Source of the DNA: a virus
IMG/VR virus record: IMGVR_UViG_3300046665_000384
Location: 28,974 to 92,973 of that record
Strand: one strand, 5' to 3'
DNA length: 64,000 nt
Part shown: positions 1-64,000 of the stretch, one piece after another
How positions within the stretch are numbered: the stretch's first letter is position 1
Layout of the letters: each line of letters begins with the position of its first letter
Notes under the pieces: generated by a model
What the model was told of the DNA's origin: nothing
The model's database searches: none
Seen by the model: only the letters and a program-made list of their open reading frames with translations
Program-made: the position numbers and the translations under genes

Positions 1-2
1 AA

Positions 3-173
3 GTAGTTGGTCGCATGATCCCGGTAGAGCACATCGTAACCGCTACAGCTCTGATCAAACGCGGATACCACGAAGCGATTGCCGATGACCTTTTCCAACG
101 GTTCGGAGGGCATCAGATTTTGCGTGCACATCATCATGGCGTGGACATTGAAACGGTACGGAGTGTCGTGTGA
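3..173 (+). CDS. 5'-truncated small protein, QueF-like T-fold candidate
   Basis: Frame 3 reads VVGRMIPVEHIVTATALIKRGYHEAIADDLFQRFGGHQILRAHHHGVDIETVRSVV*; the HE..I.D pattern recalls QueF; stop overlaps next start (GTGA). Confidence 0.5.
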   Translation, partial: VVGRMIPVEHIVTATALIKRGYHEAIADDLFQRFGGHQILRAHHHGVDIETVRSVV

Positions 174-877
174 CGCTGCATTACCACGGGACGCCGATCA
201 CTCCACGCAAGGTGCTGGCAGAACTGACCGGCCGATGCTTTTGCGTCTCGTTCTGGCGGCCGGACGACGTGGAATGGCGCCATCAGTACGGGCAAAGCGT
301 CATGCTGGACAACGGGGCTTTCAGCGCATGGCAGGAGGCGATTCGGCGCGGCGCTACGCCAGATATCGACTGGACGGCTTTTTATGCGTGGTGCGACCAG
401 TGGCTCGCCTTTCGCACGACGTGGGCTGCAATCCCTGACGTGATCATGGGCGATGCAGTTGCCAATGACGCGCTGATCCAGCAATGGCCGCACGGCCAGC
501 GTGGCGCTCCTGTATGGCACATGCACGAGCCCATCGAGCGCTTGATGCGCCTGTGCGATGAGTGGGAGCGGGTCTGCATAGGCTCGTCAGCCCAATACAG
601 CGTCGTCGGCTCGGCCGAATGGCATCACCGCATGACAGAAGCGATGAACGCGATCTGCCGAACTGGTCGAGCGCCGACATGGCTACACATGTTGCGCGGG
701 ATGAATGCAGCGCGATGGGGCTACCCGTTCGCCAGCGTAGATAGCACCGACATCGCTCGCAACCATAACAGAAAGAACAACCCTCGCGAGATGGCCGACG
801 CTTGGGACGCAATTCAGTGCCCGGCCACATGGAAAAGAAAATATTTGCAAGCTGACCTATTGGAGAACGCAGCATGA
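170..877 (+). CDS. TGT/DpdA-like (queuine tRNA-ribosyltransferase fold) phage protein
   Basis: Motifs MLDNGAFS, PVWH, HMLRG and SVDST parallel the TGT/DpdA DSGAF, H..G and S.DS motifs. Confidence 0.65.
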   Translation: MTLHYHGTPITPRKVLAELTGRCFCVSFWRPDDVEWRHQYGQSVMLDNGAFSAWQEAIRRGATPDIDWTAFYAWCDQWLAFRTTWAAIPDVIMGDAVANDALIQQWPHGQRGAPVWHMHEPIERLMRLCDEWERVCIGSSAQYSVVGSAEWHHRMTEAMNAICRTGRAPTWLHMLRGMNAARWGYPFASVDSTDIARNHNRKNNPREMADAWDAIQCPATWKRKYLQADLLENAA

Positions 878-1935
878 CCAGCACGATCAAACGACATGAA
901 CTGAAGACCGACCCGGCCGCATTCGATGCGGTGCGCCACGGCACCAAGACCCACGAAATCCGCTTCAACGACCGCGAGTTTGCAGTCGGCGACGAACTAC
1001 TGCTGCGCCAGACCGTGTTCGCTGCGGCCGACCTGAAGCCGGGCCAGACGAACAGCTACACCGGGGCCGAGCTGCTGCGCCGCGTGACGCACATTCAGGA
1101 GGGCTACGGCCTCGCGCCGGGCTGGGTCATCCTGTCTTTTGACAGCGAGCCAGCCATCCTCAAGGGCATCGGCAGGATCGATGGCGACGGCTGGAAGGAC
1201 ATCACAAAAAGAGGCGAAGTCGTGTTTGTTTGGAACACTGAAATGCCTCGTCCGCACAAGGCAGGGCAGTACCCGCGCGTCGGCAACCAATGCGAGTGGA
1301 CTGCCAGCACCGATCAATACGACTTCGCTCCTGCTACGCCGAATGAGGCCCGCGAAGTAATTGGCGGCATGATTTCCTCCGACCGCGACACAATCTCAGC
1401 GCTACAGAAGAACTACGACGACATGCGCGGCAGGCTTGAAGCCGCTCTCGAACAGCGCGGCAAAGACCTTACCCAAACCACTGCCGACTACGAGGAAATC
1501 TTGGCCGGCCATCGCCGCTTGGTGCGCGAGCTGGACGTGCTGCTGAACGGCGAAGCCGGCGCAGCGCGACAAGCCAGCCTTGCGGACATCGTAGCGCAGG
1601 TGCGGCGCGAGGGCATTGCAGCGCTGCCGCAGTCGGCACGCGACGTGATCGCCGAACGACGCGCTCAGGTGACGCGCGAAGGCTATGACCACGAGAACGA
1701 CGACGCGCATGTGCAGGGTGAGCTGGGTGCTTATGCTGCCTACTACGCTATGCCGCCGGGCGCGCGCGAGTGGCCGGCCGCCGAAACCGGCTATGGCGAG
1801 ACGTGGGGCGAGGCGATCATCCCCGAGGGCTGGACTCCGCCGAAGCCGGGCGACCGCCGCCGCGAACTGGTGAAGGCTGGCGCTCTGGTGCTGGCCGAAA
1901 TCGAACGCATCGACCGCACGGGAGAAGGGGCATGA
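874..1935 (+). CDS. ASCH/DUF3850 domain fused to helical phage domain
   Basis: N-term HELK...FDAV..G.K..EIR.NDR.F.VGD.L.L; C-term ERRAQ..EG...RRELVKAGALVLAEIER. Confidence 0.75.
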   Translation: MTSTIKRHELKTDPAAFDAVRHGTKTHEIRFNDREFAVGDELLLRQTVFAAADLKPGQTNSYTGAELLRRVTHIQEGYGLAPGWVILSFDSEPAILKGIGRIDGDGWKDITKRGEVVFVWNTEMPRPHKAGQYPRVGNQCEWTASTDQYDFAPATPNEAREVIGGMISSDRDTISALQKNYDDMRGRLEAALEQRGKDLTQTTADYEEILAGHRRLVRELDVLLNGEAGAARQASLADIVAQVRREGIAALPQSARDVIAERRAQVTREGYDHENDDAHVQGELGAYAAYYAMPPGAREWPAAETGYGETWGEAIIPEGWTPPKPGDRRRELVKAGALVLAEIERIDRTGEGA

Positions 1936-2591
1936 GCAACGTCATCAACCTGCCGGGTGCCGAGCGCGCCAACACGCTTTCCGACAGCGCCGCGCTGGCG
2001 CAGATCGCCGAGCTGCTGACGTTCAACGGCAAGACCCCGGCCGACGCGATGGAAATCGTCAAGCTGGTGGCCTCATTCGTCCGCGTGACCAAGGAACACG
2101 GCCGCATCATCCACGACATGACGGTCGCCAATCAGGCCGCATGGATCGAGTGGAAGCACGGCGGCGGCGCGGATGCCGCAATGGAGTGGGTCGAGAACGG
2201 CCTCGAAGGCCCCGGCCTGCTGCCCGGCAGCTGCGAGGACGACATCGACGAAGCCGACCCGATCCTAAAGAACCCGCAGGGCTACTACGACCGCTATTCG
2301 AGCTGGAACGGCGGCAAAACCGGCAACGCGGACCGCATCATCGGCGCGATGAACGACCGCGAACTGCTGGACTTCATGGAGGCCAATCTGGTGACGGTCA
2401 AGTGCGTGAACATTCCGACGCCGGGCGGCGATGACGCAGACACGGCTTTCGAGGTGATTCAATACCACATGGCCGCACCTCGCGAGCGCACCATCGGATA
2501 CGCCAGCACCGCACGCGAAGCGATCCGCGCGGCGATCCGCGCCACGGACCCGCAGGGCGATCTGTTCGCGCAGGAAGGAGCCCCAGCATGA
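1932..2591 (+). CDS. phage hypothetical protein (Ead/Ea22-like mosaic)
   Basis: ATGA coupling to upstream gene; QAAWIEW.HG.G...AMEWV motif. Confidence 0.6.
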   Translation: MSNVINLPGAERANTLSDSAALAQIAELLTFNGKTPADAMEIVKLVASFVRVTKEHGRIIHDMTVANQAAWIEWKHGGGADAAMEWVENGLEGPGLLPGSCEDDIDEADPILKNPQGYYDRYSSWNGGKTGNADRIIGAMNDRELLDFMEANLVTVKCVNIPTPGGDDADTAFEVIQYHMAAPRERTIGYASTAREAIRAAIRATDPQGDLFAQEGAPA

Positions 2592-2872
2592 CGTCCACGC
2601 ACACGACCACCAACGACGGCATCACCATCACTACCAACGTAAAGATCGTGGCCACGATTGAACTGACCGAGGGCGACCTGCGCGCGCTCGAAGCGCTGGC
2701 CGGCTACGGTGACGACGCTTTCCTCAAGGCGTTCTACGTCAAGCTGGGCATGCACTACATGAAGCCGTTCGAGCGCGACTTGCGCGGCCTGTTCGCGCGC
2801 ATCCGCAGCACCGTGCCGAAGGCATTGCAGGCCGTTCTGGCTGCGCGCGAGGCGCTGGGAGGCAAGAAGTAA
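2588..2872 (+). CDS. hypothetical protein
   Basis: GGAG RBS, ATGA overlap. Confidence 0.6.
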   Translation: MTSTHTTTNDGITITTNVKIVATIELTEGDLRALEALAGYGDDAFLKAFYVKLGMHYMKPFERDLRGLFARIRSTVPKALQAVLAAREALGGKK

Positions 2873-3304
2873 ATGCCAGCAGCTCCGCAGGCCGAGCACG
2901 AAATGACGACAGGGCAGCGCATCGTCGCGCTGCTGCCCGCCACATCTCGGCAACTACTCAGGAAAATCCGTATCTCGACGTCTACCCTGCATAAGTGGCT
3001 CACCCGCCTACGCGACGACGACGAAATACACATTGGGGACTGGAACCGTTCGGTAGGCAATCTGGTGGCGGTTTGGACGGCCGGGTCGGGTCCAGACGCG
3101 CCTCGCCTACCCCCGCTGACCGGCGCAAAGGTCACTGCGAACTACCGCAAGCGCAAGCGTGCCGAGGCACGGCAGCTCGCGAGGGAAAAGGCTGCGGCGC
3201 TAAAGAAGGCCGAGAAAGCACGCTTCACCAATGATCCGCTGATGGCGGCGCTATATGGGAAACCTAAGCGGAAAACGGCATCCAAACTATCGAAATCGCT
3301 ATAA
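2873..3304 (+). CDS. basic winged-helix-like protein
   Basis: STSTLHKWLTRLR helix; K/R-rich tail. Confidence 0.45.
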   Translation: MPAAPQAEHEMTTGQRIVALLPATSRQLLRKIRISTSTLHKWLTRLRDDDEIHIGDWNRSVGNLVAVWTAGSGPDAPRLPPLTGAKVTANYRKRKRAEARQLAREKAAALKKAEKARFTNDPLMAALYGKPKRKTASKLSKSL

Positions 3305-3317
3305 AGGGATTTGAATC

Positions 3318-3740
3318 ATGAGCCAGACCCATCTACAGCAGAAAATCGCCCGGCTTGAACAGGCGAACGCGCTCATCACCGTGATTTCGACGTACGGCCG
3401 GCGCTTCTTTTACGACGCCAAGCAGAACCGCGTGGCCCGGATCGAAATCGGGAAGGGCGGCCACCTCTACCTGATCGACGACTACACCGGGCATCCGGTC
3501 TATATCGCCTACAACGGCGAATGGTCGGGCTTCTCGCACGGCGGCACGCTGCGCGATCTGGTCAAGCGGCTGGCCGAATACGTGCGCACCGGGAAGCAAC
3601 TGCACCCGCATTGGATCGGTCCAAAGCGCCACAGCGATGACTCGAACATCTGGGGCTATGCGGCCGATGAGATGGAGAAGTGCAGGGCGGCCGCGCTGGC
3701 AACCGGCGTGATCGCACAAGAGGCGGATGTTACCGCCTAG
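3318..3740 (+). CDS. conserved phage hypothetical protein
   Basis: GRRFFY...FSHGGTLRDLV motif; in-operon position. Confidence 0.6.
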   Translation: MSQTHLQQKIARLEQANALITVISTYGRRFFYDAKQNRVARIEIGKGGHLYLIDDYTGHPVYIAYNGEWSGFSHGGTLRDLVKRLAEYVRTGKQLHPHWIGPKRHSDDSNIWGYAADEMEKCRAAALATGVIAQEADVTA

Positions 3741-3793
3741 TACCAGTTCAATACCGGGCCGAAATCGATCCTTTCCGGACGCCTATATTTTGC

Positions 3794-3823
3794 TTGACTG
3801 CGTATTTTGTGAGCGCATACAAT
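3794..3823 (+). promoter_or_regulatory. sigma70 promoter with operator GTGAGCGCATAC
   Basis: TTGACT-N18-TACAAT; operator at 3809-3820. Confidence 0.75.
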
Positions 3824-3873
3824 ATGCTTCATTAGAGCGGCGTGCTGGGCGCATCGAAAACTGGAGAATGAAA

Positions 3874-4113
3874 ATGCGAGCAAGATTTCCAATTGGCTTT
3901 GAATTTGAGAAAAAACGTGTCCCGAAGGAAAAGTTTTTTACCTCCTACCGGATTGATGACGTCTTGGTGACGCGTAGCGTCGCTACGGACGAAATCGTGC
4001 GCATTGAATACCGCGTGTCACATGTTTTCCTAGGCCAACGCATCCCAGAACTCATGGTTGACACCACCATTGCGCGCTCTTTGAGCAACGAAAAGTTAGC
4101 TGAATTCGCCTAA
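3874..4113 (+). CDS. small early protein
   Basis: GGAG RBS downstream of promoter. Confidence 0.55.
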   Translation: MRARFPIGFEFEKKRVPKEKFFTSYRIDDVLVTRSVATDEIVRIEYRVSHVFLGQRIPELMVDTTIARSLSNEKLAEFA

Positions 4114-4222
4114 CACCACCCCGCGCCCGCTTCGGCGGGCACTTCGCCAACAGCCCGCCACGAGCGGGCTTTCCCACTGAAAGCGGCGCACTGGGCGCGG
4201 CGATTACCGGAAGGGCAGAATT

Positions 4223-4348
4223 ATGGAATTGCAGGGCACGACGGAACTCTTCGTTCAATACCTTGAATACGTGGCAGCGACTCAACGCAACGGCGTGTTC
4301 CCTCCGTACGGTTACGCGACGTGGATTCGCTGCCGCACGCAGTTCTAA
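4223..4348 (+). CDS. 41-aa small protein (MELQGTTELFVQYLEY...)
   Basis: Read manually; bounded by repeated leader and hairpin elements. Confidence 0.5.
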   Translation: MELQGTTELFVQYLEYVAATQRNGVFPPYGYATWIRCRTQF

Positions 4349-4395
4349 GCCCCGACCCGCGCCCACTTCGGTGGGCCAACCTTAAGGAGAAAATA

Positions 4396-4737
4396 ATGAA
4401 GAGCATTCGCGAGCTGGTTGCGAAACTGGGTTTGACGCAACAGGAATTGGTAAGCCGGATCGTCGACGAGAACCCGCTTGCCGCTGGCGAATTGAACGCG
4501 GCTGAATTCGACACGCTGATCGCGCTCATCGAGCACGGCCCACTGGAGGATGGCCACGTGCCCAGCAAGTCCGGGCGTGACGGCCTGATTCAGCGCGGCT
4601 ACGCAATGCGCGTTCAAGCCATCGACTACTGGCGCACGGCCGCGACGCCCGCCGGCATCGCCGCGTACAAAGCGATGTTCGGCCCGGCCGAGACGCTGCG
4701 CGAGGCGCAGGCCAATCGCAAGGCGGCGAAGTCGTGA
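4396..4737 (+). CDS. hypothetical protein
   Basis: AAGGAG RBS; GP..DG.VPSK.GRDGL motif. Confidence 0.6.
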   Translation: MKSIRELVAKLGLTQQELVSRIVDENPLAAGELNAAEFDTLIALIEHGPLEDGHVPSKSGRDGLIQRGYAMRVQAIDYWRTAATPAGIAAYKAMFGPAETLREAQANRKAAKS

Positions 4738-5057
4738 GCACCTTCGACAAAGTGCAGGGTGGCCGCACGTACAGCATGTCCCTGAGCGTGCGCGGCGCGA
4801 TTGCCGAGCTGAGCAACCAGCCGCCTGAATACGAATCGTGGTTCGGCGAAAAGAGCACCGGGCGAACACTGACCAACATCGAAGCGCTGACCGCGTTGAC
4901 GCTCGACCTCGCGGCCGGGCGCGAAATGCTGCCGATGAGCGAGGAGTGCGGCAACCCCTGCGGCCACGCCGACAAGGGCTGCGCCGGCTTTAACTACGGG
5001 AAGGGCGGGGGATGCCCCGGCTACCCGACATCACAGGAACAAGGAAGTAAGGCATGA
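4734..5057 (+). CDS. Cys-rich hypothetical protein
   Basis: GTGA coupling; C-terminal C..F....GCPG. Confidence 0.55.
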   Translation: MSTFDKVQGGRTYSMSLSVRGAIAELSNQPPEYESWFGEKSTGRTLTNIEALTALTLDLAAGREMLPMSEECGNPCGHADKGCAGFNYGKGGGCPGYPTSQEQGSKA

Positions 5058-5302
5058 GCAATTCGACTATCGCTCGCTGCATCGGCAGCAGCTACGACGG
5101 CCGCACGAACAAGTGGCGCGTGACGTGCCCGGCATGTATGTATGCATTTGAACCGCAAACAACCCGGCTCGCAACTCAGTATCTGCAATGCCCGAAGTCT
5201 AAGTGCAACGCCGAGATGGTTGCTAACTACAACGCTGAGCCGCCGACCGTAACGCTTCTCCCCGGCAAAGAAAGCGCACAGGAGAATAGGAGCGAAGCGT
5301 GA
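5054..5302 (+). CDS. zinc-ribbon protein
   Basis: CPAC...CPKSKC. Confidence 0.55.
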   Translation: MSNSTIARCIGSSYDGRTNKWRVTCPACMYAFEPQTTRLATQYLQCPKSKCNAEMVANYNAEPPTVTLLPGKESAQENRSEA

Positions 5303-5679
5303 GCGATCTGTTCTACCTTCAGGACAGCCGCACCTACGTCGGCAACGACATGATGTTCTGGGCCAAGGACGGGAAGGGCTACACGACGGACATGCGGCTG
5401 GCGGAGGTTTACACGAAGGATGAAGCCCAGCGACGACACAACCACCGCGCATCGGACATCCCGTGGCCGAAGGACTACATCGATGCACGCACGCGCCCGG
5501 CCGTGGACATGCAGCACGTCAACCGCGCGGCGGCGCTGGCCGGTACGGGGATCGAGCTGGCCAAGCCCCGCCCGAAGACGCCCGACACGATCAACTGCAC
5601 CGGGTGCGGCCGCTTTATGGGCGGCACCCAGCGATACCTGCAAGATTGCGAGCACTGCGGCACCAACAACCGACCATGA
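5299..5679 (+). CDS. phage protein with zinc ribbon
   Basis: FYLQDSR.YVGN...FW...G.GYTTD motif; CxxC..CxxC. Confidence 0.65.
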   Translation: MSDLFYLQDSRTYVGNDMMFWAKDGKGYTTDMRLAEVYTKDEAQRRHNHRASDIPWPKDYIDARTRPAVDMQHVNRAAALAGTGIELAKPRPKTPDTINCTGCGRFMGGTQRYLQDCEHCGTNNRP

Positions 5680-6398
5680 AAGAGACCTCGATGAAAGCCA
5701 ACGAATCCACGCCCCCGATGCTGAAGTGGGCACTGCGCGAATTGCTGGGCACGCTGCCCGAGCGACGCGACTGGTTCAACCCGGACGCCGAGAAGATCAT
5801 GCGCGAGTACGTGAACGCGCCGGCAACTCCAGCAGCGCCCGCTGCACTCCAAGCCGCGATTGATGAAGTGGCCGGCTGCTTCCGCGCGGCAGAAGTCGAG
5901 GGGCTTTCTACCGCGCTCGCTGAAACGTCCGATGAACGCCTCAAGGATTTGATCGAACGACGCCTGATGCACGCGCTCTATGCGGTACAAGGCGCAGCCA
6001 GCGCAGCAGCACCCGCTGCGCCCTCGGAATTGCCCGCGATCCTGTTCGATGGGAAGGCGGTCTATGACGAGGTGCAGGCGCACGCGGCATGCAAGACGAA
6101 GACCAGCGCAGAGAACGTTTCCGACGTCTTGGATGCAGTCGTGCGCCTGATGCGTAAGGAAGGAGCCGCACCCGCTGCGGAACAGGCGCAGGACGAGGTG
6201 CGCGACCGCGTGCGCAATGCCGTGGCGCAGGCGCTGACGTGCGTGTACTTCTGCGGCCGCAGCTGGAGCGCATGGAGCCACGGTACGATGCACGAGGATG
6301 ATTTCACGCCCGCCGGCGAGGTCGACGAAGTGCTCGATGAAATCGTTGACGCGGCGCTCGGCGCGATGAAGCGCCCGGCCACCGGAGGCGCAGCATGA
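5676..6398 (+). CDS. mosaic multi-module phage protein
   Basis: Short modules joined by AAPAA linkers; ATGA coupling. Confidence 0.6.
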   Translation: MKETSMKANESTPPMLKWALRELLGTLPERRDWFNPDAEKIMREYVNAPATPAAPAALQAAIDEVAGCFRAAEVEGLSTALAETSDERLKDLIERRLMHALYAVQGAASAAAPAAPSELPAILFDGKAVYDEVQAHAACKTKTSAENVSDVLDAVVRLMRKEGAAPAAEQAQDEVRDRVRNAVAQALTCVYFCGRSWSAWSHGTMHEDDFTPAGEVDEVLDEIVDAALGAMKRPATGGAA

Positions 6399-6706
6399 AC
6401 GCAATATTCATCGTAGAAGCCGGCGTGCACTATCAAGGCTCGCGCCTACTCCGCGCGTTTGGCAGCAGGCCAGAAGCCGAAACGTTCGCCGAGCGGTGTC
6501 GCGAATACCATAAGACGCGCCCCGACTGGCCGGGCGGCGACGCCACCGAGGCCGATCTGGAAGCGTGGCGCGTTGCGGACAATGCGTGGGAAGCAGGGCA
6601 CCCCGGCGGCGACGTCGGATCGCCGGACTACTTCGACGTGACTGAGGTGCCGTTCGGCCCTGTGGCGGCCAGCGGCGAAAGCGGGGTGCGCGATGCCGAT
6701 GCGTGA
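6395..6706 (+). CDS. hypothetical protein
   Basis: Coupled ORF. Confidence 0.55.
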   Translation: MNAIFIVEAGVHYQGSRLLRAFGSRPEAETFAERCREYHKTRPDWPGGDATEADLEAWRVADNAWEAGHPGGDVGSPDYFDVTEVPFGPVAASGESGVRDADA

Positions 6707-6908
6707 GCCGACGAAGCAGGAAATCGCCAAGTTCAAGCGCGCATGCAAGGCGCTCGACGAGCTGGGCAAAGCAGGTTTTCACATCTACTTGGCGAACGAC
6801 ACCATGCATATGATGGTAGAAGACTCCCACACCTATGCCCTGCGGCCAAATCGGCACGCGATCCGCGAATCCGTGCACATCTGCGGCGCAGGCGGCGGCG
6901 ACTGGTAA
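6693..6908 (+). CDS. hypothetical protein
   Basis: Ends GGGDW, a common phage small-protein terminus. Confidence 0.55.
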   Translation: MPMREPTKQEIAKFKRACKALDELGKAGFHIYLANDTMHMMVEDSHTYALRPNRHAIRESVHICGAGGGDW

Positions 6909-6920
6909 CGAAAGGACATC

Positions 6921-8564
6921 ATGGAAACGAAGAACAACACCGCCAGCATCGATCTGGCCCAGCTGGAAGCACTGGCGCGAGCGGCCGATCCGAACGGCGC
7001 GTATCATCTTGTTACCCACTATCGCCACGGCGCAGACGTGAAGGCCGAGGAGGCATGGCGGCAAGCCGCGACCCCGGCCGCCGTGCGCCAGCTGATCGAC
7101 CTCGTGCGCCGCGCCCAGCCGCGCGTAACCGAGCAGGCGGACGAACGGGCGAAGTTATCGCAAGATGAGGTGATTGAGCTTCTTCGCGCAGCAGGCATCC
7201 CAGATAACCAGCTTCGCCTACTGTATGGCGGACATGGTCTGACCTTGTACCTTGAGCACTTGACCACTTTCGCCAACACGACCCGCGCCGCGCTCACCCA
7301 GCAAGCCGCGCCCGAAGCACCTACCGAGAACGCCGAACTCACCACGTTGCTAGAAAAACTCCATGAGCACTGGGGCGACTGCTTGTGGATAGACGCCAGC
7401 GAATTGATGGCATTAGAGAAAGTGATTACGTCCGCACCGGCCGCACAGCAGGCAGGAGCGGCTGTCGATGACGGCTACCGCTGGCGCGACTGCGAGGATT
7501 GCGGCGGCAGCGGTCGCATCAGCCCGAACGAACTGTGCGCGCGCTGTGAGAAAAGCGGCATTCTTCCTGCGGCCACCACGGCAAGCGCGAGCTATGAGAT
7601 GCCGGAAGGCGTCAAGAACCAGATCGAAACGCTGGGATGGAAGCTGCGCAACCACGAGCGGGCCTTAGAAATGCGCAAGCTGCACGACAAGGGCGACGTC
7701 TGGTACTGGCAGGGCGATGGCGGCGACAACTTGGAATCGATGAGCATGGGCATGGTCGTTGTGATCTGCGCTGACGACTTCCGCGCAGCCCTCGCCCGCG
7801 CCCAAGCACCCAGCCGGGATGCTGCGCCGCTGGAAGCCATCCGGACATTACGCATCGCTCTCATCAATGCTGCCGTGAAACCTCAATGGGCCGAAAGCAT
7901 CGCCCAGCGCGCACTGGAGGCGACAAAACAATTTGCAGGCGCTGATCTCGCCCAGCAGGGCGCATCCCATGCACCGCTGACCGGTGATGCCGCCGAGTTG
8001 GACGCGTGCGCTGCAATGCGCGCTCAATGCGGGCACTGCGGCGGCACGGGCGACGTACATCGTGGCGATGGCGAATACATCGGCGAATGCTGGTGCAAGG
8101 CCAGTGGGAACGACGGGCTGACCGCTGCCGAGCGCACCTTCGTAGAAGTGGTGCGCCAGCGCCCCGGCCACAAGCTGAATTCCGGCGAAGCGTGGGGCCC
8201 CGAGGGCCAAGCGCTATGGGAAGCCCCGGAAAATCTGGGCCTGATCCGATGCGTGGGCAGCTTCAAATGGGTCGTGCCGGGCGCGCAGGCGCAGAACCCG
8301 GTGGCCGATGCTGTGCGCGCCGCGATCTGGAGCGCTGACGCGCCGACCGAGCAGCGCTGGTACTGGCACTGGAGCGGCAACCCGGACGATGCTCCGTTCC
8401 CGCTGTCGGTGCTGTGGAGCGGCACCGCGAAGAAGTGCTTCGTGTCGATGAACCAGACCGAGAGCGGCACCGCTGAATGGTGCGACGAATACGGCGGTTA
8501 TTGGACGCCCATCGTGGAGCCGCGCATTCCTGAAACCCTGCCGAAGAAGGGGAAGGCCCGATGA
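6921..8564 (+). CDS. Ead/Ea22-like polyvalent protein with two DnaJ-type CxxCxGxG fingers
   Basis: IDLAQLEALARAA..ATPAAVRQLI N-term; CEDCGGSG, CGHCGGTG. Confidence 0.65.
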   Translation: METKNNTASIDLAQLEALARAADPNGAYHLVTHYRHGADVKAEEAWRQAATPAAVRQLIDLVRRAQPRVTEQADERAKLSQDEVIELLRAAGIPDNQLRLLYGGHGLTLYLEHLTTFANTTRAALTQQAAPEAPTENAELTTLLEKLHEHWGDCLWIDASELMALEKVITSAPAAQQAGAAVDDGYRWRDCEDCGGSGRISPNELCARCEKSGILPAATTASASYEMPEGVKNQIETLGWKLRNHERALEMRKLHDKGDVWYWQGDGGDNLESMSMGMVVVICADDFRAALARAQAPSRDAAPLEAIRTLRIALINAAVKPQWAESIAQRALEATKQFAGADLAQQGASHAPLTGDAAELDACAAMRAQCGHCGGTGDVHRGDGEYIGECWCKASGNDGLTAAERTFVEVVRQRPGHKLNSGEAWGPEGQALWEAPENLGLIRCVGSFKWVVPGAQAQNPVADAVRAAIWSADAPTEQRWYWHWSGNPDDAPFPLSVLWSGTAKKCFVSMNQTESGTAEWCDEYGGYWTPIVEPRIPETLPKKGKAR

Positions 8565-8917
8565 GCGCCGAGTGGAAGCTCAAACGCACCGCGCAGTGCG
8601 CGAAATGCCCTTGGCGTAAGGACGTGGACCCGCACGACATCCCGAACGGCTACTGTGAGACGAAGCATCAGGGCCTCGCCAAGACCATCGCCAAAGGCGA
8701 CCCGCTGGAGCAGCTGCGCGGCAGCGTGCAGCACGTCATGGCATGCCACGAGATGGACGATGCCCATTGCGTCGGCTGGCTGGCCAACCAGCTCGGGCCG
8801 GGCAACAACATCGTCCTGCGCCTGCAAATGCGCACCTGCACGAACGCCAACAAGCTGCGCCTCGTCGGGGAGCAGCACGAGCGGTTCGAGGACACGCTGC
8901 CGGCCACTGAATCATGA
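8561..8917 (+). CDS. DUF6283-like Cys/His protein
   Basis: CAKCPWRKD...ACH....HCVGW. Confidence 0.65.
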   Translation: MSAEWKLKRTAQCAKCPWRKDVDPHDIPNGYCETKHQGLAKTIAKGDPLEQLRGSVQHVMACHEMDDAHCVGWLANQLGPGNNIVLRLQMRTCTNANKLRLVGEQHERFEDTLPATES

Positions 8918-9081
8918 GCCTCGTCGACTACCTCTACAAGAATCGGACCCAGATGGAACTGGCAAAAGAACTGGCGGCCAAAGCGCATGAGAACGCCGCC
9001 CTGAAGAACCGCGTGCACGAGCTGGAGCACGAGCTGTTCTGGATGCGCGTGGCCGAGCGCCAGCATGGAGAAGGCATATGA
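8914..9081 (+). CDS. 55-aa coiled-coil protein
   Basis: ATGA-coupled on both sides; read manually. Confidence 0.5.
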   Translation: MSLVDYLYKNRTQMELAKELAAKAHENAALKNRVHELEHELFWMRVAERQHGEGI

Positions 9082-9470
9082 TTCACACCCCCGAGCGCAT
9101 CCGGCAGCGCCGCGTCCAGATGCTCGTGCACTCGTACCTGTACTACCAGCTCGATGCGCCTATCGTGTCGGACGACACATGGCAGCGCTGGGCCGATGAG
9201 CTGAGCGCGCTCCAGCGCGAGCACCCGGCCCGCATCCGGTTCTACGATGCCGAGTTCGCCGACTGGGACGGGTCTACTGGGATGCACCTGCCGCGCGACG
9301 AATGGGTGCGCCAGAACGCGCTACGGCTGCGCGCAATCCACGAGCGCGGACATGCACGCCCCGAGCCGGAGAAAACGCCGCCAGCGCCCGATACGCGCCC
9401 GCCAGCCCTATTCGACGCGCCGCCGAAGAAAGCACCAGCGGCCCCGCCGCCGCAAATGTCGCTGTTCTGA
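9078..9470 (+). CDS. stand-alone LigA domain-Ia-like protein
   Basis: HSYLYYQLDAPIVSDDTW matches the NAD-ligase N-terminal Y..D.P.I.D motif. Confidence 0.65.
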   Translation: MIHTPERIRQRRVQMLVHSYLYYQLDAPIVSDDTWQRWADELSALQREHPARIRFYDAEFADWDGSTGMHLPRDEWVRQNALRLRAIHERGHARPEPEKTPPAPDTRPPALFDAPPKKAPAAPPPQMSLF

Positions 9471-9480
9471 CCGCAGGACG

Positions 9481-9514
9481 AAAAAAAGCCCCGACTCACG
9501 GGGCTTTTTGTTTT
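9481..9514. terminator. bidirectional intrinsic terminator
   Basis: AAAAAAAGCCCCG-loop-CGGGGCTTTTTG between convergent genes. Confidence 0.85.
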
Positions 9515-9524
9515 GCCGGGGGCG

Positions 9525-9920
9525 TCAGTTCCAGCCGACCGGGCAGGAAATGCTCAGGGTCTCGGGACACAATCGCTCGTGCGCATTGGAGACGGGGACG
9601 TGCGAAGCGCTCATCAGGGCCGCGTAGCCCGGCAGGGCGATCACCGAGGCCATCAACATCACCGCGACAGGACTTCGTTCGATGGGCACGGCGGGCTTGA
9701 CCATGCCGGCGGCCAGCTGGGCGCGCTCGACTGCCGCGACGGCCACGACCGGGGCGGTGACAATCGCATCATTGGCGACGACCGAGACGGCGGCCTGCTC
9801 GATGCGCGGCGGGCTGGTACCGGGCGAAGCCGGGACGACCTGTGCGCACACGCTGGCGGCGAAGCCCATCAGTGCGACGGCGGCCAGCGTGACGAGCATG
9901 CGGGATCGGGATTTCAGCAT
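9525..9920 (-). CDS. secreted/membrane protein
   Basis: Signal-peptide-like N-term; AGGAG RBS. Confidence 0.5.
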   Translation of the reverse strand: MLKSRSRMLVTLAAVALMGFAASVCAQVVPASPGTSPPRIEQAAVSVVANDAIVTAPVVAVAAVERAQLAAGMVKPAVPIERSPVAVMLMASVIALPGYAALMSASHVPVSNAHERLCPETLSISCPVGWN

Positions 9921-9956
9921 CTTGACTCCTTGGGTTGAGGTTGGACTACGAAGGGA

Positions 9957-10247
9957 TTACGCGGTCACACGGACGGCGTGGGTTGCCGAGCAGCTGATCG
10001 ACGAGGTGCTGATGACCGGCGAATCAGCCGGGCCGGACCAGCTCAGGTAGCCGCTGCACGACACGGAAACGTTCTTGGTGTCGTCGTCCGCCAACAGGTC
10101 GACGACGGCATTGACGTTGGCCAGCACGGCGTCGCGGTCGCGCGCATGCATCGGCTGGTGCGCGAGGACGATTTCATCGAATTTGGCGGCGGCGGCCGCT
10201 TTGACTCCGGCCTTATCTGCTGCTGCGACGGTGAACGAAAAGCTCAT
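9957..10247 (-). CDS. hypothetical protein
   Basis: AAGGA RBS; MSFSFTV...SVSCSGYLSW. Confidence 0.6.
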   Translation of the reverse strand: MSFSFTVAAADKAGVKAAAAAKFDEIVLAHQPMHARDRDAVLANVNAVVDLLADDDTKNVSVSCSGYLSWSGPADSPVISTSSISCSATHAVRVTA

Positions 10248-10285
10248 GGGGTTCCTTCAGGTGGGTTGAACTGCGGAGAAGCCGG

Positions 10286-10432
10286 TTACGAGTGGAGCGA
10301 CAGCCAAAGCCAGAGAAATCGGCACAGGGCGTCCGAGAAGGCCCAGCCGATGGGCAGCGCGCACGCGACGAGGAGGGCGAGCCCGGCGGCGCTGATGCGT
10401 TGTCCGCCTGCACGGCGAAGTCGCATCTTCAT
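10286..10432 (-). CDS. 48-aa hydrophobic peptide
   Basis: MKMRLRR...GLALLVACALPIGW; GAGG RBS. Confidence 0.35.
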   Translation of the reverse strand: MKMRLRRAGGQRISAAGLALLVACALPIGWAFSDALCRFLWLWLSLHS

Positions 10433-10443
10433 TCCCTCATTTC

Positions 10444-10455
10444 GTGAGCGCATAC
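10444..10455. promoter_or_regulatory. operator copy GTGAGCGCATAC abutting the dif-like site
   Basis: Exact motif copy without the upstream TTGAC. Confidence 0.65.
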
Positions 10456-10456
10456 G

Positions 10457-10484
10457 ATTTGACATAAGATAGATTATGCGAATC
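10457..10484 (-). other. dif-like XerC/XerD recombination site
   Basis: Minus strand GATTCGCATAA-TCTATC-TTATGTCAAAT vs E. coli dif GGTGCGCATAA-TGTATA-TTATGTTAAAT. Confidence 0.85.
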
Positions 10485-10497
10485 TAAGTCATTGATT
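10485..10497 (-). promoter_or_regulatory. IHF consensus site
   Basis: AATCAATGACTTA = WATCAANNNNTTR. Confidence 0.65.
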
Positions 10498-10651
10498 TTA
10501 AAGGACTTTTAATCGACAATACATTTTCTATTGTCGAGTCCGGTTGTTGCGCGAATCCGGCCCGAGAACGTCCCGGAAAACGGTCCCAGAGTGCCTAGCG
10601 GTGATCTGCCCAGCTTCGCGCCCGGTATGGTCGCCACACACTACGGGGATG

Positions 10652-10692
10652 ACTGTACGGCTGGCCCCGGCACGCGCCCGGCGGCGTTTTCC
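10652..10692 (-). promoter_or_regulatory. late-promoter motif copy
   Basis: GGAAAACG-N27-TACAGT; near-identical to 48488-48528. Confidence 0.7.
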
Positions 10693-10712
10693 TAACCGCG
10701 CGGCGCTTTCTC

Positions 10713-10742
10713 TTGACAGTTAGTTTCGTGATCGCATACATT
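10713..10742 (+). promoter_or_regulatory. sigma70 promoter with operator
   Basis: TTGACA-N18-TACATT; GTGATCGCATAC at 10728-10739. Confidence 0.75.
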
Positions 10743-10785
10743 ATGCGCAGTTAAGCGCGAGACGCGGCATTACACGGAGAATTTG

Positions 10786-10995
10786 ATGGACAAGAGCAGG
10801 ATCAGGGTCGCGAGAAACACCTACGGCAATTACGTGGGCTTCATCGGCTCGAAGGCGGCCGAGCAGTTCGGCGAGGACGAGTTCCGCGCAACGCAATGGC
10901 TGAGCGACCGTCTCAACGAGGGCGGATTCGTCCTGTCGGCGAAAAGCGATGTGACCATGCGCGATGTCGAGCGCCACCGCGCGAACGTCGCATGA
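10786..10995 (+). CDS. small early protein
   Basis: GGAG RBS after promoter. Confidence 0.55.
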   Translation: MDKSRIRVARNTYGNYVGFIGSKAAEQFGEDEFRATQWLSDRLNEGGFVLSAKSDVTMRDVERHRANVA

Positions 10996-11303
10996 CGAAG
11001 GCCCCTAGCACCATGCTGCTGAACCTCAGTTCCCTCATGCTCCGCCTGCTGGCGCAGCACGCACCCCTCGGCAGCTTGCTTGCGAAGATCGGCATGCAGC
11101 TGCGCCACCGCCACGACGCCGCCAGCGGGGTCCAGATCATGGCCGACGACAGCGACGCCGCGTGCATCGCCCGGTGCGCGCTGGATCGGTTCGAGGCACT
11201 GGGCCACGCCATTGCCGCCGCCGAGACTGACGCGGACAAGGAACCGCTGTTCATCGAGTACCACGCGTGGCGCGCGCTCGTGCGCCAGCTGCCGCCGGCT
11301 TGA
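10992..11303 (+). CDS. hypothetical protein
   Basis: ATGA coupling. Confidence 0.5.
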   Translation: MTKAPSTMLLNLSSLMLRLLAQHAPLGSLLAKIGMQLRHRHDAASGVQIMADDSDAACIARCALDRFEALGHAIAAAETDADKEPLFIEYHAWRALVRQLPPA

Positions 11304-11328
11304 GCGCCCGCCGGGTCCGTGCTAAAGT
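11300..11328 (+). promoter_or_regulatory. sigma70 promoter for putative ncRNA
   Basis: TTGAGC-N17-TAAAGT with extended TGn. Confidence 0.5.
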
Positions 11329-11334
11329 ACCCGG

Positions 11335-11660
11335 CAACCACACGGCTGGCATCTACCGAGGAGCGAGAACACACACAGGTAATGCTGGTGCAGTGCGCGG
11401 GCGGATAGGTGGGGTAGTCGCCAGCCGTGTGGTGATCCACGAAGAAGCGGGAGAAAGACGGCCCTTGAATCCCTCGACAAACAATAGCAGCAGTAAGTGG
11501 GCCTAGCCGGGGTGGGACCGGCAAGTAATAAGCCACTTCGCATGAAGGCTGAGCAGGCTACGAGTTAGCGCTTGCTGTCGGTAGTGGCCGGTTCGATCCC
11601 GGCAGCCGCGAAGATTGGAAACCGTCCGTAAGCCCCGGCCCCGCGCCGGGGCTTTTGTTT
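11335..11660 (+). ncRNA. putative structured ncRNA with tRNA-like 3' domain
   Basis: 14-bp stem 11337-11350/11420-11433; T-arm GCCGG-TTCGATC-CCGGC at 11587-11603; own promoter and terminator; no credible ORF. Confidence 0.55.
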
Positions 11661-11661
11661 T
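11630..11661 (+). terminator. intrinsic terminator
   Basis: AAGCCCCGGC-loop-GCCGGGGCTTTTGTTTT. Confidence 0.85.
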
Positions 11662-11790
11662 CGTCCTGCGAATTCCACAGGGCGGCCGAAATCGACCGCT
11701 TGCGGCCGCCCTCGCCGGCCATGTCCAAAACCATGCCTTTCCAGTTTTGGATGCGCCCCAACTTTCGCACACCGATATTGCACAAATTGC

Positions 11791-11819
11791 TTGACAGCAG
11801 TTTTGTGAGCGCATACATT
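11791..11819 (+). promoter_or_regulatory. sigma70 promoter with operator
   Basis: TTGACA-N17-TACATT; GTGAGCGCATAC at 11805-11816. Confidence 0.75.
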
Positions 11820-11867
11820 TATACCTATACGGCGCAAAGGCGTCGCAACTTTTGGAGAACAGATCAA

Positions 11868-12131
11868 ATGGCCGCGAATACCGAACTGACGAAATCGCAA
11901 CAGGCTGTGATCGATGCCATGAACGATGGCGCAAGGCTTGCCGTTGATCCGATTACGGGCGCACACCTGATCCGCTCATCCGAGCTGGCTAAAAAGCATG
12001 GCGTAGCACCAATGGAGCGGGTAAGCATCAAGACGTTCGACGCCTTGCGCAGCAAGCGTGCCATCAAGCGCCCGATCAAAGGCGGCACGGAGTTCACTTT
12101 CAACGGCTACGGAGATTTCATCGTCGCCTGA
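11868..12131 (+). CDS. small early protein
   Basis: GGAG RBS. Confidence 0.6.
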   Translation: MAANTELTKSQQAVIDAMNDGARLAVDPITGAHLIRSSELAKKHGVAPMERVSIKTFDALRSKRAIKRPIKGGTEFTFNGYGDFIVA

Positions 12132-12221
12132 ACATTAGCCCACCAAGTACCAGTCCACGGCCGCCACGAGCGGCCTTTGCCAGTAGAAGCGGCGCGCAGC
12201 GCTGCACAACGGAGAAACCCG

Positions 12222-12401
12222 ATGGCTACCCCAGAATCACAACTGATTGCCGCGCTAGAGCGCATCCGCGCCGGCCGCGTTGCACCGAACATGACTGACC
12301 GCCTGAGCGACACCGAAATGGCGCGCATTGCACACGAGGCCCTGACCGCTGCCGGCGTCGGGGCGAAGATCACCCCAGAAGCCCTGATGATCCTGAAGTG
12401 A
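12222..12401 (+). CDS. small protein
   Basis: GGAG RBS after repeated leader element. Confidence 0.5.
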   Translation: MATPESQLIAALERIRAGRVAPNMTDRLSDTEMARIAHEALTAAGVGAKITPEALMILK

Positions 12402-12961
12402 TCAATATGAAGTGCGCGATCCTTTTCCCGCATCACTGCTTGGGCGATCCGCGCGACGCGGAGGGATGCCGCCTGCCGAACAACCACGCCGGGCCGCATG
12501 AATTCGTCGCCGCCGATGGCCGCGTGATGCAGTGGGAAACCGATTTGGAATGCTCCTGCGAACACTGCATGGAAGGCTACGGCGACTACTGCACCACGTA
12601 CTGGCCGAAAGTGCGCGTGTTCGCGTTCTGCCGCTCGATGCCGGGCGAGCCCTCGATGCGCACGCAGCTGGAGGCCATTCAGGCGGCCATCGGTACCGAC
12701 GTCGACGCCGACTGCATCATTGAAGACGGCTCGCCGGCCCTCTCGCCGCCATCCAAGCGCCCGGCGCTGCGCCAGCTGCTGGAGACCGCCGCGCGCGGGG
12801 ATCGCGTCATCGTCGCGGCGTCCCGGCTGCTGGCCCTGACCCGCGCGGAGGTGCGCGCCGTCATCAAGCAATTCGACCGCGCAGGCGTTCAGGTGTCGTC
12901 GCTGGACGATGGCGACCTGAACGGCCTACGCCCCAATGGAGATTTTCAAGGAACCCTATGA
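12398..12961 (+). CDS. Cys/His-rich domain fused to degenerate serine-recombinase catalytic domain
   Basis: RVFAFCRS...Q...RPALRQLL....GDRVIV...GVQVSSLD; lacks RVS, DRL.R and HTH. Confidence 0.6.
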   Translation: MINMKCAILFPHHCLGDPRDAEGCRLPNNHAGPHEFVAADGRVMQWETDLECSCEHCMEGYGDYCTTYWPKVRVFAFCRSMPGEPSMRTQLEAIQAAIGTDVDADCIIEDGSPALSPPSKRPALRQLLETAARGDRVIVAASRLLALTRAEVRAVIKQFDRAGVQVSSLDDGDLNGLRPNGDFQGTL

Positions 12962-13452
12962 CGACCAAGTCGAAGAACCTCACCGACGATAATCAACCAG
13001 AAACCGCGCAAGACGCACAGCGCGACCTGACGCACATCGCCGCCTACCTGCGCGAGACCAGCGCACCTCAAACGCTGGTCAACCGCCTGATGGCCGTGAG
13101 CCAGTTCATCAAGACAAACAGCACTGCGCCCGCGTCGACAGCCGAGCTGGCCGCCGCCCAGCGCCACACCTACGCCAGCATCGCGAACAGCATGACCGGC
13201 AAGCACCGCGACGAAAAGCACACCGAATACGTCACGCTGGCGGATGCCGAGGCGGCCGTGCGCGCGGCCTCGGATCGAAAATCCGTGCTGCTGAAGGCCG
13301 CCTATGACCTGCTGGCGAAGCAACGCGACTCCGGGTACGTGCTGAACCTGCTGCAAGAAACGGCCTTCTACGATGATGCGGACTGCGATGGCTACTGCCT
13401 CATGGAAGAAATCGCGGACGAGCTGGGCATCGACACGGATGCGCAAGCATGA
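12958..13452 (+). CDS. hypothetical protein
   Basis: LLKAAYDLL...YDDADCDGYCL motif. Confidence 0.6.
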   Translation: MTTKSKNLTDDNQPETAQDAQRDLTHIAAYLRETSAPQTLVNRLMAVSQFIKTNSTAPASTAELAAAQRHTYASIANSMTGKHRDEKHTEYVTLADAEAAVRAASDRKSVLLKAAYDLLAKQRDSGYVLNLLQETAFYDDADCDGYCLMEEIADELGIDTDAQA

Positions 13453-13997
13453 GCGCCGTCAGCGAAGCGCTGATGCGCCGCATCGGCAAGATTAAAGCGC
13501 TGGCCGAGCGTGGCGTGGATGGCGAACAGGCCGCTGCACAGGCGATGCTGGAAAACATCCTGTCGCGCCACAATCTGACGATGGCCGACATCGAGGACAC
13601 CGCGCCGGTTCGTAGCTGGGTCGAGGTGAAGTTTTCAGGCGAGCATGAGCGCACACTCATGGGCCAGATTGTGCGCAAGGTGACACAGCAGAACGACCTC
13701 TACATTAAGCGCCAAAAGGGCACGCGAGCCCGCTACTACGTCGAGCTGTCGCCGGCCGAGCATGTCGAGGTCGAATTCTTGTTCGAGGTGATGCGCCGCG
13801 CGCTTGCCGATGAATTCGACAAAGTGCTGTCCGCCTTCATCTACCGCAATGACCTCTTTGGCCCCAGTGCCGAGAGCGACGAAGACGAGGAGCACCCGGC
13901 CGCGCGGACGCCTGAGCAGGTCGCCCGCTCGCGCCAGATTGCGGCGATGGCGATGCACATGAGCCCTGTCAACGTACGGAAAGCAATCGAATCATGA
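13449..13997 (+). CDS. DUF2786-domain protein
   Basis: [23 protein letters not shown]. Confidence 0.7.
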
Positions 13998-14209
13998 GCA
14001 TCGTCTATTCCGCCGATGTGTTCTGCGACGGCGAATGCGCCGGCCTCTGGACGCACGGGGCCACCGGATCGGCGGCCCCGACGAAGACCGAAGCACGCGC
14101 GAACGCCGCCCACTCGGGCTATGTCCACCACAAAGGCAAGGACTACTGCCCGGCATGCTGGAAAGCGCTCGCCGCCAAACAAAACGAACCCGAGGAGGCC
14201 CACCAGTGA
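13994..14209 (+). CDS. zinc-finger small protein
   Basis: FCDG.C...DYCPAC. Confidence 0.55.
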
Positions 14210-14799
14210 GCCGTGTTTTTGCCTACTGCCGCGTGTCGACGACGGACCAGACCACCGACAACCAGCGCGCGGAAATCGTCACCGCTGGGTACGCCATCGA
14301 GCCCCAGCGCGTCATCACGGAGACGATCAGCGGCTCCGTTGCGGCGAAGTCGCGCCCCGGCTTCAAAAAGCTGCTGGACCGGCTGGAGCGCGACGACGTG
14401 CTGATCGTGACGAAGCTGGACCGCCTCGGGCGCAACGCGTTCGACGTGCGCGGGACAGTGGAACACCTCGCCAGCATCGGCGTGCGCGTGCACTGCCTCG
14501 CGCTGGGCGGCATCGACCTCACCAGTGCGGCCGGCAGGATGACCATGCAAGTGATCGCCGCCGTCGCCGAGTTCGAGCGCGACCTGCTCATCGAGCGCAC
14601 GAATGCTGGCCTACGCACGGCGGTCGCGAAAGGAAAGCGCCTCGGCAGGCCACCCGCCCTGAACGAAGAAGACCGGGAACAGGCCCTCGCGCTGCTGGCG
14701 GTTGGCGTGCCCGTGTCCGAGGTGGCGCGCGACCTCGGCACCTCCCGCGCGACCATCATCCGCGTGCGCGACGCCGCACAGGAAGCAGCCCCGGCGTGA
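14206..14799 (+). CDS. serine recombinase (resolvase/invertase family)
   Basis: [34 protein letters not shown] plus C-terminal HTH. Confidence 0.95.
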
Positions 14800-14823
14800 T
14801 TGCCGGCGCAGCACCAGACCGAG

Positions 14824-14846
14824 GCCCGGCACGTCCGGGCTTTTTT
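14824..14846 (+). terminator. intrinsic terminator
   Basis: GCCCGG-loop-CCGGGCTTTTTT. Confidence 0.75.
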
Positions 14847-14874
14847 CGTGTCACGTCACAGAAATAAAAGATTC

Positions 14875-14904
14875 TTGACAGCTCTATTTGTGATCGCATA
14901 CATT
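14875..14904 (+). promoter_or_regulatory. sigma70 promoter with operator
   Basis: TTGACA-N18-TACATT; GTGATCGCATAC at 14890-14901. Confidence 0.75.
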
Positions 14905-14954
14905 AATGCACATTGCGGCGCACTGGGCGCGGCGAATACTGAAAGGGCAGGATC

Positions 14955-15077
14955 ATGAGCAAAAAGCAGTTCGCAAAACTGGCTGCAAAATTCGGAGGCT
15001 GGATGGAGGGCGACGTAGCGCGCTTCCCGACTGTATGGGCAAAGCAGGAATTTGAGAAGGCACTTGCTGCCGCCTAA
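14955..15077 (+). CDS. 40-aa small protein (MSKKQFAKLAAKFGGW...)
   Basis: Read manually; same leader as 4223. Confidence 0.5.
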   Translation: MSKKQFAKLAAKFGGWMEGDVARFPTVWAKQEFEKALAAA

Positions 15078-15124
15078 ACACCAACCCGCGCCCGCTTCGG
15101 TGGGCGCGCTTTTAGGAGCCGAGA

Positions 15125-15364
15125 ATGCCCCTCCTCAATGCCCTCGATGTCCGCCTTACGCGCGACCGCTTCGACGATCCGCTCGTCATCATCGACACTC
15201 CCCTCGGGAATGGCATGGCCGCCTCGCCGGCCCAGTTGCGCGAACTGGCGCGTACGTTCCTGCTGGTGGCGACCGCCGCCGAGGCGTACCCGACGAAGAC
15301 GAAGCACTTCACCGATGCGCCGCGCACGTTCCCAATGAACATGTACCCGGACGCGCGGAAGTAG
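15125..15364 (+). CDS. hypothetical protein
   Basis: AGGAG RBS; SPAQLRELA motif. Confidence 0.6.
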   Translation: MPLLNALDVRLTRDRFDDPLVIIDTPLGNGMAASPAQLRELARTFLLVATAAEAYPTKTKHFTDAPRTFPMNMYPDARK

Positions 15365-15459
15365 ACCCGCTCGCCCAGCAGCGCCCATGCCCGCCACGAG
15401 CGGGCTTTGTCCATAGAAGGCTGCGCACCGGGCGCGGCCACGATTTGAAGGAGCCCCAC

Positions 15460-15732
15460 ATGAGCACCACCCCCGCGCGCGAGGCCAACGCGTGCGTCCT
15501 GCACGAGCGCCCCGGAGTGCAGACCGTGTGGCTGGTCGAAGTGCCCATTACGTCCGCTGCAACGAAGATGTATCAGGCGACGACCTACCCGCATAGCGCG
15601 CTGATCTTCCTGCAAGGCGAGCGTGGGCGCACGATCCCGCCCGGCGTTGCAACGCGGCTGCTGCCCACGGTGCGCGCCGCCATCGAGCGCGCCAAAGACA
15701 ACCACACAACCGAAGAAAGCAAGCCCAGATGA
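15460..15732 (+). CDS. hypothetical protein
   Basis: AAGGAG RBS. Confidence 0.55.
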   Translation: MSTTPAREANACVLHERPGVQTVWLVEVPITSAATKMYQATTYPHSALIFLQGERGRTIPPGVATRLLPTVRAAIERAKDNHTTEESKPR

Positions 15733-15992
15733 GAGTCGATGAGAAGTTCAATAAGCGCACGGCCAATCAGGTCGAGGTCGTCGCGCCGGTCGTTCAACAT
15801 GGCCCGAAGTACGATCTAGGCGTTCGTGTCACCCTTTACGCGACCCACGACAGCGATAAAGGCCAGCTCGGAATCAACATGACGGCCTACGAGGCGCTGG
15901 AATGGGCGCAGAAACTGACGGGCGCGGCCATCCAGCAACTGAAGTACGAAGCCGAGCGCGCGGAAGCCCTGCGCACGCGCCCCGCTGCATAA
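15729..15992 (+). CDS. hypothetical protein
   Basis: ATGA coupling. Confidence 0.55.
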   Translation: MRVDEKFNKRTANQVEVVAPVVQHGPKYDLGVRVTLYATHDSDKGQLGINMTAYEALEWAQKLTGAAIQQLKYEAERAEALRTRPAA

Positions 15993-16012
15993 CCCAACAC
16001 TGGAGAACCACA

Positions 16013-16333
16013 ATGCCACGACATCAAGCAAGCGAAGAAAGTTTGAAACAGGGTATCGCCGAAATACGCAAGCTGGCCGAAGCGCACGAGTCCCGCGTAG
16101 CGAAGGCGGCCAAGCTGGAGCAGCTGGCCCCGCTGGGGTTCCGGGACGCCGAGGATGGGGAAGCACCGGACGCCCTCTGGCACCCGGTGCTCGGCCCAAT
16201 CAACCACGGCAGCGTCAGACTGGAGAACGTGCTGGACCTCGTGTACGCCGCCGGCATGAAGCGCGGCGCGGACGACCTGCGAGCCCATCTCCGCGCTCTG
16301 CTCGACGTTCCGCAAGCGCCCCGGCCGGAGTGA
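16013..16333 (+). CDS. hypothetical protein
   Basis: GGAG RBS. Confidence 0.55.
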   Translation: MPRHQASEESLKQGIAEIRKLAEAHESRVAKAAKLEQLAPLGFRDAEDGEAPDALWHPVLGPINHGSVRLENVLDLVYAAGMKRGADDLRAHLRALLDVPQAPRPE

Positions 16334-16352
16334 CCTTCCTCCAGCGCACGAG

Positions 16353-16377
16353 AGCCCGCCCAGCGGGCTTTTTTTTC
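16353..16377 (+). terminator. intrinsic terminator
   Basis: AGCCCGC-loop-GCGGGCTTTTTTTT. Confidence 0.8.
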
Positions 16378-16470
16378 GTCTACCCCAAAAGCAAAAAGCC
16401 CGACTATCTCTCGACAATCAGGCTTTCAACCGGCCGCACGGGACGACCTCACGGGCTACGCCCAAGCGAA

Positions 16471-16668
16471 TTACACCGCCCTGCGCGCATTGCGCGAGCG
16501 TGCCGGGCCTTGCGGCTGACCGGTAAGCACGCGCGGCGCTGCCGGTGGCACTGGGATGCGCTGGAACTGGCGCACATCGTACCCGGCAAGACTGAGCCCG
16601 TCGCGCTCAAACCGGGCAACGTCGGCGGGATGCACCAGCAGCACTGGCAAACTCGTTTTCTCCATCAT
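16471..16668 (-). CDS. small hypothetical protein
   Basis: AGGAG RBS. Confidence 0.4.
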   Translation of the reverse strand: MMEKTSLPVLLVHPADVARFERDGLSLAGYDVRQFQRIPVPPAAPRVLTGQPQGPARSRNARRAV

Positions 16669-16787
16669 TTCTCCTGTTTTTTCGTCCAAAATCATTGTGC
16701 GGAATCATTCCCCTGTACGAAAGTCGTTTCACTAGGTTCTGGACAGCCTGTCGGGCAGATGTCCGCAAGCGAACGATTCCGGTCGCG

Positions 16788-17099
16788 CTACCGCCCGCGC
16801 TTGGTCCGCAGCTCGCGCGCACGCCGGCCGCTGCGCTGGGCACCCTGAACCGGCCAACTTGACCGTTTTGGCAAGTTCGCGACGTACGCACGCACCGGGT
16901 CAGGCCAGCGCTCCACGCGCGGCAGTGGGTCCAGACGAAACAAGCGCTCCGCATCGGCCAGCAGAGCCTCGAAATCGGGCGCAGGAGGCGCGATCTGCGT
17001 CGCGGACGAATCAAGAGCCACGGACACGCCAAGACCGCCCAAAACGCGCGCCAGCGCTTCCCCGAGGCCAGCGCCGCCACACACCAGCACGACCCTCAT
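16788..17099 (-). CDS. hypothetical protein
   Basis: ATGA coupling. Confidence 0.45.
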   Translation of the reverse strand: MRVVLVCGGAGLGEALARVLGGLGVSVALDSSATQIAPPAPDFEALLADAERLFRLDPLPRVERWPDPVRAYVANLPKRSSWPVQGAQRSGRRARELRTKRGR

Positions 17100-17383
17100 G
17101 CCGCGCACCCACCGGCCCGCCGGTAGGTCATTGGCTTAGCGGCGTACGCCTCGCGCATCCGACGCAACACGGCATCACGATTGCGCCAGAAATAGATGGC
17201 GGCCCTCATGCGCAACTCTAGACGATAGCGCTCGCGATACGTGGCCGTGTACTGCCTCACCTTGTCCGGGTTGTCACGCTTATACTGCGCCGACTTGGCC
17301 TTCAGCATGGCCTTGTTCGCTTGGTAATACCGGCGCTTACGCTCGCGCTCCGCCTCGGTCGTTTTCAGCTCCCGGCGCATCAT
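17096..17383 (-). CDS. basic helical protein
   Basis: RRYYQANK...YKRDNPDKVR repeats. Confidence 0.55.
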   Translation of the reverse strand: MMRRELKTTEAERERKRRYYQANKAMLKAKSAQYKRDNPDKVRQYTATYRERYRLELRMRAAIYFWRNRDAVLRRMREAYAAKPMTYRRAGGCAA

Positions 17384-17724
17384 GCTGCCGCCTCCACGGC
17401 CGCCAGAAACTCGCGCGCATCGGCCCGCCGGTATTCCCACAGGTGGGCGTGCTGCGGGTACCGCACGACGAACACGCGGGCCAGATCGGGCACCCAGTTC
17501 CCGTTCACCTTGAACGAGCACGCGCCGGCCTCGCGCAGCCGCGTGTAATGGCGAATCTCCTCCACGATGGTGCGGGCCGAGAAATGCCGGCGGCCGGCCG
17601 CGATCAGCTCCAGCGTCTGCCGCTCGAACTGGCGGTAGATCGGCTCGTTCATCGCCAGCCACGGCAGGAAGCCGGGCCGGAAATACTCGTTGAATTGCAC
17701 CAGATCGGCGCAGGTCGATTCCAT
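17380..17724 (-). CDS. conserved phage protein
   Basis: N..IY..FE...L....GRRHFSARTIVE.IR..T; FKVN.N..P..AR. Confidence 0.65.
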   Translation of the reverse strand: MESTCADLVQFNEYFRPGFLPWLAMNEPIYRQFERQTLELIAAGRRHFSARTIVEEIRHYTRLREAGACSFKVNGNWVPDLARVFVVRYPQHAHLWEYRRADAREFLAAVEAAA

Positions 17725-17741
17725 GGCTGTTTCTCCTTTCG

Positions 17742-19271
17742 TTATGCCGCGTCTTGCATGCCCAGTTCGGCCAGAAGTCGTTTCTTGGCCTCGTCCTTGG
17801 CGTTGTCGTCGTTGGCGGCCACCTCGCCGCTCAGGTTGTAGTAGGCGTCTTCGAGGAAGCCGAACGCGAGCGAGTCAAACGCGTCAGGCGACGGGATGCC
17901 TTCCTTGCGCATGTCCTCTTTCTTGGCGATGTAGCGGCGGGCCTTCTCGTCGAAGTGGTACGGGATGCGCGAGCCCTCGCGGATGATCTGCTTGACGACG
18001 GCCGGGTCGATGCCCTCGTCTATGCCGAAGCGGCCCTCTTGGATCGCGCGCGCCAGCCCGCAAATAGCCTGCGCGCGCTGGTTCACATAGCGGTCCTTGT
18101 ATTCCTTCTTGAAGTTCGGCGAGCCCCAGAGAACTTTCTTGAAGGCGTGGAAATCGGCCTTCTCCAGCGCCTTGCACACCGCGAGGCCGATGCCGCCCGC
18201 GTCGATCATGGTCATGGAGTTCGGCAGCTGACCGGCCTCGGTGACGATGCGCCCCGGCAGGTCCGACACGTCCTGATCGTTCGCGCACACCGGCACGCGC
18301 ACGAGCTGCATGCGGCGCGCGTCGTCGCCGAACTCGCCATAGCCGGCCACCTTGACCGCGAACAGCGTCGTCTTGTCGCGGTACCCGCCGCCGCCCACGT
18401 CCGAGAGCTGGAGCCAGCCGTAATCCTCGCCCGGCAAGATGACCTGCCGGCCCACGCACGCCTGAATGGCCTTCGGGCCGAGCAGGTATTTGCTGGACTG
18501 CTCCGAAAACAGGCCCAGCACCTTGATATCGAATTCCTCGGGCGTGTACTGGAGCTTCTTCTCGGCGATGAACTCCTCGGACACGATGGGCGAATCGGCC
18601 GAGCTGAACGTCAGGTTGTTCCACGCGCCGCCCTCGCCCTTGGACAGCGTGTGGTGCGTGTCGTAGAAGAAGCCCGAGGCGCGGGTCGGCTGCGACGCGA
18701 TGCACATGCGGTTGCGCTTGTCCGTCAGCGCGCCCGTGATCACGCCGAAGTTCGCATCAGGCACGCCGGACGCCTCGTCGACGAGGAACAGCAGCCAGTC
18801 CCGGTGCGCACCCGCGAGGTTTTCAGGCGAGCCGCGCGGCGCGGTCTTGGCCACAACCCACCAGTTCAGCTTGTAGCCCTTGATGTACACCCGCTCGGTT
18901 TCCACCTCGTAATACTCGTCCACCCATCCGTGCGGGCCGGCGGCGATCTTGGCCTTGAGGTCGGCGAATTCCTTCCAGACACCATCTGCAACAGTGGCCT
19001 TCTTAGGCGCGGACAGGATCGTGTTCGAGTTGTAGAAGCAGAGCAGATGCCACAGGGCGATTACGGCAAAGCCGGCAGTCTTGCCGGTACCGTGGCCAGA
19101 CGCCACCGACGTGCGCGATCCGGGCGGCGCAACGCTGTCGAACATCTCGACCTGCTGGTGCGTGGGCACCATGCGGCAGACCTCGATGGCGAACCGGGTC
19201 AGGTCGAACGAATAGCGCAGCACGAAATCGCGGTAGCGCGGGTCTTCCCGGAGCGATTTTGTACGGGCCAC
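17742..19271 (-). CDS. pacB: terminase large subunit, P1 PacB-like
   Basis: SGHGTGKT, LAGAH, FLVDEASG, DVGGG, SPD..DS. Confidence 0.92.
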   Translation of the reverse strand: MARTKSLREDPRYRDFVLRYSFDLTRFAIEVCRMVPTHQQVEMFDSVAPPGSRTSVASGHGTGKTAGFAVIALWHLLCFYNSNTILSAPKKATVADGVWKEFADLKAKIAAGPHGWVDEYYEVETERVYIKGYKLNWWVVAKTAPRGSPENLAGAHRDWLLFLVDEASGVPDANFGVITGALTDKRNRMCIASQPTRASGFFYDTHHTLSKGEGGAWNNLTFSSADSPIVSEEFIAEKKLQYTPEEFDIKVLGLFSEQSSKYLLGPKAIQACVGRQVILPGEDYGWLQLSDVGGGGYRDKTTLFAVKVAGYGEFGDDARRMQLVRVPVCANDQDVSDLPGRIVTEAGQLPNSMTMIDAGGIGLAVCKALEKADFHAFKKVLWGSPNFKKEYKDRYVNQRAQAICGLARAIQEGRFGIDEGIDPAVVKQIIREGSRIPYHFDEKARRYIAKKEDMRKEGIPSPDAFDSLAFGFLEDAYYNLSGEVAANDDNAKDEAKKRLLAELGMQDAA

Positions 19272-19274
19272 CCG

Positions 19275-20186
19275 TTACCCCCTGACCACCACGTCGGTGA
19301 CGGCAGCAGCGGCGGCCTTCTTGCGCGCGAGCACGCGCTGACGGTTGGCCTCCATCTGGGCCATCGCCTCGGCATACGTGTTGTCCAGCGCATCGTTGTC
19401 GATGGGCGTGATGTTGACCTCGGTTTTCGTCTCGACCTGATCCTTCCAGCCGATCAGGTTCTTCGCGGCCAGTGTGGCGAAGCGACCCTCATAGCAGCCG
19501 GACAGCCCGCCCTCGATCAGCAAGGCGTCCTGAAAATCCTTCGCGCGCGCGTATGCGTAAGCAAATTCCGGGTACTTGGGGGTGCCGTCCGCGTGCGTGA
19601 TGGTCGCCCACTCGTGCAGCGTCTGCCGCGTGACCCCGAGTTTCGAGGCGAACCGGGTGATCGTGGGGAATGTGTTGATCACGACGCGCTTGACTGTCCG
19701 CAATCCCCCGTTTCCGTCCGGCTCCTCGCTTTCGACCACCGATTGCACTGGGATGTCGAAGAACCTGATCATCTCGTCGCAATACTCGGCGCGGTATTCC
19801 GTGGGGCGGCCGACAGGTCGCTTACCCGTGAGGAGCTGCCAATCGGTGGCGGAGAGCCTGCCGGACGTACCCAGCGCGGAGGATTCATCGGAGGAGGTGC
19901 TGCCCTTGGCCGAAACTTTCGACGGCTTGTCCTTGCCCGAAACTTTCGCGGGCTTGGATGGGGCCGAAACTTTCGGCTCGGGCTTGGGTTGCGGGGGTGC
20001 TTCAGGGGCGGGCTGGGAAGATGCCGGCGCGGCCCCTCCCCTCACCCATCCGTCTTTCTCGGCCTTCTGGCCTACTGCGGGGCGGCTGCATCCGAAGATG
20101 TCGGCGATGTTCTGGAACGTGACCTCGGGATCACCTTCCCACAACTCGCGGGCCTGCGCCCATTGTTCCTTGGTCAACCGTGCCAT
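19275..20186 (-). CDS. terminase small subunit (PacA position)
   Basis: N-term HTH; GRPT.Y; FPT..RFA..LGV.R.TL.EW...PEF; upstream of TerL. Confidence 0.8.
   Translation of the reverse strand: MARLTKEQWAQARELWEGDPEVTFQNIADIFGCSRPAVGQKAEKDGWVRGGAAPASSQPAPEAPPQPKPEPKVSAPSKPAKVSGKDKPSKVSAKGSTSSDESSALGTSGRLSATDWQLLTGKRPVGRPTEYRAEYCDEMIRFFDIPVQSVVESEEPDGNGGLRTVKRVVINTFPTITRFASKLGVTRQTLHEWATITHADGTPKYPEFAYAYARAKDFQDALLIEGGLSGCYEGRFATLAAKNLIGWKDQVETKTEVNITPIDNDALDNTYAEAMAQMEANRQRVLARKKAAAAAVTDVVVRG
19911..19975. repeat. three CGAAACTTTCG palindromes at 27-bp period (pac-site candidate)
   Basis: Copies start at 19911, 19938 and 19965 inside TerS. Confidence 0.55.
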
Positions 20187-20231
20187 TCGTTCCCTTGTAC
20201 TGCCCCGAGATAGAGTTACCGCCCAGTCGCG

Positions 20232-20272
20232 ATTATCGAGGCGTAACTTTCGGGCTCAGGGCGTAACTTTCC
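20232..20272 (-). promoter_or_regulatory. late-promoter motif upstream of terS
   Basis: GGAAAGTT-N27-GATAAT. Confidence 0.6.
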
Positions 20273-20427
20273 TATTTCCAGCGCTCGATGATCACGATGA
20301 GGGCAAAGGCCATTCCCCCTACGTACGCGACCATGAACCAGAACCGGCTGCTGAATGGCTCGGGGTCGACCAAGCCGGCAAGGCCGAGCGCACAGGCGGC
20401 CAGCATTCCCCACGCGGCGAGGATCAT
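20272..20427 (-). CDS. 51-aa two-TM peptide
   Basis: MILAAWGMLAACALGLAGL...FMVAYVGGMAFALIVII; ATGA coupling. Confidence 0.45.
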   Translation of the reverse strand: MILAAWGMLAACALGLAGLVDPEPFSSRFWFMVAYVGGMAFALIVIIERWK

Positions 20428-21137
20428 TCGTCGAGCCCCAGCGTGTATTGGCGGTCGTCCACGTACGGCGACAGCGGGCCGGCCTTCCCCTGCGCGATGG
20501 CGAGGCAGTGCTGCTCTTGCAGCGCGCGGCGCTTCAGCGTCTCCTTGATCGGGATGGCGGTCTGCTCCAGACGCTCCACCTTGCTCACGAGTGACGAGCT
20601 GCCGCGCATCTCATCGTCGAACGACGGGTTCAGCTCGCGCAGGCGCTGCAACGAGGCGGACACGGCCTCTGCCGCGCCCACGATGGACTGGAGGTCGATC
20701 CGGGCGGCGTTCCTCTCCGCGCCGAAGCGGACAAAGGCGGTCGTCATCGCGGCGGCCTGCGCTTCCAGCAGGTGCTCGAACCCGCGCAGCATGGCGAAGT
20801 TCTCGGCGGCGACAGGATCGCGCTCCGGGTTCGGGGACAGGCCCAGCAGGTAATCCACGGATACGGAGTACACGCGGCTCATGTTCAGCAGGAACTGCCA
20901 GTCGTTCGGCACCTTGCGCCCGCCGTTCTCGATCTCGCTCAGCTGCGTGCTGTTCTTGTAGCCCAGCCGGGTAGCGGCCTCCACGGCGGTCATCCCGTTC
21001 ATCACGCGCGCCGAAATCATCCGCTCGCGCATCATCTCTTTCTGCCGGGGCACGTCCTTATTGCGCACGAAGCGCTTCGCCGGGGCGCTCGGCACGCCGT
21101 CCAGCGCAATGATCACGTCGGTGGAGTCTGTCGTCAT
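20424..21137 (-). CDS. XRE-family HTH regulator
   Basis: ARVMNGMTAVEAATRLG...QLSEIENG...VSVDYLLG. Confidence 0.8.
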   Translation of the reverse strand: MTTDSTDVIIALDGVPSAPAKRFVRNKDVPRQKEMMRERMISARVMNGMTAVEAATRLGYKNSTQLSEIENGGRKVPNDWQFLLNMSRVYSVSVDYLLGLSPNPERDPVAAENFAMLRGFEHLLEAQAAAMTTAFVRFGAERNAARIDLQSIVGAAEAVSASLQRLRELNPSFDDEMRGSSSLVSKVERLEQTAIPIKETLKRRALQEQHCLAIAQGKAGPLSPYVDDRQYTLGLDE

Positions 21138-21595
21138 ACGAATCCCAATATCTGATTTACAACACTGTCCAAATTCGCCCGATTTTGGTACTTGATGAGC
21201 ACCCCGCGCAGCAGGACGTTCGCGACGTTGCTGTACAGGCGCTCGAAATCCTCTTGGCTCATGCGCGCGAAGCTGATCGACTTGGCGCGCACGCGGATGT
21301 CACCGTTAATGCGGAACGTGACAGTGCGGAACCCGGCTGCGATGATCACGTCCTCGCGGAACTGGTCGAAATCCTTCTCGACCGGGTAGCCCTTGTACGT
21401 CTCCTCGGGCGGGTGGAAGGCGTCGAAGCCGAGGCGCAGCAGGGCCATGAACTTCCGGTGGAACATCGGGTTGCGGGTCTGCGTCAGCTCGACCTTGACC
21501 AGCGCGCCCAGCTTGATCTTCTTGATCTTCTCGGCCTCGTGCTCGTCGGCCGGCACCAGCGCGCCCTGCGCAACCTTGATGAGATTGATTTCCAT
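21134..21595 (-). CDS. DUF1367 family protein
   Basis: RNP.FHRKF.ALL..GFD...AKSISFA.M...F..LY. Confidence 0.85.
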   Translation of the reverse strand: MEINLIKVAQGALVPADEHEAEKIKKIKLGALVKVELTQTRNPMFHRKFMALLRLGFDAFHPPEETYKGYPVEKDFDQFREDVIIAAGFRTVTFRINGDIRVRAKSISFARMSQEDFERLYSNVANVLLRGVLIKYQNRANLDSVVNQILGFV

Positions 21596-21597
21596 GC

Positions 21598-21972
21598 TTA
21601 CGCGGCCCCCGGCTGGTCGGCGAACGGGAACAGGAGCGCGAGCATGCCCGAGCGGAATGCATGCTCACCGCGCGGCCATTCGTTCGCAGGCACGAAGCGC
21701 CGAATCACGGGCAGCTCCGGGTCCACGCCGATGATTCCGTAGACCGCGCGCCGGCCAACACCGCGTCCGCCCTGCCCATCCTCCAGCACCTCGATGCGGC
21801 CGGTCTCGCGCAGGTGCAACAGGAAGCGCATCACCGTCACCCGAGGCAGCTTGAGGGCGTCGGCCAGCTCCTGCGAATTAGCCGCGCCCCGCGCCTTCAG
21901 CTGAACCATGATGGCGTCGATCCGCTCACGGGACATCCGGGTTTCCATGTTGTACTGATCGCGGGTCGTCAC
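21598..21972 (-). CDS. winged-helix DNA-binding protein
   Basis: SQELADALKLPRVTVMRFL..L.E.G.I. Confidence 0.65.
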   Translation of the reverse strand: MTTRDQYNMETRMSRERIDAIMVQLKARGAANSQELADALKLPRVTVMRFLLHLRETGRIEVLEDGQGGRGVGRRAVYGIIGVDPELPVIRRFVPANEWPRGEHAFRSGMLALLFPFADQPGAA

Positions 21973-22454
21973 TTCTTCCTCGTTTCTCGGATGAGAATGC
22001 CGTGCACGGTGCGCATCAGGTGCTTCTTGATGCGGTAGACCGGCTGCTTACGCGTGATGTCGCTCTTGAAGTCCTCGACCACCAGCACGCCGTCCTCGCG
22101 GTAGGTGAAATCAGCGATGTAGCGCAGGGCTGGCTTCGTGCGGCGGATCACCTTCCCCTTGCGCACCTGCGTCTCGCCGAGGTCGCAGGCCGGGGCCAGC
22201 ACGAACGGCACGCTGCGCTTCAGGGCCGTGATCGCGCCGGCTGCTTCCAGCGCCAGCAGCTCGGCGTAACGGTCACGCTCGCCGCCGCTGTCGAACTTCT
22301 CGCCCTGCGCGTCCACCACTTTCTTGTTGCGGTACTTGGGCTTTCCCGGTTTCGCGGGAATGTTCGGCGAGGCACCAGCGCCAGCGGCCGGGATCGAGCC
22401 GTGCGAGGCGGCGATCACGTCGGCCATGGACCAGCGCTTACCCTTGCCGCGCAT
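21969..22454 (-). CDS. DUF1064 PD-(D/E)XK nuclease-like protein
   Basis: KY.NKK....FDS..E..RY; Y.ADF.Y....VVED.KS. Confidence 0.85.
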   Translation of the reverse strand: MRGKGKRWSMADVIAASHGSIPAAGAGASPNIPAKPGKPKYRNKKVVDAQGEKFDSGGERDRYAELLALEAAGAITALKRSVPFVLAPACDLGETQVRKGKVIRRTKPALRYIADFTYREDGVLVVEDFKSDITRKQPVYRIKKHLMRTVHGILIRETRKK

Positions 22455-22464
22455 CGCCCGCTCC

Positions 22465-22797
22465 TTACGCCACCAGACCCGACGTCACGCCCATCAGTTC
22501 GCGCGACTTATCGATGTCCCAGCCCGTCACGTCGTAGATGCGCACCAGAATCGCGTCCGTCACCGACAGCTTCTTGTTGCGGAGCTTGCTGACGACCGGC
22601 GGCGGCAGCAGGAGGGCACGGGACAGGGCCGCGTCGTTGCGCTTTTTCTGCGGCAGCTCCATCAGCAGTTCATCGATCAGCGCGTCGAGCAGCTTGGCCG
22701 GGTCGTAGTCCGGATTTTCCAGATAGTTCTGGGTCAGGTGAATGAATTCCGGCCGGGCCTTCTCGGTGGCGATCTTGCCGTCGTTTTGCGCTGTCAT
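22465..22797 (-). CDS. Oxalobacteraceae-type HTH protein
   Basis: YDP..LLD.L...NDAALSRAL...PPV.SK.R....V...IL.RI. Confidence 0.7.
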   Translation of the reverse strand: MTAQNDGKIATEKARPEFIHLTQNYLENPDYDPAKLLDALIDELLMELPQKKRNDAALSRALLLPPPVVSKLRNKKLSVTDAILVRIYDVTGWDIDKSRELMGVTSGLVA

Positions 22798-22935
22798 TGG
22801 CTTGCTCTCCGTAGATGCAATATAAAGAAAAATAGGGAAATCGATATATTTCTATCGACTTCCCTATTACTGACAGCAAACTATAGATATGTCAATATTT
22901 CTAAACGCAAAAACGCCTTGAAAATTGCATTTGGA

Positions 22936-23175
22936 CTACTTTCCTGCCTTTCTTGCCGCGTCGTACTCGACCTTGCGCCTGTACTCCGCTGTTACATCTT
23001 TCACCAGTTGGTCCGCCACGTCGTGCCCATCTTCGCGCCGCACCCTGTTGTAGACCTCCTGCCGCCTGCCCTTTGGCATTCCTGCCAGCGCCCGGATTTC
23101 ACAACATCGCCGCCCTTTCTTCGTCCGCCCCGAGAACGTCCGGCACCATTCGCAGATCAGGTCAGGCTCGCCCAT
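22936..23175 (-). CDS. small Cys-containing protein
   Basis: CEWC...CC.IR.LA..PK..R. Confidence 0.45.
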   Translation of the reverse strand: MGEPDLICEWCRTFSGRTKKGRRCCEIRALAGMPKGRRQEVYNRVRREDGHDVADQLVKDVTAEYRRKVEYDAARKAGK

Positions 23176-24341
23176 GCGTCCGGCCATGCGATGTATGCCA
23201 TCTTGCCCATGAACTCCCACAGCTGGCGGGCATGGTCGGCCGGGATGACACGCTGCTGGCCGTCGACGGTGACGAGCAGCGAATTGTCCGACAGGAGGCC
23301 GGCAACGAACTTGTCGGCGGCGGCCTTGTCGGCGATGGCGGCGGCTGCTTTTTCCGGGGATGATCGCAAACGCCCGTTTTCGTACACCCCCGGCCGGCTG
23401 AAGTCGAGACTGTCAATTCCGGCCTCCGGTTCCGCTACGACGGGCGCGGCAGCGGTAGGGGCCGCTTCCGCAGGTGCCAGCTCTGGCACTTTCTCCGCGA
23501 CCGGGATGCAGTCGCCGCACAGCAGCTTGCGCTCGGCGGCGTCGCGCGGGTCATCGGCGTGCGGTCCGCAGTTCATCGTGCATTGCTTCGTCGCCGGGTC
23601 GAACGCGGCCAGTTCGGCGGGGTCGGCGCGCGGGAAGCTCGGCTGCGTCGGTACTAGTTCGCGCACGGTCACGACCGGCTCGGGCAGATCGACGGCGGCC
23701 GGCGCTTTCTCCTGCGGACGCACCAGCACCCAGTCACTGCCCACGCGTGCAATCTCGTTGCGCTTGATCGCACCGCGCAGGTAGCTGATCGGGTAGTGGT
23801 GCTTCGGCAGCCCCATCGCAACGGACAGGACAGCCGACGACACCGGGCCGCTGCTTTCGCGCAGGCACTGCATACCCAGCTCCGTACGGCTCGGGCCATC
23901 CGCGCGCACCACGCGCTGCAACGGAACGCTTTCCTTGCGCGTCACGGGCACGTCGATTTCCTGCGGCTTTTCCGGCTGGGCAGGCACAGGCGCGGCGGCG
24001 GTTGCTGCCGGGGCCACATCGCGTGCTGGTGCTGGTTCTGGCGAGGCGGCCGGCACGACTACCTTCCGTACTGCCGGCGGCAGCGCGCGTACCACACGGG
24101 CCGGCAGCGACTCGGGCGCGGGCGTCTGCACCTCGGCTTTGGGCTGCGCGTCCCGGTAGCGGAACGACAGCACCTCGCGGCCGTTCGGAGCGATGATCGG
24201 CTCCTCCACGATCACGAGGGCGCGAATCTCGTCCGCGATCAGCGGGCGCACGCGCTCAAGATCGATGTCCAGCTTGTCCGAAATCTCGACGGTGCGGATG
24301 TTCGGGTTCGCGCGGATCAGGTCTAGGATTTGTTGCTTCAT
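23157..24341 (-). CDS. HTH-containing Pro/Ala-rich protein
   Basis: N-term ILDLIRANPNI....I...L HTH. Confidence 0.6.
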   Translation of the reverse strand: MKQQILDLIRANPNIRTVEISDKLDIDLERVRPLIADEIRALVIVEEPIIAPNGREVLSFRYRDAQPKAEVQTPAPESLPARVVRALPPAVRKVVVPAASPEPAPARDVAPAATAAAPVPAQPEKPQEIDVPVTRKESVPLQRVVRADGPSRTELGMQCLRESSGPVSSAVLSVAMGLPKHHYPISYLRGAIKRNEIARVGSDWVLVRPQEKAPAAVDLPEPVVTVRELVPTQPSFPRADPAELAAFDPATKQCTMNCGPHADDPRDAAERKLLCGDCIPVAEKVPELAPAEAAPTAAAPVVAEPEAGIDSLDFSRPGVYENGRLRSSPEKAAAAIADKAAADKFVAGLLSDNSLLVTVDGQQRVIPADHARQLWEFMGKMAYIAWPDAWASLT

Positions 24342-25186
24342 GGCGACTCCTGTTCGTTTGTCTCGGCGTCGTCGTCGGCGCGCAGCCGGGCCAACGCCTC
24401 CTTTGCAAATGCCACCTGCGCGGGCGTGACCGGCTCGCCGGCAGCATGCCGTTCGAGGATCGTGCGCGCGCGCTTGATCGCCAGTTCACGTGACGGGGCG
24501 CGGTCGGCGAGGTCACGCATGGCGGACATCGCACTGGCCTTTGCCTCGGCCGATGTGACAAAGGCACCTTCGGCGTTACGGGCTGGAGCGGCGAGCTGGG
24601 GCTGATCCAATACTGGCACGCTCGGGCACTCCCCCGACAAGCGCTTGTCCAATAGCCGTTTCCAGCGCTCGGCGGCCTGCCCGTAGCTGGCCTGCCGCAG
24701 CTCGAACCGGCCGAAGTCCATGGCCGCCCAGTACACGGCCGGGACCGGCCAGCTGTCCTCTCCAGTGCGGCGCTTGCGCAGCTCCCGCACGGCGTAGTTG
24801 AAGGCATCCTCGTAGTCCAGCTCGGGCTTGCACAGTGCGACGAACTGCCCCTCCGTTGGCGGCCACGTCGGGAATTCGGTGCGGCACCGCTCGATGCCCT
24901 CCAGCGCCATCTGGAACGTGATGCCGCTGTTGATGAGGGCGCTCGTCCACGCCTTTTTCCAGTCCGCGATCACATCCGGGCTCGTAAAGTGCGAACTCCA
25001 CTTGTGCATGTACATCGAGGCGAATCGTGCATAGAGACGGTCGATGGCCGACAGCATCCGGCGGACTTCACGGAAGCCGCCCATGCCATCGGGCTCCTGC
25101 CCGATCACCTCACGCGGGGCGTTCCACGAATTGAGCGTCGATGGTGTAGGGGTCGACTGCTGGGTAAGCTGGTGCTGCGGGTGCAT
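24338..25186 (-). CDS. lambda P-like replication protein
   Basis: WK..W...L...GIT......GI..CR....WPP..G.F..LC; follows initiator. Confidence 0.75.
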   Translation of the reverse strand: MHPQHQLTQQSTPTPSTLNSWNAPREVIGQEPDGMGGFREVRRMLSAIDRLYARFASMYMHKWSSHFTSPDVIADWKKAWTSALINSGITFQMALEGIERCRTEFPTWPPTEGQFVALCKPELDYEDAFNYAVRELRKRRTGEDSWPVPAVYWAAMDFGRFELRQASYGQAAERWKRLLDKRLSGECPSVPVLDQPQLAAPARNAEGAFVTSAEAKASAMSAMRDLADRAPSRELAIKRARTILERHAAGEPVTPAQVAFAKEALARLRADDDAETNEQESP

Positions 25187-26093
25187 AAGCGGCTCCTGAA
25201 TTCACGTAGGCATTGGGGTCGAACTTGGCCGGGCGGGATGGCGCGCTGACAGTCGGTGCTTGAGGAGCGGCTTTCAGCTCGAACAGTCCCGTCCACCCGC
25301 GCTCCACGCTGGTTTCGATGACGGCCACGGGATCATTCCCTTTGGCTCGCAGCTTTGCCAGCGTCTTCAGACACAGAGCGGCCTTGTCGTCATCCAGCGC
25401 CGAGCGTTTATCTTTGGCGCGGTGGCGGACCCACATATCCCACGTTTCTTGAGGAAGCCAGTCAGGCAAAACAACGACCGGCGTAGCCGGACTCGCCTTT
25501 GCTTTTGGCGTTTTTGGCTCCGGCGGCGCAGGTGGCGCAGGTGGCGCAGGTGGCACCGTAGGCGCAGCCGGGTTGGTTTTATCTGAGGTTACATCTGTGG
25601 TTATATCTGTACTCTTAGTAGATTTGGCAGATTTGCCAATTCCATTTGGGGTTTTCGCCAAGCCATTTGGGCTTTTTGCCAAATGGCCTTCACCGCCCTT
25701 TTCACCCCCATTTGTGGTTTTTGCCAAATGGGGTTTACCGCCGTCTTCGCCCCCATTTGGGCTTTTTGCCAAATGCTCTGGCGGGGGCAAAAACTTGGCC
25801 TCGTCGGCGAAGGCGAACCACTTCGTGCGGTCGCCCGGACGCGAACTGTAGAAGCCCGTAACCAGTACGCCCTTCTTCTCAAGGCTCTCCAGCGTGCGGC
25901 GGATTTGGTCAGCCGTCATGTACGGGAACAGGATGCCCAGCGCGCGCACGCTGTTGTACAGCCACGTACGGCCGTCGTGCTGGTGCGTGCCGTTGGCACG
26001 GTTCCGGACGATCCAGAACTGGAAGTTGGAGATGATGATCGCCTCGGAAATTCCGTACAGCTTGGCGTGATCGATGTCAAAGGAGTGGTTCAT
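25110..26093 (-). CDS. phage replication initiator (O-like)
   Basis: A..YG..EA.I....FW...N...DGRTW.YNS; LPDWL...W..W...R; internal iterons. Confidence 0.85.
   Translation of the reverse strand: MNHSFDIDHAKLYGISEAIIISNFQFWIVRNRANGTHQHDGRTWLYNSVRALGILFPYMTADQIRRTLESLEKKGVLVTGFYSSRPGDRTKWFAFADEAKFLPPPEHLAKSPNGGEDGGKPHLAKTTNGGEKGGEGHLAKSPNGLAKTPNGIGKSAKSTKSTDITTDVTSDKTNPAAPTVPPAPPAPPAPPEPKTPKAKASPATPVVVLPDWLPQETWDMWVRHRAKDKRSALDDDKAALCLKTLAKLRAKGNDPVAVIETSVERGWTGLFELKAAPQAPTVSAPSRPAKFDPNAYVNSGAAYAPAAPAYPAVDPYTIDAQFVERPA
25585..25775. repeat. iteron-type origin inside initiator gene
   Basis: CCATTTGGGCTTTTTGCCAAATG-type repeats (3 near-perfect plus degenerate copies) next to AT-rich stretch. Confidence 0.8.
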
Positions 26094-26237
26094 GCGCACC
26101 TCCACAGAGCGTGCGCATGGGCCGCCACGAGGACGGTATGTGTTTGATGTACCTCATAGGAGGCATGGAGCGCCAAAAACTTGGGCTCGACGCGCGCGAT
26201 GGCGCGCACCACAGAGTTAATCTGTGGTACTATTTTC

Positions 26238-26918
26238 TTACTCATTAACTGCCCTATCAGTTGATTCGAGTTGAAGCCGATCCCTGTTGCGAGCAGGTAT
26301 CGGCTTTTGTTTTTCTACGTGTCCTTTGTTCGTTGCGACGGTTGCTGCAATCAGACCTTTCACTGCGAGACGGATATGCGTCAGCTCAACAGCGATGTCG
26401 AATCGCGCCAGCATCATATCTCGCGTGAACCCTTCCGGTCGAGGTGCGCGGCCGTCGAAAACCCTGTGGCACGGATCGCAACCATAAGCTGCGTCCGTGT
26501 CTTCGGCCTTCATGCCCGCGCCCGCACCGTTGCGGTGACACAACACTGTTGTGTCAGTTCGGTAATTGCAACATGGGAATCTTAACGTACATTCCTCATC
26601 TTTTGCACTGGCACGAATCGGCGTCATCTTCGGCCTCGAGGATTTGAGGCCACGTTTCCGCGCCGGAGCGGCCTTCTCGACCGGTCCCGTCTTCGCAATC
26701 TTGGGCTCGGCCGGCGCTTTCATCGACGGCGGCTTTGTCTTCAGTGGCAGGCCGCGCGACAGCTGCGACGTGCCCCGACTCATGGGCTTCGTAGTGCGCA
26801 GCGACGACGTGCCGCGATTCATCTCCGTGCGGCGCATCGGGCTCGACGAGCGTGCCAGCTGGCCGCCCTGCGTGAGCCCGGTGCTGCGCTGCATCGGCGT
26901 GCGCTGCTTCAGCGTCAT
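26238..26918 (-). CDS. DUF1364 (YbcO-like) protein with basic N-term extension
   Basis: R.SA..EEC..R...C.....TTVLCH...G.GMK..D...YGC..CH...DGR. Confidence 0.8.
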   Translation of the reverse strand: MTLKQRTPMQRSTGLTQGGQLARSSSPMRRTEMNRGTSSLRTTKPMSRGTSQLSRGLPLKTKPPSMKAPAEPKIAKTGPVEKAAPARKRGLKSSRPKMTPIRASAKDEECTLRFPCCNYRTDTTVLCHRNGAGAGMKAEDTDAAYGCDPCHRVFDGRAPRPEGFTRDMMLARFDIAVELTHIRLAVKGLIAATVATNKGHVEKQKPIPARNRDRLQLESTDRAVNE

Positions 26919-27097
26919 CGACGGCCCCCGCTCAGGCGCTGGCCGACATGCCACTCGTTGCAGAACCTGCACAGGTAGGCATGCACCGGCCGATCCTTGC
27001 GACGTCCGCGTGCGGCTGCACGCTGGGCCGTCGCTCGGTCGAGCGGAACCTTACCGCCGCATTGTGCGGCCTGTTTTGATTCCGCCATTTCACTCAT
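26915..27097 (-). CDS. small zinc-finger protein
   Basis: C.GK......A...Y.C.FC..WH.G. Confidence 0.6.
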   Translation of the reverse strand: MSEMAESKQAAQCGGKVPLDRATAQRAAARGRRKDRPVHAYLCRFCNEWHVGQRLSGGRR

Positions 27098-27276
27098 GTA
27101 TCACGCTCCTTTTCTGGTCTTGTTTTTGTAGCAATCAGCGCAGCATTCGTACTGCTGAAGCTGCCGTGCCGTCACCTGTTTGCCGCAGGCGCAGCGCTTG
27201 CGCTTGAGCTGGCAATTCATGCCCCAGCCCGGACCGACACCGCCGCCGGCCACCGGTGGCCATGCAACACGTCCCG

Positions 27277-27531
27277 TCATGCGCCGTCTCCGGTCAGGTC
27301 CATCCCCGGCGGATACTTGCGGGCGAGCCAGATTTGCCCTTTGCTGGTCAGCTCCACGGACACGCGCATCTCTTCCGACCCCATGACGCGGAAATAGCCA
27401 CGGTTCACATAGTCCTGATACGGGCGGCCGAACTGTTGAAGGATGCCGTCGACCCGCATGCGCAGCACCAGCTGCTGCTCGTTGTGGTTGAGCGTTGCGG
27501 CAAAGTGCGCGATGGTGCAGCCGGGCTTCAT
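27277..27531 (-). CDS. antirepressor KilA-C/ANT-like domain protein
   Basis: PYQ.YV..GYF.V......T.KGQ.WL. Confidence 0.65.
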   Translation of the reverse strand: MKPGCTIAHFAATLNHNEQQLVLRMRVDGILQQFGRPYQDYVNRGYFRVMGSEEMRVSVELTSKGQIWLARKYPPGMDLTGDGA

Positions 27532-28118
27532 GCGGCCTTCCTGTACACATCGGTATCAGCTTGCTGGCGGCGCTGAACTTCCACCACGGCCCAGATGATT
27601 TCCGCCTGCGTTGCAACTGCTATCTGTGCCTCGTGGATGTCGAGCCCGAGGTCGATTGCCTCCACGTCTCCCTTGTTATGCTCGACATCGAGCGACCACT
27701 TACCCGTCTCTTCCGCGCGCAGGTAGACAGCAAAGGCGGCGTCAAGCGCATGTTGCAGGGCCTGCGCGTGCTCCTCGCCGAGGCCGCGCTCGGTCAGCAC
27801 GAGCGACATATTCAGGGCCTGCACGACATCGCCGTAGTCGTTGATACTCGCGTTCCCGTCGCACAAGTTCTTGAAACCGATACGGCAGGCAATAGCAATC
27901 CCCTTGAGTTGCGTGTCGCTCATCGGCTCGGCCAGCCCAGCGCGACGCTTGGCCTGCTTGTTCGCCGCACTGATGATCTGGGCCTTGAGACTGTTTTTAA
28001 TCCGGAGACCAGGCGCATCGAGATTGCGCTCCATCCGCGCGACCTTTTCGTCGAAGGTCTTGGGCGCTTTATATTTTTTATCGCGCTTGGCCGGGCTGGC
28101 GTGCTTACTGCGGCCCAT
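27528..28118 (-). CDS. hypothetical phage protein
   Basis: Coupled ORF downstream of cro. Confidence 0.6.
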   Translation of the reverse strand: MGRSKHASPAKRDKKYKAPKTFDEKVARMERNLDAPGLRIKNSLKAQIISAANKQAKRRAGLAEPMSDTQLKGIAIACRIGFKNLCDGNASINDYGDVVQALNMSLVLTERGLGEEHAQALQHALDAAFAVYLRAEETGKWSLDVEHNKGDVEAIDLGLDIHEAQIAVATQAEIIWAVVEVQRRQQADTDVYRKAA

Positions 28119-28335
28119 GCGCGGCTCCCTGCGCAAGCGTGGCACTGTGCTTGTCCATCAACCCCCGGATTCCGTCGACGAGCTGCGCCGAGGGGCGCGC
28201 CTTCTTCGGTTTGCTGCTCATGTGGTAGGCGATGTTCGGCTGCGAACATCCGCATTCTGCGGCGATGTCTGTCTGCCGCAGACCAGCCCGCCGCGTCAGC
28301 GCTTCGAGCGCTGCCTTTACATCCATGTCACTCAT
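28105..28335 (-). CDS. Cro-like HTH repressor
   Basis: GLRQTDIAAECGCSQPNI; divergent from CI. Confidence 0.8.
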   Translation of the reverse strand: MSDMDVKAALEALTRRAGLRQTDIAAECGCSQPNIAYHMSSKPKKARPSAQLVDGIRGLMDKHSATLAQGAAHGPQ

Positions 28336-28577
28336 GTCGATCCCTATAGAATTTATGTTGCCGGTGCGAAAACCCGCGTCCGATTATAAACATCTCGATA
28401 GGCGACGGGCAATACAGAATATTTTTTTTTATTACATTAAGGAAAATTAATAGACTCTCCTTTATTTCCAGTAACAGATCGTGTATAAATAGCGACATAT
28501 CAGGTTCTTTATACAAGGTTAAAGAACAACTAAACGTAGTTATGAGTTGCCAAAGCGCAACAAATCAAGGGGATCTA
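28336..28577. promoter_or_regulatory. AT-rich divergent lysis/lysogeny switch region
   Basis: AT-rich intergenic between cro-like and cI-like genes. Confidence 0.7.
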
Positions 28578-29234
28578 ATGAATCGAGTAGGTGAGCGCGT
28601 TCTTACAGTACGTAAGGAACGGGGGATGAACCAAACAGAGTTGGCAACCCTCGCCGGCCTCACGCAGCCGACAATCTCGGCGCTGGAGCGCGGCGGCTCG
28701 ACGACCAGCGGCAAGCTGGCATCGATAGCGGATGCCCTGAAGGTCAGTGCACTTTGGCTGGAGACGGGCATGGGCGAGCGCGACCTGCCGACCGTGGCGG
28801 ACCCGAACGATGCGCAGGTGCATCTGGTCCCGCTGCTGGACTGTCGCGGCAGCTGCGGCAATGGCCGTGAATACTATGGCGACCCGGAGAATGCTCCCAT
28901 TGCAGTGCCTGACCGCGTGCTCAAGCGCTACCACGTCCGACCGGAAAACTTGGTTGGCCTCTACGCTGACGGCGATTCGATGAACAGCTTCATCGTGCAC
29001 GGCGATATGCTGTTCTTCGACACCACCGCGTCTGACCTGAAGGACGGCGGGATTTACCTGCTGGACACTCCGGACGGCCTGCGCGTGAAACGCGTGCACC
29101 GCCGCGCGGATGGCCGCGTCAGCCTGCGCAGCGACAACCCGGACAAGACCCGCTACCCGGACGAGGAGTACAGCGCCGAGGCCGCCGCTTTGCTCACGAT
29201 CCGGGGCCGCTTCGTATTCCGCATGGGCGGATAA
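28578..29234 (+). CDS. CI-like repressor (XRE HTH plus S24 peptidase)
   Basis: NQTELA...GLTQPTIS.LE; SCGNG cleavage-site region; GDSM; VKRV; SDNP. Confidence 0.93.
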   Translation: MNRVGERVLTVRKERGMNQTELATLAGLTQPTISALERGGSTTSGKLASIADALKVSALWLETGMGERDLPTVADPNDAQVHLVPLLDCRGSCGNGREYYGDPENAPIAVPDRVLKRYHVRPENLVGLYADGDSMNSFIVHGDMLFFDTTASDLKDGGIYLLDTPDGLRVKRVHRRADGRVSLRSDNPDKTRYPDEEYSAEAAALLTIRGRFVFRMGG

Positions 29235-29257
29235 AACTTAGTTTTCCCATCCCCTCT

Positions 29258-29282
29258 AAACCTGCTTCGGCAGGTTTTTTTT
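29258..29282 (+). terminator. intrinsic terminator
   Basis: AAACCTGC-TTCG-GCAGGTTTTTTT. Confidence 0.85.
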
Positions 29283-29430
29283 CGTCTATACGGGGCGAAT
29301 TCTCACCAATTCTAACGAACAGACACAAATTTCACACGAAAGCAATAGCAAAATCGCAATGTGGTGTTTTTGCCGTATGCGCAATTATAGGCGCCGGTTG
29401 TCTTTTCACAAAAAAATATAGAAGTACCTA

Positions 29431-29459
29431 TTGCACATCAATATTTCCATCTCTATACT
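29431..29459 (+). promoter_or_regulatory. sigma70 promoter of recombination operon
   Basis: TTGCAC-N17-TATACT. Confidence 0.6.
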
Positions 29460-29596
29460 TTAACGCGTTGCAGTCGATAAATTTCATCGGCCAACCGCGA
29501 ACCTGAACGCGCACAGGTCGACTTGGATGTCCGTCAAATTCCACCAGTAACGCCGGGGCTGGCTCTTGAGCCCGGCATGTCCTGACGAGGGATCAC

Positions 29597-29740
29597 ATGC
29601 TTTCCTTTCAAGTCACCGTGCGCACCGGCAACGGCGAACCGTACCGGTTCTCGGCCATCGGCGCTACTGCTGGCGCGGTCTATGAAGCCGCCGCCGCCCG
29701 CTTCGGCTGGCTGTGCGCCGTTCTGGTTCGCCCAGCCTGA
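29597..29740 (+). CDS. 47-aa small protein
   Basis: GAGG RBS; MLSFQVTVRTG... Confidence 0.45.
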   Translation: MLSFQVTVRTGNGEPYRFSAIGATAGAVYEAAAARFGWLCAVLVRPA

Positions 29741-29743
29741 CCT

Positions 29744-29899
29744 ATGAGCACGACCGTACAGGCCCGCAGCCTCTTCCCGACTGACCGCCGCACGGCAGCA
29801 AAGTGGGTTTTGGCCCGTCGCTACCTCGCGCGCCGCAATCTCGCCCCGTACAAGGGGATGCCGATGGCGGCTCGCATCGTTCAACCGCGCGCCCAATAA
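29744..29899 (+). CDS. 51-aa basic protein
   Basis: AR.LF......AKWV.A.RYL motif. Confidence 0.45.
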   Translation: MSTTVQARSLFPTDRRTAAKWVLARRYLARRNLAPYKGMPMAARIVQPRAQ

Positions 29900-29921
29900 G
29901 CGCGCTCAACTGGAGAAGTCC

Positions 29922-31232
29922 ATGGGTGACAATTCGCCAGCCGCATTGGCTCAACTCGCCGCCACGCAAGATGCTGCGCTGGTAACGATGGGGTTCGGCA
30001 ACCTCAAGTCGTTTGAATTCACGTATCGCACCGCGACGATGTTCTCGCAGTCCACGATGGTCCCGGTGGACTATCAGGCGCAGACCCTGAAGGGCTACGG
30101 CCAGAACGCGAACTGGGTCCAGAACCCGGCCGCCATCTCGAACTGCATGATCGCGCTGGACATGGCGCACCGCATGAACATGCACCCGCTGCTGGTCATG
30201 CAAAACCTGCACGTCATCGAGGGCCGGCCGAGCTGGTCGAGCCCGTTCATCATCGCCGTCATCAACAGCTGCGGAGAATTCTCCAAGCTGCGCTTCGATC
30301 TGCAATGGTTCGACGGCGAGGTCGATGTCGAATACACCGTCTACGAATGGCAGCGCCCGGTCGGCGGCGACCGCGAGCGCACCGCAGTCAAGAAAACGGC
30401 GCGCATCCGCAACGCGAAGTGCATTGCGTGGGCCATTGAAAAAGAAACCGGCGAGCGGGTCGAGTCCGCACCGATCACGCTCGAAATGGCCGTGAAAGAA
30501 GGCTGGTACACGAAGAACGGCAGCAAGTGGCCGACCATGCCCGAGACGATGCTGCGCTACCGCTCGGCCGCGAACTTTGGCAAGGTCTACGTCCCTGAGC
30601 TGTTGATGGGCCTCCCCTCGGTCGAGGAGACGAAGGATGTGATCGACGTGGAGCGCCAGCCGGACGGCACCTACGCGGTGCCGCCGGCAGCGTCAGCCCC
30701 GGCCCCGGAGGCCGAGCCGGTGATGCCGCGCCCGCCGCGCGCTCGTGCTGCTGCGCCAGCTGCGGAGCCGGCCGCGCCGGCAGCTGCTGCGCCGGAACCT
30801 GCCCCCGCCGCTGCTGCCGCGCCGGAAGCGGCAGCGCCCACGCCGGCCGTCATTGAGGTGGCCACGGCCGAGGCCGTAACTGGCGAAGACCCGCCCTCCG
30901 ATCTGTTCGCCGGCATGGACGGCAGCGCCGAACCGGCGCAGGCCGAGCAGCCCGCAGCGGAAGCCCCGGCCCCGGAAAAGGTCACGACGCCAGCCGTGAC
31001 GCCTGAACCAGCCGTCACCGAGGCCGCCGTCGACAAGAAGAAGTCCAAGCGTAATCCGCTGTCGACGGCAAAGATCAAGTTCGTCAACGACCAGCTGGCC
31101 AAGGGGGAAAACGGCCTGACGCTGGCCCGGTTCGAGGCCGCCTACGGCATCAAGCCCGAGGGGCTGAGCGATGTCCAGTTCAAGAACGTTCTGGCGTGGC
31201 TGAAAGACCCGTCCATCGAAGCGGAGAAGTGA
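29922..31232 (+). CDS. RecT/Red-beta-like single-strand annealing protein
   Basis: S.MVP..YQ..NC.IALDMA.RM...PL.VMQNL.VI.GRPSWSS; SKW.TMPE.ML.YR. Confidence 0.75.
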   Translation: MGDNSPAALAQLAATQDAALVTMGFGNLKSFEFTYRTATMFSQSTMVPVDYQAQTLKGYGQNANWVQNPAAISNCMIALDMAHRMNMHPLLVMQNLHVIEGRPSWSSPFIIAVINSCGEFSKLRFDLQWFDGEVDVEYTVYEWQRPVGGDRERTAVKKTARIRNAKCIAWAIEKETGERVESAPITLEMAVKEGWYTKNGSKWPTMPETMLRYRSAANFGKVYVPELLMGLPSVEETKDVIDVERQPDGTYAVPPAASAPAPEAEPVMPRPPRARAAAPAAEPAAPAAAAPEPAPAAAAAPEAAAPTPAVIEVATAEAVTGEDPPSDLFAGMDGSAEPAQAEQPAAEAPAPEKVTTPAVTPEPAVTEAAVDKKKSKRNPLSTAKIKFVNDQLAKGENGLTLARFEAAYGIKPEGLSDVQFKNVLAWLKDPSIEAEK

Positions 31233-31810
31233 TGCTTACGTTTGACGAAGCCAAGCACGAGTACCGCTACGACGGCGTAGTGATTCCGGGTGTGACGACG
31301 ATCCTCAAGCCGCTGATCGACTACTCGCACGTCCCGGCCGACCGGCTCGCCGCCGCATCCCGGCTGGGCACGATGGTCCACAAGACCACGGAGCTATACG
31401 ACGAGGGCGTGCTCGACGAGGACGATCTGGACCCGATCCTCGTGCCATATCTGGAAGGCTGGAAGCGGTTCCGCCGCGAGGTGGAATTCGTGCCCGACAC
31501 CATCGAGCAGCGCCTGTACCACCCGGAACTCCGGTACTGCGGCACCTCCGACCGGACGGGTCGCGTGCGGGGCTACAAGTCCGTCGTGGACATCAAAAAA
31601 ATGATGACGCTCGGCCCGGTCATCGGCGTTCAGACCGCCGCATACATGGAAGCGCACAACCGGCACGGCGCGGGCATCGAGAAGCGGTACGCACTGGGCC
31701 TGCGCCCGGACGGCACGTACAGGCTTCAGGAATTCACCGACCCGACCGACTTTCCCTGCTTCGTGTCGCTTCTGACAACGTACAACTGGAGATTGAAACA
31801 TGGCACGTAA
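31232..31810 (+). CDS. PD-(D/E)XK exonuclease-like protein
   Basis: PGVTTIL, GT.VH, E..L....Y.GT.D....VDIK....Q.AAY. Confidence 0.8.
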   Translation: MLTFDEAKHEYRYDGVVIPGVTTILKPLIDYSHVPADRLAAASRLGTMVHKTTELYDEGVLDEDDLDPILVPYLEGWKRFRREVEFVPDTIEQRLYHPELRYCGTSDRTGRVRGYKSVVDIKKMMTLGPVIGVQTAAYMEAHNRHGAGIEKRYALGLRPDGTYRLQEFTDPTDFPCFVSLLTTYNWRLKHGT

Positions 31811-32627
31811 AAAGCCTGCCGAGCAGGCGCAAGATGCCGGCGCGGTCGCGACCCTGCCAGCGAATGCCCCCAAGGGGGCGGACCTGAACGCCGAGGTAGA
31901 CGAAGCGCTCGATGCACTGGTCGTCGAGAACATCGACTGTCCGATGATGTACGAACTGGCGGCCGCCGAACTCATCGACCTGCGCGAGATGTATAAACGA
32001 TTGGAGGAAAAGCGCTTTGCGATCACCCGCCCGATGGACGCGGCCAAGCAGCTCGTTCTGGACCTGTTCAAGCCCGCGCTGGCTCGCATTGACGCGAGGG
32101 TGCAGACCCTGAAGGCCGGCATGCTGGGCTACGAACAGTCGGAAAAGCGCAAGGCCGCCGCCAAGCAGGCCCTGCTCGACAAGATCGCGCTCGACCAGCG
32201 CGCGGCACTCGCCGCCGAGCAGGCGAAGCAAGCCGAGGAGGCTCGTTTGCAGAGCGAGCGCGCCGCGCAGCTCATGTCGGCCGGCGGTGACAGCACCGCC
32301 ATCGCCGAGGCGCTTGACCAAGCCGAACAGGCTCAGGAAATGGCGTCCGCGCTCCAGCAGACCACGATGGTTGTCAGCGCCGCCACGGCAGCGACCAACG
32401 TGCCAACGGTCGCGGGCGTCGTCTCCGCCGACGTGTGGAAGGCTCGCGTCACCGACATGGCCGCCCTCCTCCGCTTCATCGCCGACCACCCGGAACACCA
32501 CGAGTGGATCGACCTCAAGATGTCCGGCCTGCACGAGCTGGCCAAGTCCCAGCGCACGGCCATGCGCATTCCGGGCGTCGAACCGTACGAAGAACAAACC
32601 ATCGCCGCGCGCCGCCGGGCCGCATAA
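31800..32627 (+). CDS. coiled-coil recombination-associated protein
   Basis: R..IT.PM.....V..LF...; IPGV..YEE C-term. Confidence 0.65.
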
Positions 32628-32674
32628 CCACCCGCGCCGCGAAGGCGGCCACTACTTATAAGAGAGCCAACCCC

Positions 32675-33937
32675 ATGTGGATTAATAACGCGCAGGTCTA
32701 CCGCCTGCCCAAACGCTACGCCCTGACCTCTGCCCAGCTGATCGAAGCGCTCACGCCCCAGACGTTTGCCCCCTGCTCCAGCAACGAAGCCGAGCGCGCC
32801 GGCTGGGTACCGCCCCGTCCGGGCGGCGAACTGGTGCACGTCGTCCACGGCCAGATGATCCTCAAGCTGTGCGTGCAGAAAAAAGTCCTGCCGGGCGCGG
32901 TCGTGAACAAGGAGCTGAGGGCACGGTGCGCTCAGCTGGAAGAACAGCAGGGTTTCCCGCCCGGCAAAAAGGCGACCAAGGAACTGAAGGAGCGCGTCAC
33001 CGACGAGCTGCTGGCGAAGGCGTTCGCGAAGGACGATTTCACGATGGTGTGGATTGACTGCACCAACGGCTGGCTGGTGATTGACGCGGCCAGCGCCACC
33101 AAGGCCGACGCGGTGATCAAGCTGCTGCTCAAGGCGGTCGACCGGATGCCGCTCGAATCGCTGCGCGTGCAAAAGTCGCCGGTCGCGGTGATGACGGGCT
33201 GGCTGGAGTCCGACGAGGCCCCGCATGGCTTTACCGTGGATCAGGATGTGACGTTGCGCGCAAGCGGGACGAGCGACGCCACGGTGACGTACAAGCGCCA
33301 CAGCTTGGACCCCGAAGACATGCGCCGCCACATCGCCAACGGCAAGCAGTGCGTACGCCTCGCCCTGACGTGGAACAGCCGCGTGTCGTTCGTGCTCGAC
33401 GAATCGCTGGCCGTCAAGCGCATCCAGCCGCTGGACGTGATCAAGGAAAACACGGCCGTCACCTACAGCGACGACGAGCGTTACGACAACGACATCATGC
33501 TCATGACCGGCGAGATGGCCAAGCTGCTCGATGGCCTCGTGGAAGCGCTGGGCGGGTTCGCCGTCGACGGCGTGGATGTCGGCCAGCAGTCCGCGCTGCC
33601 CTCCTCCGCGCACGAGGCCGCGCGCCAGCTGCACCAGACCGTTGCGCAGGCCGGCGCTACCGCCACCCTGACCTTCGGAAATCGTTCCGTGACGTTTGGC
33701 GCGCAGGACGGTGAGAACGAGCAGGACGATGACGCCCTGTATGAGCAGGCTGTCGCCGTGGTGCGCGCCAACCAACGCGCATCCATCTCGCTCGTACAGC
33801 GCCACCTGCGCATCGGCTACAACCGCGCCGCGCGCCTGCTGGAAGAGATGGAGCGCAAGGGCGTCGTGAGCCCGATGGAGAGCAACGGCAACCGCACCCT
33901 GCTCCAGACCACCAATGACCAATCGGAGGCCGCATAA
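32675..33937 (+). CDS. rdgC: RdgC fused to C-terminal FtsK gamma domain
   Basis: MW..N..VYRL...GWVPP RdgC signature; C-term D.LYEQAV..V....[29 protein letters not shown]...NGNR. Confidence 0.92.
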
Positions 33938-34905
33938 TGACCCCGCCGAAATATGCCTCCCTGAAGGTAGCTGCCGAGAGCAAGATCGAGGGCGTGAAGA
34001 AGGAGACCATTTTTCAGGTCGACCCGTTTATCGTCGAAGTTGAGCCGGGCTTCAATCGCCCCCTCAGCCGTGACCACATCGAATCGATCAAGATGTCGTT
34101 GCGTAGCGGCGCGGAACTGGACCCGATCTGGGTCCGCGTTCACCGGACCGCCGATACCAGCCGCATCGTCATGGTGGACGGTGAACATCGGCTCTGGGCA
34201 GTCCGCGAACTGGTCGAAGATTTCCGTGCCGGACGGGAAGGCGGGCGCGAAATCCCGCTCATGTCGGCCAAAGAGTTCAAGGGCAGCGACGCCGACCGGA
34301 TCGCGCACCTGCTGACCAGCGCGCAGGGCCTGTCCATCGCCCCGCTCGACCTCGGCATCCAGTACAAGCGTCTGCTGAGCCTGCACTGGACTCGCCAGCA
34401 GATTGCGGAACGCGTGGGCAAGTCGATCACGCACGTCGACGAGTGCATCATGCTGGCTGAGGCGAATACTGACGTGCAGCAGGCTGTGCGTAAGGACGAG
34501 GTGTCCGCGTCCCTTGCTGCGGAGATTCTTCGCGAGCATGGGGACGATGCCGGCAAGGTGATCCAGCAGGAACTGGTGAAGGCCAAGAGCAGTGGCAAGA
34601 GCAAGGTTACGCGCGCTGGCATGAAGGGCCGTGCCATGCCCCGCAAATTAACCGAACGCGTCACGGAATCTTTTGGCGTGTTCGCGGAGCGGATCACCCT
34701 GCCGCCATCGCTGCCCGATCTGTCGAATCTGCCACCGGAGACCGAGGTAGAGGTGCAGGTCAAAATCCCGGCATCCATGCTGGCGGAGCTGAAGGCGGCG
34801 CATGAGGAATTGCTCAAGCACCGTGCGAAGGCCGCCGCACAGCAGGAACGGAATGAGCCCGCCCCTGAAGCTGGCAATGCCGACGATAACAAGGCCGGCG
34901 AGTAA
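33937..34905 (+). CDS. ParB-N domain protein
   Basis: VEPGFN.R-like, MVDGEHRL.A, HTH IA.RVGKS..HV. Confidence 0.75.
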   Translation: MTPPKYASLKVAAESKIEGVKKETIFQVDPFIVEVEPGFNRPLSRDHIESIKMSLRSGAELDPIWVRVHRTADTSRIVMVDGEHRLWAVRELVEDFRAGREGGREIPLMSAKEFKGSDADRIAHLLTSAQGLSIAPLDLGIQYKRLLSLHWTRQQIAERVGKSITHVDECIMLAEANTDVQQAVRKDEVSASLAAEILREHGDDAGKVIQQELVKAKSSGKSKVTRAGMKGRAMPRKLTERVTESFGVFAERITLPPSLPDLSNLPPETEVEVQVKIPASMLAELKAAHEELLKHRAKAAAQQERNEPAPEAGNADDNKAGE

Positions 34906-34911
34906 CGGCCC

Positions 34912-35115
34912 TTGGGGACGCTCATGCAACTGTCCTTCTTTGACGAGCCCGACCAACCGCCCGTGCCGCCGGCTACGGGGACCGCCCCAACGATTGTAGC
35001 CACGCCTTATGGTCGCTGTTCGGCATGCGGGGTTACTTTCCTTGCGGTAGAATGGTTGCCTTGGAGGAAGGCCGGATTCTGCACCAAACAACACCATGCT
35101 AAATCAAACGGTTAA
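34912..35115 (+). CDS. small zinc-finger protein
   Basis: QLSFFD; CSACG...FC...H. Confidence 0.35.
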   Translation: MGTLMQLSFFDEPDQPPVPPATGTAPTIVATPYGRCSACGVTFLAVEWLPWRKAGFCTKQHHAKSNG

Positions 35116-35460
35116 GTGTGGTTTGGTAATGTTTAGTTCAGTGCGGTTTGGTTTGGTACCACACCAAACCATGCTAAACCATCCTATCTAGATTATCTAG
35201 ACCCGGTGCGGTGCGGAACCATATAGTTTGACATGGTGTGGCATGGTGTGGTTCGGTACCAAATAGTGCGGTTTGGTGTAATGTCGTATCAGCGTTGCGC
35301 CCCGGCGCTCAGCTCGTATTGGTACCACACCGAACCACTCCGCATCTAACCGTGTGGTTTCACATCAAACCATATCGAACCAGACCGAACTAAGCCATAT
35401 GGAATAGTTTCGTGCGGTTAAAAACCAAACCGTATGCCACCGATCCATACCGCACGGTAT
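35082..35460. repeat. 5-bp-periodic repeat array (centromere/parS candidate)
   Basis: Dense GGTTT/GGTGT/ACCAA/ACCAC units in both orientations, immediately upstream of parA. Confidence 0.65.
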
Positions 35461-35531
35461 CAAATTTCCCTTGCCATTAAATATAAATAACCTGATAATT
35501 GCTACATCATTACTTACTTTGGTGTAACAAC

Positions 35532-36173
35532 ATGATCATCCTCATTGGCGGCGAAAAGGGCGGTACCGGGAAGACCACCACGGCAATCAACCAAGTTGTC
35601 GTCCGCGCCCGTCAGGGTCGCGAGGTGGCGCTGGTGAACTGCGACAAGCAGGAGAGTGCGGCCCAGTGGGCGGCAATCCGGGCGAAAGAGCGCTTTACCC
35701 CGGCAATACCTTGCTTTTCGATCTATGGCGACACCGTGCACGAAAACATCCGGTCGCTGGCAACCAAGTACGAGGACATCGTGATCGATGCTGGCGGACA
35801 GGACTCCGCCGAGCTGCGCTCGGCAATGCTGGTGGCCGATGTCATCATTACGCCGGCCAAGCCATCGCAATTCGACGTGTTCACCCTGTCGAAAATGGAC
35901 AAGCTCGTCTCTCTGGCGCGCTCGTTTAACACCACCCTGAAAGCTGCCATCTTGACCAGCATCGCGCCGACCCATCCGGGGATGACGGATGTTGCTGAAA
36001 TGGCCGAGTTTGTCGAAAGCCTGCCGAACTACCACCTGCTTAAAACGGTCGTGCGTGACCGCAAGGCGTATCGCAACTGCGCACGCGACGGCAAGGGTGC
36101 TGTCGAGTACGATCGCGGGGACGAGAAAGCCGCCGCCGAGATGGCCGCCTTGGGCGAGGAGATTTGGGCATGA
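35532..36173 (+). CDS. parA: ParA partition ATPase (type Ib-like)
   Basis: KGGTGKTT, D.Q.S, IVIDAGG.DS.ELR. Confidence 0.92.
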   Translation: MIILIGGEKGGTGKTTTAINQVVVRARQGREVALVNCDKQESAAQWAAIRAKERFTPAIPCFSIYGDTVHENIRSLATKYEDIVIDAGGQDSAELRSAMLVADVIITPAKPSQFDVFTLSKMDKLVSLARSFNTTLKAAILTSIAPTHPGMTDVAEMAEFVESLPNYHLLKTVVRDRKAYRNCARDGKGAVEYDRGDEKAAAEMAALGEEIWA

Positions 36174-36679
36174 TCCAGCCGAAAAAGGGCTTTCTCCAGC
36201 CTCAAGATTTCATAAATGGCGCCAACGAACCCAGCACCACAATGGTGATCGGGGGCGCGGAAGATGCATTGGCCGCTCTCGGAATCACGCCGCCGGCACC
36301 GGCCCCCGTGCCTGCGGTCGTACCCGAGACTCAAGCCGAAGCGGCTACACCAGAGCCTGCGGCCGCTACGGCCGACCAACCGGTGGCCGCTGCGGAAGCG
36401 CCAGCGCCAGCCCCGGCAGCAACGCCGGAAAAGACGCGCACTACCACCAAGGCGAAGGAAAAGACTGCGCCCGCCAAGCCCAAGGCCCCATGGGACGACG
36501 CCAGCGACAAGCTGATGACCGGCATCAACTGGCGGCACAGCGAGCAGCTGCACAAAAAGCTGGAGTGGGTGAAGGACAACGTGCCCAAGCACAGCTCCCT
36601 CCAGAAGATCATCGACAAGGCGGTCGAGGACTACGTGACCGCCCTGATCGCGAAACACTACGATCCGGAGGCGGAGTGA
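36170..36679 (+). CDS. ParA partner, C-terminal ribbon-helix-helix-like
   Basis: FI.GA N-term, linker, PW...GINWR.SE.LH.KLEW...SLQKII..AV. Confidence 0.7.
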   Translation: MIQPKKGFLQPQDFINGANEPSTTMVIGGAEDALAALGITPPAPAPVPAVVPETQAEAATPEPAAATADQPVAAAEAPAPAPAATPEKTRTTTKAKEKTAPAKPKAPWDDASDKLMTGINWRHSEQLHKKLEWVKDNVPKHSSLQKIIDKAVEDYVTALIAKHYDPEAE

Positions 36680-36870
36680 TCCGGTCCGCCGGCTGGCGCG
36701 CCTGCGGCCAGCTGGCGCGTCTCTTCCGCGTAATCCTGCGCGCAGCTGGTCGAGCACCAGAGCGCTTTCGGCGGCACCTTGTAGCCGCACATGTGGCAGC
36801 ACCCGACCCCGTATAACGCCCCGCCAGAGGCCCGCCGCGCCATCCTTGCCTGCGTCACCTGTTCGCTCAT
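36658..36870 (-). CDS. zinc-ribbon protein (DUF2116-like)
   Basis: CHMCG....WCSTSC..DY. Confidence 0.55.
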   Translation of the reverse strand: MSEQVTQARMARRASGGALYGVGCCHMCGYKVPPKALWCSTSCAQDYAEETRQLAAGAPAGGPDHSASGS

Positions 36871-37400
36871 TTCGATCCTTCCGGCTCCACGTAAAACCCG
36901 TTTTCGAGCGCGAATTGCTGGTGCCCCCGTGCTACTGCGGTGGCCTTGTCTGCTTCCTTTGCCAGTCGTCCAGCGCCTTCTGTAAATCGGTCAACAGCTT
37001 GTTGTACTGCTTCTGGAAATACAACGGTTCCGGCAGCGGCTGCATCAGGTCCGCCGGCACCTGCGGCTTCGGGCGATCCGGCAGCGCCACTACAGCCGGC
37101 GAAGGCAAGGGCGGGGAGGCGCACGCTTGCAACAGGAGCCCGGTAATCGAGCACGCGAGCAACTTCTTTTTCAAATACATCGGACACCTTTCTGGCTTTC
37201 GCCTCGTTGTTCGCCCGCGCCTTGGCGTTGTCGTCCACGCGCGCCAGTACCGCGCCGATCACGGCATCCTTGCCCTTGCTCTCGACGGTTGCGGCGGCCG
37301 CGCGCTGGTCGGCGCGGCCGTAGTCATAGGCGAGGTAGTGGGTCACGCCCAGCGCCAGCACGGCGGCCACGCACAGGGCCAATTTCACTTCGCCGCTCAT
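36867..37400 (-). CDS. i-spanin (Rz-like)
   Basis: N-term TM helix then helical periplasmic domain; follows endolysin. Confidence 0.7.
   Translation of the reverse strand: MSGEVKLALCVAAVLALGVTHYLAYDYGRADQRAAAATVESKGKDAVIGAVLARVDDNAKARANNEAKARKVSDVFEKEVARVLDYRAPVASVRLPALAFAGCSGAAGSPEAAGAGGPDAAAAGTVVFPEAVQQAVDRFTEGAGRLAKEADKATAVARGHQQFALENGFYVEPEGSK
36932..37180 (-). CDS. embedded o-spanin lipoprotein (Rz1-like)
   Basis: Lipobox LQAC, Pro-rich, fully nested in Rz in another frame. Confidence 0.8.
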   Translation of the reverse strand: MYLKKKLLACSITGLLLQACASPPLPSPAVVALPDRPKPQVPADLMQPLPEPLYFQKQYNKLLTDLQKALDDWQRKQTRPPQ

Positions 37401-38038
37401 CCGATCACCCGCGCGGCCACATTGCGGAACGCCAGACGGTCGACGAAGCCAATGGCGTCGCCGTATTTGTCGGTTTGGTGGCCGAGGTTGATCGCGTCGG
37501 ACACGCCGTCGATGTCGTCCTTGTCGGCCAACTCGTTGCACCCGTGCGTCTTCCAGAACCACGCCGCGCTGCGGCATGCGCCCTCGGGCGTACGCAGCCA
37601 GTTGCCCACCTGATCGAGCGGGATGCCGAAGTAGCGGCCGCATTTCGCGTGATTGTCACGGAAAGTCAGGGAGATGAGGCCCGCGCCCCGGAACAGCCAG
37701 CCGTCGCCGCTGGCCTCGTTGCCGTTGCCGCCCCGGTTCGCATACACCCTATTGGCGATGGCCTCCGGGCGGTGAGCGTAGACGTCCGCAATGGCGCGGG
37801 TAGGGAAGCGCGACGGCCACACCACCATCAGGCGCTCGGCGCGGTAGTCCAATCCCTCCTGCACAGCCGTGAGCTGGGAGCTTTCGACGGCCAGCTGCGT
37901 GATGTAGTGTTCGGCGCGCAGCTCCGTCACGATGTCGAATTCGCGCATGGCCGCCTGAAGCGGGGTCACGTACAGCGCCGCGAGCTTGCCGGCGCGCGGC
38001 ATGATCTTCGCGATCTGGTCGGCGGTGACGGTCAGCAC
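37397..38038 (-). CDS. GH19 family endolysin
   Basis: Q..VES..L....E.L.Y; P..IANRVYANR.GNG.E.SGDGW.FRG.GLI.LT. Confidence 0.9.
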   Translation of the reverse strand: MLTVTADQIAKIMPRAGKLAALYVTPLQAAMREFDIVTELRAEHYITQLAVESSQLTAVQEGLDYRAERLMVVWPSRFPTRAIADVYAHRPEAIANRVYANRGGNGNEASGDGWLFRGAGLISLTFRDNHAKCGRYFGIPLDQVGNWLRTPEGACRSAAWFWKTHGCNELADKDDIDGVSDAINLGHQTDKYGDAIGFVDRLAFRNVAARVIG

Positions 38039-38169
38039 AGGCCCACCATCGCGAGAATAGCGATCAGGGACAGCGCCAGAGTGCCCATGGTGCGGGTCGG
38101 CAGGCGCTTGTCGAGCACGCCCCATACGCACGCGCCGATGACCCCCAGCAGTGCGATATTGATGATCAT
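38032..38169 (-). CDS. 45-aa two-TM lysis-associated protein (holin/antiholin)
   Basis: Hydrophobic; between holin and endolysin. Confidence 0.55.
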   Translation of the reverse strand: MIINIALLGVIGACVWGVLDKRLPTRTMGTLALSLIAILAMVGLC

Positions 38170-38513
38170 TTTTCGCCTCCGAAGTAGCGGCGCTTCAGCG
38201 TACCGATGATGTCGGCCTCGTTGATTTCGGTGAACAGCTCGCGGCAGGTGGCCAGCGCGAACAGACCGACGAGGAATTCGACCCCGGAATGCACCTTGGG
38301 GCCGGCAATGCTGAAAAACTCGATCACGGCGGGCGCGATGAAGACCGCGCACGCGAAGCCGACCGCGAACGAAATGAGCTTCTGCGACAGGCTCAGGCCC
38401 TCGCCCAAGAACTTGAGCGAGACCGCCGCCCCGGCAGCGCCGGGGAGGTACCCGAGGGCCGCTTTTGCGAGCGCCGTCAGGATCGCGGTAATGGTTGCTA
38501 CTGGTTCTGCCAT
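38166..38513 (-). CDS. holin
   Basis: About 3 TM segments, basic C-term, upstream of endolysin. Confidence 0.75.
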   Translation of the reverse strand: MAEPVATITAILTALAKAALGYLPGAAGAAVSLKFLGEGLSLSQKLISFAVGFACAVFIAPAVIEFFSIAGPKVHSGVEFLVGLFALATCRELFTEINEADIIGTLKRRYFGGEK

Positions 38514-38529
38514 GTGTATCCCTTCGGCG

Positions 38530-38793
38530 CTATCGCGCGATGACCTTCCCTAAATTGACGATTGCCTTCGCTACGTTGTCGAGGCGGTCGATGATCGCGG
38601 CATCCACTTTGTGCCGGGCCTCCTGCGCTTTCTTCCAGTCGCTGTAGGCCCGGCTATCGAAGATGCTGCGCACGTCGGAACTGCGCATCGCCCGTGCATC
38701 GCTGTAGCTGACACCGAAGTGTAAAAACAAGCTGGCCAGCACTTCGCTATGCTTTTCCTGTGACTGAGAGCGCAATTGCTCCGATAGCGGCAT
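38530..38793 (-). CDS. small tail-associated protein
   Basis: Overlaps upstream gene; start uncertain. Confidence 0.5.
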   Translation of the reverse strand: MPLSEQLRSQSQEKHSEVLASLFLHFGVSYSDARAMRSSDVRSIFDSRAYSDWKKAQEARHKVDAAIIDRLDNVAKAIVNLGKVIAR

Positions 38794-39505
38794 GTACGTG
38801 AAATCGTGCCGGTGGCGCTACCGCCCCGGCCTCCTTTGGCAACACGACGACACCCTGCTCATCGAACCAGATCGTGAAAAACTGGCCGTCCCGGTCCAGC
38901 GCAGCGCGATAGTTCAGGTACATGCTGTCGAGCGCGGAACTCGGGAAGGAGCGCATCGTTTCCATGCGCGCCTTGAGCCATTCGGCGTACTTCGCCTCCT
39001 CGGACAGCGGGTCCGGCGTGCTTTCCCCTTCGCGCACCAGCTGCGCCGCCATGGCGCCGAGCAGCCAATAGGCGCGGCCGGGCAGGGTGCTTTCGATCTG
39101 CAACGTCTCCAGCACCTCGGCGGCGGCCCCGGTCAGTGGGCGCAGCACCCATTTGTCGCCGTGGGCCTCGAACGTGGCCGGCGTCTCCGGCAAGTCCTTG
39201 CCTGCGTCCAGATAGTCGGACAGCTTCGACGTTTCGGTGACGGAATAGTCCGGGCCGTCCTCGCGGACGTGGATGCAGTAGTGCGCCAGCGCCATCAGGC
39301 GCTCGCCCACGCTCCATGCGCGCGGATCCGCGACGTGCGCCGGGCTCGGCGTCTCGGCGCTGGCGACGGCCCGCGCAAGGAACTCCGTCAGCGCCTTCTC
39401 GTGGGCCAGCTCGGGCAGGCCGCACAGCTCGATTTCGTCGCCAATGGAAAGCTCCTGCAGGCGGACATCGAGCCGCCTGCGGCGCAGTGGAGAAAAGGTG
39501 ATCAT
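38747..39505 (-). CDS. tail/baseplate assembly protein
   Basis: In late operon; ELSIG..I.L...P motif. Confidence 0.55.
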   Translation of the reverse strand: MITFSPLRRRRLDVRLQELSIGDEIELCGLPELAHEKALTEFLARAVASAETPSPAHVADPRAWSVGERLMALAHYCIHVREDGPDYSVTETSKLSDYLDAGKDLPETPATFEAHGDKWVLRPLTGAAAEVLETLQIESTLPGRAYWLLGAMAAQLVREGESTPDPLSEEAKYAEWLKARMETMRSFPSSALDSMYLNYRAALDRDGQFFTIWFDEQGVVVLPKEAGAVAPPARFHVHAAIGAIALSVTGKA

Positions 39506-40332
39506 CGATACATCTTCCGTATGTCGCTCCGGTCGAGCGCGGTCAGCGTCGCCACCGTGATCTGGACGGAGCACGAGGTCATGACGCCCTTGTCGGAGCG
39601 GGGGTTGGTGATGGGCTTGCCGACGTTCTCAATGACCATCGGCATAAAGGTCTGGTCGCCGTATCGGATGCCGATGATCTGCGGCGTCTCGGACGGGAAA
39701 ATGGTGTCGAAAACGTTCTGGCTCAGCCCGTTCTTGAGCCCGCCCGCGACCAAGCCATCGCTGGACAGGCGCTGCGGCGCGGCCCACTCTTCCAGCTTCA
39801 GGATCGGGTCGCGCACTTCCTTGATTTCGTCCTTCAGCGCGCGAAAGTGCAGCGTGAAAGTGAGTTTGACGGGCGGCATGCCGCTGAAAATCTGCGTGCT
39901 GTTGAGCTTGGTGATGCCGGTCTTGCCTTCCAGCTTGCGGGACATCTCGGTCGCCTGATTCGACAGCTTGCCGAACGTCTCGGGCATCACGCCGCCATTG
40001 GCCACGCCCTGCAAAATCGAGGTCAGGCTGCCCGACTGGAGCATCGCCGACAGGGCAGGGGCTTTAGACTCCGCGCCGGCATTCTCGAACGGACTGTTCC
40101 ACGTCAGCGACATCTCGCTCGTGCCCTCCGTCATGGGGGCATGCACCTCAATGGTGTCGTCGGCCACGTACAGGTCGTCCGTCGTGCCGTCCTTCTTGCG
40201 ACCCTGTTCCCAGCCGGTCCCGTCCGACAGCTTGCGGACCGGGTAGAGCCGGGCAATGAGGTGCGGAGATAGGCCGGTCCAGTCGGAACTGAGGACGGTG
40301 ACGGCGCTCGATGACGTGGGCAGGTTTGGCAT
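39502..40332 (-). CDS. baseplate/tail-tube-initiator-like protein
   Basis: W.SPFE, T..NS.Q.F.G..P..L.F.L.F.A pattern of P1-type tail genes. Confidence 0.55.
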   Translation of the reverse strand: MPNLPTSSSAVTVLSSDWTGLSPHLIARLYPVRKLSDGTGWEQGRKKDGTTDDLYVADDTIEVHAPMTEGTSEMSLTWNSPFENAGAESKAPALSAMLQSGSLTSILQGVANGGVMPETFGKLSNQATEMSRKLEGKTGITKLNSTQIFSGMPPVKLTFTLHFRALKDEIKEVRDPILKLEEWAAPQRLSSDGLVAGGLKNGLSQNVFDTIFPSETPQIIGIRYGDQTFMPMVIENVGKPITNPRSDKGVMTSCSVQITVATLTALDRSDIRKMYR

Positions 40333-40338
40333 GCCCGC

Positions 40339-40379
40339 AGTATCGGCCGGGCGCAGGCGCGGGCCTTGCGTCCTTTTCC
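40339..40379 (-). promoter_or_regulatory. late-promoter motif
   Basis: GGAAAAGG-N27-GATACT. Confidence 0.65.
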
Positions 40380-40387
40380 AATGGACG

Positions 40388-40415
40388 AAAAAAAGGGCGG
40401 GGATGTCCCGCCCTT
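40388..40415 (-). terminator. intrinsic terminator
   Basis: AAGGGCGGGA/CCCGCCCTT hairpin with T-run on the minus strand. Confidence 0.75.
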
Positions 40416-40433
40416 CGGTTCAGCGCCCGAGGA

Positions 40434-41147
40434 TTACAGGCCGGCCGCTTTACGCTTGCGCATCGACTTCATGCGGCGGACCGTGGCGGCGGCCGAGTGC
40501 GACTTGCGCAGCATCTTGCGGATGCTGATTTTCTGCTTGGCCGTCAAGCGGACGTGGCCGGAGATGCGTTTGTTGATGCGCACCTTCTTGCCGTTGCGGA
40601 ACGCGATGCGCTTCTTGTACACGGCGTCGAACACCGCGCCGTCCGACTCGTCGTCGAACGCGAACGCATCGATTTCGTCGCCGGCCGCGTCTTCGCCGTC
40701 CGGCAGGGCCGCGACAATGAGGTCGTGCACGCGGTCGGCGGCGGCGGCGTCGAAGTTGTTCAGCAGCGCGTCGCAGTCGTCGTCCGAGACGCCCTTGGCC
40801 GACAGGTAGTCCCATGCGTTGTCCAGCACGGCCGTGCACACTTCCTGCTCGGCGTCATCGAGTTCGCCGTCCTTGTCGGCATCGGCCACGCCAACCACCA
40901 GCGCCAGCAGGCGGTCGGCGAGAGTTTCGCCGTCAGCCAGATCGTCCGCGCTCGTCTCCGCCCACTGCTGGACGATGGCGGCGGCCTTCAGGCGCAGGTC
41001 GGTGTCGGCGTAGGACGACGCATCGGCTGGGGCCGAATTGTCCACGCCATCGAGCACGGCCACGGTTTTCGCTTTCGACTCCGGTTTCGCGGCGGCCGGG
41101 GACGGCATCGCCGCGCGCAGCGCCATCGCGAGAGGGGTTTTCATCAT
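40434..41147 (-). CDS. P1 gp21-like virion protein (acidic N-term, basic C-term)
   Basis: Downstream of sheath; RNGK...K....RLTAKQK...RK.H..AA..RR.KSM..R. Confidence 0.65.
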   Translation of the reverse strand: MMKTPLAMALRAAMPSPAAAKPESKAKTVAVLDGVDNSAPADASSYADTDLRLKAAAIVQQWAETSADDLADGETLADRLLALVVGVADADKDGELDDAEQEVCTAVLDNAWDYLSAKGVSDDDCDALLNNFDAAAADRVHDLIVAALPDGEDAAGDEIDAFAFDDESDGAVFDAVYKKRIAFRNGKKVRINKRISGHVRLTAKQKISIRKMLRKSHSAAATVRRMKSMRKRKAAGL

Positions 41148-41159
41148 GTCAGTTCTTCC

Positions 41160-42788
41160 TTATCGGGACAGGGTTTGGGTAATGTAGATCGCGCGCGCCA
41201 CGCCGTCGTAGTGCGTACCGTAGTTGATGTCGAAGCGGTCGGCCGGGCGCTGCGCGTTGCGCGTCACCGTGAACGTGTAGCCTTTGTCGCCCAGCGCTGC
41301 ATCGTTCGACGGGACCAGCCAGCCGGAGGCACGGCAACCGTCGAAGAACGACTTCAGGAACGTCTCGGTACGGCGGATCGCGACGTCCATCGGCAGCTGC
41401 TTCGTACCCTTGGCGAACTTCGCCACGGTGTCATCCACCGACGCGCTCATCTCGGCCACCGAAACCAGCTTCTTGTACGACGTGCTGACCTTGGCGCAGG
41501 TGAGCGAATCGGTGAACACGAAACGACCGCCATCTTCGTACGTCTCGAACAGCACCGGGTTGATACGCGCCTTGGCCAGATCGTTCAGCTCGGGGTCGCT
41601 CGGCGTCGTCAGCTGCTTGATGCCCGTGCGGCCCAACGGCCAGTTCTTGCCGGCGACCGGCGCATTTTTCGGCGCGATACCGTATGCGTTGGTCTGCGCG
41701 TTGCGTGCGCAGCGCAGGCCGATGTTGTAGCCCGAGGTGCCGATGACTGCCTTGCCGCCGTTCACCGGATCGTCCGACTGGAGCGGAGCCCAATAGGCCG
41801 CAACGTAGTGCGTGTCGATGTTCAGCTGGTTCACGAATGCGATGGCCGCCGCCGCGCTCAGGGTGCCGGGAACGTCGAATGCCATGGGGCGGTTCGAGCG
41901 CACCGCCAGCTGCACCAGCTTGGACAGCAGAGATACGCTGGCCGTGCCGCCGCCCATGATGTAGCCGAAGTCGTAGGAGCCTTTTTCGATCAGGTTGATG
42001 GCCTTGTCGTAATGCGTGTCCGTGTAGGCCGTGCCGCCTTCCGAGAACAGCACCAGCGGCGACGCGCCGGTCGTGGCGACCTTGGCCGTGCCGTCAGCGT
42101 TGCGGCCGTAGCAGTCGGCATTGGTCGGGATGGACGCGTTCGCGGCGACGCTGATCGTGACCGCATCGGTCTGCGCCGAGATGACCGCGCCGATGAAGTA
42201 GTCCTGCCCGTAGTCGTCCTTGGCCGCCGGATCGAGCGACCCGGTGAATTCGTACAGCAGGTTGCCGTTCGGCTCAAGGATGCTCAGGGTGATGACTTTC
42301 GCCGGGATCGCGGTCACGCCGTCCGTGTCCAGCACCTTTTCGGCCGACACCTTGATCGTGATGCCGTCGTTGAAGCATTCGAGGTGCTGGAGGTAGAACA
42401 CATACGGGGCGATGGGAACCGCTGCGCTCGCGGCGAACGAAGACGCGCCACCGGCTGCGACGTTGAACACGGCATAGCTGTTGACCGCCGCATCGGTCAC
42501 GAGGCGCGCCACGACAGCCTCGGCCGTGCCATTGTTCAGGGCTTCATACAGCTGCACGTAGGTCTCGTTGAGCGCCGACACGCGGATCGATTCCGGCGCG
42601 CCCAGCACCGAGCGCAGATTGCCGCGATTGACCCGGAACGCGGCATCGATGCGCCCGCGCTTAAAGCGGCCAACGGTGGCCGCCATCTGGTCGCTGTTGC
42701 CGGTCGCGAAGCCGTCCGTGTTGTCACGGAGCGGGTTCAGCTGAACGCCCGGTTGCGCGCCCAGCTGACGGGTATGGGGATAGAACAT
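41160..42788 (-). CDS. tail sheath protein (P1 gp22-like)
   Basis: VGRF.RG.ID..F.V; L..ARINPV; D.LT; G..R.I. Confidence 0.8.
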   Translation of the reverse strand: MFYPHTRQLGAQPGVQLNPLRDNTDGFATGNSDQMAATVGRFKRGRIDAAFRVNRGNLRSVLGAPESIRVSALNETYVQLYEALNNGTAEAVVARLVTDAAVNSYAVFNVAAGGASSFAASAAVPIAPYVFYLQHLECFNDGITIKVSAEKVLDTDGVTAIPAKVITLSILEPNGNLLYEFTGSLDPAAKDDYGQDYFIGAVISAQTDAVTISVAANASIPTNADCYGRNADGTAKVATTGASPLVLFSEGGTAYTDTHYDKAINLIEKGSYDFGYIMGGGTASVSLLSKLVQLAVRSNRPMAFDVPGTLSAAAAIAFVNQLNIDTHYVAAYWAPLQSDDPVNGGKAVIGTSGYNIGLRCARNAQTNAYGIAPKNAPVAGKNWPLGRTGIKQLTTPSDPELNDLAKARINPVLFETYEDGGRFVFTDSLTCAKVSTSYKKLVSVAEMSASVDDTVAKFAKGTKQLPMDVAIRRTETFLKSFFDGCRASGWLVPSNDAALGDKGYTFTVTRNAQRPADRFDINYGTHYDGVARAIYITQTLSR

Positions 42789-42806
42789 GGATAACGTTCC
42801 TTCGCG

Positions 42807-43412
42807 TTATTCGACTTCGGCAACGCGCAGCATCGGCGGTTCCGAGTCCTTGTAATGGTCGGAAATCGACAGGATCGACGCGCACTCGAAGCGCATGCGC
42901 GCCAGCTCGTCCTCGTCATTCACCGGAACCGGCATGGTGCTGTGCGGCGCGACGTGATGACGGGCGACGACGTACGGGATCGGCGTGTCGTTCACGATTT
43001 CCACGAGGCGGGGGAATTCCAACACCGTGATCACGGACAGGGCCGACAGGCCCAGCACGGCCGCGTCATCGACATCGGCAGAGTTGCCCTTGTCTTGCAG
43101 ATCGCCTGCCGATCCGTCGTCGCCCGCTGCGCCGGGCAGCGTCGTCGTGTCGGTCGAGCCCGCCGCGCCCGCCGTAGTGGCGAAATCGGATGCTCCCGTG
43201 GCGTCGCCTGCCGAGCCATCGCCCGGCGTGCCGGCCAGCGCCAGCGCTGTCGAATCGGTCGCGCCCGTCGCACCTGCCGAAGCGGCAGAATTGGCTGCGC
43301 CCGTGGTGTCGCCTGCAACGATGCCGCTGTTCTGATCGCCTTGGGTCGGCGGGAGAGCTGCCACCACCTTTTTACGGGTAGTGGCAGCAGTGGTTTTACC
43401 CTCTGCTGCCAT
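42807..43412 (-). CDS. Ala/Thr/Gly-rich virion-associated protein
   Basis: Between capsid and sheath; GGAG RBS. Confidence 0.55.
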   Translation of the reverse strand: MAAEGKTTAATTRKKVVAALPPTQGDQNSGIVAGDTTGAANSAASAGATGATDSTALALAGTPGDGSAGDATGASDFATTAGAAGSTDTTTLPGAAGDDGSAGDLQDKGNSADVDDAAVLGLSALSVITVLEFPRLVEIVNDTPIPYVVARHHVAPHSTMPVPVNDEDELARMRFECASILSISDHYKDSEPPMLRVAEVE

Positions 43413-43427
43413 TGCTTCAGCTCCTTA

Positions 43428-45071
43428 TCAGAACAGGTTCGTGACCGTGATCAGCGCGCAGCCGGCCGCCGACATGTCGTGCGGGTTGGTGGCCGTGAAG
43501 CTGCGGGCGTGGAAGCCAACGCCCGAGCGCAGGTCGGTACCGGTGCCCAGCGGCTCGAACATCGGGGCCGACGCGTCGCCGAAGATGATCGGGTTGCGTG
43601 CGGTCTGCTGCGAACGGCCCACTGCGAGGATTTCGCAGGTCTTGTTGTCCGCCGACTCGTTGACCACCTTCGGGGTGTAATACACCTCGTATTTGCCGAA
43701 CAGACGGCCGACGCGGTAGATGCCCGGACGTGCGGTGACGCCGGACGGCTCGAACAGCTCGCGCGGCATGGCGAGGAACTGCGCCATGATGTTCTTGCCG
43801 ACGTACAGGTGCGTGATGCCGTGATCCGCCGTGTCTTCGGCCATCTTCTGGTCGCCCACGCCCAGCACCGCCGAGAAGTTCTGCCAGATTTGCGCCTGCG
43901 TCTTCTGCTGAATCTGGGTCGAATATTGGAAATCGAAGGTGAGCGGGTTCTGGAACTTGCCGATCATCTTGACCTTGCGCAGCGCGTCGTAGTGACGCTC
44001 CAGCGCGTACTGGGCGCGAATCGTCAGCATGGCTTCGGCGCCAGCGTCGATGCCGACTTCATTCGCGAACTGCGAACGCGATTCCGGCGTGACCTGATAG
44101 ATCACGCGGAACGGGTTGGCGAACAGCTGGTACATGGCCGCCTGCACGGACATGCGCGGCGTCACCGACGCGTCCGCTTCGTAGTCCACGTACGTTTCGC
44201 AGGTCACGACCGTGCCGGCCGGGAATGCCGTGTTCGGCGTTACGGAGACTTCGCCGCTGGCCGGCTTCACGGTGCCGGTCAGGGTGTAGTCGGTCGAGCC
44301 GAGGCGAACCGTGCCGCTCACCGGGACGGTGGCCAGCACGTTCGAGCCGTTGGTCACTTCGGTCACGGCGCGCTTGCCGTTGACGTAGACGATGGTGCGG
44401 CCGCGCAGCAGGTTCAGTACCGCGCCAGTACCGTCCGTTCGCCTCGTGAACGTGAACTTGTAGTTCGCGGTATCGTTCGGAGCTGCCAGTTCCTGCACGC
44501 GCGCGCCGGCCACGTAGCCGCCGCCGGCCGCAACGCCGTCCATCATGTCCGACACCTTGTAGTCGCCCCAGTCGCTGCCGGCGAGGTGATTGACGATGAT
44601 CAGGCGGGCTTCGTTCGAGCCTTTGTCGGCCGGCAGGTAGCCGGCGAACGGGCATGCTTCGGCCAGCGCGCCCATGACGGCGACGATGGGGGCGTTCGGG
44701 TTGATCGAAATCTGGTCGTGGTGGCTGTTGTTCACCGAGTCGAAGATGCTGCGACCCTGATGGACAGCCGACAGCAGAACGTCGCCGCTCGGGCTGACGC
44801 CATGTTCAGCCGCGTACGCTTTCACGCCGTCGAAAATCGCCTTGACAATCATTTCGCCCTGCTTGTCGGTGGCGCGGCCGAGCAGCTCGTCGAGCACGCG
44901 CGGCGTGCCCCCGGAGGCGTTCTTGATCGAGCCCATGGCCGTATCCGCCGCTGCCGCCGAATCCAGCACCATGCCGGCCGTCGATCCAGCGCCGACGATG
45001 CCGCTGACGAAATGCTCCAGCTGAATTTCGTCTTCCTTGGTGTACTTCTCTTGCGTGTTAGTTCCGCTCAT
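43428..45071 (-). CDS. major capsid protein (P1 gp23-like)
   Basis: AGS.WG.Y...D..D, RGRT.VYVN, G.LFG...VY, GDA..P recall P1 gp23. Confidence 0.85.
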   Translation of the reverse strand: MSGTNTQEKYTKEDEIQLEHFVSGIVGAGSTAGMVLDSAAAADTAMGSIKNASGGTPRVLDELLGRATDKQGEMIVKAIFDGVKAYAAEHGVSPSGDVLLSAVHQGRSIFDSVNNSHHDQISINPNAPIVAVMGALAEACPFAGYLPADKGSNEARLIIVNHLAGSDWGDYKVSDMMDGVAAGGGYVAGARVQELAAPNDTANYKFTFTRRTDGTGAVLNLLRGRTIVYVNGKRAVTEVTNGSNVLATVPVSGTVRLGSTDYTLTGTVKPASGEVSVTPNTAFPAGTVVTCETYVDYEADASVTPRMSVQAAMYQLFANPFRVIYQVTPESRSQFANEVGIDAGAEAMLTIRAQYALERHYDALRKVKMIGKFQNPLTFDFQYSTQIQQKTQAQIWQNFSAVLGVGDQKMAEDTADHGITHLYVGKNIMAQFLAMPRELFEPSGVTARPGIYRVGRLFGKYEVYYTPKVVNESADNKTCEILAVGRSQQTARNPIIFGDASAPMFEPLGTGTDLRSGVGFHARSFTATNPHDMSAAGCALITVTNLF

Positions 45072-45145
45072 TGCTTTCCCTTGAAAAATGGATGTTGATT
45101 GCACTTCAAACTAATGCGCGGAACCCCGCACATAACTGAGACTTC

Positions 45146-45186
45146 ATTGTCAGGCGGCGCTATGGGGCCGCCGGTCGTCGTTTTCC
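45146..45186 (-). promoter_or_regulatory. late-promoter motif upstream of capsid gene
   Basis: GGAAAACG-N27-GACAAT. Confidence 0.7.
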
Positions 45187-45680
45187 TAACTCGGCACCGG
45201 TTCGCCGGTCAGGGATGCCAGCTCGTCGCGCGCGGCGCTGATGGCCTCGTCGACCGAAGCGATTTTTTCGCGCAGAACCTGCTCCATCTTTGGCGCGGCG
45301 GTGCGAATCGACTTGGGCAGCTCGACCTTCGTTTTCGCCAGCGCGGCTTGGAACTTGGCCCGGCCCTTGGTCATCGCGGCGACGATTTCGACGACCGCCT
45401 TCTGGTGATCGTCCTGCGAGCGCAGCGGCAGCAGCTTGCCGTTCACCTTGGCCTGATAAACGTCGCCGGTCTGCTTGATGCCGAAGCTCACGGTCTGGTT
45501 GTCCGCGAAGCCGAAATGCACCTCGCGGTAGCTCACGCCGGCCGTGCGGCGCACCTTGGCGTCGACGTCGACCGTTGCGACGGCGGCCCCGGCCTGCGCG
45601 AAGTAGCGCTTGGCCTTCTTGATGGATTCCTCCTTGCCGGAGAGGTTGAAGAAATCGAAAATCAGGTTTTTATCTGCCAT
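45186..45680 (-). CDS. hdf: Hdf/DarA-N-like antirestriction virion protein
   Basis: F.D.Q.V......TGDV....VNGK..P plus coiled coil. Confidence 0.7.
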   Translation of the reverse strand: MADKNLIFDFFNLSGKEESIKKAKRYFAQAGAAVATVDVDAKVRRTAGVSYREVHFGFADNQTVSFGIKQTGDVYQAKVNGKLLPLRSQDDHQKAVVEIVAAMTKGRAKFQAALAKTKVELPKSIRTAAPKMEQVLREKIASVDEAISAARDELASLTGEPVPS

Positions 45681-45691
45681 CTCTGCTCCAT

Positions 45692-46273
45692 TTAAGCGGG
45701 CGGTCCGGACTTCTCGCCCGGATTGCCCGGCTTGGTCTTGTCGTGCATGTGCGTGCTGCCAATGTCCTTGCCGTTGTTCTTGACGCTGCCGCTGCCCTCC
45801 AAGCCGGCGTTGTAGGTAATGAGGCCGTCGACCGTAACCGCGCCGGTAAAGTGGGAGTCGGGCGAATCCACGAGTACCTTGGGCGACGTCACCGTCGCCT
45901 GATTGCTCGCGTTCACCTCGACCTTGGGCGCATTGATCGTGACCTTTACGCCTGCGTCGATCACGAACCCCTCGTCAGCCGTGAACTGGAAGTTTGCATG
46001 CTCGAACCTGCGCCAATCGATGCCGTTTTCCTCGTTCCTCGGCCGGTACCCGACGATGACCGGGTAGCGCGTGTCGCCGCGCTCGAACGCCAGCCACACG
46101 TCATCGCCCGGCTTGACGCGGATTTCGGTGTGATAGCTCTTATCCCCAAGCGGGTTGCAGAACTGGGCCTCGGGCAGGTCGGTTGCGCCGTCCGTCAAGC
46201 CGGGGATGCGCACCTTCGCAATGCGCGCCTCGCGGTCGATGGAATCCACTACGGCAGGTAACAAACTGATCAC
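45692..46273 (-). CDS. baseplate spike (gpV-like)
   Basis: OB-fold PGD.VW..FE.GD..YP.I.G; beta-helix; H.H tip. Confidence 0.85.
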   Translation of the reverse strand: MISLLPAVVDSIDREARIAKVRIPGLTDGATDLPEAQFCNPLGDKSYHTEIRVKPGDDVWLAFERGDTRYPVIVGYRPRNEENGIDWRRFEHANFQFTADEGFVIDAGVKVTINAPKVEVNASNQATVTSPKVLVDSPDSHFTGAVTVDGLITYNAGLEGSGSVKNNGKDIGSTHMHDKTKPGNPGEKSGPPA

Positions 46274-47148
46274 GACAAGCTCCCCAGCCAGAAGCGCGAA
46301 TACTGTTTCGCGCCCCCGCCATCCACGTTGTTTTGCATGGTGTGCGCGGCCGTCATGACGACCATCGGCACCCCGTTCATGTCGAACACGTCACCCGCGC
46401 GCACGCCGAGGCTCGGGATGCAGGCGACAACCTTGCGGCGCACCAGAACGCGCCCCATCAGGCCCAGCTCGCGGGCGTTCTTGTGCGGGGCGTACACGAC
46501 GGCCTGCGCGTCGTCGCGCCGCTCGCCGAACAGGAACTTGCCGTCCGGGCCGGTCGAGAAATACGCCGGCAGCTCGTCGTTCACGAGGAAGTCGCTGCGC
46601 ACGTCCTCCGACGCCAGCACCGCCATGGTTTCGACCGGCTTTTGCGCCATCACGTCGCGCAGGCGCATGAGCGTCACCGCGCCGCTGCGCCACATCAGCA
46701 CCGCGCCTTCCTCCTGCATCACCTGCGCCAGCTGGAACGTCGGCACGTCGCCCTTGAAGCACGCGAAGCGGCCGACGTTGATGTCGCCCTTGACGGTGGC
46801 GGTCGCGCCACAGGAGCGGTATAGGGACGCGAAGCTCGTGTTCTTCGCGATCACCGCCGTGCGCCGCCTGCGCGCCACGTTTACCAGCGCCTCCGGGAAG
46901 GCCGTGATGGACACCGCCGACATCGGGTAGGAGCCCTGCGTCAGCCCGCCGGCATTGTTCATCGGCTCGCACTTGACGATGCGGAAGTCGATTTCGTTCA
47001 CCCGGATCACGCGCCCGTCTTGGAAGTCGGTCGCGATTTCCGGTACCAGCCGGATTTGCGCCTCGAACGTCAGCGGGATCGGGGCGAGGTCGTAGCGCAG
47101 GCAGGCCGACAGCACCATGTCGCCGCGCACGCCGTTCACGTTAATCAT
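46270..47148 (-). CDS. baseplate hub-like protein (P1 gp6 position)
   Basis: SA.LR.DL.PIP...E; adjacent to spike. Confidence 0.6.
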   Translation of the reverse strand: MINVNGVRGDMVLSACLRYDLAPIPLTFEAQIRLVPEIATDFQDGRVIRVNEIDFRIVKCEPMNNAGGLTQGSYPMSAVSITAFPEALVNVARRRRTAVIAKNTSFASLYRSCGATATVKGDINVGRFACFKGDVPTFQLAQVMQEEGAVLMWRSGAVTLMRLRDVMAQKPVETMAVLASEDVRSDFLVNDELPAYFSTGPDGKFLFGERRDDAQAVVYAPHKNARELGLMGRVLVRRKVVACIPSLGVRAGDVFDMNGVPMVVMTAAHTMQNNVDGGGAKQYSRFWLGSLS

Positions 47149-47339
47149 GCGAGTCCTTGAAGCCTGCGATATTCGGCATAGCTGATGACGCCGCCGCAGT
47201 GGCGACAGATGTAATTCGAGTTGCGCACGCGGTCGTTCAGCGGCCGGAAGCTATGGCCACCGCAGGACGCCAGATCACTTTCGTTGCGCCACGCCGCTCC
47301 GCGCGCTTCGAGCGGGAACTCGAAATGGTGGATGCTCAT
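47145..47339 (-). CDS. small zinc-binding protein
   Basis: SCGGH.F...Y.C.HCGG. Confidence 0.45.
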   Translation of the reverse strand: MSIHHFEFPLEARGAAWRNESDLASCGGHSFRPLNDRVRNSNYICRHCGGVISYAEYRRLQGLA

Positions 47340-47578
47340 ACCGTGGCGTGCTGGCGGCCCTGCTGGTACCAGTGATATGCGTGCGCATCGACCTCGCCAT
47401 CGCAGTGCGCGCAGCGGTAGCGCGCCTTCAGCGGCGTGGAGCCGGGCAGCTCGGCGAACTCGTGGCGCGGGCAGGCGCGCAGCTTGACCGCGTTCGCCTT
47501 GACCTGTTCGGCGATGGCGAGCAGGGTAGGGCGGGTCAGCCCGGCCGCCTGCGCCAGCTTGTCCACGGAATCCGTCAT
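47336..47578 (-). CDS. small zinc-binding protein
   Basis: CPRHEF...YRCAHC.G. Confidence 0.5.
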   Translation of the reverse strand: MTDSVDKLAQAAGLTRPTLLAIAEQVKANAVKLRACPRHEFAELPGSTPLKARYRCAHCDGEVDAHAYHWYQQGRQHATV

Positions 47579-47952
47579 ATCGACACCGGCTCCTCGCTGA
47601 AGGCCGCGCGCGGCAGGTCCACCGTCTCGTACTGGCGGATGTCGCCCTCGATGGTGTTCGCGTCGCGGCCGTACACGTCCACGCCCATGCCGCGCGAGGC
47701 TTCAAGGGTGCGGGCGTTCTCGCGCTCGACGTAGAGCATGAACAGGGGCTTGATGACGCCCCATTCGCTCGACGTGAGCACGATGTCGCCGTTGATGGTG
47801 GCCATGTCGTCCTGATCCTCCGGGACGTTCGCCAGCTGGCCCCACGCCGAGAACTGCCGGGCGGCGGTCAGGGCCTGCTCTTTTACCTTGTCGTCGTCGA
47901 TCACGAGGCCGTGCACCCAGTTGACCGACAGGGCCAGTTCGTCAAGCTTCAC
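47575..47952 (-). CDS. head-tail connector-like (P1 PmgC-like)
   Basis: L...EW.VIKPL..L..E...A..LEASR..G...YG. Confidence 0.6.
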   Translation of the reverse strand: MKLDELALSVNWVHGLVIDDDKVKEQALTAARQFSAWGQLANVPEDQDDMATINGDIVLTSSEWGVIKPLFMLYVERENARTLEASRGMGVDVYGRDANTIEGDIRQYETVDLPRAAFSEEPVSI

Positions 47953-47960
47953 GATGCGCC

Positions 47961-48452
47961 TTAGAGGTTGCCGGGCAGTTGTTCACCGAAGAAGTGGAAG
48001 AACAGGGTGCCGGAGATGGTCAGCACCTGCGAACGGTTCTCCCAGTCGCGGTCCGGATTGTCGAAGTTGAAGAAGCCATCTTCGATCTTGACGGCGCGGC
48101 TGTATTTCTCCATCGAGCCCTCGTAGACGGTCGCGCCGCTGAATTTGCCGCCGCTCGCGTTCAGGGCGTCGATGAACGCCTGCGTGTGGCCCTTCACGGT
48201 CTCATAGATCGTGACTTGGCCCTGCATGGCGGTTTCGAGCTGCTGCGGCTGCCAGCTCTTGCTGCCGTTCGGGCCGGGCACTTCGATTTCGCCAGCCGAC
48301 GAGAGGATCGGCCATGGGAATTGCTTGATCAGCAGGCGCATGTGCTCGAAGCCGTCGACGACGAACATCGAGTCCGACGATACGGCCTTGTCGCCCAGCG
48401 CCTTGGCTTGTGCGTACGATTGCGCGAGATACGCGCCGGTATTAACGGTCAT
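47961..48452 (-). CDS. tail tube protein (P1 BplB-like)
   Basis: G....SS......G.E....L......P......E..GPNG......ET..G recalls P1 BplB. Confidence 0.7.
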   Translation of the reverse strand: MTVNTGAYLAQSYAQAKALGDKAVSSDSMFVVDGFEHMRLLIKQFPWPILSSAGEIEVPGPNGSKSWQPQQLETAMQGQVTIYETVKGHTQAFIDALNASGGKFSGATVYEGSMEKYSRAVKIEDGFFNFDNPDRDWENRSQVLTISGTLFFHFFGEQLPGNL

Positions 48453-48487
48453 GCTCGTCACCTTTTATGTGGACTTTCAACGGGTCC

Positions 48488-48528
48488 ACTGTACGGCTCG
48501 ACCTTGCCCGCTCCCGGCGGCGTTTTCC
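48488..48528 (-). promoter_or_regulatory. late-promoter motif
   Basis: GGAAAACG-N27-TACAGT. Confidence 0.7.
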
Positions 48529-50459
48529 TAATGCCCTGCCATTCCGCCCGTTGCAATGTGCGCGAGCCTGCGGTCCTTCACGTCTTGGTTCGCGAGGGAA
48601 TCGTTCGCCACCACCACCGGCTGTGCGGGCTTGCTGTTGAGCTGCACCGGGATGTCCACGCGCGGCGCTTGCGGCGGCAGGGGCGCGGTGGCGGTGGCGC
48701 TCTGCGGGATCGACGGGACCGACTTCGCCGAGGGCATGCCCGGCGCGGCTGTCACGGACGGGATCGATGGCACCGCGTCCGACACCCGCGTCACGCCGAC
48801 CTTGTAGCCCTCGACCTTGCGCATGCCGTCGAGAAGGACGCCCAGCTCTTGGCTCGACATGTCACCGATCTTCTTGCCGCGCAGGTCGATCCCCTTGGCG
48901 TCCGCCGACTTGTAAATGCTGCTCGCGTAGGCTTGCACGTTTGCCTTGCCCGAGTAATCGGAGATGGCATACTTCGGCAGCATTTCCTCAATGGTCTTGT
49001 TGCCGTGCTTGCTCGTCAGCAGCTGCGCCTGCGCGGCGCGGCCGGCGCTTTCCGAGCTGAAGATTGCATTGCCCCACTGGTCGAGGTCGACCACTTCGTT
49101 ACCGTATGCCTTCTTCGCCGCCGCCAGCGCGTCGGCTTTCGACCGCTTCGTGTTGACGGTCTTGTCGGCGCTCCCCGCGTATCCGAATTTCAGGTTGCCG
49201 GGATTGTTGTTTCGCCACGAGACCGTGCCGCCGTCGCGCATCTCGGTCGACCCGTCCGCGCGCTCGTAGACGCGTGCGGTGCCCTTCGCCGAGAGCAGGC
49301 GGCCAATCGGCGCGACCGCGCCAGCCGCCCAGTCCTTCGCGGCGGTCAGGCCCGCGCCTGTTCGCTCCTTCGCGGCGGCCAGCCCGGCGCTGGCGCGGTC
49401 CGCCAGCTTCTGCGCCCCGCCGGCCACGTCGATGCCCGTTTTCTCCTTGATAAAGTCGTTCGCGGCCTCGCCGGCCTTTCTGACGATCCCCAGCTTGTCC
49501 GCCACCATGTCCACCAGCTTGCCGGCCAGCTCCTTTACCTTGTCGCCGACCAAGGCCCAGCCTGCGGCGATGGCGGTGACGATGGCGGCCCCCATCGGGC
49601 TGAAGATGAACTGTGCCACGTCCTTGATGATCCCGAGCATGCCGCCATCGCCACCGCCACCCGCGTGAATCCCGCCGATGGCGCGCAGCTCGGCCCGGTC
49701 GAACTCCCGATCTTCCTTGCGCATGATCTTGAGCTGGCTGAGGATGCGGCGGTACCACGGCAGCGCGTCGCTCGACTTGTCGTGCTTGACGCCCCGGCCG
49801 ATAACGGCCTTGCCGACCTCGCCAACGGCCTTCAGCGGGCCGCCGGCCAGATTGCGCAGCTCGTTCGCCGCCTCGATGGCCGGGTCGATCTTTTCCAGAT
49901 CGCCACCGCTGCCGCCATGCCCGGAGACCGCTGTTTTCAGCCTTGCAAGCAATCCATCCTTGTCGCTACGGGCCGAGCCGCTTTCCGTGCCGCCGCCGGC
50001 ACCGAAGCGCCCGCGTGCGTCGCGCACCTGCGCGGAACCGGCCGCCTGCGCGCTGCGTTCGCGGTTGGCGCGCGATGTCTCGGCGCGCTGCTCGGCCGCC
50101 GCCTGCTGGGCCTGCTGGCGCGTCAGCTGCCGCACGGCGCGTTCCACCGGGTCGCCCGCGCGCTGCGCGCTGGCGATGAACCGCCCCCGGCTGTCTCGCG
50201 CACGGTCGACCCCGCCCGCTGCGCTGCGCGTGCCGACCGGGACGGATGCGGTATTTCGCGCGCTGGCCGACGCGGCGCGCTGGCCGCCGGCATTGGGGTT
50301 GGCCGGGCGCGCGCGCTGGAGCACATTGGATCGCACCTGCCCCTTGAGCAACCGGATGACGGTTGCCGTGTCGCGCTTGATCGCCTTCAGGGTAGGCGTC
50401 GCCTCGTCGGCAGGGAGCCTATGGTCGGGGACGAGAAACCCGTATTGGTCTGCGTTCAT
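48528..50459 (-). CDS. tape-measure protein with lytic (RNNNPGNL) domain, Sit-like
   Basis: RD.RGRF repeats, TM segment, WRNNNPGNL...F.....G..A...LL...KYA. Confidence 0.75.
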   Translation of the reverse strand: MNADQYGFLVPDHRLPADEATPTLKAIKRDTATVIRLLKGQVRSNVLQRARPANPNAGGQRAASASARNTASVPVGTRSAAGGVDRARDSRGRFIASAQRAGDPVERAVRQLTRQQAQQAAAEQRAETSRANRERSAQAAGSAQVRDARGRFGAGGGTESGSARSDKDGLLARLKTAVSGHGGSGGDLEKIDPAIEAANELRNLAGGPLKAVGEVGKAVIGRGVKHDKSSDALPWYRRILSQLKIMRKEDREFDRAELRAIGGIHAGGGGDGGMLGIIKDVAQFIFSPMGAAIVTAIAAGWALVGDKVKELAGKLVDMVADKLGIVRKAGEAANDFIKEKTGIDVAGGAQKLADRASAGLAAAKERTGAGLTAAKDWAAGAVAPIGRLLSAKGTARVYERADGSTEMRDGGTVSWRNNNPGNLKFGYAGSADKTVNTKRSKADALAAAKKAYGNEVVDLDQWGNAIFSSESAGRAAQAQLLTSKHGNKTIEEMLPKYAISDYSGKANVQAYASSIYKSADAKGIDLRGKKIGDMSSQELGVLLDGMRKVEGYKVGVTRVSDAVPSIPSVTAAPGMPSAKSVPSIPQSATATAPLPPQAPRVDIPVQLNSKPAQPVVVANDSLANQDVKDRRLAHIATGGMAGH

Positions 50460-51286
50460 GGGCGTCCTTGGAACATGAATGTGTCGAATTCGGTAAATAC
50501 GAGCTGGAGCTGTTGCAGCCCTTCCTCGCCGCGCGAAAGCTCCGTTTCCAGCGACGTGACGCGCATCGCAAACTCGGTTTCGTAGCCGCCGAATGCCTGC
50601 ATGGTCGCGTCGTTCACGGCCGACTCGATCAGGCGGATTCCGATGAGGTAATCGGCCGGGAGCCCCACGGTGCCATCGGACCGCGCCACCTGTTTTGCCT
50701 TGCCGTCGAACCAGCCCCGGATCGTGCCGGCGGCGTCGTCGAACGTCGTGATGCGCATTTCCGTGCGCTCGGTGCCCGTCACCATGTCCATGACGGCGGT
50801 ACCAATCTGCTTGGCCTCGCTGCTGATCGTCCACGGCCCCAGATTCACGTCCGTGGCGAACAGGTTGAACGTCTTGGAGATGTCTTCGTAGCCCTTGGGC
50901 GGGTTCGGGTCTCGGATTTCGATGAACCAGAGATTCTTGCGCGCGTGGTTCCCGGCGCGCACCTCTGCCGCGATCCGGGCGGCCTCCTGCGGCGTCAGGC
51001 CGCCCAGAAGGGGATTCGGGCTGGCTTGGAAATACAGGTGTGCGGCGGTCGGGTTGGACAGCGGCGACTTGATGCCGAGCTTGTTCCGGATCGCGTTCAC
51101 GCCCGCGCCGAGGAGCGCATTGGCGTCACCTCGCTCGATGGCGCGCACGACACCAGCAGCCCCCGGCGCGAGCTTGCCAACAGCCGCGCCTACGATGGCG
51201 CTGCCGGCGGCGCGGCTGGCGATGGTCGAGCCGATGCTGGAGATGCTCGACGACAGCCGCTGGCTGAGCTGGTCAAACAGGCTCAT
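50456..51286 (-). CDS. tail tube-like/baseplate protein
   Basis: F..FATDV..G..TI......IG; WF..K......DGT..LP.DY. Confidence 0.55.
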   Translation of the reverse strand: MSLFDQLSQRLSSSISSIGSTIASRAAGSAIVGAAVGKLAPGAAGVVRAIERGDANALLGAGVNAIRNKLGIKSPLSNPTAAHLYFQASPNPLLGGLTPQEAARIAAEVRAGNHARKNLWFIEIRDPNPPKGYEDISKTFNLFATDVNLGPWTISSEAKQIGTAVMDMVTGTERTEMRITTFDDAAGTIRGWFDGKAKQVARSDGTVGLPADYLIGIRLIESAVNDATMQAFGGYETEFAMRVTSLETELSRGEEGLQQLQLVFTEFDTFMFQGRP

Positions 51287-52908
51287 TCGTCGTCCTCGGC
51301 ATTACCGCCCGCGCCCGGCTTGCCTGCGCCGGGGAATCCGCCCCCGTCGCCGAATCCGCCGCCACCTCCGCCACCCTCACCGAAACCGCCGCCGCCATCT
51401 TCCGCCGGGGGCTCCGTCATGTTCTCCACGATCAGGTCCGCCTGTTCCTCGTCCAGCAGCATGATCTTCGTGAGGATTTCTTTCTGGCCCGGCTTCTTCA
51501 TGCGCAGGTCGCGCAGCTGGGCGAGGGTCTGGGTCAGCATCATGCCGCTGTTCATCGCCTCGGTCTTGGTCTTCTGCTTCTCGGTTTCGAGGGCGGAAAT
51601 CGTGCCGTAGAAATTGACCACCCACGGGCGCTCGTTCGCGGCGAACACGGTCCCGTACTTGTGGTAGGTGTGGATGTCGATGATCTGGTTGAAAAACTCC
51701 GTCAGGCCCACGCGCAGCAGGCGCGAGCGCTCGGCCGCCTGCGCCGAGGTGCGGAAGAATCCGCCGTCGCCGAGGCCGCCAGACAGCAGCTCGGCAAAGC
51801 CCAGCATGGACAGGTCGATGCCCAGCGCGGCGGACAGCAGCTTTGCATAGAACATCACGTCTTCGATGCTGATCGTGCCGCTCTGGCCCCGGCCGCTGCC
51901 GCCCGTCAGGCTACCGGCAACCGCCGCGAGCTGCTTCTCGCCATACACCGGCAGCAGGTTGTAGATGCGCTGGAGGAACGGCTTGCGGTTCGCGATGGCG
52001 GCCTCGGCGCGCTGCTTCGACGCCATGAGAATTTTTTGCAGGTTCATCATGTACGACTTGCGCTGCTCCTTCGTCACGCCGTCCATGTTCACGGTGATCA
52101 GGGACTCGTCCATGGAGTCGAGGATGCGCTGCCCCGACAGGCCGACGAGGGCCGTCGACAGCATGTCGTAGGGGTCTTCCGCGCTGTCGAGGAACGAGCC
52201 GCCGACCAGCGAGGGCAACAGCGGCAGCTCGTTGATGTCGTCTTCGTCCAGCGCCAGTTTGATCGCCTTTTCCATCGCGCGCACCTGCGGGATGTAGACC
52301 ATGCGCGGCATTTTCAGGCGGGCCATCTGCATCAGGCTCAGTCGCCCGGTAAAGCGCGGGCCGGCGGCGACCACGAAGCCCACTGTGGTATTCCCCCGCT
52401 CGTACGACGTCACCATCGCGGGGTGCACGATTTCGTCCACCAGAACGTCGACCACGCCGCGCTTGCCATCGGTGTACACGCGGCCGTAGGCGTCGCCGAA
52501 GCCTGCGCCATTGAAACCTGCCGTGTAGGCGATGCGGTTGAAAATTGCGCACAGGTCGGTCCGGATTTCCTCGACCATCGCCGCCTTGGCCTTGTCGCCC
52601 TTGAAGGCCGGGTTATCCTCCAGAAAAACGACATCGCCGGATGTCTCGTGTCCGCCGAGGGCGGCCGTGACGTGCAGGCGCAGCGCAGTCGAGACAATCG
52701 GGTCAGAGACCATTTCGATGCGCTTCTGGTAAATCTGCTGCCGGTTCCGGGCGATCTGCTTGGTACTGCCCAGCAGCATCGAAATCGACAGGCCATCCGT
52801 CATGGCGTCCTGCTGCTCGCGCTCGGTGATCTGGTGGCTGGCGACGTTCTTCGCACCGAACATGCGCGAGAGGAAACCCCACGTCTTACCGTTCTCGTTG
52901 TTGGACAT
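51283..52908 (-). CDS. prt: portal protein (P1 Prt-like)
   Basis: I.TAL..H.T.AL; IED.......L..ALG.D...LG.A...SGGLG.GGF.RT. Confidence 0.85.
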   Translation of the reverse strand: MSNNENGKTWGFLSRMFGAKNVASHQITEREQQDAMTDGLSISMLLGSTKQIARNRQQIYQKRIEMVSDPIVSTALRLHVTAALGGHETSGDVVFLEDNPAFKGDKAKAAMVEEIRTDLCAIFNRIAYTAGFNGAGFGDAYGRVYTDGKRGVVDVLVDEIVHPAMVTSYERGNTTVGFVVAAGPRFTGRLSLMQMARLKMPRMVYIPQVRAMEKAIKLALDEDDINELPLLPSLVGGSFLDSAEDPYDMLSTALVGLSGQRILDSMDESLITVNMDGVTKEQRKSYMMNLQKILMASKQRAEAAIANRKPFLQRIYNLLPVYGEKQLAAVAGSLTGGSGRGQSGTISIEDVMFYAKLLSAALGIDLSMLGFAELLSGGLGDGGFFRTSAQAAERSRLLRVGLTEFFNQIIDIHTYHKYGTVFAANERPWVVNFYGTISALETEKQKTKTEAMNSGMMLTQTLAQLRDLRMKKPGQKEILTKIMLLDEEQADLIVENMTEPPAEDGGGGFGEGGGGGGGFGDGGGFPGAGKPGAGGNAEDDE

Positions 52909-52937
52909 GACGACTCACAATAATGGACTCAGCCATC

Positions 52938-52978
52938 ATTGTTGCGCCGGCTCCAGCGGTGCCCGCCCCGCGTTTTCC
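52938..52978 (-). promoter_or_regulatory. late-promoter motif upstream of portal
   Basis: GGAAAACG-N27-AACAAT. Confidence 0.7.
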
Positions 52979-52984
52979 TCCGAT

Positions 52985-53008
52985 AAAAAAGCCCGCACAG
53001 AGCGGGCA
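52985..53008 (-). terminator. intrinsic terminator
   Basis: GCCCGC-loop-GCGGGCTTTTTT on minus strand. Confidence 0.75.
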
Positions 53009-53012
53009 CTAT

Positions 53013-53354
53013 TTACGGGTTGATGAAATCCCACACGATTACTTGCTTAGCCTTGATTCCGTAGTGCTGGAGAAATAGGTAACGCGTCTCTTCGAGCTGC
53101 TTACGTAGATTGTCGTCCACTTCCATCTCGGCAAATTCCAAGAGTTTGCTGATGGCCCTTGAATAGTTCCTATCGAAGTCACTTGGAGTTGTCCCGAAGC
53201 CGAGGAAAGTGTGTTTCTTCCCGATCCTGACACTCAGGACGGCCCCACGAGGGTTTTTTGCTTCTGGTGTTGGCGGAAGGTAGGTGATCCCATAGATCAG
53301 ACCATTTTCGCGCAGGAGCTTAGACGGATCGGCCTGTATCGTTTCAATTTTCAT
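53013..53354 (-). CDS. low-GC hypothetical protein (moron-like)
   Basis: GGAG RBS; visibly AT-richer codons. Confidence 0.6.
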   Translation of the reverse strand: MKIETIQADPSKLLRENGLIYGITYLPPTPEAKNPRGAVLSVRIGKKHTFLGFGTTPSDFDRNYSRAISKLLEFAEMEVDDNLRKQLEETRYLFLQHYGIKAKQVIVWDFINP

Positions 53355-53379
53355 AATTTATCTCCGTAACGGCGGATAG

Positions 53380-53532
53380 TCAGGTCTTGACGCACCCGAC
53401 GAATTCGATGTCGTCGTCCTGCGCGTCCGCCCATTCCTCGAACAGCTCGATTGCCTCGCCTTCGCTTTCGGCCGTGTAGGTGCGCGAGCGGGCCGCGCCA
53501 TTGCGCGAATACGTTATGCGGTACTCATCCAT
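53380..53532 (-). CDS. 50-aa acidic protein
   Basis: GGAG RBS; MDEYRITY...AESEGEAIELFEEW. Confidence 0.55.
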   Translation of the reverse strand: MDEYRITYSRNGAARSRTYTAESEGEAIELFEEWADAQDDDIEFVGCVKT

Positions 53533-53549
53533 GATGGTCTCCGGTCGCC

Positions 53550-53966
53550 TTACTGCGGCTCTTTGTCGAGCGCTTCATATCCATCGGCCGGGTCAGCGGG
53601 CAGGAGCGTTCCGGCGTCAATATCGCCGGGAATCTGCGATGCGTCTGCATCCTCGATTTCGCCGAGGTACGTTTCGACGCTCTCGATCCATTCGCGGGTC
53701 GCCTGCCCCTTGTCGCCGTCCTGCCAGCTTTCGGGCTTCCCGTCGAACTCTTCGTCGGCCTCGCGATGGATGTCCTCGATCAGCCCGCGCAGCTCCTGCA
53801 CCGCCTCATCGTGCGCCGCCACATGGACGTCCAGTGACGCGCGCGCTTTCTCCAACTCTTCGTTAAACACGGACACGCCATCCTCCAGCGCGGCGCGCAT
53901 AGCGGCCACTTTCTCCAGAGCTGCAAGGATTCGTTTGTCGTCGGTCTTGGTGATCTTCATTGCCAT
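53550..53966 (-). CDS. acidic helical protein
   Basis: E.FD.KPE.WQ.G.KG motif; about a quarter D/E. Confidence 0.65.
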   Translation of the reverse strand: MAMKITKTDDKRILAALEKVAAMRAALEDGVSVFNEELEKARASLDVHVAAHDEAVQELRGLIEDIHREADEEFDGKPESWQDGDKGQATREWIESVETYLGEIEDADASQIPGDIDAGTLLPADPADGYEALDKEPQ

Positions 53967-54015
53967 GTTGTGCTCCGGTGTCTGGCAGCGCCCGGCGCGC
54001 CGCCCAATGAACGAG

Positions 54016-54045
54016 ATTGTATGCGCTCACGTTTTGCGTCGTCAA
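54016..54045 (-). promoter_or_regulatory. sigma70 promoter with operator
   Basis: TTGACG-N18-TACAAT; operator at 54019-54030. Confidence 0.75.
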
Positions 54046-54112
54046 GTGCATAATTTCTGTGACGCAAACGAAAAAGCCCGGACAGGCCGGGCTCGTGAGG
54101 GGAGGGCAGGCG

Positions 54113-54529
54113 TCAGGCTTGCCGCGCGCGCTGGTCCGGGTCGTCCAGCACGAACGGCCGGCCGTGGAGCGTGTATTCATTGGTCAGCACGCCCGTGGTG
54201 CCGATCACGTCGTCGCCGAACATCCAGCCGGCGAGCAGGGTCAGCTCGGGGCTGACCGAATCGCCATCCTTGACCTCGTATTCGGTCGCCCAGCTCGGCT
54301 CGTCGTACGTGCCCACCGAAAGGCCGTTCGCGCGCAGGACGCGCTTCATGGCCCACCAGTAGGGGCCGTAGCGCAGGTAGTTCTTCGGGTCTTTCGCGAG
54401 CACCTTGCGGGTTTGCTCGACGAAGATCGGCAGCAGCGGCTTGCCGCCGACCTGCGACTGGTACGTCGCGAGCTGGGCGCGCAGGTACGCCGGGTCCATC
54501 TTGTAATCTGGTTCGCCGTCATCGGCCAT
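54113..54529 (-). CDS. ulx: Ulx-like protein (DarB packaging helper)
   Basis: KDPKNYLRYGPYWWAMKRVL resembles P1 Ulx; adjacent to darB. Confidence 0.75.
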   Translation of the reverse strand: MADDGEPDYKMDPAYLRAQLATYQSQVGGKPLLPIFVEQTRKVLAKDPKNYLRYGPYWWAMKRVLRANGLSVGTYDEPSWATEYEVKDGDSVSPELTLLAGWMFGDDVIGTTGVLTNEYTLHGRPFVLDDPDQRARQA

Positions 54530-54570
54530 TCTGTTCTCCATGCCGCCCCACGGCGGGGCGGCGTTACGGG

Positions 54571-57500
54571 TTATACGATGTAGTCTTTGATGCTCAGGTT
54601 CAGGTGCTCGAACAGGGAGGCAATCGAGGCGACCGGCTTGCCGTCGCTGAATTTCTCGCCTTCCTTGATCGTCAGTCGGAACGCCTTGCTCACGTTGTCG
54701 AACGTGCGGCCCTGAAGCCCGGCAGCACCAGCTGTTGCAATCTTCTCATGGGTCTTCGATCCGCGCACGGTTTTCAGCAGCACGTACTCGTTCGCCTTGT
54801 ACATGAAGCTGGCCGAATAGCGGTCGGTCGTCTTCATGTCGTCCATGGTGCCGACCTCCGCCGACGTCACGCCGTCGAGCGCGCGCAGCGCCTTGAGCAT
54901 GCCGTCCAGATCGATGCCTTCGGTGTCGATGCGGTTGGCGGCGCGGTAGGCGCGTGCCCAGCCCTTCATGTCGGCCCAGCGCGAGGACAGCGTGGACTCG
55001 ACCAGCGCCACGGCAGCATCCCAGCTGGACACGTACAGCCGGGCCGACGCCGGCACGTTCATGGATGCGCGCGCCTCGGTCACAGCTACCTTCAGCTCGA
55101 CACGGCCGTCCGCCTCGGCAAACAGCACGCCGGCCAGCTTCTTCCCGTTTTCGTTCTGGACCATGAAGTCAGACGGCGGGTAGTAGGCATTCGCGTAGGC
55201 GAGCACCTGATCGGCGATCAGGCCGTTCGTCACCGCGTCGCCAAGGGCAGCAACCCATGGCGCGGCCAGCGTGTACTTGCTGCCCGATTCCAGCTCGATC
55301 CAGCGCTCGGTGCCGTCGTCGATCCGGTTGGACCATTTGCGGTACTGCGCGAACGAATGCAGCAGGGCGGTTTCGAGCGTGTCCACCTGCATGAATTCCT
55401 GCTTGCTGTTGAACCAGCCCAGCGCCCATGCGTCCAGCTCCTCCGGCGTTTTCACGCTGGCGACACCCTCCGGCAGCGCGTTGAAGAATTCCTTGATGAG
55501 CCCGAGAGAATCCAACACCTTGTTCACGGTCAGGTAGTACGCGTCGATGGCTTGCAGGTCGGCCTGTGTCGCACGCATCTTGTGCGCGATGGCGTATTGC
55601 TTGATGGCCGCCGCCTTCAGCTCGCCTTGGAAATACCCGCTGCGGGCGATCACGCGCAGGTCGCGCAGCTTCACGCTGCGACCGTTGCTCGTGTACGCCT
55701 CGATCAGCGGGGCCTGCTCCGCCTTGATCTTGTCAACCAGCGCGCCACCGGATGCGCCCTGCGGCAGCACGAACAGGAAGTAGGGCGGGGTGAGCAGGAT
55801 GCTATCGAGCGCCATCGCCTGCGCCGGGATCGGCACCGACAGGGCGTCACGCACCTCGGCCACCAGCGACGAATACAGTTCGAGGGTGCCCGGCGAGAAT
55901 CCGGCGGACAGGCTGATCGCCCGTTCGTCTGCGGCGACCGCGCGCTGCACCGTGCGCCCCCATTCCTCCATGTCGCGGCCGATGAACTGCGCGCCGGTCA
56001 TGCGCAGCAGCTCGGTATCGGTCAGGTCGGCCGGATTGAAACCGACAAGACTCTTGGCGCCATTCACAGGCTTGCGTACGACCATCAGCTTTCCCTCGTG
56101 CTCGACGAACGTACCGACTACCGCGAGCGTGCCATTGACGATTTCCGCATTGCCGCTGTTGAAGGCTTCCAGATCGGACTTGCCATACCCCTCGTCTGCG
56201 CGCACGGCAAAGCTGACGGCCGCCTCCTCTTTCATGCGGTTGGCGATGTTCACGTCCTTTTGCCAGTTCTGGTACGCGGCGGTCAGCTTGTCCGCCTCGC
56301 TGAACGCGCCGCCCTCATAGGGAGTGACCGGCATGCCGAACGGGTCGACCGGCAGGCCGCCCAGCATCGACAGCTGCTCGGTACGTTTGGCTTGCAACTC
56401 GGCGATCTGCTTGCGCAGGCGCTCGGCCAGAATCGGGCCTTCGGTCGCGTCGAGACGTTCGCGGGCGTTGCTGATCGCGATGCTGGTCTGCTTCGCCACG
56501 GCGAGCTTGCTGTTCACCCATGCGGCGAAGCCAATTTTTTGCTTGTAGTTCTCCGTGGCAGCGAATTTCTCCAGCCACTTCGTCTGGGCCTCGATGATGC
56601 GCAGGCTTTGCAGCTGCGCGACCTTCACCGCCGCGCGCTTCTGGCGCTTGTTGCGCAGGGCGATTTCGTCGCTCAGGCGGCTCATGGCGTCGGCGTCCCC
56701 CACGGCGTTCGCCATCATCTCGTAGTCCTCTTTCGAGAGGTCGCCTTCGATCTTGATCGTCGCCTCGTCGCCGGACATCAGCGAGCCGATCCAATCGGCC
56801 TTGATGCCCACCAGCTTGCGCTTGTAACCGTCGAACGTGCCATCAGCGTCGTAGTGGTAGACGTTCACGCGCGCCAGCGGATTGCCTTGACGCACGCCCC
56901 GGCCGTTACGCTGGTGGATGGAGTCCGGCGTCCAGCCAATCGTCATGTGGTGGATCGCCTGCGTGCCTTTCTGGAGGTTGATGCCCACCTCGGCCTTTTT
57001 GTTGGCAATGATGACGCTGTACTTGTTGTCTTCGCCGTCCGCGTTGAAGCCGTCCTGCACCTCCTGCATGCCGGCCGTGTCGACCGCCACGGCGTTGACG
57101 ATCTTGATCTTCGATGCCGGGATGCCGACCGCCTGCGTCAGCGCCAGCTTGATCTTGTGGTGCAGGCCCAGCTCGTCACAGAAAATGATCTGCTTGGCCT
57201 GCCCCATCCAGCGCGGCGACGCGGCCTCGGCGCGGAAGTTCTCGATCACGGCGGCCAGCTTCGGGCTGATCGTCACGGTCGGGCTGACGCCGTTGGTGGC
57301 CATGATCTTGAGCAGCACGTCCTGCGTCTCGTAGTCGGTCGACAGCAGTTCCACCGCACGCCCGGTTGCCGCCGCGCGGGCGCGCACGGTGACGAGGTAC
57401 TTGGTGACGGATTCGCCCGTTTCGGTGTCCTTGACCACGCGCGTCTTGATGTCGGCCGGGTCGGCGTTCTCGTCCGGGTAGTCGCGCTCCTCGACGACGT

Positions 57501-60500
57501 TTTTCGCGTTGAATGCCTTGATGGCCTTGGCCGCCGCGTCGGCCTGCGCCGCGCTGAACTTGAACTTGATGATGCCGGCGTGCAGTTCGGGATCGTTGAT
57601 CACGCGCGTCATCTTGCGGATCAGGTTGAACGGGCTGGCCGCGAGCTTTTCTTCCGGCGTACCGCCACCCGCCCGGACCACTTCCACGGCTTCCAGATAC
57701 TCGTCCTTGAAACCGATGATCTGGCTGTAGGCGTCCGCCCCGATGTCCACCGACGTGTCGATTTCGTCGGAATCGGGCACGACGATGTTCAGGCCGTCCG
57801 CTTTTACGTCCTCGGCCGTCTTGATGACCACGGAGCTTTGCAGCAGGCGGCGCAGCAGGCTCACGTTTTGCAGGCCGTCGAACACGCGCACCGGGCGCAT
57901 GATGCCGACAATGTTCTCTTCCTCGCGCTCCTCGATGGAGCAGGCTGCTGCCATGAAGCTGTCCGCGCCGGTAACGCCGTACATCGCGTTGACCTCGCGC
58001 TCGCCCAGCGCCAGCGTCAGCATTGCGTACATCTCCAGCGGCGAATTCGTGATCGGGGTCGCAGTCAGGGACAGCACGCCGTCGTTGCGCGGGGTCAGGT
58101 TGCGGATGAACCATGCCTTTGCCTGCATGTCCATGCCGCGCTGGCTCTTGGCCGGGTCGGCGAGGTACTTCGCGCCCTTGAACTGGCTCGAAGTCATCTT
58201 GCTGTTCTTGTAGTTGTGCGCCTCGTCCAGCACGAGCGAATCGACGCCCATGTCCTCGAAGTAGGGCAGCGCGCCGGACTTCTCGCCGAGGTCGCGCACC
58301 TGCTTGGTCTTGCTGTCGGCCGCGATGCTCGCCTTTTTCTTGCTGGCGTCGTCCTCGGACAGCAGGTACGCGTCGTCGTTCTCCGACAGGTAGCTGATGT
58401 ACGCTTCCATCGTCTCGTCGCGCAGCGGGATCATCTTGAACGCTTCCAGCGTCATGAAAATCTTGCTGTGGCGATTCTCGCGGATCGCGTTCAGGTCGGC
58501 TTTGACCTGCGCGCCGTCGATCTTGTCCTTGCCGTTCTTGCCGGCCACCAGACCGACGTACAGGCAGTCTGACGTGTCCAGATACGCCTTGCCGCTTTCC
58601 TTCTTCCAGTTGGTCAGGGTCGCGTTCGGTACCACGAAGATGGTTTTGCGCTTGACGCCGATGCTCTGGCAATACTGCGTCGCGGCCAGTGCGGTCAGGG
58701 TCTTGCCGAGGCCCACGTCAAAGCCCAGCACGCCGCCGAAGTTGCGCGCGAACCGGCGCACCGCCGCGAACTGGTAGGAGTGCGGGCGGAAGTCGATCAC
58801 GTTCAGGTTCGGGATTTCGACCGGCGAGCCGTCCGGTTCTTCGATGAAGCGCAGCGCCTCGGGCGAGTTCAGGCGGTTGTTCAGGCCCACCTGAATCTCG
58901 TCGTTGGCGCGTGCCCACGCGTCGAACTGGGCTTTCGCCTTGTCGGCGATGTCCTTGATGCGGCGGATGAGCGCGGCTTCCTTGTCCGGATCAGCCTCGA
59001 CGTCGACCTGCTTGTTTTGCGTCGTGATGTTCTGGTTCTTCAGGTAGCCCTTCACGAAGCGCTGCATCGCTTTGTACTGGGCAATCTCCTCTTCCTTGGC
59101 GTAGGTACCGGGCTTTTTCTGCTTGATGTCGAACACCTCGCGGCCGTCCACATCAGTCGACAGGAAGATGTCGGGGCTGACGTATGCGCGCAGGAATTCC
59201 AGCTTTTGCAGCATCGTGATATGCGGCGTGAACAGGCTGAACTGCATCGTGGAGACGTCCACGGTCGCAAGACGCGATTTCGCCGCGTCGTGCTGGCGCA
59301 CCAGCTTGGCGCGCACGGCCGGGTCGTCGCACTGCGCCAGTTCTCCCTCGGCGTTGCGCAGGAAGTCGGCATAGCTGCCGGTGTAGTAGTCGTTGGCGTG
59401 CATGACGGCCTTGCCGTCCGCCGAGACGCACCATTCGTCGCTCTCCAGCGGGTCGAAGCCGGAGAACGTGGCCTGCAACTTCTCGACCGGGACGTAGCGG
59501 GTCTCATCCTCAGCCTCGTACTTGACCTTTTCGTACAGCTGGGAGGGCGTCAGAGACACGGCCTCCTGTGCGGCGCGAATTTCGCCCAGCCAGAACGGCG
59601 TGAACTCGCCCTTCACGCGCGCATTGCGGATCGACAGCAGGCCGTCGCGCACCAGCTTGGAGGCGCGGCCGAGGGTCTTGTTGCCGTACGCCTGCACGCG
59701 CGCCAGCTGCGCCGACAGCACCGGGTAGCCCTCGCGGTAGTTGTACGGCTCGACGCTGCTCGACTCTTGCATCAGACCCATGACGGCCAAGCCGGCGCAG
59801 ATCGCTTCCCACCAGCTGGGCACCTCGCTCACGGACACGGCGTCGAGCGCCTTGCCCACGGCATTGAGCCATGCCGGGATGCTCAGGTGGCGGCCCTTCA
59901 TGCCCTGATACTCCATCCACTGGTGCGCCTGCGCCCATGTGATGCCGTTGTTGACGCAATCGAGCGGGGTCTGCACCTTCTGGCCGAGGTCCGTCATCGA
60001 CTTGCTCTCGGCCCCATTGGAGGCCAGCGCCACCCAGCCGCCATCCTTGAATTCAAGGGTTTGGCCGTTCGCGTGGATGACGTCGCCATCCTCGTACACG
60101 ATGGGCGCGGTCTCGGTCTGCTCCAGCAGCTGCCAGTTGATGTGCGAGGCCGGGAAGCGCTTGATCATCTTGACGATGTTCGCGATGGTGTCGTCGTTGA
60201 TGACGGCGGCCACCTCGCCGTATTTGCCCTTGGTCGTGCCCTCTTCGCCGAGGATGTACTTGCGGCCCTCGCCAGCGAAGTATTTGCCGCTCAGGAATTC
60301 ATCCCACAGCACATTGGCCTCGGACAGCACGGCCGGGTTCTGCTGCTGCAATTCCTCGATCTTCAGCGCGGCCTCGCGCGAGAACTTGCGGAACACGATC
60401 AGGTCCGTCGTCACGTCGGCGGCGGCCGTCGTGAAAATGCTGTTCGGCAGGCGGTACGCGCCGACGAATTCGGCCATCAGAGACGCGCTCTGGCGCAGCT

Positions 60501-61431
60501 TGACCTCTTTGCCCGACAGGCCGCTCACGATGGACTTCGGCACGATGAAAGCGGCCAGCCCGTTTGGCTTGAGCTTTTGCAGCGAGCGCAGGACGAAGTA
60601 TTCCTGCAAATTCGCCTTCTGGAACCGGCTGTCCTTCAGCGGGTTGTCACCGCGCATGGCGAGGTCGCCAAACGGCACGTTGGTCACGATGGCGTCGTAC
60701 ATCTCGTCCGGGGTCGCGGCGGCCACCGCCTCGAACGGCGAAATGGTCGTGCTGGAGGTCGGGCCGTCGTTGATCGCGGCGTTGATGCTGCCGGAGGTCT
60801 CGTCCAGCTCGATCTGCGTCATGACGGCCGAGGTCGGGCGCGTCGCGGCGAACACGCCGGAACCCGCCGAGGGGTCGAGCACCGTGCCGCCCTTGAAGCC
60901 CAGTTCTTCCAGCAGGGACCACGCCGCGCCGGCAACCGCTTTCGGGGTGTAATACTCGTAGGGCGATCCGGTCATCCCGTTGGCGTCCACGAGGCCGCCG
61001 CCGTTGCCGCTGTACTTGGCCAGCACCTCGCGCTCGTCGTCGGTCACGGCCACCTCGCCGGCCTTGATCTTGGCCAGCAGCGCGATAGCGGCGTCGTTGT
61101 CCTTCTGGCGCTGGCCCTTGGTGCGCTTGCCCTCTTCGGGATAGAAGCGCTGCGTGTCGTGCGGCTCGGTGCCCACGAGCTTTTGCGCGGGCGCGGCCGG
61201 CACCTCGGGCGCGGGCGCGGGCTGCGGGGCCGGCTTCGGGCGTTTGCCCATCTCGATCACGATTTCACGGATGCGCACGCCGATCTTCAGCAGGCGCATG
61301 CGCGATGCCGTGTCGGTCTGCTCCCGGATCGTGTCGCGCTCTTTCTTGAGCTTCGCGAACTCGGCCGCGAGCTTGAAGTGGACCAGCTTCGCGCTGGCTG
61401 ACGATGGAGTGTCGTCCGTTGTAACAGTCAT
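54571..61431 (-). CDS. darB: DarB-like methyltransferase/SNF2 helicase
   Basis: YSG.GG, EYYTP, LDPSAGSG, TNVPF; DVGLGKT, DEAH, LTATP..NS, QRNGR.VRQGN; 2286 aa. Confidence 0.92.
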   Translation of the reverse strand: MTVTTDDTPSSASAKLVHFKLAAEFAKLKKERDTIREQTDTASRMRLLKIGVRIREIVIEMGKRPKPAPQPAPAPEVPAAPAQKLVGTEPHDTQRFYPEEGKRTKGQRQKDNDAAIALLAKIKAGEVAVTDDEREVLAKYSGNGGGLVDANGMTGSPYEYYTPKAVAGAAWSLLEELGFKGGTVLDPSAGSGVFAATRPTSAVMTQIELDETSGSINAAINDGPTSSTTISPFEAVAAATPDEMYDAIVTNVPFGDLAMRGDNPLKDSRFQKANLQEYFVLRSLQKLKPNGLAAFIVPKSIVSGLSGKEVKLRQSASLMAEFVGAYRLPNSIFTTAAADVTTDLIVFRKFSREAALKIEELQQQNPAVLSEANVLWDEFLSGKYFAGEGRKYILGEEGTTKGKYGEVAAVINDDTIANIVKMIKRFPASHINWQLLEQTETAPIVYEDGDVIHANGQTLEFKDGGWVALASNGAESKSMTDLGQKVQTPLDCVNNGITWAQAHQWMEYQGMKGRHLSIPAWLNAVGKALDAVSVSEVPSWWEAICAGLAVMGLMQESSSVEPYNYREGYPVLSAQLARVQAYGNKTLGRASKLVRDGLLSIRNARVKGEFTPFWLGEIRAAQEAVSLTPSQLYEKVKYEAEDETRYVPVEKLQATFSGFDPLESDEWCVSADGKAVMHANDYYTGSYADFLRNAEGELAQCDDPAVRAKLVRQHDAAKSRLATVDVSTMQFSLFTPHITMLQKLEFLRAYVSPDIFLSTDVDGREVFDIKQKKPGTYAKEEEIAQYKAMQRFVKGYLKNQNITTQNKQVDVEADPDKEAALIRRIKDIADKAKAQFDAWARANDEIQVGLNNRLNSPEALRFIEEPDGSPVEIPNLNVIDFRPHSYQFAAVRRFARNFGGVLGFDVGLGKTLTALAATQYCQSIGVKRKTIFVVPNATLTNWKKESGKAYLDTSDCLYVGLVAGKNGKDKIDGAQVKADLNAIRENRHSKIFMTLEAFKMIPLRDETMEAYISYLSENDDAYLLSEDDASKKKASIAADSKTKQVRDLGEKSGALPYFEDMGVDSLVLDEAHNYKNSKMTSSQFKGAKYLADPAKSQRGMDMQAKAWFIRNLTPRNDGVLSLTATPITNSPLEMYAMLTLALGEREVNAMYGVTGADSFMAAACSIEEREEENIVGIMRPVRVFDGLQNVSLLRRLLQSSVVIKTAEDVKADGLNIVVPDSDEIDTSVDIGADAYSQIIGFKDEYLEAVEVVRAGGGTPEEKLAASPFNLIRKMTRVINDPELHAGIIKFKFSAAQADAAAKAIKAFNAKNVVEERDYPDENADPADIKTRVVKDTETGESVTKYLVTVRARAAATGRAVELLSTDYETQDVLLKIMATNGVSPTVTISPKLAAVIENFRAEAASPRWMGQAKQIIFCDELGLHHKIKLALTQAVGIPASKIKIVNAVAVDTAGMQEVQDGFNADGEDNKYSVIIANKKAEVGINLQKGTQAIHHMTIGWTPDSIHQRNGRGVRQGNPLARVNVYHYDADGTFDGYKRKLVGIKADWIGSLMSGDEATIKIEGDLSKEDYEMMANAVGDADAMSRLSDEIALRNKRQKRAAVKVAQLQSLRIIEAQTKWLEKFAATENYKQKIGFAAWVNSKLAVAKQTSIAISNARERLDATEGPILAERLRKQIAELQAKRTEQLSMLGGLPVDPFGMPVTPYEGGAFSEADKLTAAYQNWQKDVNIANRMKEEAAVSFAVRADEGYGKSDLEAFNSGNAEIVNGTLAVVGTFVEHEGKLMVVRKPVNGAKSLVGFNPADLTDTELLRMTGAQFIGRDMEEWGRTVQRAVAADERAISLSAGFSPGTLELYSSLVAEVRDALSVPIPAQAMALDSILLTPPYFLFVLPQGASGGALVDKIKAEQAPLIEAYTSNGRSVKLRDLRVIARSGYFQGELKAAAIKQYAIAHKMRATQADLQAIDAYYLTVNKVLDSLGLIKEFFNALPEGVASVKTPEELDAWALGWFNSKQEFMQVDTLETALLHSFAQYRKWSNRIDDGTERWIELESGSKYTLAAPWVAALGDAVTNGLIADQVLAYANAYYPPSDFMVQNENGKKLAGVLFAEADGRVELKVAVTEARASMNVPASARLYVSSWDAAVALVESTLSSRWADMKGWARAYRAANRIDTEGIDLDGMLKALRALDGVTSAEVGTMDDMKTTDRYSASFMYKANEYVLLKTVRGSKTHEKIATAGAAGLQGRTFDNVSKAFRLTIKEGEKFSDGKPVASIASLFEHLNLSIKDYIV

Positions 61432-61476
61432 TCAGGTATCCCGGATTGAGGTGAAAAAAAGGGCCGCGTACTGGAA

Positions 61477-61517
61477 AGTATGCGACCCTGCAACCACCCG
61501 AAATCCGGGGCTTTTCC
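61477..61517 (-). promoter_or_regulatory. late-promoter motif upstream of darB
   Basis: GGAAAAGC-N27-CATACT. Confidence 0.65.
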
Positions 61518-61524
61518 TCGGCAA

Positions 61525-64000
61525 TTACGCTGCCGCCATCGCCTCCGCCATGAAGTTCGTATATGCCTCGATGGCCTGTCCCCACAGGGCTTCGACCTCG
61601 ACGTCGCCCGCGTAAGCTTCGCCGATTTTCTCGATCCGCTCGGCCAGATCGTCCGCCCACATATCGACGTTTTTGGACACTACGTCCTTCAGGAACGCGA
61701 TGTCGACGGCGCGCTGCGGGTTCGCGTCCGGGGTGACGTCGCTCGCGTCACCGCCGCCCGGCAGCTCGACCTTGGCGACCGGGGCCGGCGCATCCGGGGC
61801 CTTCCAGTTCAGGTCCGCCCATTCCTCGGCCATGACGCTCGCCACCTCGGCGGCGAGGTCCGGGCGTTTGGTCGCGATGTAGTCGGCCAGCGCCGCGCGG
61901 TGCGCGCCGGCTTCGTTCAGCACCCGGTAGACGTTGATGCGGGCCAGCTGCTCGATGGAGTCAGCGCCGACCTTGATGAAGGTTTCCATGTTCACGTTCG
62001 TGTCCTGTTGCGGTTGCGGCTCGATGGCCGGGGCAGGGGCGGGCGTCACCAGTGCTGCCAGATCGGCCGCTTCGCCATCGTTCAGGCGCTCGTCCGCGCG
62101 AATCTGTTCCAGCATGCCGGCCGGGATCGCGCGGCCTGCGGCCTGTTCCTGCTCGATGTACGCGCGGTAGCTCTCGAACTGGGCGCTACGGCCGCTGGGC
62201 GTGGGCTCGATCACTTCCGGCTCCTCGTCGTCGGCCGCGCCAATGGCCTTGCGCACCGCGCCCACGGTCTGCTTTTCCCAGTTCAGGTCCAGCTCGACGT
62301 TGTGGTCGACCAGCTCGTCGATGCTGATGTAGCCCAGCTCGGCATTCTGGCGGTCGCCGTTGAGGATCGCGAGGCCGAACGCCTGCTCGGTACCCTTGCC
62401 TTCCTTGTCGCGCTCGGTGATGTACCAGTCGGAGCTGCCCCGGAAGTAGTGCAGGGACACCACGGCCTTGTGGCCCATGCCGTCCTGCTCGTACGTCTTG
62501 GGCATCTTCGCGATGATCCCGGACATCTCGACCATCTTGTCAAAGAAATATTGCGCTTCCTCGCCGTTCATGGCGCTTTGGATGAAGCTGTACTGCATGC
62601 GCGGCATCCACGGCTTGAGCTTGGCCAGCGCGGCGCGGCCTTCTGCCTCGGTGGCCTGCGGCTCGGGCTGCACGTCGTCCTCGCCGTCCACGGTGGCCAC
62701 TTCCGGCGCTTCGCCTTCGATGAACAGGTTGAAAACCTCGCCGGATGAGCCTACACTATCGAGCAGGACTTGCTGCGCCGACGGCTCGGTGCAGAGTAGG
62801 GCGAGCAGCGAAAGACCCGTGCCATCGACGGAATCGAGTACCTCCGTGCTTCCACCCAAGTCCTCCTTATTCACGCTGTGGTCGTAGAAGAACGAGCCAT
62901 CGTCGCGTTCCTTCACGATCACACGCACCGTCAGGGCGTCGCCAGCCAACGCCACATCCGCCTTCAACACATGCACAGCCACGACGCGGGGCTCATCCCC
63001 GCGCAGCGGCAGCTTGCGCGTGCTCACGGCGTCCGCGAGGATCGTCGGCAGGGCTGGGACCAGCTTCAGCTTGCGCGGATCGGCGCTGAACGACAGCACC
63101 TTTTTCATGCCGGCGCGCTGGATTTCGATGTCTTTGTCGAGCGACTTGTTGAATACGGCAGTGCCCAGCAGCCGGTCCTTGAAGTAGGATTTCGCCGCGT
63201 CGCGCAGCTGGCGCTTTCCTTCGTCGGTCGTCTCGAACTGGCCCAGCTCGTCGCCGCTGACGGTCGCGGCCGGGGCCGGTTGCGCGAGCTGCACGTCGGC
63301 CGGGGCGGGGCGCTGGAATCCACGCTCGATGACTGCCTTGACGGCCTCCTCCTTGGTAAAGCCGAGGAAATCGTCGCTGAAGTGGCGGCCCGTATCGGCT
63401 TGGTACCACCAGCCGCTTTCCGGATCGCGGTAAATCTTGTAGGTCTTGCCGTCCGGCGCGGTCACGTCGTATTCGCCGCTGTCGGCGAAATCGTCGGCGC
63501 GCTTGACGGTTGGCTGCGGCACGGCCGGTGCCGGCGCGGCACCACCGAACAGGGGCCGGTACTGCTCCCAGTCCGGCGCGGCGCTCCACACGCCGTTGCG
63601 CGCGGTGATGGCGGGCTTTGCAAATTTGCTTTGCGCCTCGGCCAGCCACGCGAGCAGGATGGCGGCCAGCTGCGGATCGTTCTTCGCCTGCGTCTTGACC
63701 TTGTTCACGATGCTGCTGGCGAACAGCGAACGGTCCCAGCCGCGCGCCGTGCCCTCGTCCACAGCCTTGATGGTCGCGAGCGAGCCGGTAAAGTCACGCG
63801 TCAGCTTCTTGAACGTCGGATCGTTCTCGACGCGTGCGCGTGCGGTAGCCAGCGGGTCCAGCTCTCCGGTTTCCGCCGCGTTGGCTTCGGCGATCTGCCC
63901 GACGAGGGCGACGACTTCGCCCGCGATTGCCAACTCGGCCAGCGGATCCGCATTCTCGCCCAGTGCGAGCAGCGCCGCGCGGCGCGCGATCACGCGGCCT
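61525..64000 (-). CDS. DarA-like large polyvalent virion protein (5' end outside window)
   Basis: LPD3-like domain (N..L...I.....G.K...V.VIVKE...G.FFYD), LHYF....DWYITE domain, DarA-C-like helical tail. Confidence 0.6.
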   Translation of the reverse strand, partial: GRVIARRAALLALGENADPLAELAIAGEVVALVGQIAEANAAETGELDPLATARARVENDPTFKKLTRDFTGSLATIKAVDEGTARGWDRSLFASSIVNKVKTQAKNDPQLAAILLAWLAEAQSKFAKPAITARNGVWSAAPDWEQYRPLFGGAAPAPAVPQPTVKRADDFADSGEYDVTAPDGKTYKIYRDPESGWWYQADTGRHFSDDFLGFTKEEAVKAVIERGFQRPAPADVQLAQPAPAATVSGDELGQFETTDEGKRQLRDAAKSYFKDRLLGTAVFNKSLDKDIEIQRAGMKKVLSFSADPRKLKLVPALPTILADAVSTRKLPLRGDEPRVVAVHVLKADVALAGDALTVRVIVKERDDGSFFYDHSVNKEDLGGSTEVLDSVDGTGLSLLALLCTEPSAQQVLLDSVGSSGEVFNLFIEGEAPEVATVDGEDDVQPEPQATEAEGRAALAKLKPWMPRMQYSFIQSAMNGEEAQYFFDKMVEMSGIIAKMPKTYEQDGMGHKAVVSLHYFRGSSDWYITERDKEGKGTEQAFGLAILNGDRQNAELGYISIDELVDHNVELDLNWEKQTVGAVRKAIGAADDEEPEVIEPTPSGRSAQFESYRAYIEQEQAAGRAIPAGMLEQIRADERLNDGEAADLAALVTPAPAPAIEPQPQQDTNVNMETFIKVGADSIEQLARINVYRVLNEAGAHRAALADYIATKRPDLAAEVASVMAEEWADLNWKAPDAPAPVAKVELPGGGDASDVTPDANPQRAVDIAFLKDVVSKNVDMWADDLAERIEKIGEAYAGDVEVEALWGQAIEAYTNFMAEAMAAA

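Follow-up and report, generated by a model that had tools for sequence, protein, structure and literature searches.

The stretch of DNA analysed here (the window, 64,000 nucleotides) belongs to a 92,973-bp myovirus with ParA and ParB, a parS-like array and a CI-like repressor. The phage is probably temperate and maintained as a low-copy plasmid, the plasmid state being read from ParA, ParB and the parS-like array. As shown in Table 1, a dif-like core of 28 bp lies on the minus strand, with an operator-like motif and a small ORF on the side of its XerD arm and an IHF consensus, a palindrome and a structured-RNA-like block on the side of its XerC arm. The original prediction had described the core, an operator 1 bp from the XerD arm, an IHF consensus adjoining the XerC arm and a palindrome beyond it, and all of these were found to be present. 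It had also held that the site is not a prophage boundary, in agreement with the phage DNA found on both flanks (PHROG matches and synteny with relatives on each side).

Table 1. Features of the Xer site, its flanks and the candidate recombination and partition genes (positions in the window).
Feature	Position	Strand	Remarks
Small ORF, 48-aa hydrophobic peptide	10286–10432	−	starts ~25 bp past XerD arm; no PHROG match
Operator-like motif TTTCGTGAGCGCATAC	10440–10455	+	1 bp from XerD arm; no TTGACA −35 upstream
dif-like core, 28 bp	10457–10484	−	arms and central region read from sequence
XerD arm TTATGTCAAAT	10467–10457	−	part of 28-bp core
Central region TCTATC	10473–10468	−	between XerC and XerD arms
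XerC arm GATTCGCATAA	10484–10474	−	part of 28-bp core
Sigma-70-like promoter candidate	10473–10501	−	−35 TTAAAA 10501–10496; −10 CATAAT 10478–10473
IHF consensus AATCAATGACTTA (WATCAANNNNTTR)	10485–10497	−	directly adjoins XerC arm
Palindrome TCGACAATA-N7-TATTGTCGA	10513–10537		unique in genome; ~28 bp from XerC arm
Structured-RNA-like block	10549–10621	−	upstream of palindrome; helix GCGCGAA/TTCGCGC, compensatory changes
Divergent promoter TTGACA-N18-TACATT	10713–10742	+	operator in spacer; drives + strand genes from 10786
Small serine recombinase (resolvase/invertase family)	14035–14799	+	kept in relatives
RdgC-FtsK-gamma fusion gene	32675–33937	+	gamma domain ~33725–33904; directly upstream of parB
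Partition module	33937–36173	+	ParB 33937–34905; ParA 35499–36173
parS-like repeat array	35076–35432		between ParB and ParA; second IHF consensus at 35102–35114

The core has the layout of the dif/cer/psi superfamily, with an 11-bp XerC arm, a centre within the 6–8 bp range and an 11-bp XerD arm, and the inner partial dyad symmetry expected of Xer sites (CATAA / TTATG) is present. The arms of GATTCGCATAA-TCTATC-TTATGTCAAAT agree with the dif consensus at 21 of 22 positions, one arm base being off. The pattern TTCGCATAA-N6-TTATGTTAAAT, allowing up to three mismatches, matched once in the window and not at all in 100 shuffles of it, and the whole 92,973-bp genome carries a single dif-like site. 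Judged by its sequence, the 28-bp element is a genuine XerC/XerD-type site, from which we infer XerCD binding, catalysis and dimer resolution. In a sample of 81 Burkholderiales genomes, 43 showed one chromosomal dif, with the arms TTCG[C/T]ATAA / TTATGT[T/C/A]AAAT; the phage arms are identical to the arms of these 43 sites, a sample that may not include the host's own.

In this genome, though not in its relatives, the maximum of the cumulative GC skew falls at the site, so a skew-defined terminus was rejected as a general feature. Following the KOPS idea, GGGNAGGG motifs were found to converge on the site, which lies at or near the optimum in 8/9 genomes, although these genomes are related and strand composition confounds the count. 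Single tests against random positions gave 0.04–0.18, and the convergence is suggestive only. Nucleotide searches with positions 8000–14000 against phage and plasmid collections returned no matches, and the 547-aa neighbour used as a query returned no related viral loci.

On the XerD side, the operator motif has seven matches in the window against 1.7 expected, and elsewhere in the genome it sits inside TTGACA-N17-TACAAT-type promoters. Only two of the eight family members, this phage and G004, which is closest to it, have the motif beside the XerD arm, and the proposed gating of the site by the phage repressor is not supported; in the other family members the XerD arm is directly followed by a ribosome-binding site and a start codon. 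An ORF for a hydrophobic peptide of 48–78 aa lies directly past the XerD arm in every family member, and the peptides are not all homologous. The divergent promoter is kept in relatives, pBVIE05 included.

On the XerC side, the IHF consensus was matched twice in 64 kb against 0.3 expected. The box stands at a fixed offset in all seven relatives while its N4 varies (TGAC, AGAC, ACAC, CGGG, AGGC), and the same arrangement of an IHF box against an XerC arm was found in at least seven unrelated metagenome contexts. The palindrome, a candidate binding site for a dimeric protein, is kept in six of the seven relatives with a variable N7. It was rejected as an RNA hairpin or terminator: a U-tract is absent, and changes in one half are uncompensated in the other, which points to a DNA site. 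The conserved IHF box and palindrome fit accessory or regulatory sites; they are not ARG or ArcA boxes, and no accessory signature of the ArgR, ArcA or PepA type was evident.

Further out, the conserved flank behaves as structured RNA, so this part of it is better read as such than as accessory DNA. The covariation was read from seven sequences only, and the block had no match in an Rfam search of positions 9900–11400. Its 'GGATTCGCGC' segment was considered as an auxiliary XerC half-site and rejected, since, in the manner of an RNA helix, it shows compensatory changes with its pairing partner GCGCGAA, which lies about 60 nt away. The core itself overlaps a promoter-like sequence whose −10 lies within the XerC arm and which reads through the core towards the small ORF. 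It matches at 9/12 hexamer positions, by consensus only, and part of the site conservation could thus be transcriptional. A sigma-54 arrangement of upstream activator site, IHF site and promoter was discarded, as there is no GG-N10-GC element.

A profile search found no PF00589 tyrosine recombinase in this phage or its seven relatives, while the search controls were matched in 14/14 genomes; the phage thus lacks what a Cre/lox-type system needs, a tyrosine recombinase of its own acting on a cognate 34-bp site. The small serine recombinase could be the real multimer resolvase; no convincing res-like or invertible-segment repeats were found near it. A further gene encodes an RdgC-FtsK-gamma fusion (Pfam PF04381, 4e-104; PF09397, 88 bits), the gamma domain of which is about 55–60% identical to that of P. 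aeruginosa FtsK and keeps VQR and YNRAAR (PMC5052618). This protein is a possible XerD activator. It is not a phage-specific invention, as the best 120 homologues all carry both domains. The fusion is also chromosomal in Oxalobacteraceae (Janthinobacterium, Duganella), the source of its closest cellular homologues, many of which lie on chromosomal contigs of these two genera of up to 6.7 Mb. The relative G001 has the Xer site and lacks the gamma domain. The literature searched on RdgC-gamma fusions, pBVIE05 and Xer sites in phage-plasmids yielded nothing relevant.

The site is conserved among related elements. Exactly one site, in the syntenic place, was found in each of seven related IMG/VR contigs (TerL 74–92% identical). 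Across the eight family members the XerD arm is nearly invariant (TTATGT[C/T/A]AAAT), and in the XerC arm the inner GCATAA is invariant while the outer five bases vary. Conservation is thus higher in the XerD than in the XerC arm and in inner than in outer bases, as in true dif sites, and the intergenic DNA around the site is far more diverged than the site itself. Sequence conservation among the relatives ends at the XerD arm; about 1 kb beyond it, encoding small peptides and secreted proteins, is variable and is followed by a conserved 130-aa gene. Three of the related contigs carry terminal repeats, and two distant relatives, pBVIE05 (B. vietnamiensis) and a P. psychrotolerans plasmid, occur in finished genomes as circular plasmids. 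Together with the par genes here, relatives that are circular or terminally repeated point to an autonomously maintained circular replicon, as for cer and psi. In pBVIE05 the XerC arm is degenerate and bears an indel, and that copy may be non-functional.

Among sheath-related elements read whole, seven had the site without a tyrosine recombinase (the present phage, G000; G001, G007, G008, G010, pPRS08 and pBVIE05), four had the reverse (three Pseudomonas plasmids and an integrated copy in an Ideonella megaplasmid) and none had both, a tally that represents only about 4–5 independent lineages. Xanthomonas phage Rb1 has neither the site nor a tyrosine recombinase, and ParAB and CI matches are also absent from it. 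Among the relatives examined, an Xer site can stand in for a tyrosine recombinase encoded by the element, and the reverse. A dif-like site was also found about 2 kb from parA in an unrelated phage-plasmid family (G002 and G003, 98 and 101 kb), whose members encode a terminase, a head closure protein, ParA, ParB and a primase and no tyrosine recombinase.

Compared with the common TGTATA, the central region has a different base at position 2, by the XerC cleavage point, and at position 6, by the XerD cleavage point, so the spacer is indeed unlike the canonical one, as had been noted. TCTATC occurred in 0/43 of the sampled Burkholderiales chromosomal dif sites, which may not include the host's own. 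In 5,426 complete E. coli genomes, E. coli-type arms with TCTATC were found at 592 plasmid and three chromosomal places, and TCTATC is plasmid-specific in this species. Like cer and psi, the phage site therefore has a centre distinct from chromosomal dif. TCTATC-bearing plasmid dif sites occur in about 11% of the complete E. coli genomes, where they are unannotated, and in 557 PLSDB plasmids, of which 489 are conjugative. The identical centre was found in very many unrelated contexts of 38–69% GC.

We consider it probable that the locus is a plasmid-type Xer site using host XerCD for multimer resolution, as a functional stand-in for Cre/lox. As the phage has no tyrosine recombinase, it would borrow XerC and XerD of its host, which would act on the site of this 93-kb plasmid-maintained myovirus and convert dimers arising from homologous recombination into monomers before partition. 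With arms identical to those of chromosomal dif in Burkholderiales, the site should be bound well by both recombinases, and the mismatches beside both cleavage points should block recombination with host dif. The IHF box and the palindrome would most likely be architectural or accessory sites on the XerC side, and they may also control the core promoter reading into the small membrane-peptide gene. Activation could come from septal FtsK, from the phage's own RdgC-FtsK-gamma protein or from an accessory-protein synapse. The mutual exclusion of site and tyrosine recombinase among relatives makes a functional replacement for a Cre/lox-type system plausible. Circularisation of injected DNA, another role suggested for the site, would not be needed, as the phage has RecT.

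A wider proposal is tentative, and we hold it possible rather than likely: plasmid-borne dif sites with TCTATC would form a class of very wide distribution that seems not to have been described, a 'private Xer channel' insulated from chromosomal dif. From Enterobacteriaceae to Burkholderiales, plasmids, megaplasmids and phage-plasmids with no relation to one another would share this channel, both for dimer resolution and for recombination among themselves. This phage family would belong to a subclass in which IHF is fixed at the XerC arm and a core promoter reads into a small membrane peptide, as a dimer checkpoint like that of cer/Rcd. No description of the TCTATC site class was found in the literature searched, where it may go by another name.

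If exchange between replicons were the main role and dimer resolution secondary, XerCD would fuse the phage with other TCTATC plasmids and bring about exchange between them, by forming cointegrates, by letting conjugative plasmids mobilise the phage or by swapping adjacent cassettes. The recurrence of the centre in many unrelated contexts and in mostly conjugative PLSDB plasmids is consistent with this, as is the variable DNA that begins at the XerD arm of the relatives. However, each genome has one site and hence no two-site pdif-type module, no cointegrate was observed, and variable moron regions are common in phages without Xer involvement. Such a role could moreover exist alongside dimer resolution without taking its place, and as the main function we regard it as unlikely.

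We give still less credence to a site that serves chiefly in transcription control, with XerC/XerD, IHF and a palindrome-binding protein regulating the core promoter of the small membrane peptide; in one version this would be a dimer-sensing checkpoint like Pcer/Rcd of ColE1 cer, with recombination secondary. There is precedent in cer, which has an internal promoter that nearby XerCD are believed to repress (PMC4393325). The promoter-like hexamers, the peptide ORF present in every family member and the centre of the palindrome, which lies about 59 bp before the predicted start, where activators typically bind, could all be read in this way. But a CATAAT −10 is intrinsic to any GCATAA-T dif arm and so carries no information, the A/T-rich '−35' may simply belong to the IHF site, homology of the peptides does not extend across the family, and a second, late-type upstream promoter could drive the same genes. 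Conservation of both arms would also be left unexplained unless XerCD bind.

Integration at chromosomal dif by host XerCD, as in the IMEX phages CTX-phi, VGJ-phi and TLC-phi, had been put forward together with dimer resolution, and we now find it very improbable. The phage lacks an integrase of its own, its pair of Xer arms is perfect, and many small viral contigs with the same arms resemble classical IMEX elements. Against these points, the centre departs from TGTATA beside both cleavage points and was absent from all sampled Burkholderiales dif, with which its homology would not be enough for one strand exchange, and 592/595 of its places in E. coli are on plasmids. The phage has a parS-like array as well as ParAB, and the relatives known occur as plasmids or as circular contigs. 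When relatives integrated at dif were looked for, 401 Burkholderiales genomes gave only two relatives, both on small contigs, and in this limited sample no copy was found inserted at a chromosomal dif with dif-like sites on both sides. The single integrated relative seen, that of the Ideonella megaplasmid, encodes tyrosine recombinases and lacks a dif-like site. Least credible of all is an inactive relic, a captured dif-like sequence without present function: the pBVIE05 copy has a degenerate arm, but one intact copy stands in the same place in 8/8 family members despite far more diverged surroundings, the flanking IHF box is kept with a free N4, and the site excludes element-encoded tyrosine recombinases.

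Phage-plasmids are now seen as common, and we know of no description of dimer resolution for most of them. A 2024 review names multimer resolution as one function, with no mention of Xer (PMC11652158). The present case suggests that whole phage-plasmid families dispense with a Cre-like enzyme and borrow host XerCD, and the TCTATC plasmid dif sites of E. coli make this idea directly testable in standard strains. Given the shared TCTATC, it may also be asked whether recombination by Xer connects plasmids with phage-plasmids. Among accessory architectures for Xer recombination, one with an IHF site fixed at the XerC arm would be new.

Compared with known systems, the site shares with FtsK-dependent chromosomal dif, including that of secondary chromosomes and megaplasmids, arms identical to those of Burkholderiales, a 6-bp spacer and a large low-copy replicon with ParAB. 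The phage also encodes an FtsK-gamma domain, and GGGNAGGG motifs tend to converge on its site, which is suggestive only. It differs in having TCTATC instead of TGTATA and in lying within a promoter region next to accessory-like motifs, and a GC-skew maximum at the site is seen in this phage genome only. Acinetobacter-type pdif modules require paired opposed sites on either side of a gene module, whereas each complete relative has one. With the IMEX phages it shares a mobile element that has a dif-like site and no integrase, and XafT of TLC-phi offers an earlier case of an Xer activator encoded by the element itself (PMC6744903); unlike them, it is a 93-kb tailed phage with partition genes, a centre mismatched to sampled dif and no integrated copies found. 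The TCTATC sites of IncF enterobacterial plasmids and Pantoea megaplasmids have the same central region and XerD arm with a host-adapted XerC arm, (G)GTGCGCA[T/C]AA-TCTATC-TTATGTTAAAT, and in E. coli are almost entirely plasmid-borne; one IncF example lies at about 39.55 kb of pH2291-144. They differ from the phage site in their flanks, the lack of an IHF box, their gammaproteobacterial hosts and their conjugative replicons.

The site had originally been proposed as a replacement for cre/loxP of P1. This holds as a functional analogy: both are phage-plasmids with a par system that need dimer resolution, and the site appears in the same functional slot. A close tie to P1 does not hold, as the sheath is only about 23% identical to that of P1-like plasmids and the kinship is distant; the phage, unlike P1, has no Cre or other tyrosine recombinase, and the recombinase would be supplied by the host. 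The parS of P1 uses IHF, and the partition site of the phage likewise carries an IHF consensus.

In cer and psi, about 150–200 bp of accessory sequence on the XerC side binds PepA together with ArgR or ArcA. The phage site has no evident ARG box or ArcA-type site and has instead an IHF consensus at the XerC arm and a unique palindrome beyond, neither of which, to our knowledge, has been described for cer or psi. Its arms are near-perfect dif arms, whereas those of cer and psi are weakened, and its replicon is a 93-kb tailed phage and not a small plasmid. With ColE1 cer and pSC101 psi it shares a single XerC–central–XerD core on a plasmid replicon that relies on host recombinases, a central region that departs from chromosomal dif and extra conserved elements on the XerC side. 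The 6-bp length of the central region is that of psi, and the site may harbour a promoter, much as cer harbours Pcer (PMC4393325).

The dif-like core of G000, the phage-plasmid under study, is real, unique and conserved; its central region is plasmid-specific, and among the sheath-related elements read, such a site does not occur together with an element-encoded tyrosine recombinase. Of the 22 arm positions, 21 were identical to the proteobacterial dif consensus. A search with TTCGCATAA-N6-TTATGTTAAAT, allowing up to three mismatches, returned the core as its single match and nothing in 100 dinucleotide-preserving shuffles, and the core was the only dif-like site in the entire 92,973-bp record. 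The core, the operator beside its XerD arm, the perfect IHF consensus abutting its XerC arm and the palindrome beyond the IHF box were all found as the original prediction had described them. Two perfect IHF consensus sequences were observed in the 64 kb window against 0.3 expected, one being the box at the core and the other lying inside the repeat array between ParB and ParA.

Coordinates of features at and around the dif-like core and elsewhere in the window
Feature	Position	Strand	Sequence	Remark
dif-like core	10457-10484	minus	GATTCGCATAA-TCTATC-TTATGTCAAAT	
Operator-like motif	10440-10455		TTTCGTGAGCGCATAC	1 bp from XerD arm
IHF consensus, perfect	10485-10497		WATCAANNNNTTR	adjoins XerC arm
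Palindrome	10513-10537		TCGACAATA-N7-TATTGTCGA	unique in genome
Conserved block of about 70 nt	10549-10621	minus		between late-type promoter and palindrome
Small serine recombinase	14035-14799			conserved
RdgC-FtsK gamma fusion	32675-33937			directly upstream of parB; complete RdgC and PF09397
ParB-ParA intergenic array	35076-35432		GGTTTGGT/ACCAAACC repeats	both orientations
IHF box within parS-like array	35102-35114			only other perfect IHF consensus of the window

The window makes up the right-hand 64 kb of a virus record from IMG/VR, rated complete by CheckV. G000 encodes a tail sheath, a large terminase, RecT, a helicase loader, a CI/LexA-type repressor and a small serine recombinase, as well as ParB and ParA with a dense GGTTTGGT/ACCAAACC repeat array in between. 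This intergenic region resembles a centromere of the P1 parS kind, bent by IHF. No tyrosine recombinase was detected in G000 with PF00589, a search that was positive in 14 of 14 control genomes. The sheath-nearest named relative was the circular plasmid pBVIE05 of Burkholderia vietnamiensis G4 (61% identical), followed by a Pseudomonas psychrotolerans plasmid and other Pseudomonas plasmids, also circular; Xanthomonas phage Rb1 was sheath-related as well. One related contig stems from a Noviherbaspirillum MAG, and the closest cellular homologues of the G000 RdgC were found in Janthinobacterium and Duganella. Since its nearest named relatives are circular plasmids, G000 is, judged by sequence, a phage-plasmid whose lineage is environmental, GC-rich and probably part of the Burkholderiales. 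To the left of the window (genome positions 14984-22376), four consecutive tail-fibre-like genes encode products of 805, 565, 215 and 447 aa, respectively. They share an N-terminal segment of about 140-170 aa, which matches a single pBVIE05 region, and may be alternative receptor-binding cassettes.

Each of seven related viral contigs (terminase identity 74-92%; terminal repeats in three of them) contained exactly one dif-like site, always in the same position some 7-10 kb past the terminase gene's 3' end. The XerD arm was TTATGT[C/T/A]AAAT in the whole family, while the XerC arm had an invariant inner GCATAA and five variable outer bases. Sampled chromosomal dif sites varied in a similar pattern, some with a C/T change within the inner XerC-arm block. 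Of the eight genomes, five had TCTATC as the central region, two had TTAGCA and one had TCTTTC. All members carried the IHF box, AATCAA-N4-TT, at a fixed offset on the XerC side with N4 being TGAC, AGAC, ACAC, CGGG or AGGC, and the palindrome, CTCGACAATA-N7-TATTGTCGAG with variable N7, was kept in six of the seven relatives. The conserved IHF box and palindrome are best read as footprints of protein-binding sites. An RNA hairpin was argued against because changes in the palindrome halves were uncompensated, as in TATTG to TAATG. In relative G001, an inverted second XerC-arm copy (CTTCGCATAA-TCATAA..., L070:7375-7400) stands in place of the palindrome upstream of the dif-like site, about 45 bp from it with the IHF box in between; this arrangement would put two XerC arms either side of a bend.

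On the XerD side, sequence conservation ended at the arm. The operator lay next to the arm only in G000 and its closest relative, G004, and the other members had a ribosome binding site and start codon within about 20 bp of it. Gating of recombination by the phage repressor, as originally proposed, is therefore not a family feature. The first ORF past the XerD arm encoded a hydrophobic peptide of 48-78 aa in every member, not all of these being homologous.

Eleven further sheath-related elements were read whole or nearly so, giving 12 with G000. Seven had the site and no tyrosine recombinase (G000, viral contigs G001, G007, G008 and G010, the P. psychrotolerans plasmid and pBVIE05), four had their own tyrosine recombinase and no dif-like site (three Pseudomonas plasmids and a copy integrated in a 709-kb Ideonella plasmid), and none had both. 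Phage Rb1 had neither, and searches of it for ParA, ParB and a repressor gave no match. The site of the P. psychrotolerans plasmid was ACTTCGCATAA-TACCGA-TTATGTTAAAG; that of pBVIE05, CTGTTCGATAA-TTGTAT-TTATGTCAAAT, had a degenerate XerC arm and lay within an intergenic region alignable with its G000 counterpart. A dif-like site, GTTTCGCATAA-TCAACA-TTATGTCAAAT, was also present about 2 kb from parA in an unrelated phage-plasmid family with terminal repeats, represented by G002 (98,275 bp; L095-L099) and G003 (101 kb; L100-L105), which encode a terminase, a head closure protein, ParA, ParB, a primase and one 6,419-aa ORF; no tyrosine recombinase was found in either. This pattern, drawn from only about four to five independent lineages, fits a site that takes the place of a Cre/lox-type system in plasmid maintenance. 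The proposed replacement of P1 cre/loxP would hold in this functional sense only; the sheaths of P1-like plasmids were only about 23% identical to that of G000. Four viral contigs of 47-52 kb (L014, L026, L028 and L033) carried the same Xer arms with other central regions starting with C, namely CCCCTT, CCAGCA, CCCATC and CAGATT.

Of 81 Burkholderiales genomes sampled, 43 had a single dif whose arms equalled those of G000 and whose central region was TGTATA or a close variant; none of the 43 had TCTATC, whose difference from the canonical TGTATA had already been noted. A metagenome scan with GCATAA-TCTATC-TTATGTNAAAT returned at least 120 loci, and those listed lay on contigs of 38-69% GC with many unrelated flanks. 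The E. coli-arm version, (G)GTGCGCA[T/C]AA-TCTATC-TTATGTTAAAT, was found on 557 PLSDB plasmids, 489 of them conjugative, with both of the two examined being IncF, and on Pantoea plasmids, of which two measure about 0.6 Mb. Among 5,426 complete E. coli genomes there were 592 plasmid versus 3 chromosomal places with this sequence, about 11% of the genomes having it on plasmids. One example, TGTGCGCACAA-TCTATC-TTATGTTAAAT, lies at about 39.55 kb of E. coli plasmid pH2291-144 (L233:1500-1527); the site was not annotated in the records examined. Absent from the 43 chromosomal dif sites and overwhelmingly on plasmids in E. coli, TCTATC is thus a central region of the plasmid type. Recombination between replicons that share TCTATC is unlikely to be the main role of the site. 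TCTATC and TGTATA have different bases adjoining both cleavage points, and, given how Xer strand exchange is known to work, these mismatches should disfavour recombination with chromosomal dif. Of the 120 metagenome loci listed, 10 had the IHF consensus abutting the XerC arm with an identical offset, and these came from at least seven unrelated contexts. Such a number greatly exceeds what chance would give, and the pairing of IHF box with Xer core is therefore a recurring architecture that is not peculiar to the G000 phage.

The alignment of the intergenic region showed a conserved divergent promoter with the operator within its spacer, and a conserved late-promoter-type TTAGGAAAAC block directed at the core. 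The conserved block of about 70 nt is closed by a helix pairing GCGCGAA and TTCGCGC, in which two relatives show compensatory replacement of G-C by A-U; it is read as a candidate structured leader or small RNA, and Rfam gave no match. These compensatory changes led us to prefer this reading to one as Xer accessory DNA. A sigma-70-like promoter candidate reads through the core, with its -10 element CATAAT inside the XerC arm. Taken alone, this match is weak evidence because CATAAT is common to every dif site. A mainly transcriptional role, possibly as a checkpoint like Pcer/Rcd in cer (PMC4393325), is quite improbable.

The gamma domain of the RdgC fusion scored 88 bits with PF09397 (cut-off 30.6) and was about 55-60% identical to P. 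aeruginosa FtsK gamma, keeping the VQR arginine and the YNRAAR..E segment. By our own residue mapping, which agrees with the control residues in PMC5052618, this arginine corresponds to E. coli FtsK R1289, the residue most important for XerD activation (PMC5052618). The fusion was present in G007, G008, G010, pBVIE05 and the P. psychrotolerans plasmid; in G001 the site was accompanied by an RdgC lacking gamma, and the Pseudomonas plasmids with their own recombinase lacked the fusion. The best 120 database homologues all had both domains, many on contigs of hundreds of kb to 6.7 Mb, including Janthinobacterium and Duganella. This rules out a phage invention and points to the ordinary RdgC of that bacterial group. 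RdgC-gamma is at best a doubtful candidate for a local XerD activator.

Xer sites on plasmids are textbook knowledge. Of the readings considered, the one with most support, and a fairly likely one, is that host XerCD act at the core and resolve plasmid-prophage dimers. The conserved serine recombinase is a caveat, because it could itself resolve dimers. IMEX-type integration, with the central region mismatched to the sampled chromosomal dif sites, is very improbable, and an inactive relic is hardly credible for a site kept in all seven related viral contigs. In the literature searched, where other names may be in use, we found no Xer site as a dimer-resolution device of tailed phage-plasmids, no IHF box fixed to the XerC arm and no TCTATC plasmid class. 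For dimer resolution by host XerCD, XerC and XerD would bind and recombine the core, and IHF and a palindrome-binding protein would have roles at the site. The activator could be septal FtsK, RdgC-gamma or, by analogy with cer and psi, an accessory synapse.

Follow-up and report, generated by a model that had tools for sequence, protein, structure and literature searches.

Locus and predicted transcription unit

The DNA analyzed here, a stretch of 64,000 nucleotides referred to as the window, comprises bases 28974-92973 of a 92,973 bp virus record in IMG/VR that is rated complete. The G+C content of the record is 63.5%. Genes for a tail sheath, a portal, and a large terminase mark the phage as myovirus-like. 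A Noviherbaspirillum MAG (69% identity) and Pusillimonas (50%) encode relatives of its portal, which points to a probable host within the Burkholderiales. The region of interest is flanked by the end of a small gene (11303) and the start of another gene (11868), and a promoter scan identified a near-consensus, operator-controlled promoter belonging to the downstream gene at 11791-11819. Judged from its sequence, the region most likely represents a real non-coding RNA gene of accessory nature, ~325-330 nt long and on the + strand. The following features were assigned, all on the + strand:

11300-11328, + strand: promoter-like site, with a -35 element TTGAGC (11300-05), a 17-nt spacer, TG (11320-21), and TAAAGT (11323-28)
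11337-11433, + strand: P1, a long 5' hairpin with a perfect 14-bp outer stem (11337-11350/11420-11433) and a variable distal part (11351-11419)
11434-11505, + strand: conserved core, consisting of a purine-rich linker, GAAGAAGCGGGAGAAAGACGG, and a mostly open loop closed by GGCCC (11460-64) and GGGCC (11499-503)
11506-11522, + strand: H2, a hairpin of the form GCCGG-GGTGGGA-CCGGC and the last element of the conserved module
11523-11626, + strand: lineage-specific 3' domain, with a bulged acceptor-like helix, a hairpin (11553-58/11570-75), and a T-arm (11587-11603)
11630-11661, + strand: intrinsic terminator, with a 10-bp stem (8 G-C pairs), a 5-nt loop, and the tail TTTTGTTTT

The original prediction had described a self-contained, structured RNA with its own promoter, a strong terminator, no credible ORF, and a tRNA-like cloverleaf in its 3' domain. 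All of the motifs that it listed were found at the coordinates given. Specifically, the terminator was confirmed by a terminator scan, which returned the stem-loop at 11630-11654 followed by a U-tract, albeit one that is interrupted. The perfect 14-bp outer stem of P1 is likewise present, with a predicted pair probability of ~1.0. The claim of a dedicated promoter was upheld in part. Its motifs are in place, but they match only 8 of 12 consensus positions, which is below the threshold of the scan and explains why the site was not flagged. The extended -10 element (TGcTAaAGT) recurs in a related phage, L002, which retains TTGAAC-N18-TGcTACAGT with a diverged spacer. The promoter-like site is part of the phage backbone and not of the imported RNA module. 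We infer from its sequence that the site is functional; with no terminator intervening, read-through from the upstream operon and its promoter near 10713 is just as possible. The site also overlaps a potential 7-bp hairpin (GCCGGGT...ACCCGGC, window 11310-11335) that would hold the putative -10 element in its loop. At the same place, the homologous locus of a second phage (L022, described below) has GCCGG-AACCGTAA-CCGGC without the -10 letters, so in some contexts the RNA may have a start site further upstream or undergo processing.

The region contains no credible ORF: no overlapping ORF has a Pfam match or coding-like GC3, in agreement with the original prediction. The longest + frame, of 79 codons, is interrupted by a stop in the homologue. 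The only frame left common to both phages is a 13-codon micro-ORF (11465-11506) that is Asn/Ser-rich, is preceded by GGGAG, and has a TTG start 13 nt past this SD-like motif. The whole RNA was predicted to fold more stably than shuffled sequences, with z-scores of -3.07 for the + strand and -3.06 for the - strand. Since both strands score alike, the strand assignment is based on the terminator, not on the fold.

An accessory cassette with a conserved 5' module

The sole homologue was an ~570-nt RNA (locus L022) on IMG/VR contig 3300044694_000083, a 95,779-bp phage genome (G408). The large collections were searched by exact patterns only, and the count of two members therefore refers to what was found with these queries. 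Scans with five segments of the RNA in IMG/VR, two in metagenome contigs, and one in genome contigs yielded L022 as the only true match; the eleven other matches of one IMG/VR scan lay in AT-rich coding DNA and were attributed to chance. One segment of the phage backbone was also scanned by exact pattern in IMG/VR. BLAST against cultured-phage and plasmid collections returned only terminator matches or chance T-arm matches. Similarly, Burkholderiales genomes (401 searched with this RNA, 301 searched with the L022 RNA, and 20 from the genus of genome G076, discussed below) yielded homologues of neither the core nor the 3' domain, and in the genomes of the phage's relatives the only matches were an att-site tRNA fragment and chance similarities in coding DNA.

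The two RNAs share the outer stem of P1, a 105-nt core, H2, and a homologous terminator, and each is a stand-alone, gene-free unit. Identity in the core (window 11420-11524, 105 nt) is 95%, with 73 nt identical, and all five substitutions fall at predicted unpaired positions. L022 retains both outer strands of P1 with a single C-G to U-G change, and its H2 has the loop GGTGGAG. The terminators are 86% identical over 29 nt, which indicates that the terminator arrived together with the module. The RNAs differ in the interior of P1, which in L022 is unrelated, shorter (42 vs 69 nt), and again self-complementary, and in the whole 3' domain, which in L022 is an unrelated sequence of ~230 nt that has no T-arm. 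Their settings differ as well: the L022 RNA lies in the head module, not in an early region, has no recognisable promoter at the homologous spot, and is followed ~40 nt past its terminator by the next gene, with no predicted promoter between. Because only two near-identical (95%) members are available, the structural model is supported thermodynamically and architecturally, not by covariation.

Apart from the RNA, the two phages share a 96-aa protein (64% identity) and weak matches in giant structural proteins, and the RNA core is the best nucleotide match between their genomes. An almost letter-for-letter core is thus found in two unrelated Burkholderiales phages, with the flanking modules swapped. 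This high identity could reflect recent transfer, not selection. The 96-aa protein, of unknown function (phrog_28387), is encoded at window 9957-10247 on the - strand and at 61613-61837 in G408. It is the only small protein common to both RNA-bearing phages (72% identity at the nucleotide level), and its gene is not adjacent to the RNA in G408. In addition, elements of 35-43 nt located 3' of stop codons (window 15066-15107 and 4107-4140) recur in the otherwise unrelated G408 (48971-49012) with 93-94% identity; they are probably shared terminator-type modules.

Relatives of the phage identified through the upstream protein were limited to L002, G002, and a protein of a Noviherbaspirillum MAG. 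In L002, whose upstream protein is 79-86% identical, the same flanks enclose only ~45 nt and a separate terminator. Shared parts of the flanks are TGcTACAGT at the -10 position and a downstream spacer that is ~93% identical by eye. In G002, a more distant, complete relative, the gene is followed by a terminator and then directly by the operator-controlled promoter. The absence of the RNA from the same slot in both relatives identifies the ~325-nt RNA as an accessory insertion outside the conserved regulatory circuit, and on these comparisons we describe it as an accessory ("moron"-type) cassette in an early region of the phage. Comparison with L002 further places the point at which the phage backbone resumes inside the T-tract of the terminator. 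The discreteness of the cassette, the conservation of its 5' and 3' ends in two unrelated phages, and its absence from close relatives bear out the original description of a self-contained, structured non-coding transcription unit. The short insert of L002 was considered as a related RNA and rejected, as the 8-mer that it shares, CTCGACAA, is not significant (p 0.17).

Some other non-coding elements were noted near the cassette. The spacer at 11655-11790, which separates the RNA terminator from the operator-controlled promoter, is ~93% identical to that of L002 by eye and is absent from G002. It contains a hairpin (11680-11688/11703-11711) with a 9-bp G+C stem, GGGCGGCCG...CGGCCGCCC, and no U-tract, and is conserved non-coding DNA. 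A perfect palindrome, TCGACAATA-N7-TATTGTCGA, occupies window 10513-10537 in an AT-rich gap. Its half-site matches the RNA loop CUCGACAAACAAUAG at 11 of 15 positions, which was judged to be chance. The same verdict was reached for the palindrome and a recurrent leader, "element C", as look-alikes of the RNA, with 8-11 nt in common.

Within the conserved module, the core loop contains UCCCUCGAC and an (ARN)6 run (11480-11497), and the core also carries a C-rich UCCCUC motif. The (ARN)6 run sits in a region predicted to be open and is the sole such run on either strand of the 93-kb genome, where shuffled sequences give 0.17. The core itself showed no excess stability over shuffles (z +0.4). Overall, the conserved and probably functional part is this 5' module, which the original prediction had treated as secondary. 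A role as a CsrA/RsmA sponge was rejected: the five GGA motifs are about the number that we estimated by hand from composition.

The 3' domain and its pairing with H2

The 3' domain contains an acceptor-like helix formed by CTTCGC (11536-41) and GGCT (11547-50), separated by a 5-nt bulge, with AGCCGCGAAG (11604-13). The adjoining T-arm is GCCGG-TTCGATC-CCGGC, and only one clean hairpin (11553-58/11570-75) lies between the helix and the T-arm. In the predicted fold, GACGG (11457-61) pairs with CCGTC (11622-26), as originally proposed, with a probability of 0.7, but the pairing has no counterpart in L022, where inspection by eye revealed no CCGTC partner downstream of the core. Taken by itself, the 3' domain did not exceed shuffles in stability (z -0.4 to -0.6), and a fold constrained to a cloverleaf had an energy of -28.8 kcal/mol, 1.5 above the minimum of -30.3 kcal/mol.

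The T-arm is identical at 16 of 17 positions to that of tRNA-Leu(UAA/CAA) in four Burkholderiales genomes, one base of the loop being different. Outside these 17 nt, no likeness to tRNA-Leu was found, and the acceptor strand differs. ARAGORN detected no tRNA or tmRNA at its default and slightly relaxed (-ps) thresholds; at a threshold cut to 80%, it proposed an unconvincing "tmRNA" with "Tag not identified". No Rfam family matched the window at its gathering score, and searches at permissive E-values gave nothing meaningful, so the proposed check against known families yielded no assignment. Within the tRNA clan, tRNA-Sec scored best, with 12 bits (E 5.5) where the cut-off is 47 bits, and this match used only the T-arm and 4-5 bp. 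Phage structured RNAs outside the tRNA and tmRNA classes are poorly catalogued, and this one matches 0 of the 4227 families in Rfam.

These results exclude the RNA from several known classes. It is not a tRNA: it has no D-loop GG, only the T-arm is canonical, and ARAGORN and Rfam (RF00005 clan) were negative. The bulged acceptor and the lack of an encoded CCA agree with this, as the original prediction had recognised. Nor is it a tmRNA, as the Rfam tmRNA models were silent and the P1 stem sequesters the putative 5' acceptor partner. A TROVE (Rsr) domain is missing from the phage and the RNA had no Rfam match even at E up to 10, which eliminated YrlA and other bacterial Y RNAs; the lack of an RVT_1 domain in the phage similarly eliminated a retron msr-msd. 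Like the tRNA-like modules of tmRNA and YrlA, the domain has a canonical T-arm adjoining an acceptor-like helix in a larger RNA. Unlike them, it has no G3-U70 acceptor, CCA, recognised tag frame, or D-loop GG. The 3' domain is a partial tRNA mimic, not a tRNA, and is lineage-specific since L022 has an unrelated 3' domain instead. A possible mimic or decoy extends to the T-arm and the bulged helix only. The suggestion that CTGTC (11575) is a GUC anticodon, with a link to a TGT-like gene, was unsupported: CTGTC lies outside any anticodon-like loop.

The T-arm has the same stem as H2, and its T-loop is complementary to the H2 loop, such that the two elements can form 16 of 17 pairs, G-U pairs being allowed. 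In the full-length ensemble, the H2:T-arm duplex has a probability of ~1 and, as a consequence, the T-arm hairpin has a probability of ~0. The cloverleaf is the weak part of the original description; what stands of it is the canonical T-arm. The 93-kb genome contains four GCCGG-N7-CCGGC sites, and two of these are H2 and the T-arm. By inspection, the H2 loop variant of L022 (GA to AG) is still complementary to a T-loop. The H2/T-arm pairing may represent an intramolecular switch, a kissing contact, or an anti-T-arm element. We conclude that the RNA gene originally predicted is genuine and unusual, and that its cloverleaf and its analogy to the C4 and CI RNAs, considered below, were over-read.

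Possible functions of the RNA

Our preferred explanation, held tentatively, is that the locus is an autonomous, modular accessory RNA gene whose product acts in trans as an Hfq-type riboregulator or sponge. The explanation is favoured by the unique (ARN)6 run in the open core combined with the U-tail of the terminator. ARN repeats and U-tails are known signals for the distal and proximal faces of Hfq, respectively (PMC9037510), and sponge RNAs are among the Hfq binders (bioRxiv 10.1101/2021.04.25.441314). By prediction, the RNA has the sequence attributes of a class II sRNA or sponge, namely a single-stranded (ARN)n and a Rho-independent terminator with a U-tail. According to this model, the RNA would be transcribed as an autonomous non-coding unit of ~325 nt and held by Hfq through its ARN run on the distal face and its U-tail on the proximal face. 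The bound RNA would then act in trans, as a riboregulator or as a sponge of a host RNA or protein, with the T-arm domain as an accessory that may provide processing, stability, or decoy capacity. In its single-stranded ARN triplets and Rho-independent terminator U-tail, the RNA resembles ChiX, CrcZ, and the prophage RNA AgvB (PMC9037510; bioRxiv 10.1101/2021.04.25.441314), and, like AgvB, it is phage-borne and horizontally acquired. It is much longer and more structured than class II Hfq sRNAs, its own binding to Hfq is putative, and it has one ARN run, whereas CrcZ has several A-rich motifs. Several points weigh against an Hfq-type function: the ARN periodicity could stem from the 13-codon micro-ORF, the U-tail is interrupted, neither the core nor the 3' domain folds more stably than shuffles, no target was found in the phage, and dependence on a host Hfq is assumed. 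Tests of duplexes between the core and host toxic sRNAs, the host RNA hairpin described next, or tRNA-Leu gave no informative z-scores. If the RNA does regulate while bound to Hfq, it would add a rare case for phages of betaproteobacteria.

The 3' domains of the two RNAs are swapped on a constant 5' part. In L022, the 3' domain (8181-8203) contains a 23-nt exact copy of a host RNA hairpin, GCCACTTTCCAGATAGGACTGGG, that occurs twice in the Burkholderiales genome G076 (L082 and L083). One of these copies lies between two genes of RF02278, "Betaproteobacteria toxic small RNA", and the other near a tRNA gene cluster; the host RNA itself has no Rfam family. The copy in L022 parallels the tRNA-Leu T-arm copy in the present phage and suggests a constant chassis on which host-RNA mimics are displayed. 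In such an arrangement, interchangeable heads would reproduce invariant hairpins of abundant host RNAs, here the T-arm of tRNA-Leu with an acceptor-like minihelix and in L022 the hairpin of a multi-copy host sRNA, and the RNA would serve to decoy a host enzyme or a defence nuclease with specificity for such hairpins. Its position among small early genes, a typical site of counter-defence genes, is in keeping with this function. However, T-arms are generic, nothing beyond the 17 nt resembles tRNA-Leu, and the T-arm is buried in the H2 duplex in the thermodynamic ensemble. A decoy for anticodon nucleases in particular is not expected because the RNA has no anticodon arm. Altogether, we regard the display of host-RNA mimics as unlikely, if conceivable. 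The broader proposal of a new phage RNA family, in which P1, the ARN-rich core, H2, and the terminator form a chassis for host-hairpin heads and the whole is a modular decoy or sensor directed at RNA-recognising enzymes or defence nucleases, is rather more doubtful. If it were true, phages would shuffle RNA domains much as they shuffle protein domains, and would do so to target the RNA-handling machinery of the host.

A cis-acting leader or attenuator could also make use of the H2/T-arm pairing. Whether through translation of the micro-ORF or through a bound ligand or tRNA, the RNA would toggle between the two hairpins and their duplex and so govern read-through of the terminator into downstream genes. 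The micro-ORF is conserved and preceded by GGGAG, the two pairings are mutually exclusive, the next gene in L022 closely follows the terminator with no predicted promoter between, and the H2 loop region resembles GGGUGGNACC, the core of the T-box. Nevertheless, the downstream gene in the present phage has a strong operator-controlled promoter that is conserved in relatives without the RNA, the would-be switch 3' domains are unrelated in the two phages, the TTG start lies 13 nt past the SD-like motif, the alternative pairing leaves the terminator uninvolved, and Rfam returned no T-box or other riboswitch. An attenuator is accordingly quite improbable. Still less probable is the model originally put forward, an RNase P-processed antisense immunity regulator analogous to the P1 C4 or P4 CI RNA. 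The P1/P7 C4 and P4 CI RNAs are phage small RNAs whose tRNA-like acceptor/T-arm shape is used in maturation. They are ~77-80 nt long, precede their targets in the immunity operon, contain target-complementary seeds, and end in CCA. A T-arm with an adjoining helix has the shape of a minimal RNase P substrate, and the present phage is likewise P1-sized (93 kb) with many operator-controlled promoters. Its RNA differs in being 325 nt long and in having no target complementarity, no CCA, a bulged acceptor, and no conservation among relatives, which keep the same operator-controlled promoters and regulatory layout without it. The homologue, moreover, has no tRNA-like domain and lies in the head module. 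The antisense-target search that had been proposed, carried out as genome-wide ungapped complementarity over the 93-kb phage, revealed nothing above chance and nothing at a translation start; the best complementarity was 15-16 nt with 1-2 G-U pairs, in coding DNA. An immunity role is thus unsupported, given the lack of an antisense target in the phage and the existence of relatives without the RNA.

Finally, the region might be non-functional recombination debris or a plain 3' UTR, perhaps with a relic of a tRNA, a tmRNA, or a former attachment site. Relatives dispense with the cassette, its composition is mosaic, ARAGORN proposed its "tmRNA" at the 80% threshold only, and a related provirus, G004, has inserted at the 3' end of a tRNA-Leu gene whose T-arm is of the same kind. 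These points are offset by the retention of the core at 95% identity and of the terminator at 86% identity in an unrelated phage, by adjoining replacements that preserve the P1 hairpin, and by the restriction of the tRNA-Leu match to the T-arm. The phage has no Phage_integrase domain, which makes an att relic unlikely, and the RNA was likewise rejected as an attP core on account of this lack and the 17-nt limit of the identity. Debris or a 3' UTR is on balance improbable. The Hfq-type regulator thus remains our tentative choice, and the two natural variants, from this phage and L022, allow a direct bench comparison.

The provirus G004 of Pusillimonas is a distant relative whose portal is 50% identical to that of the present phage. 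Its insertion at the 3' end of the tRNA-Leu gene lies at L010 1480-1530, and the att fragment, comprising the T-arm, acceptor, and CCA, adjoins an apparent integrase gene recognised by eye from its N-terminal sequence.
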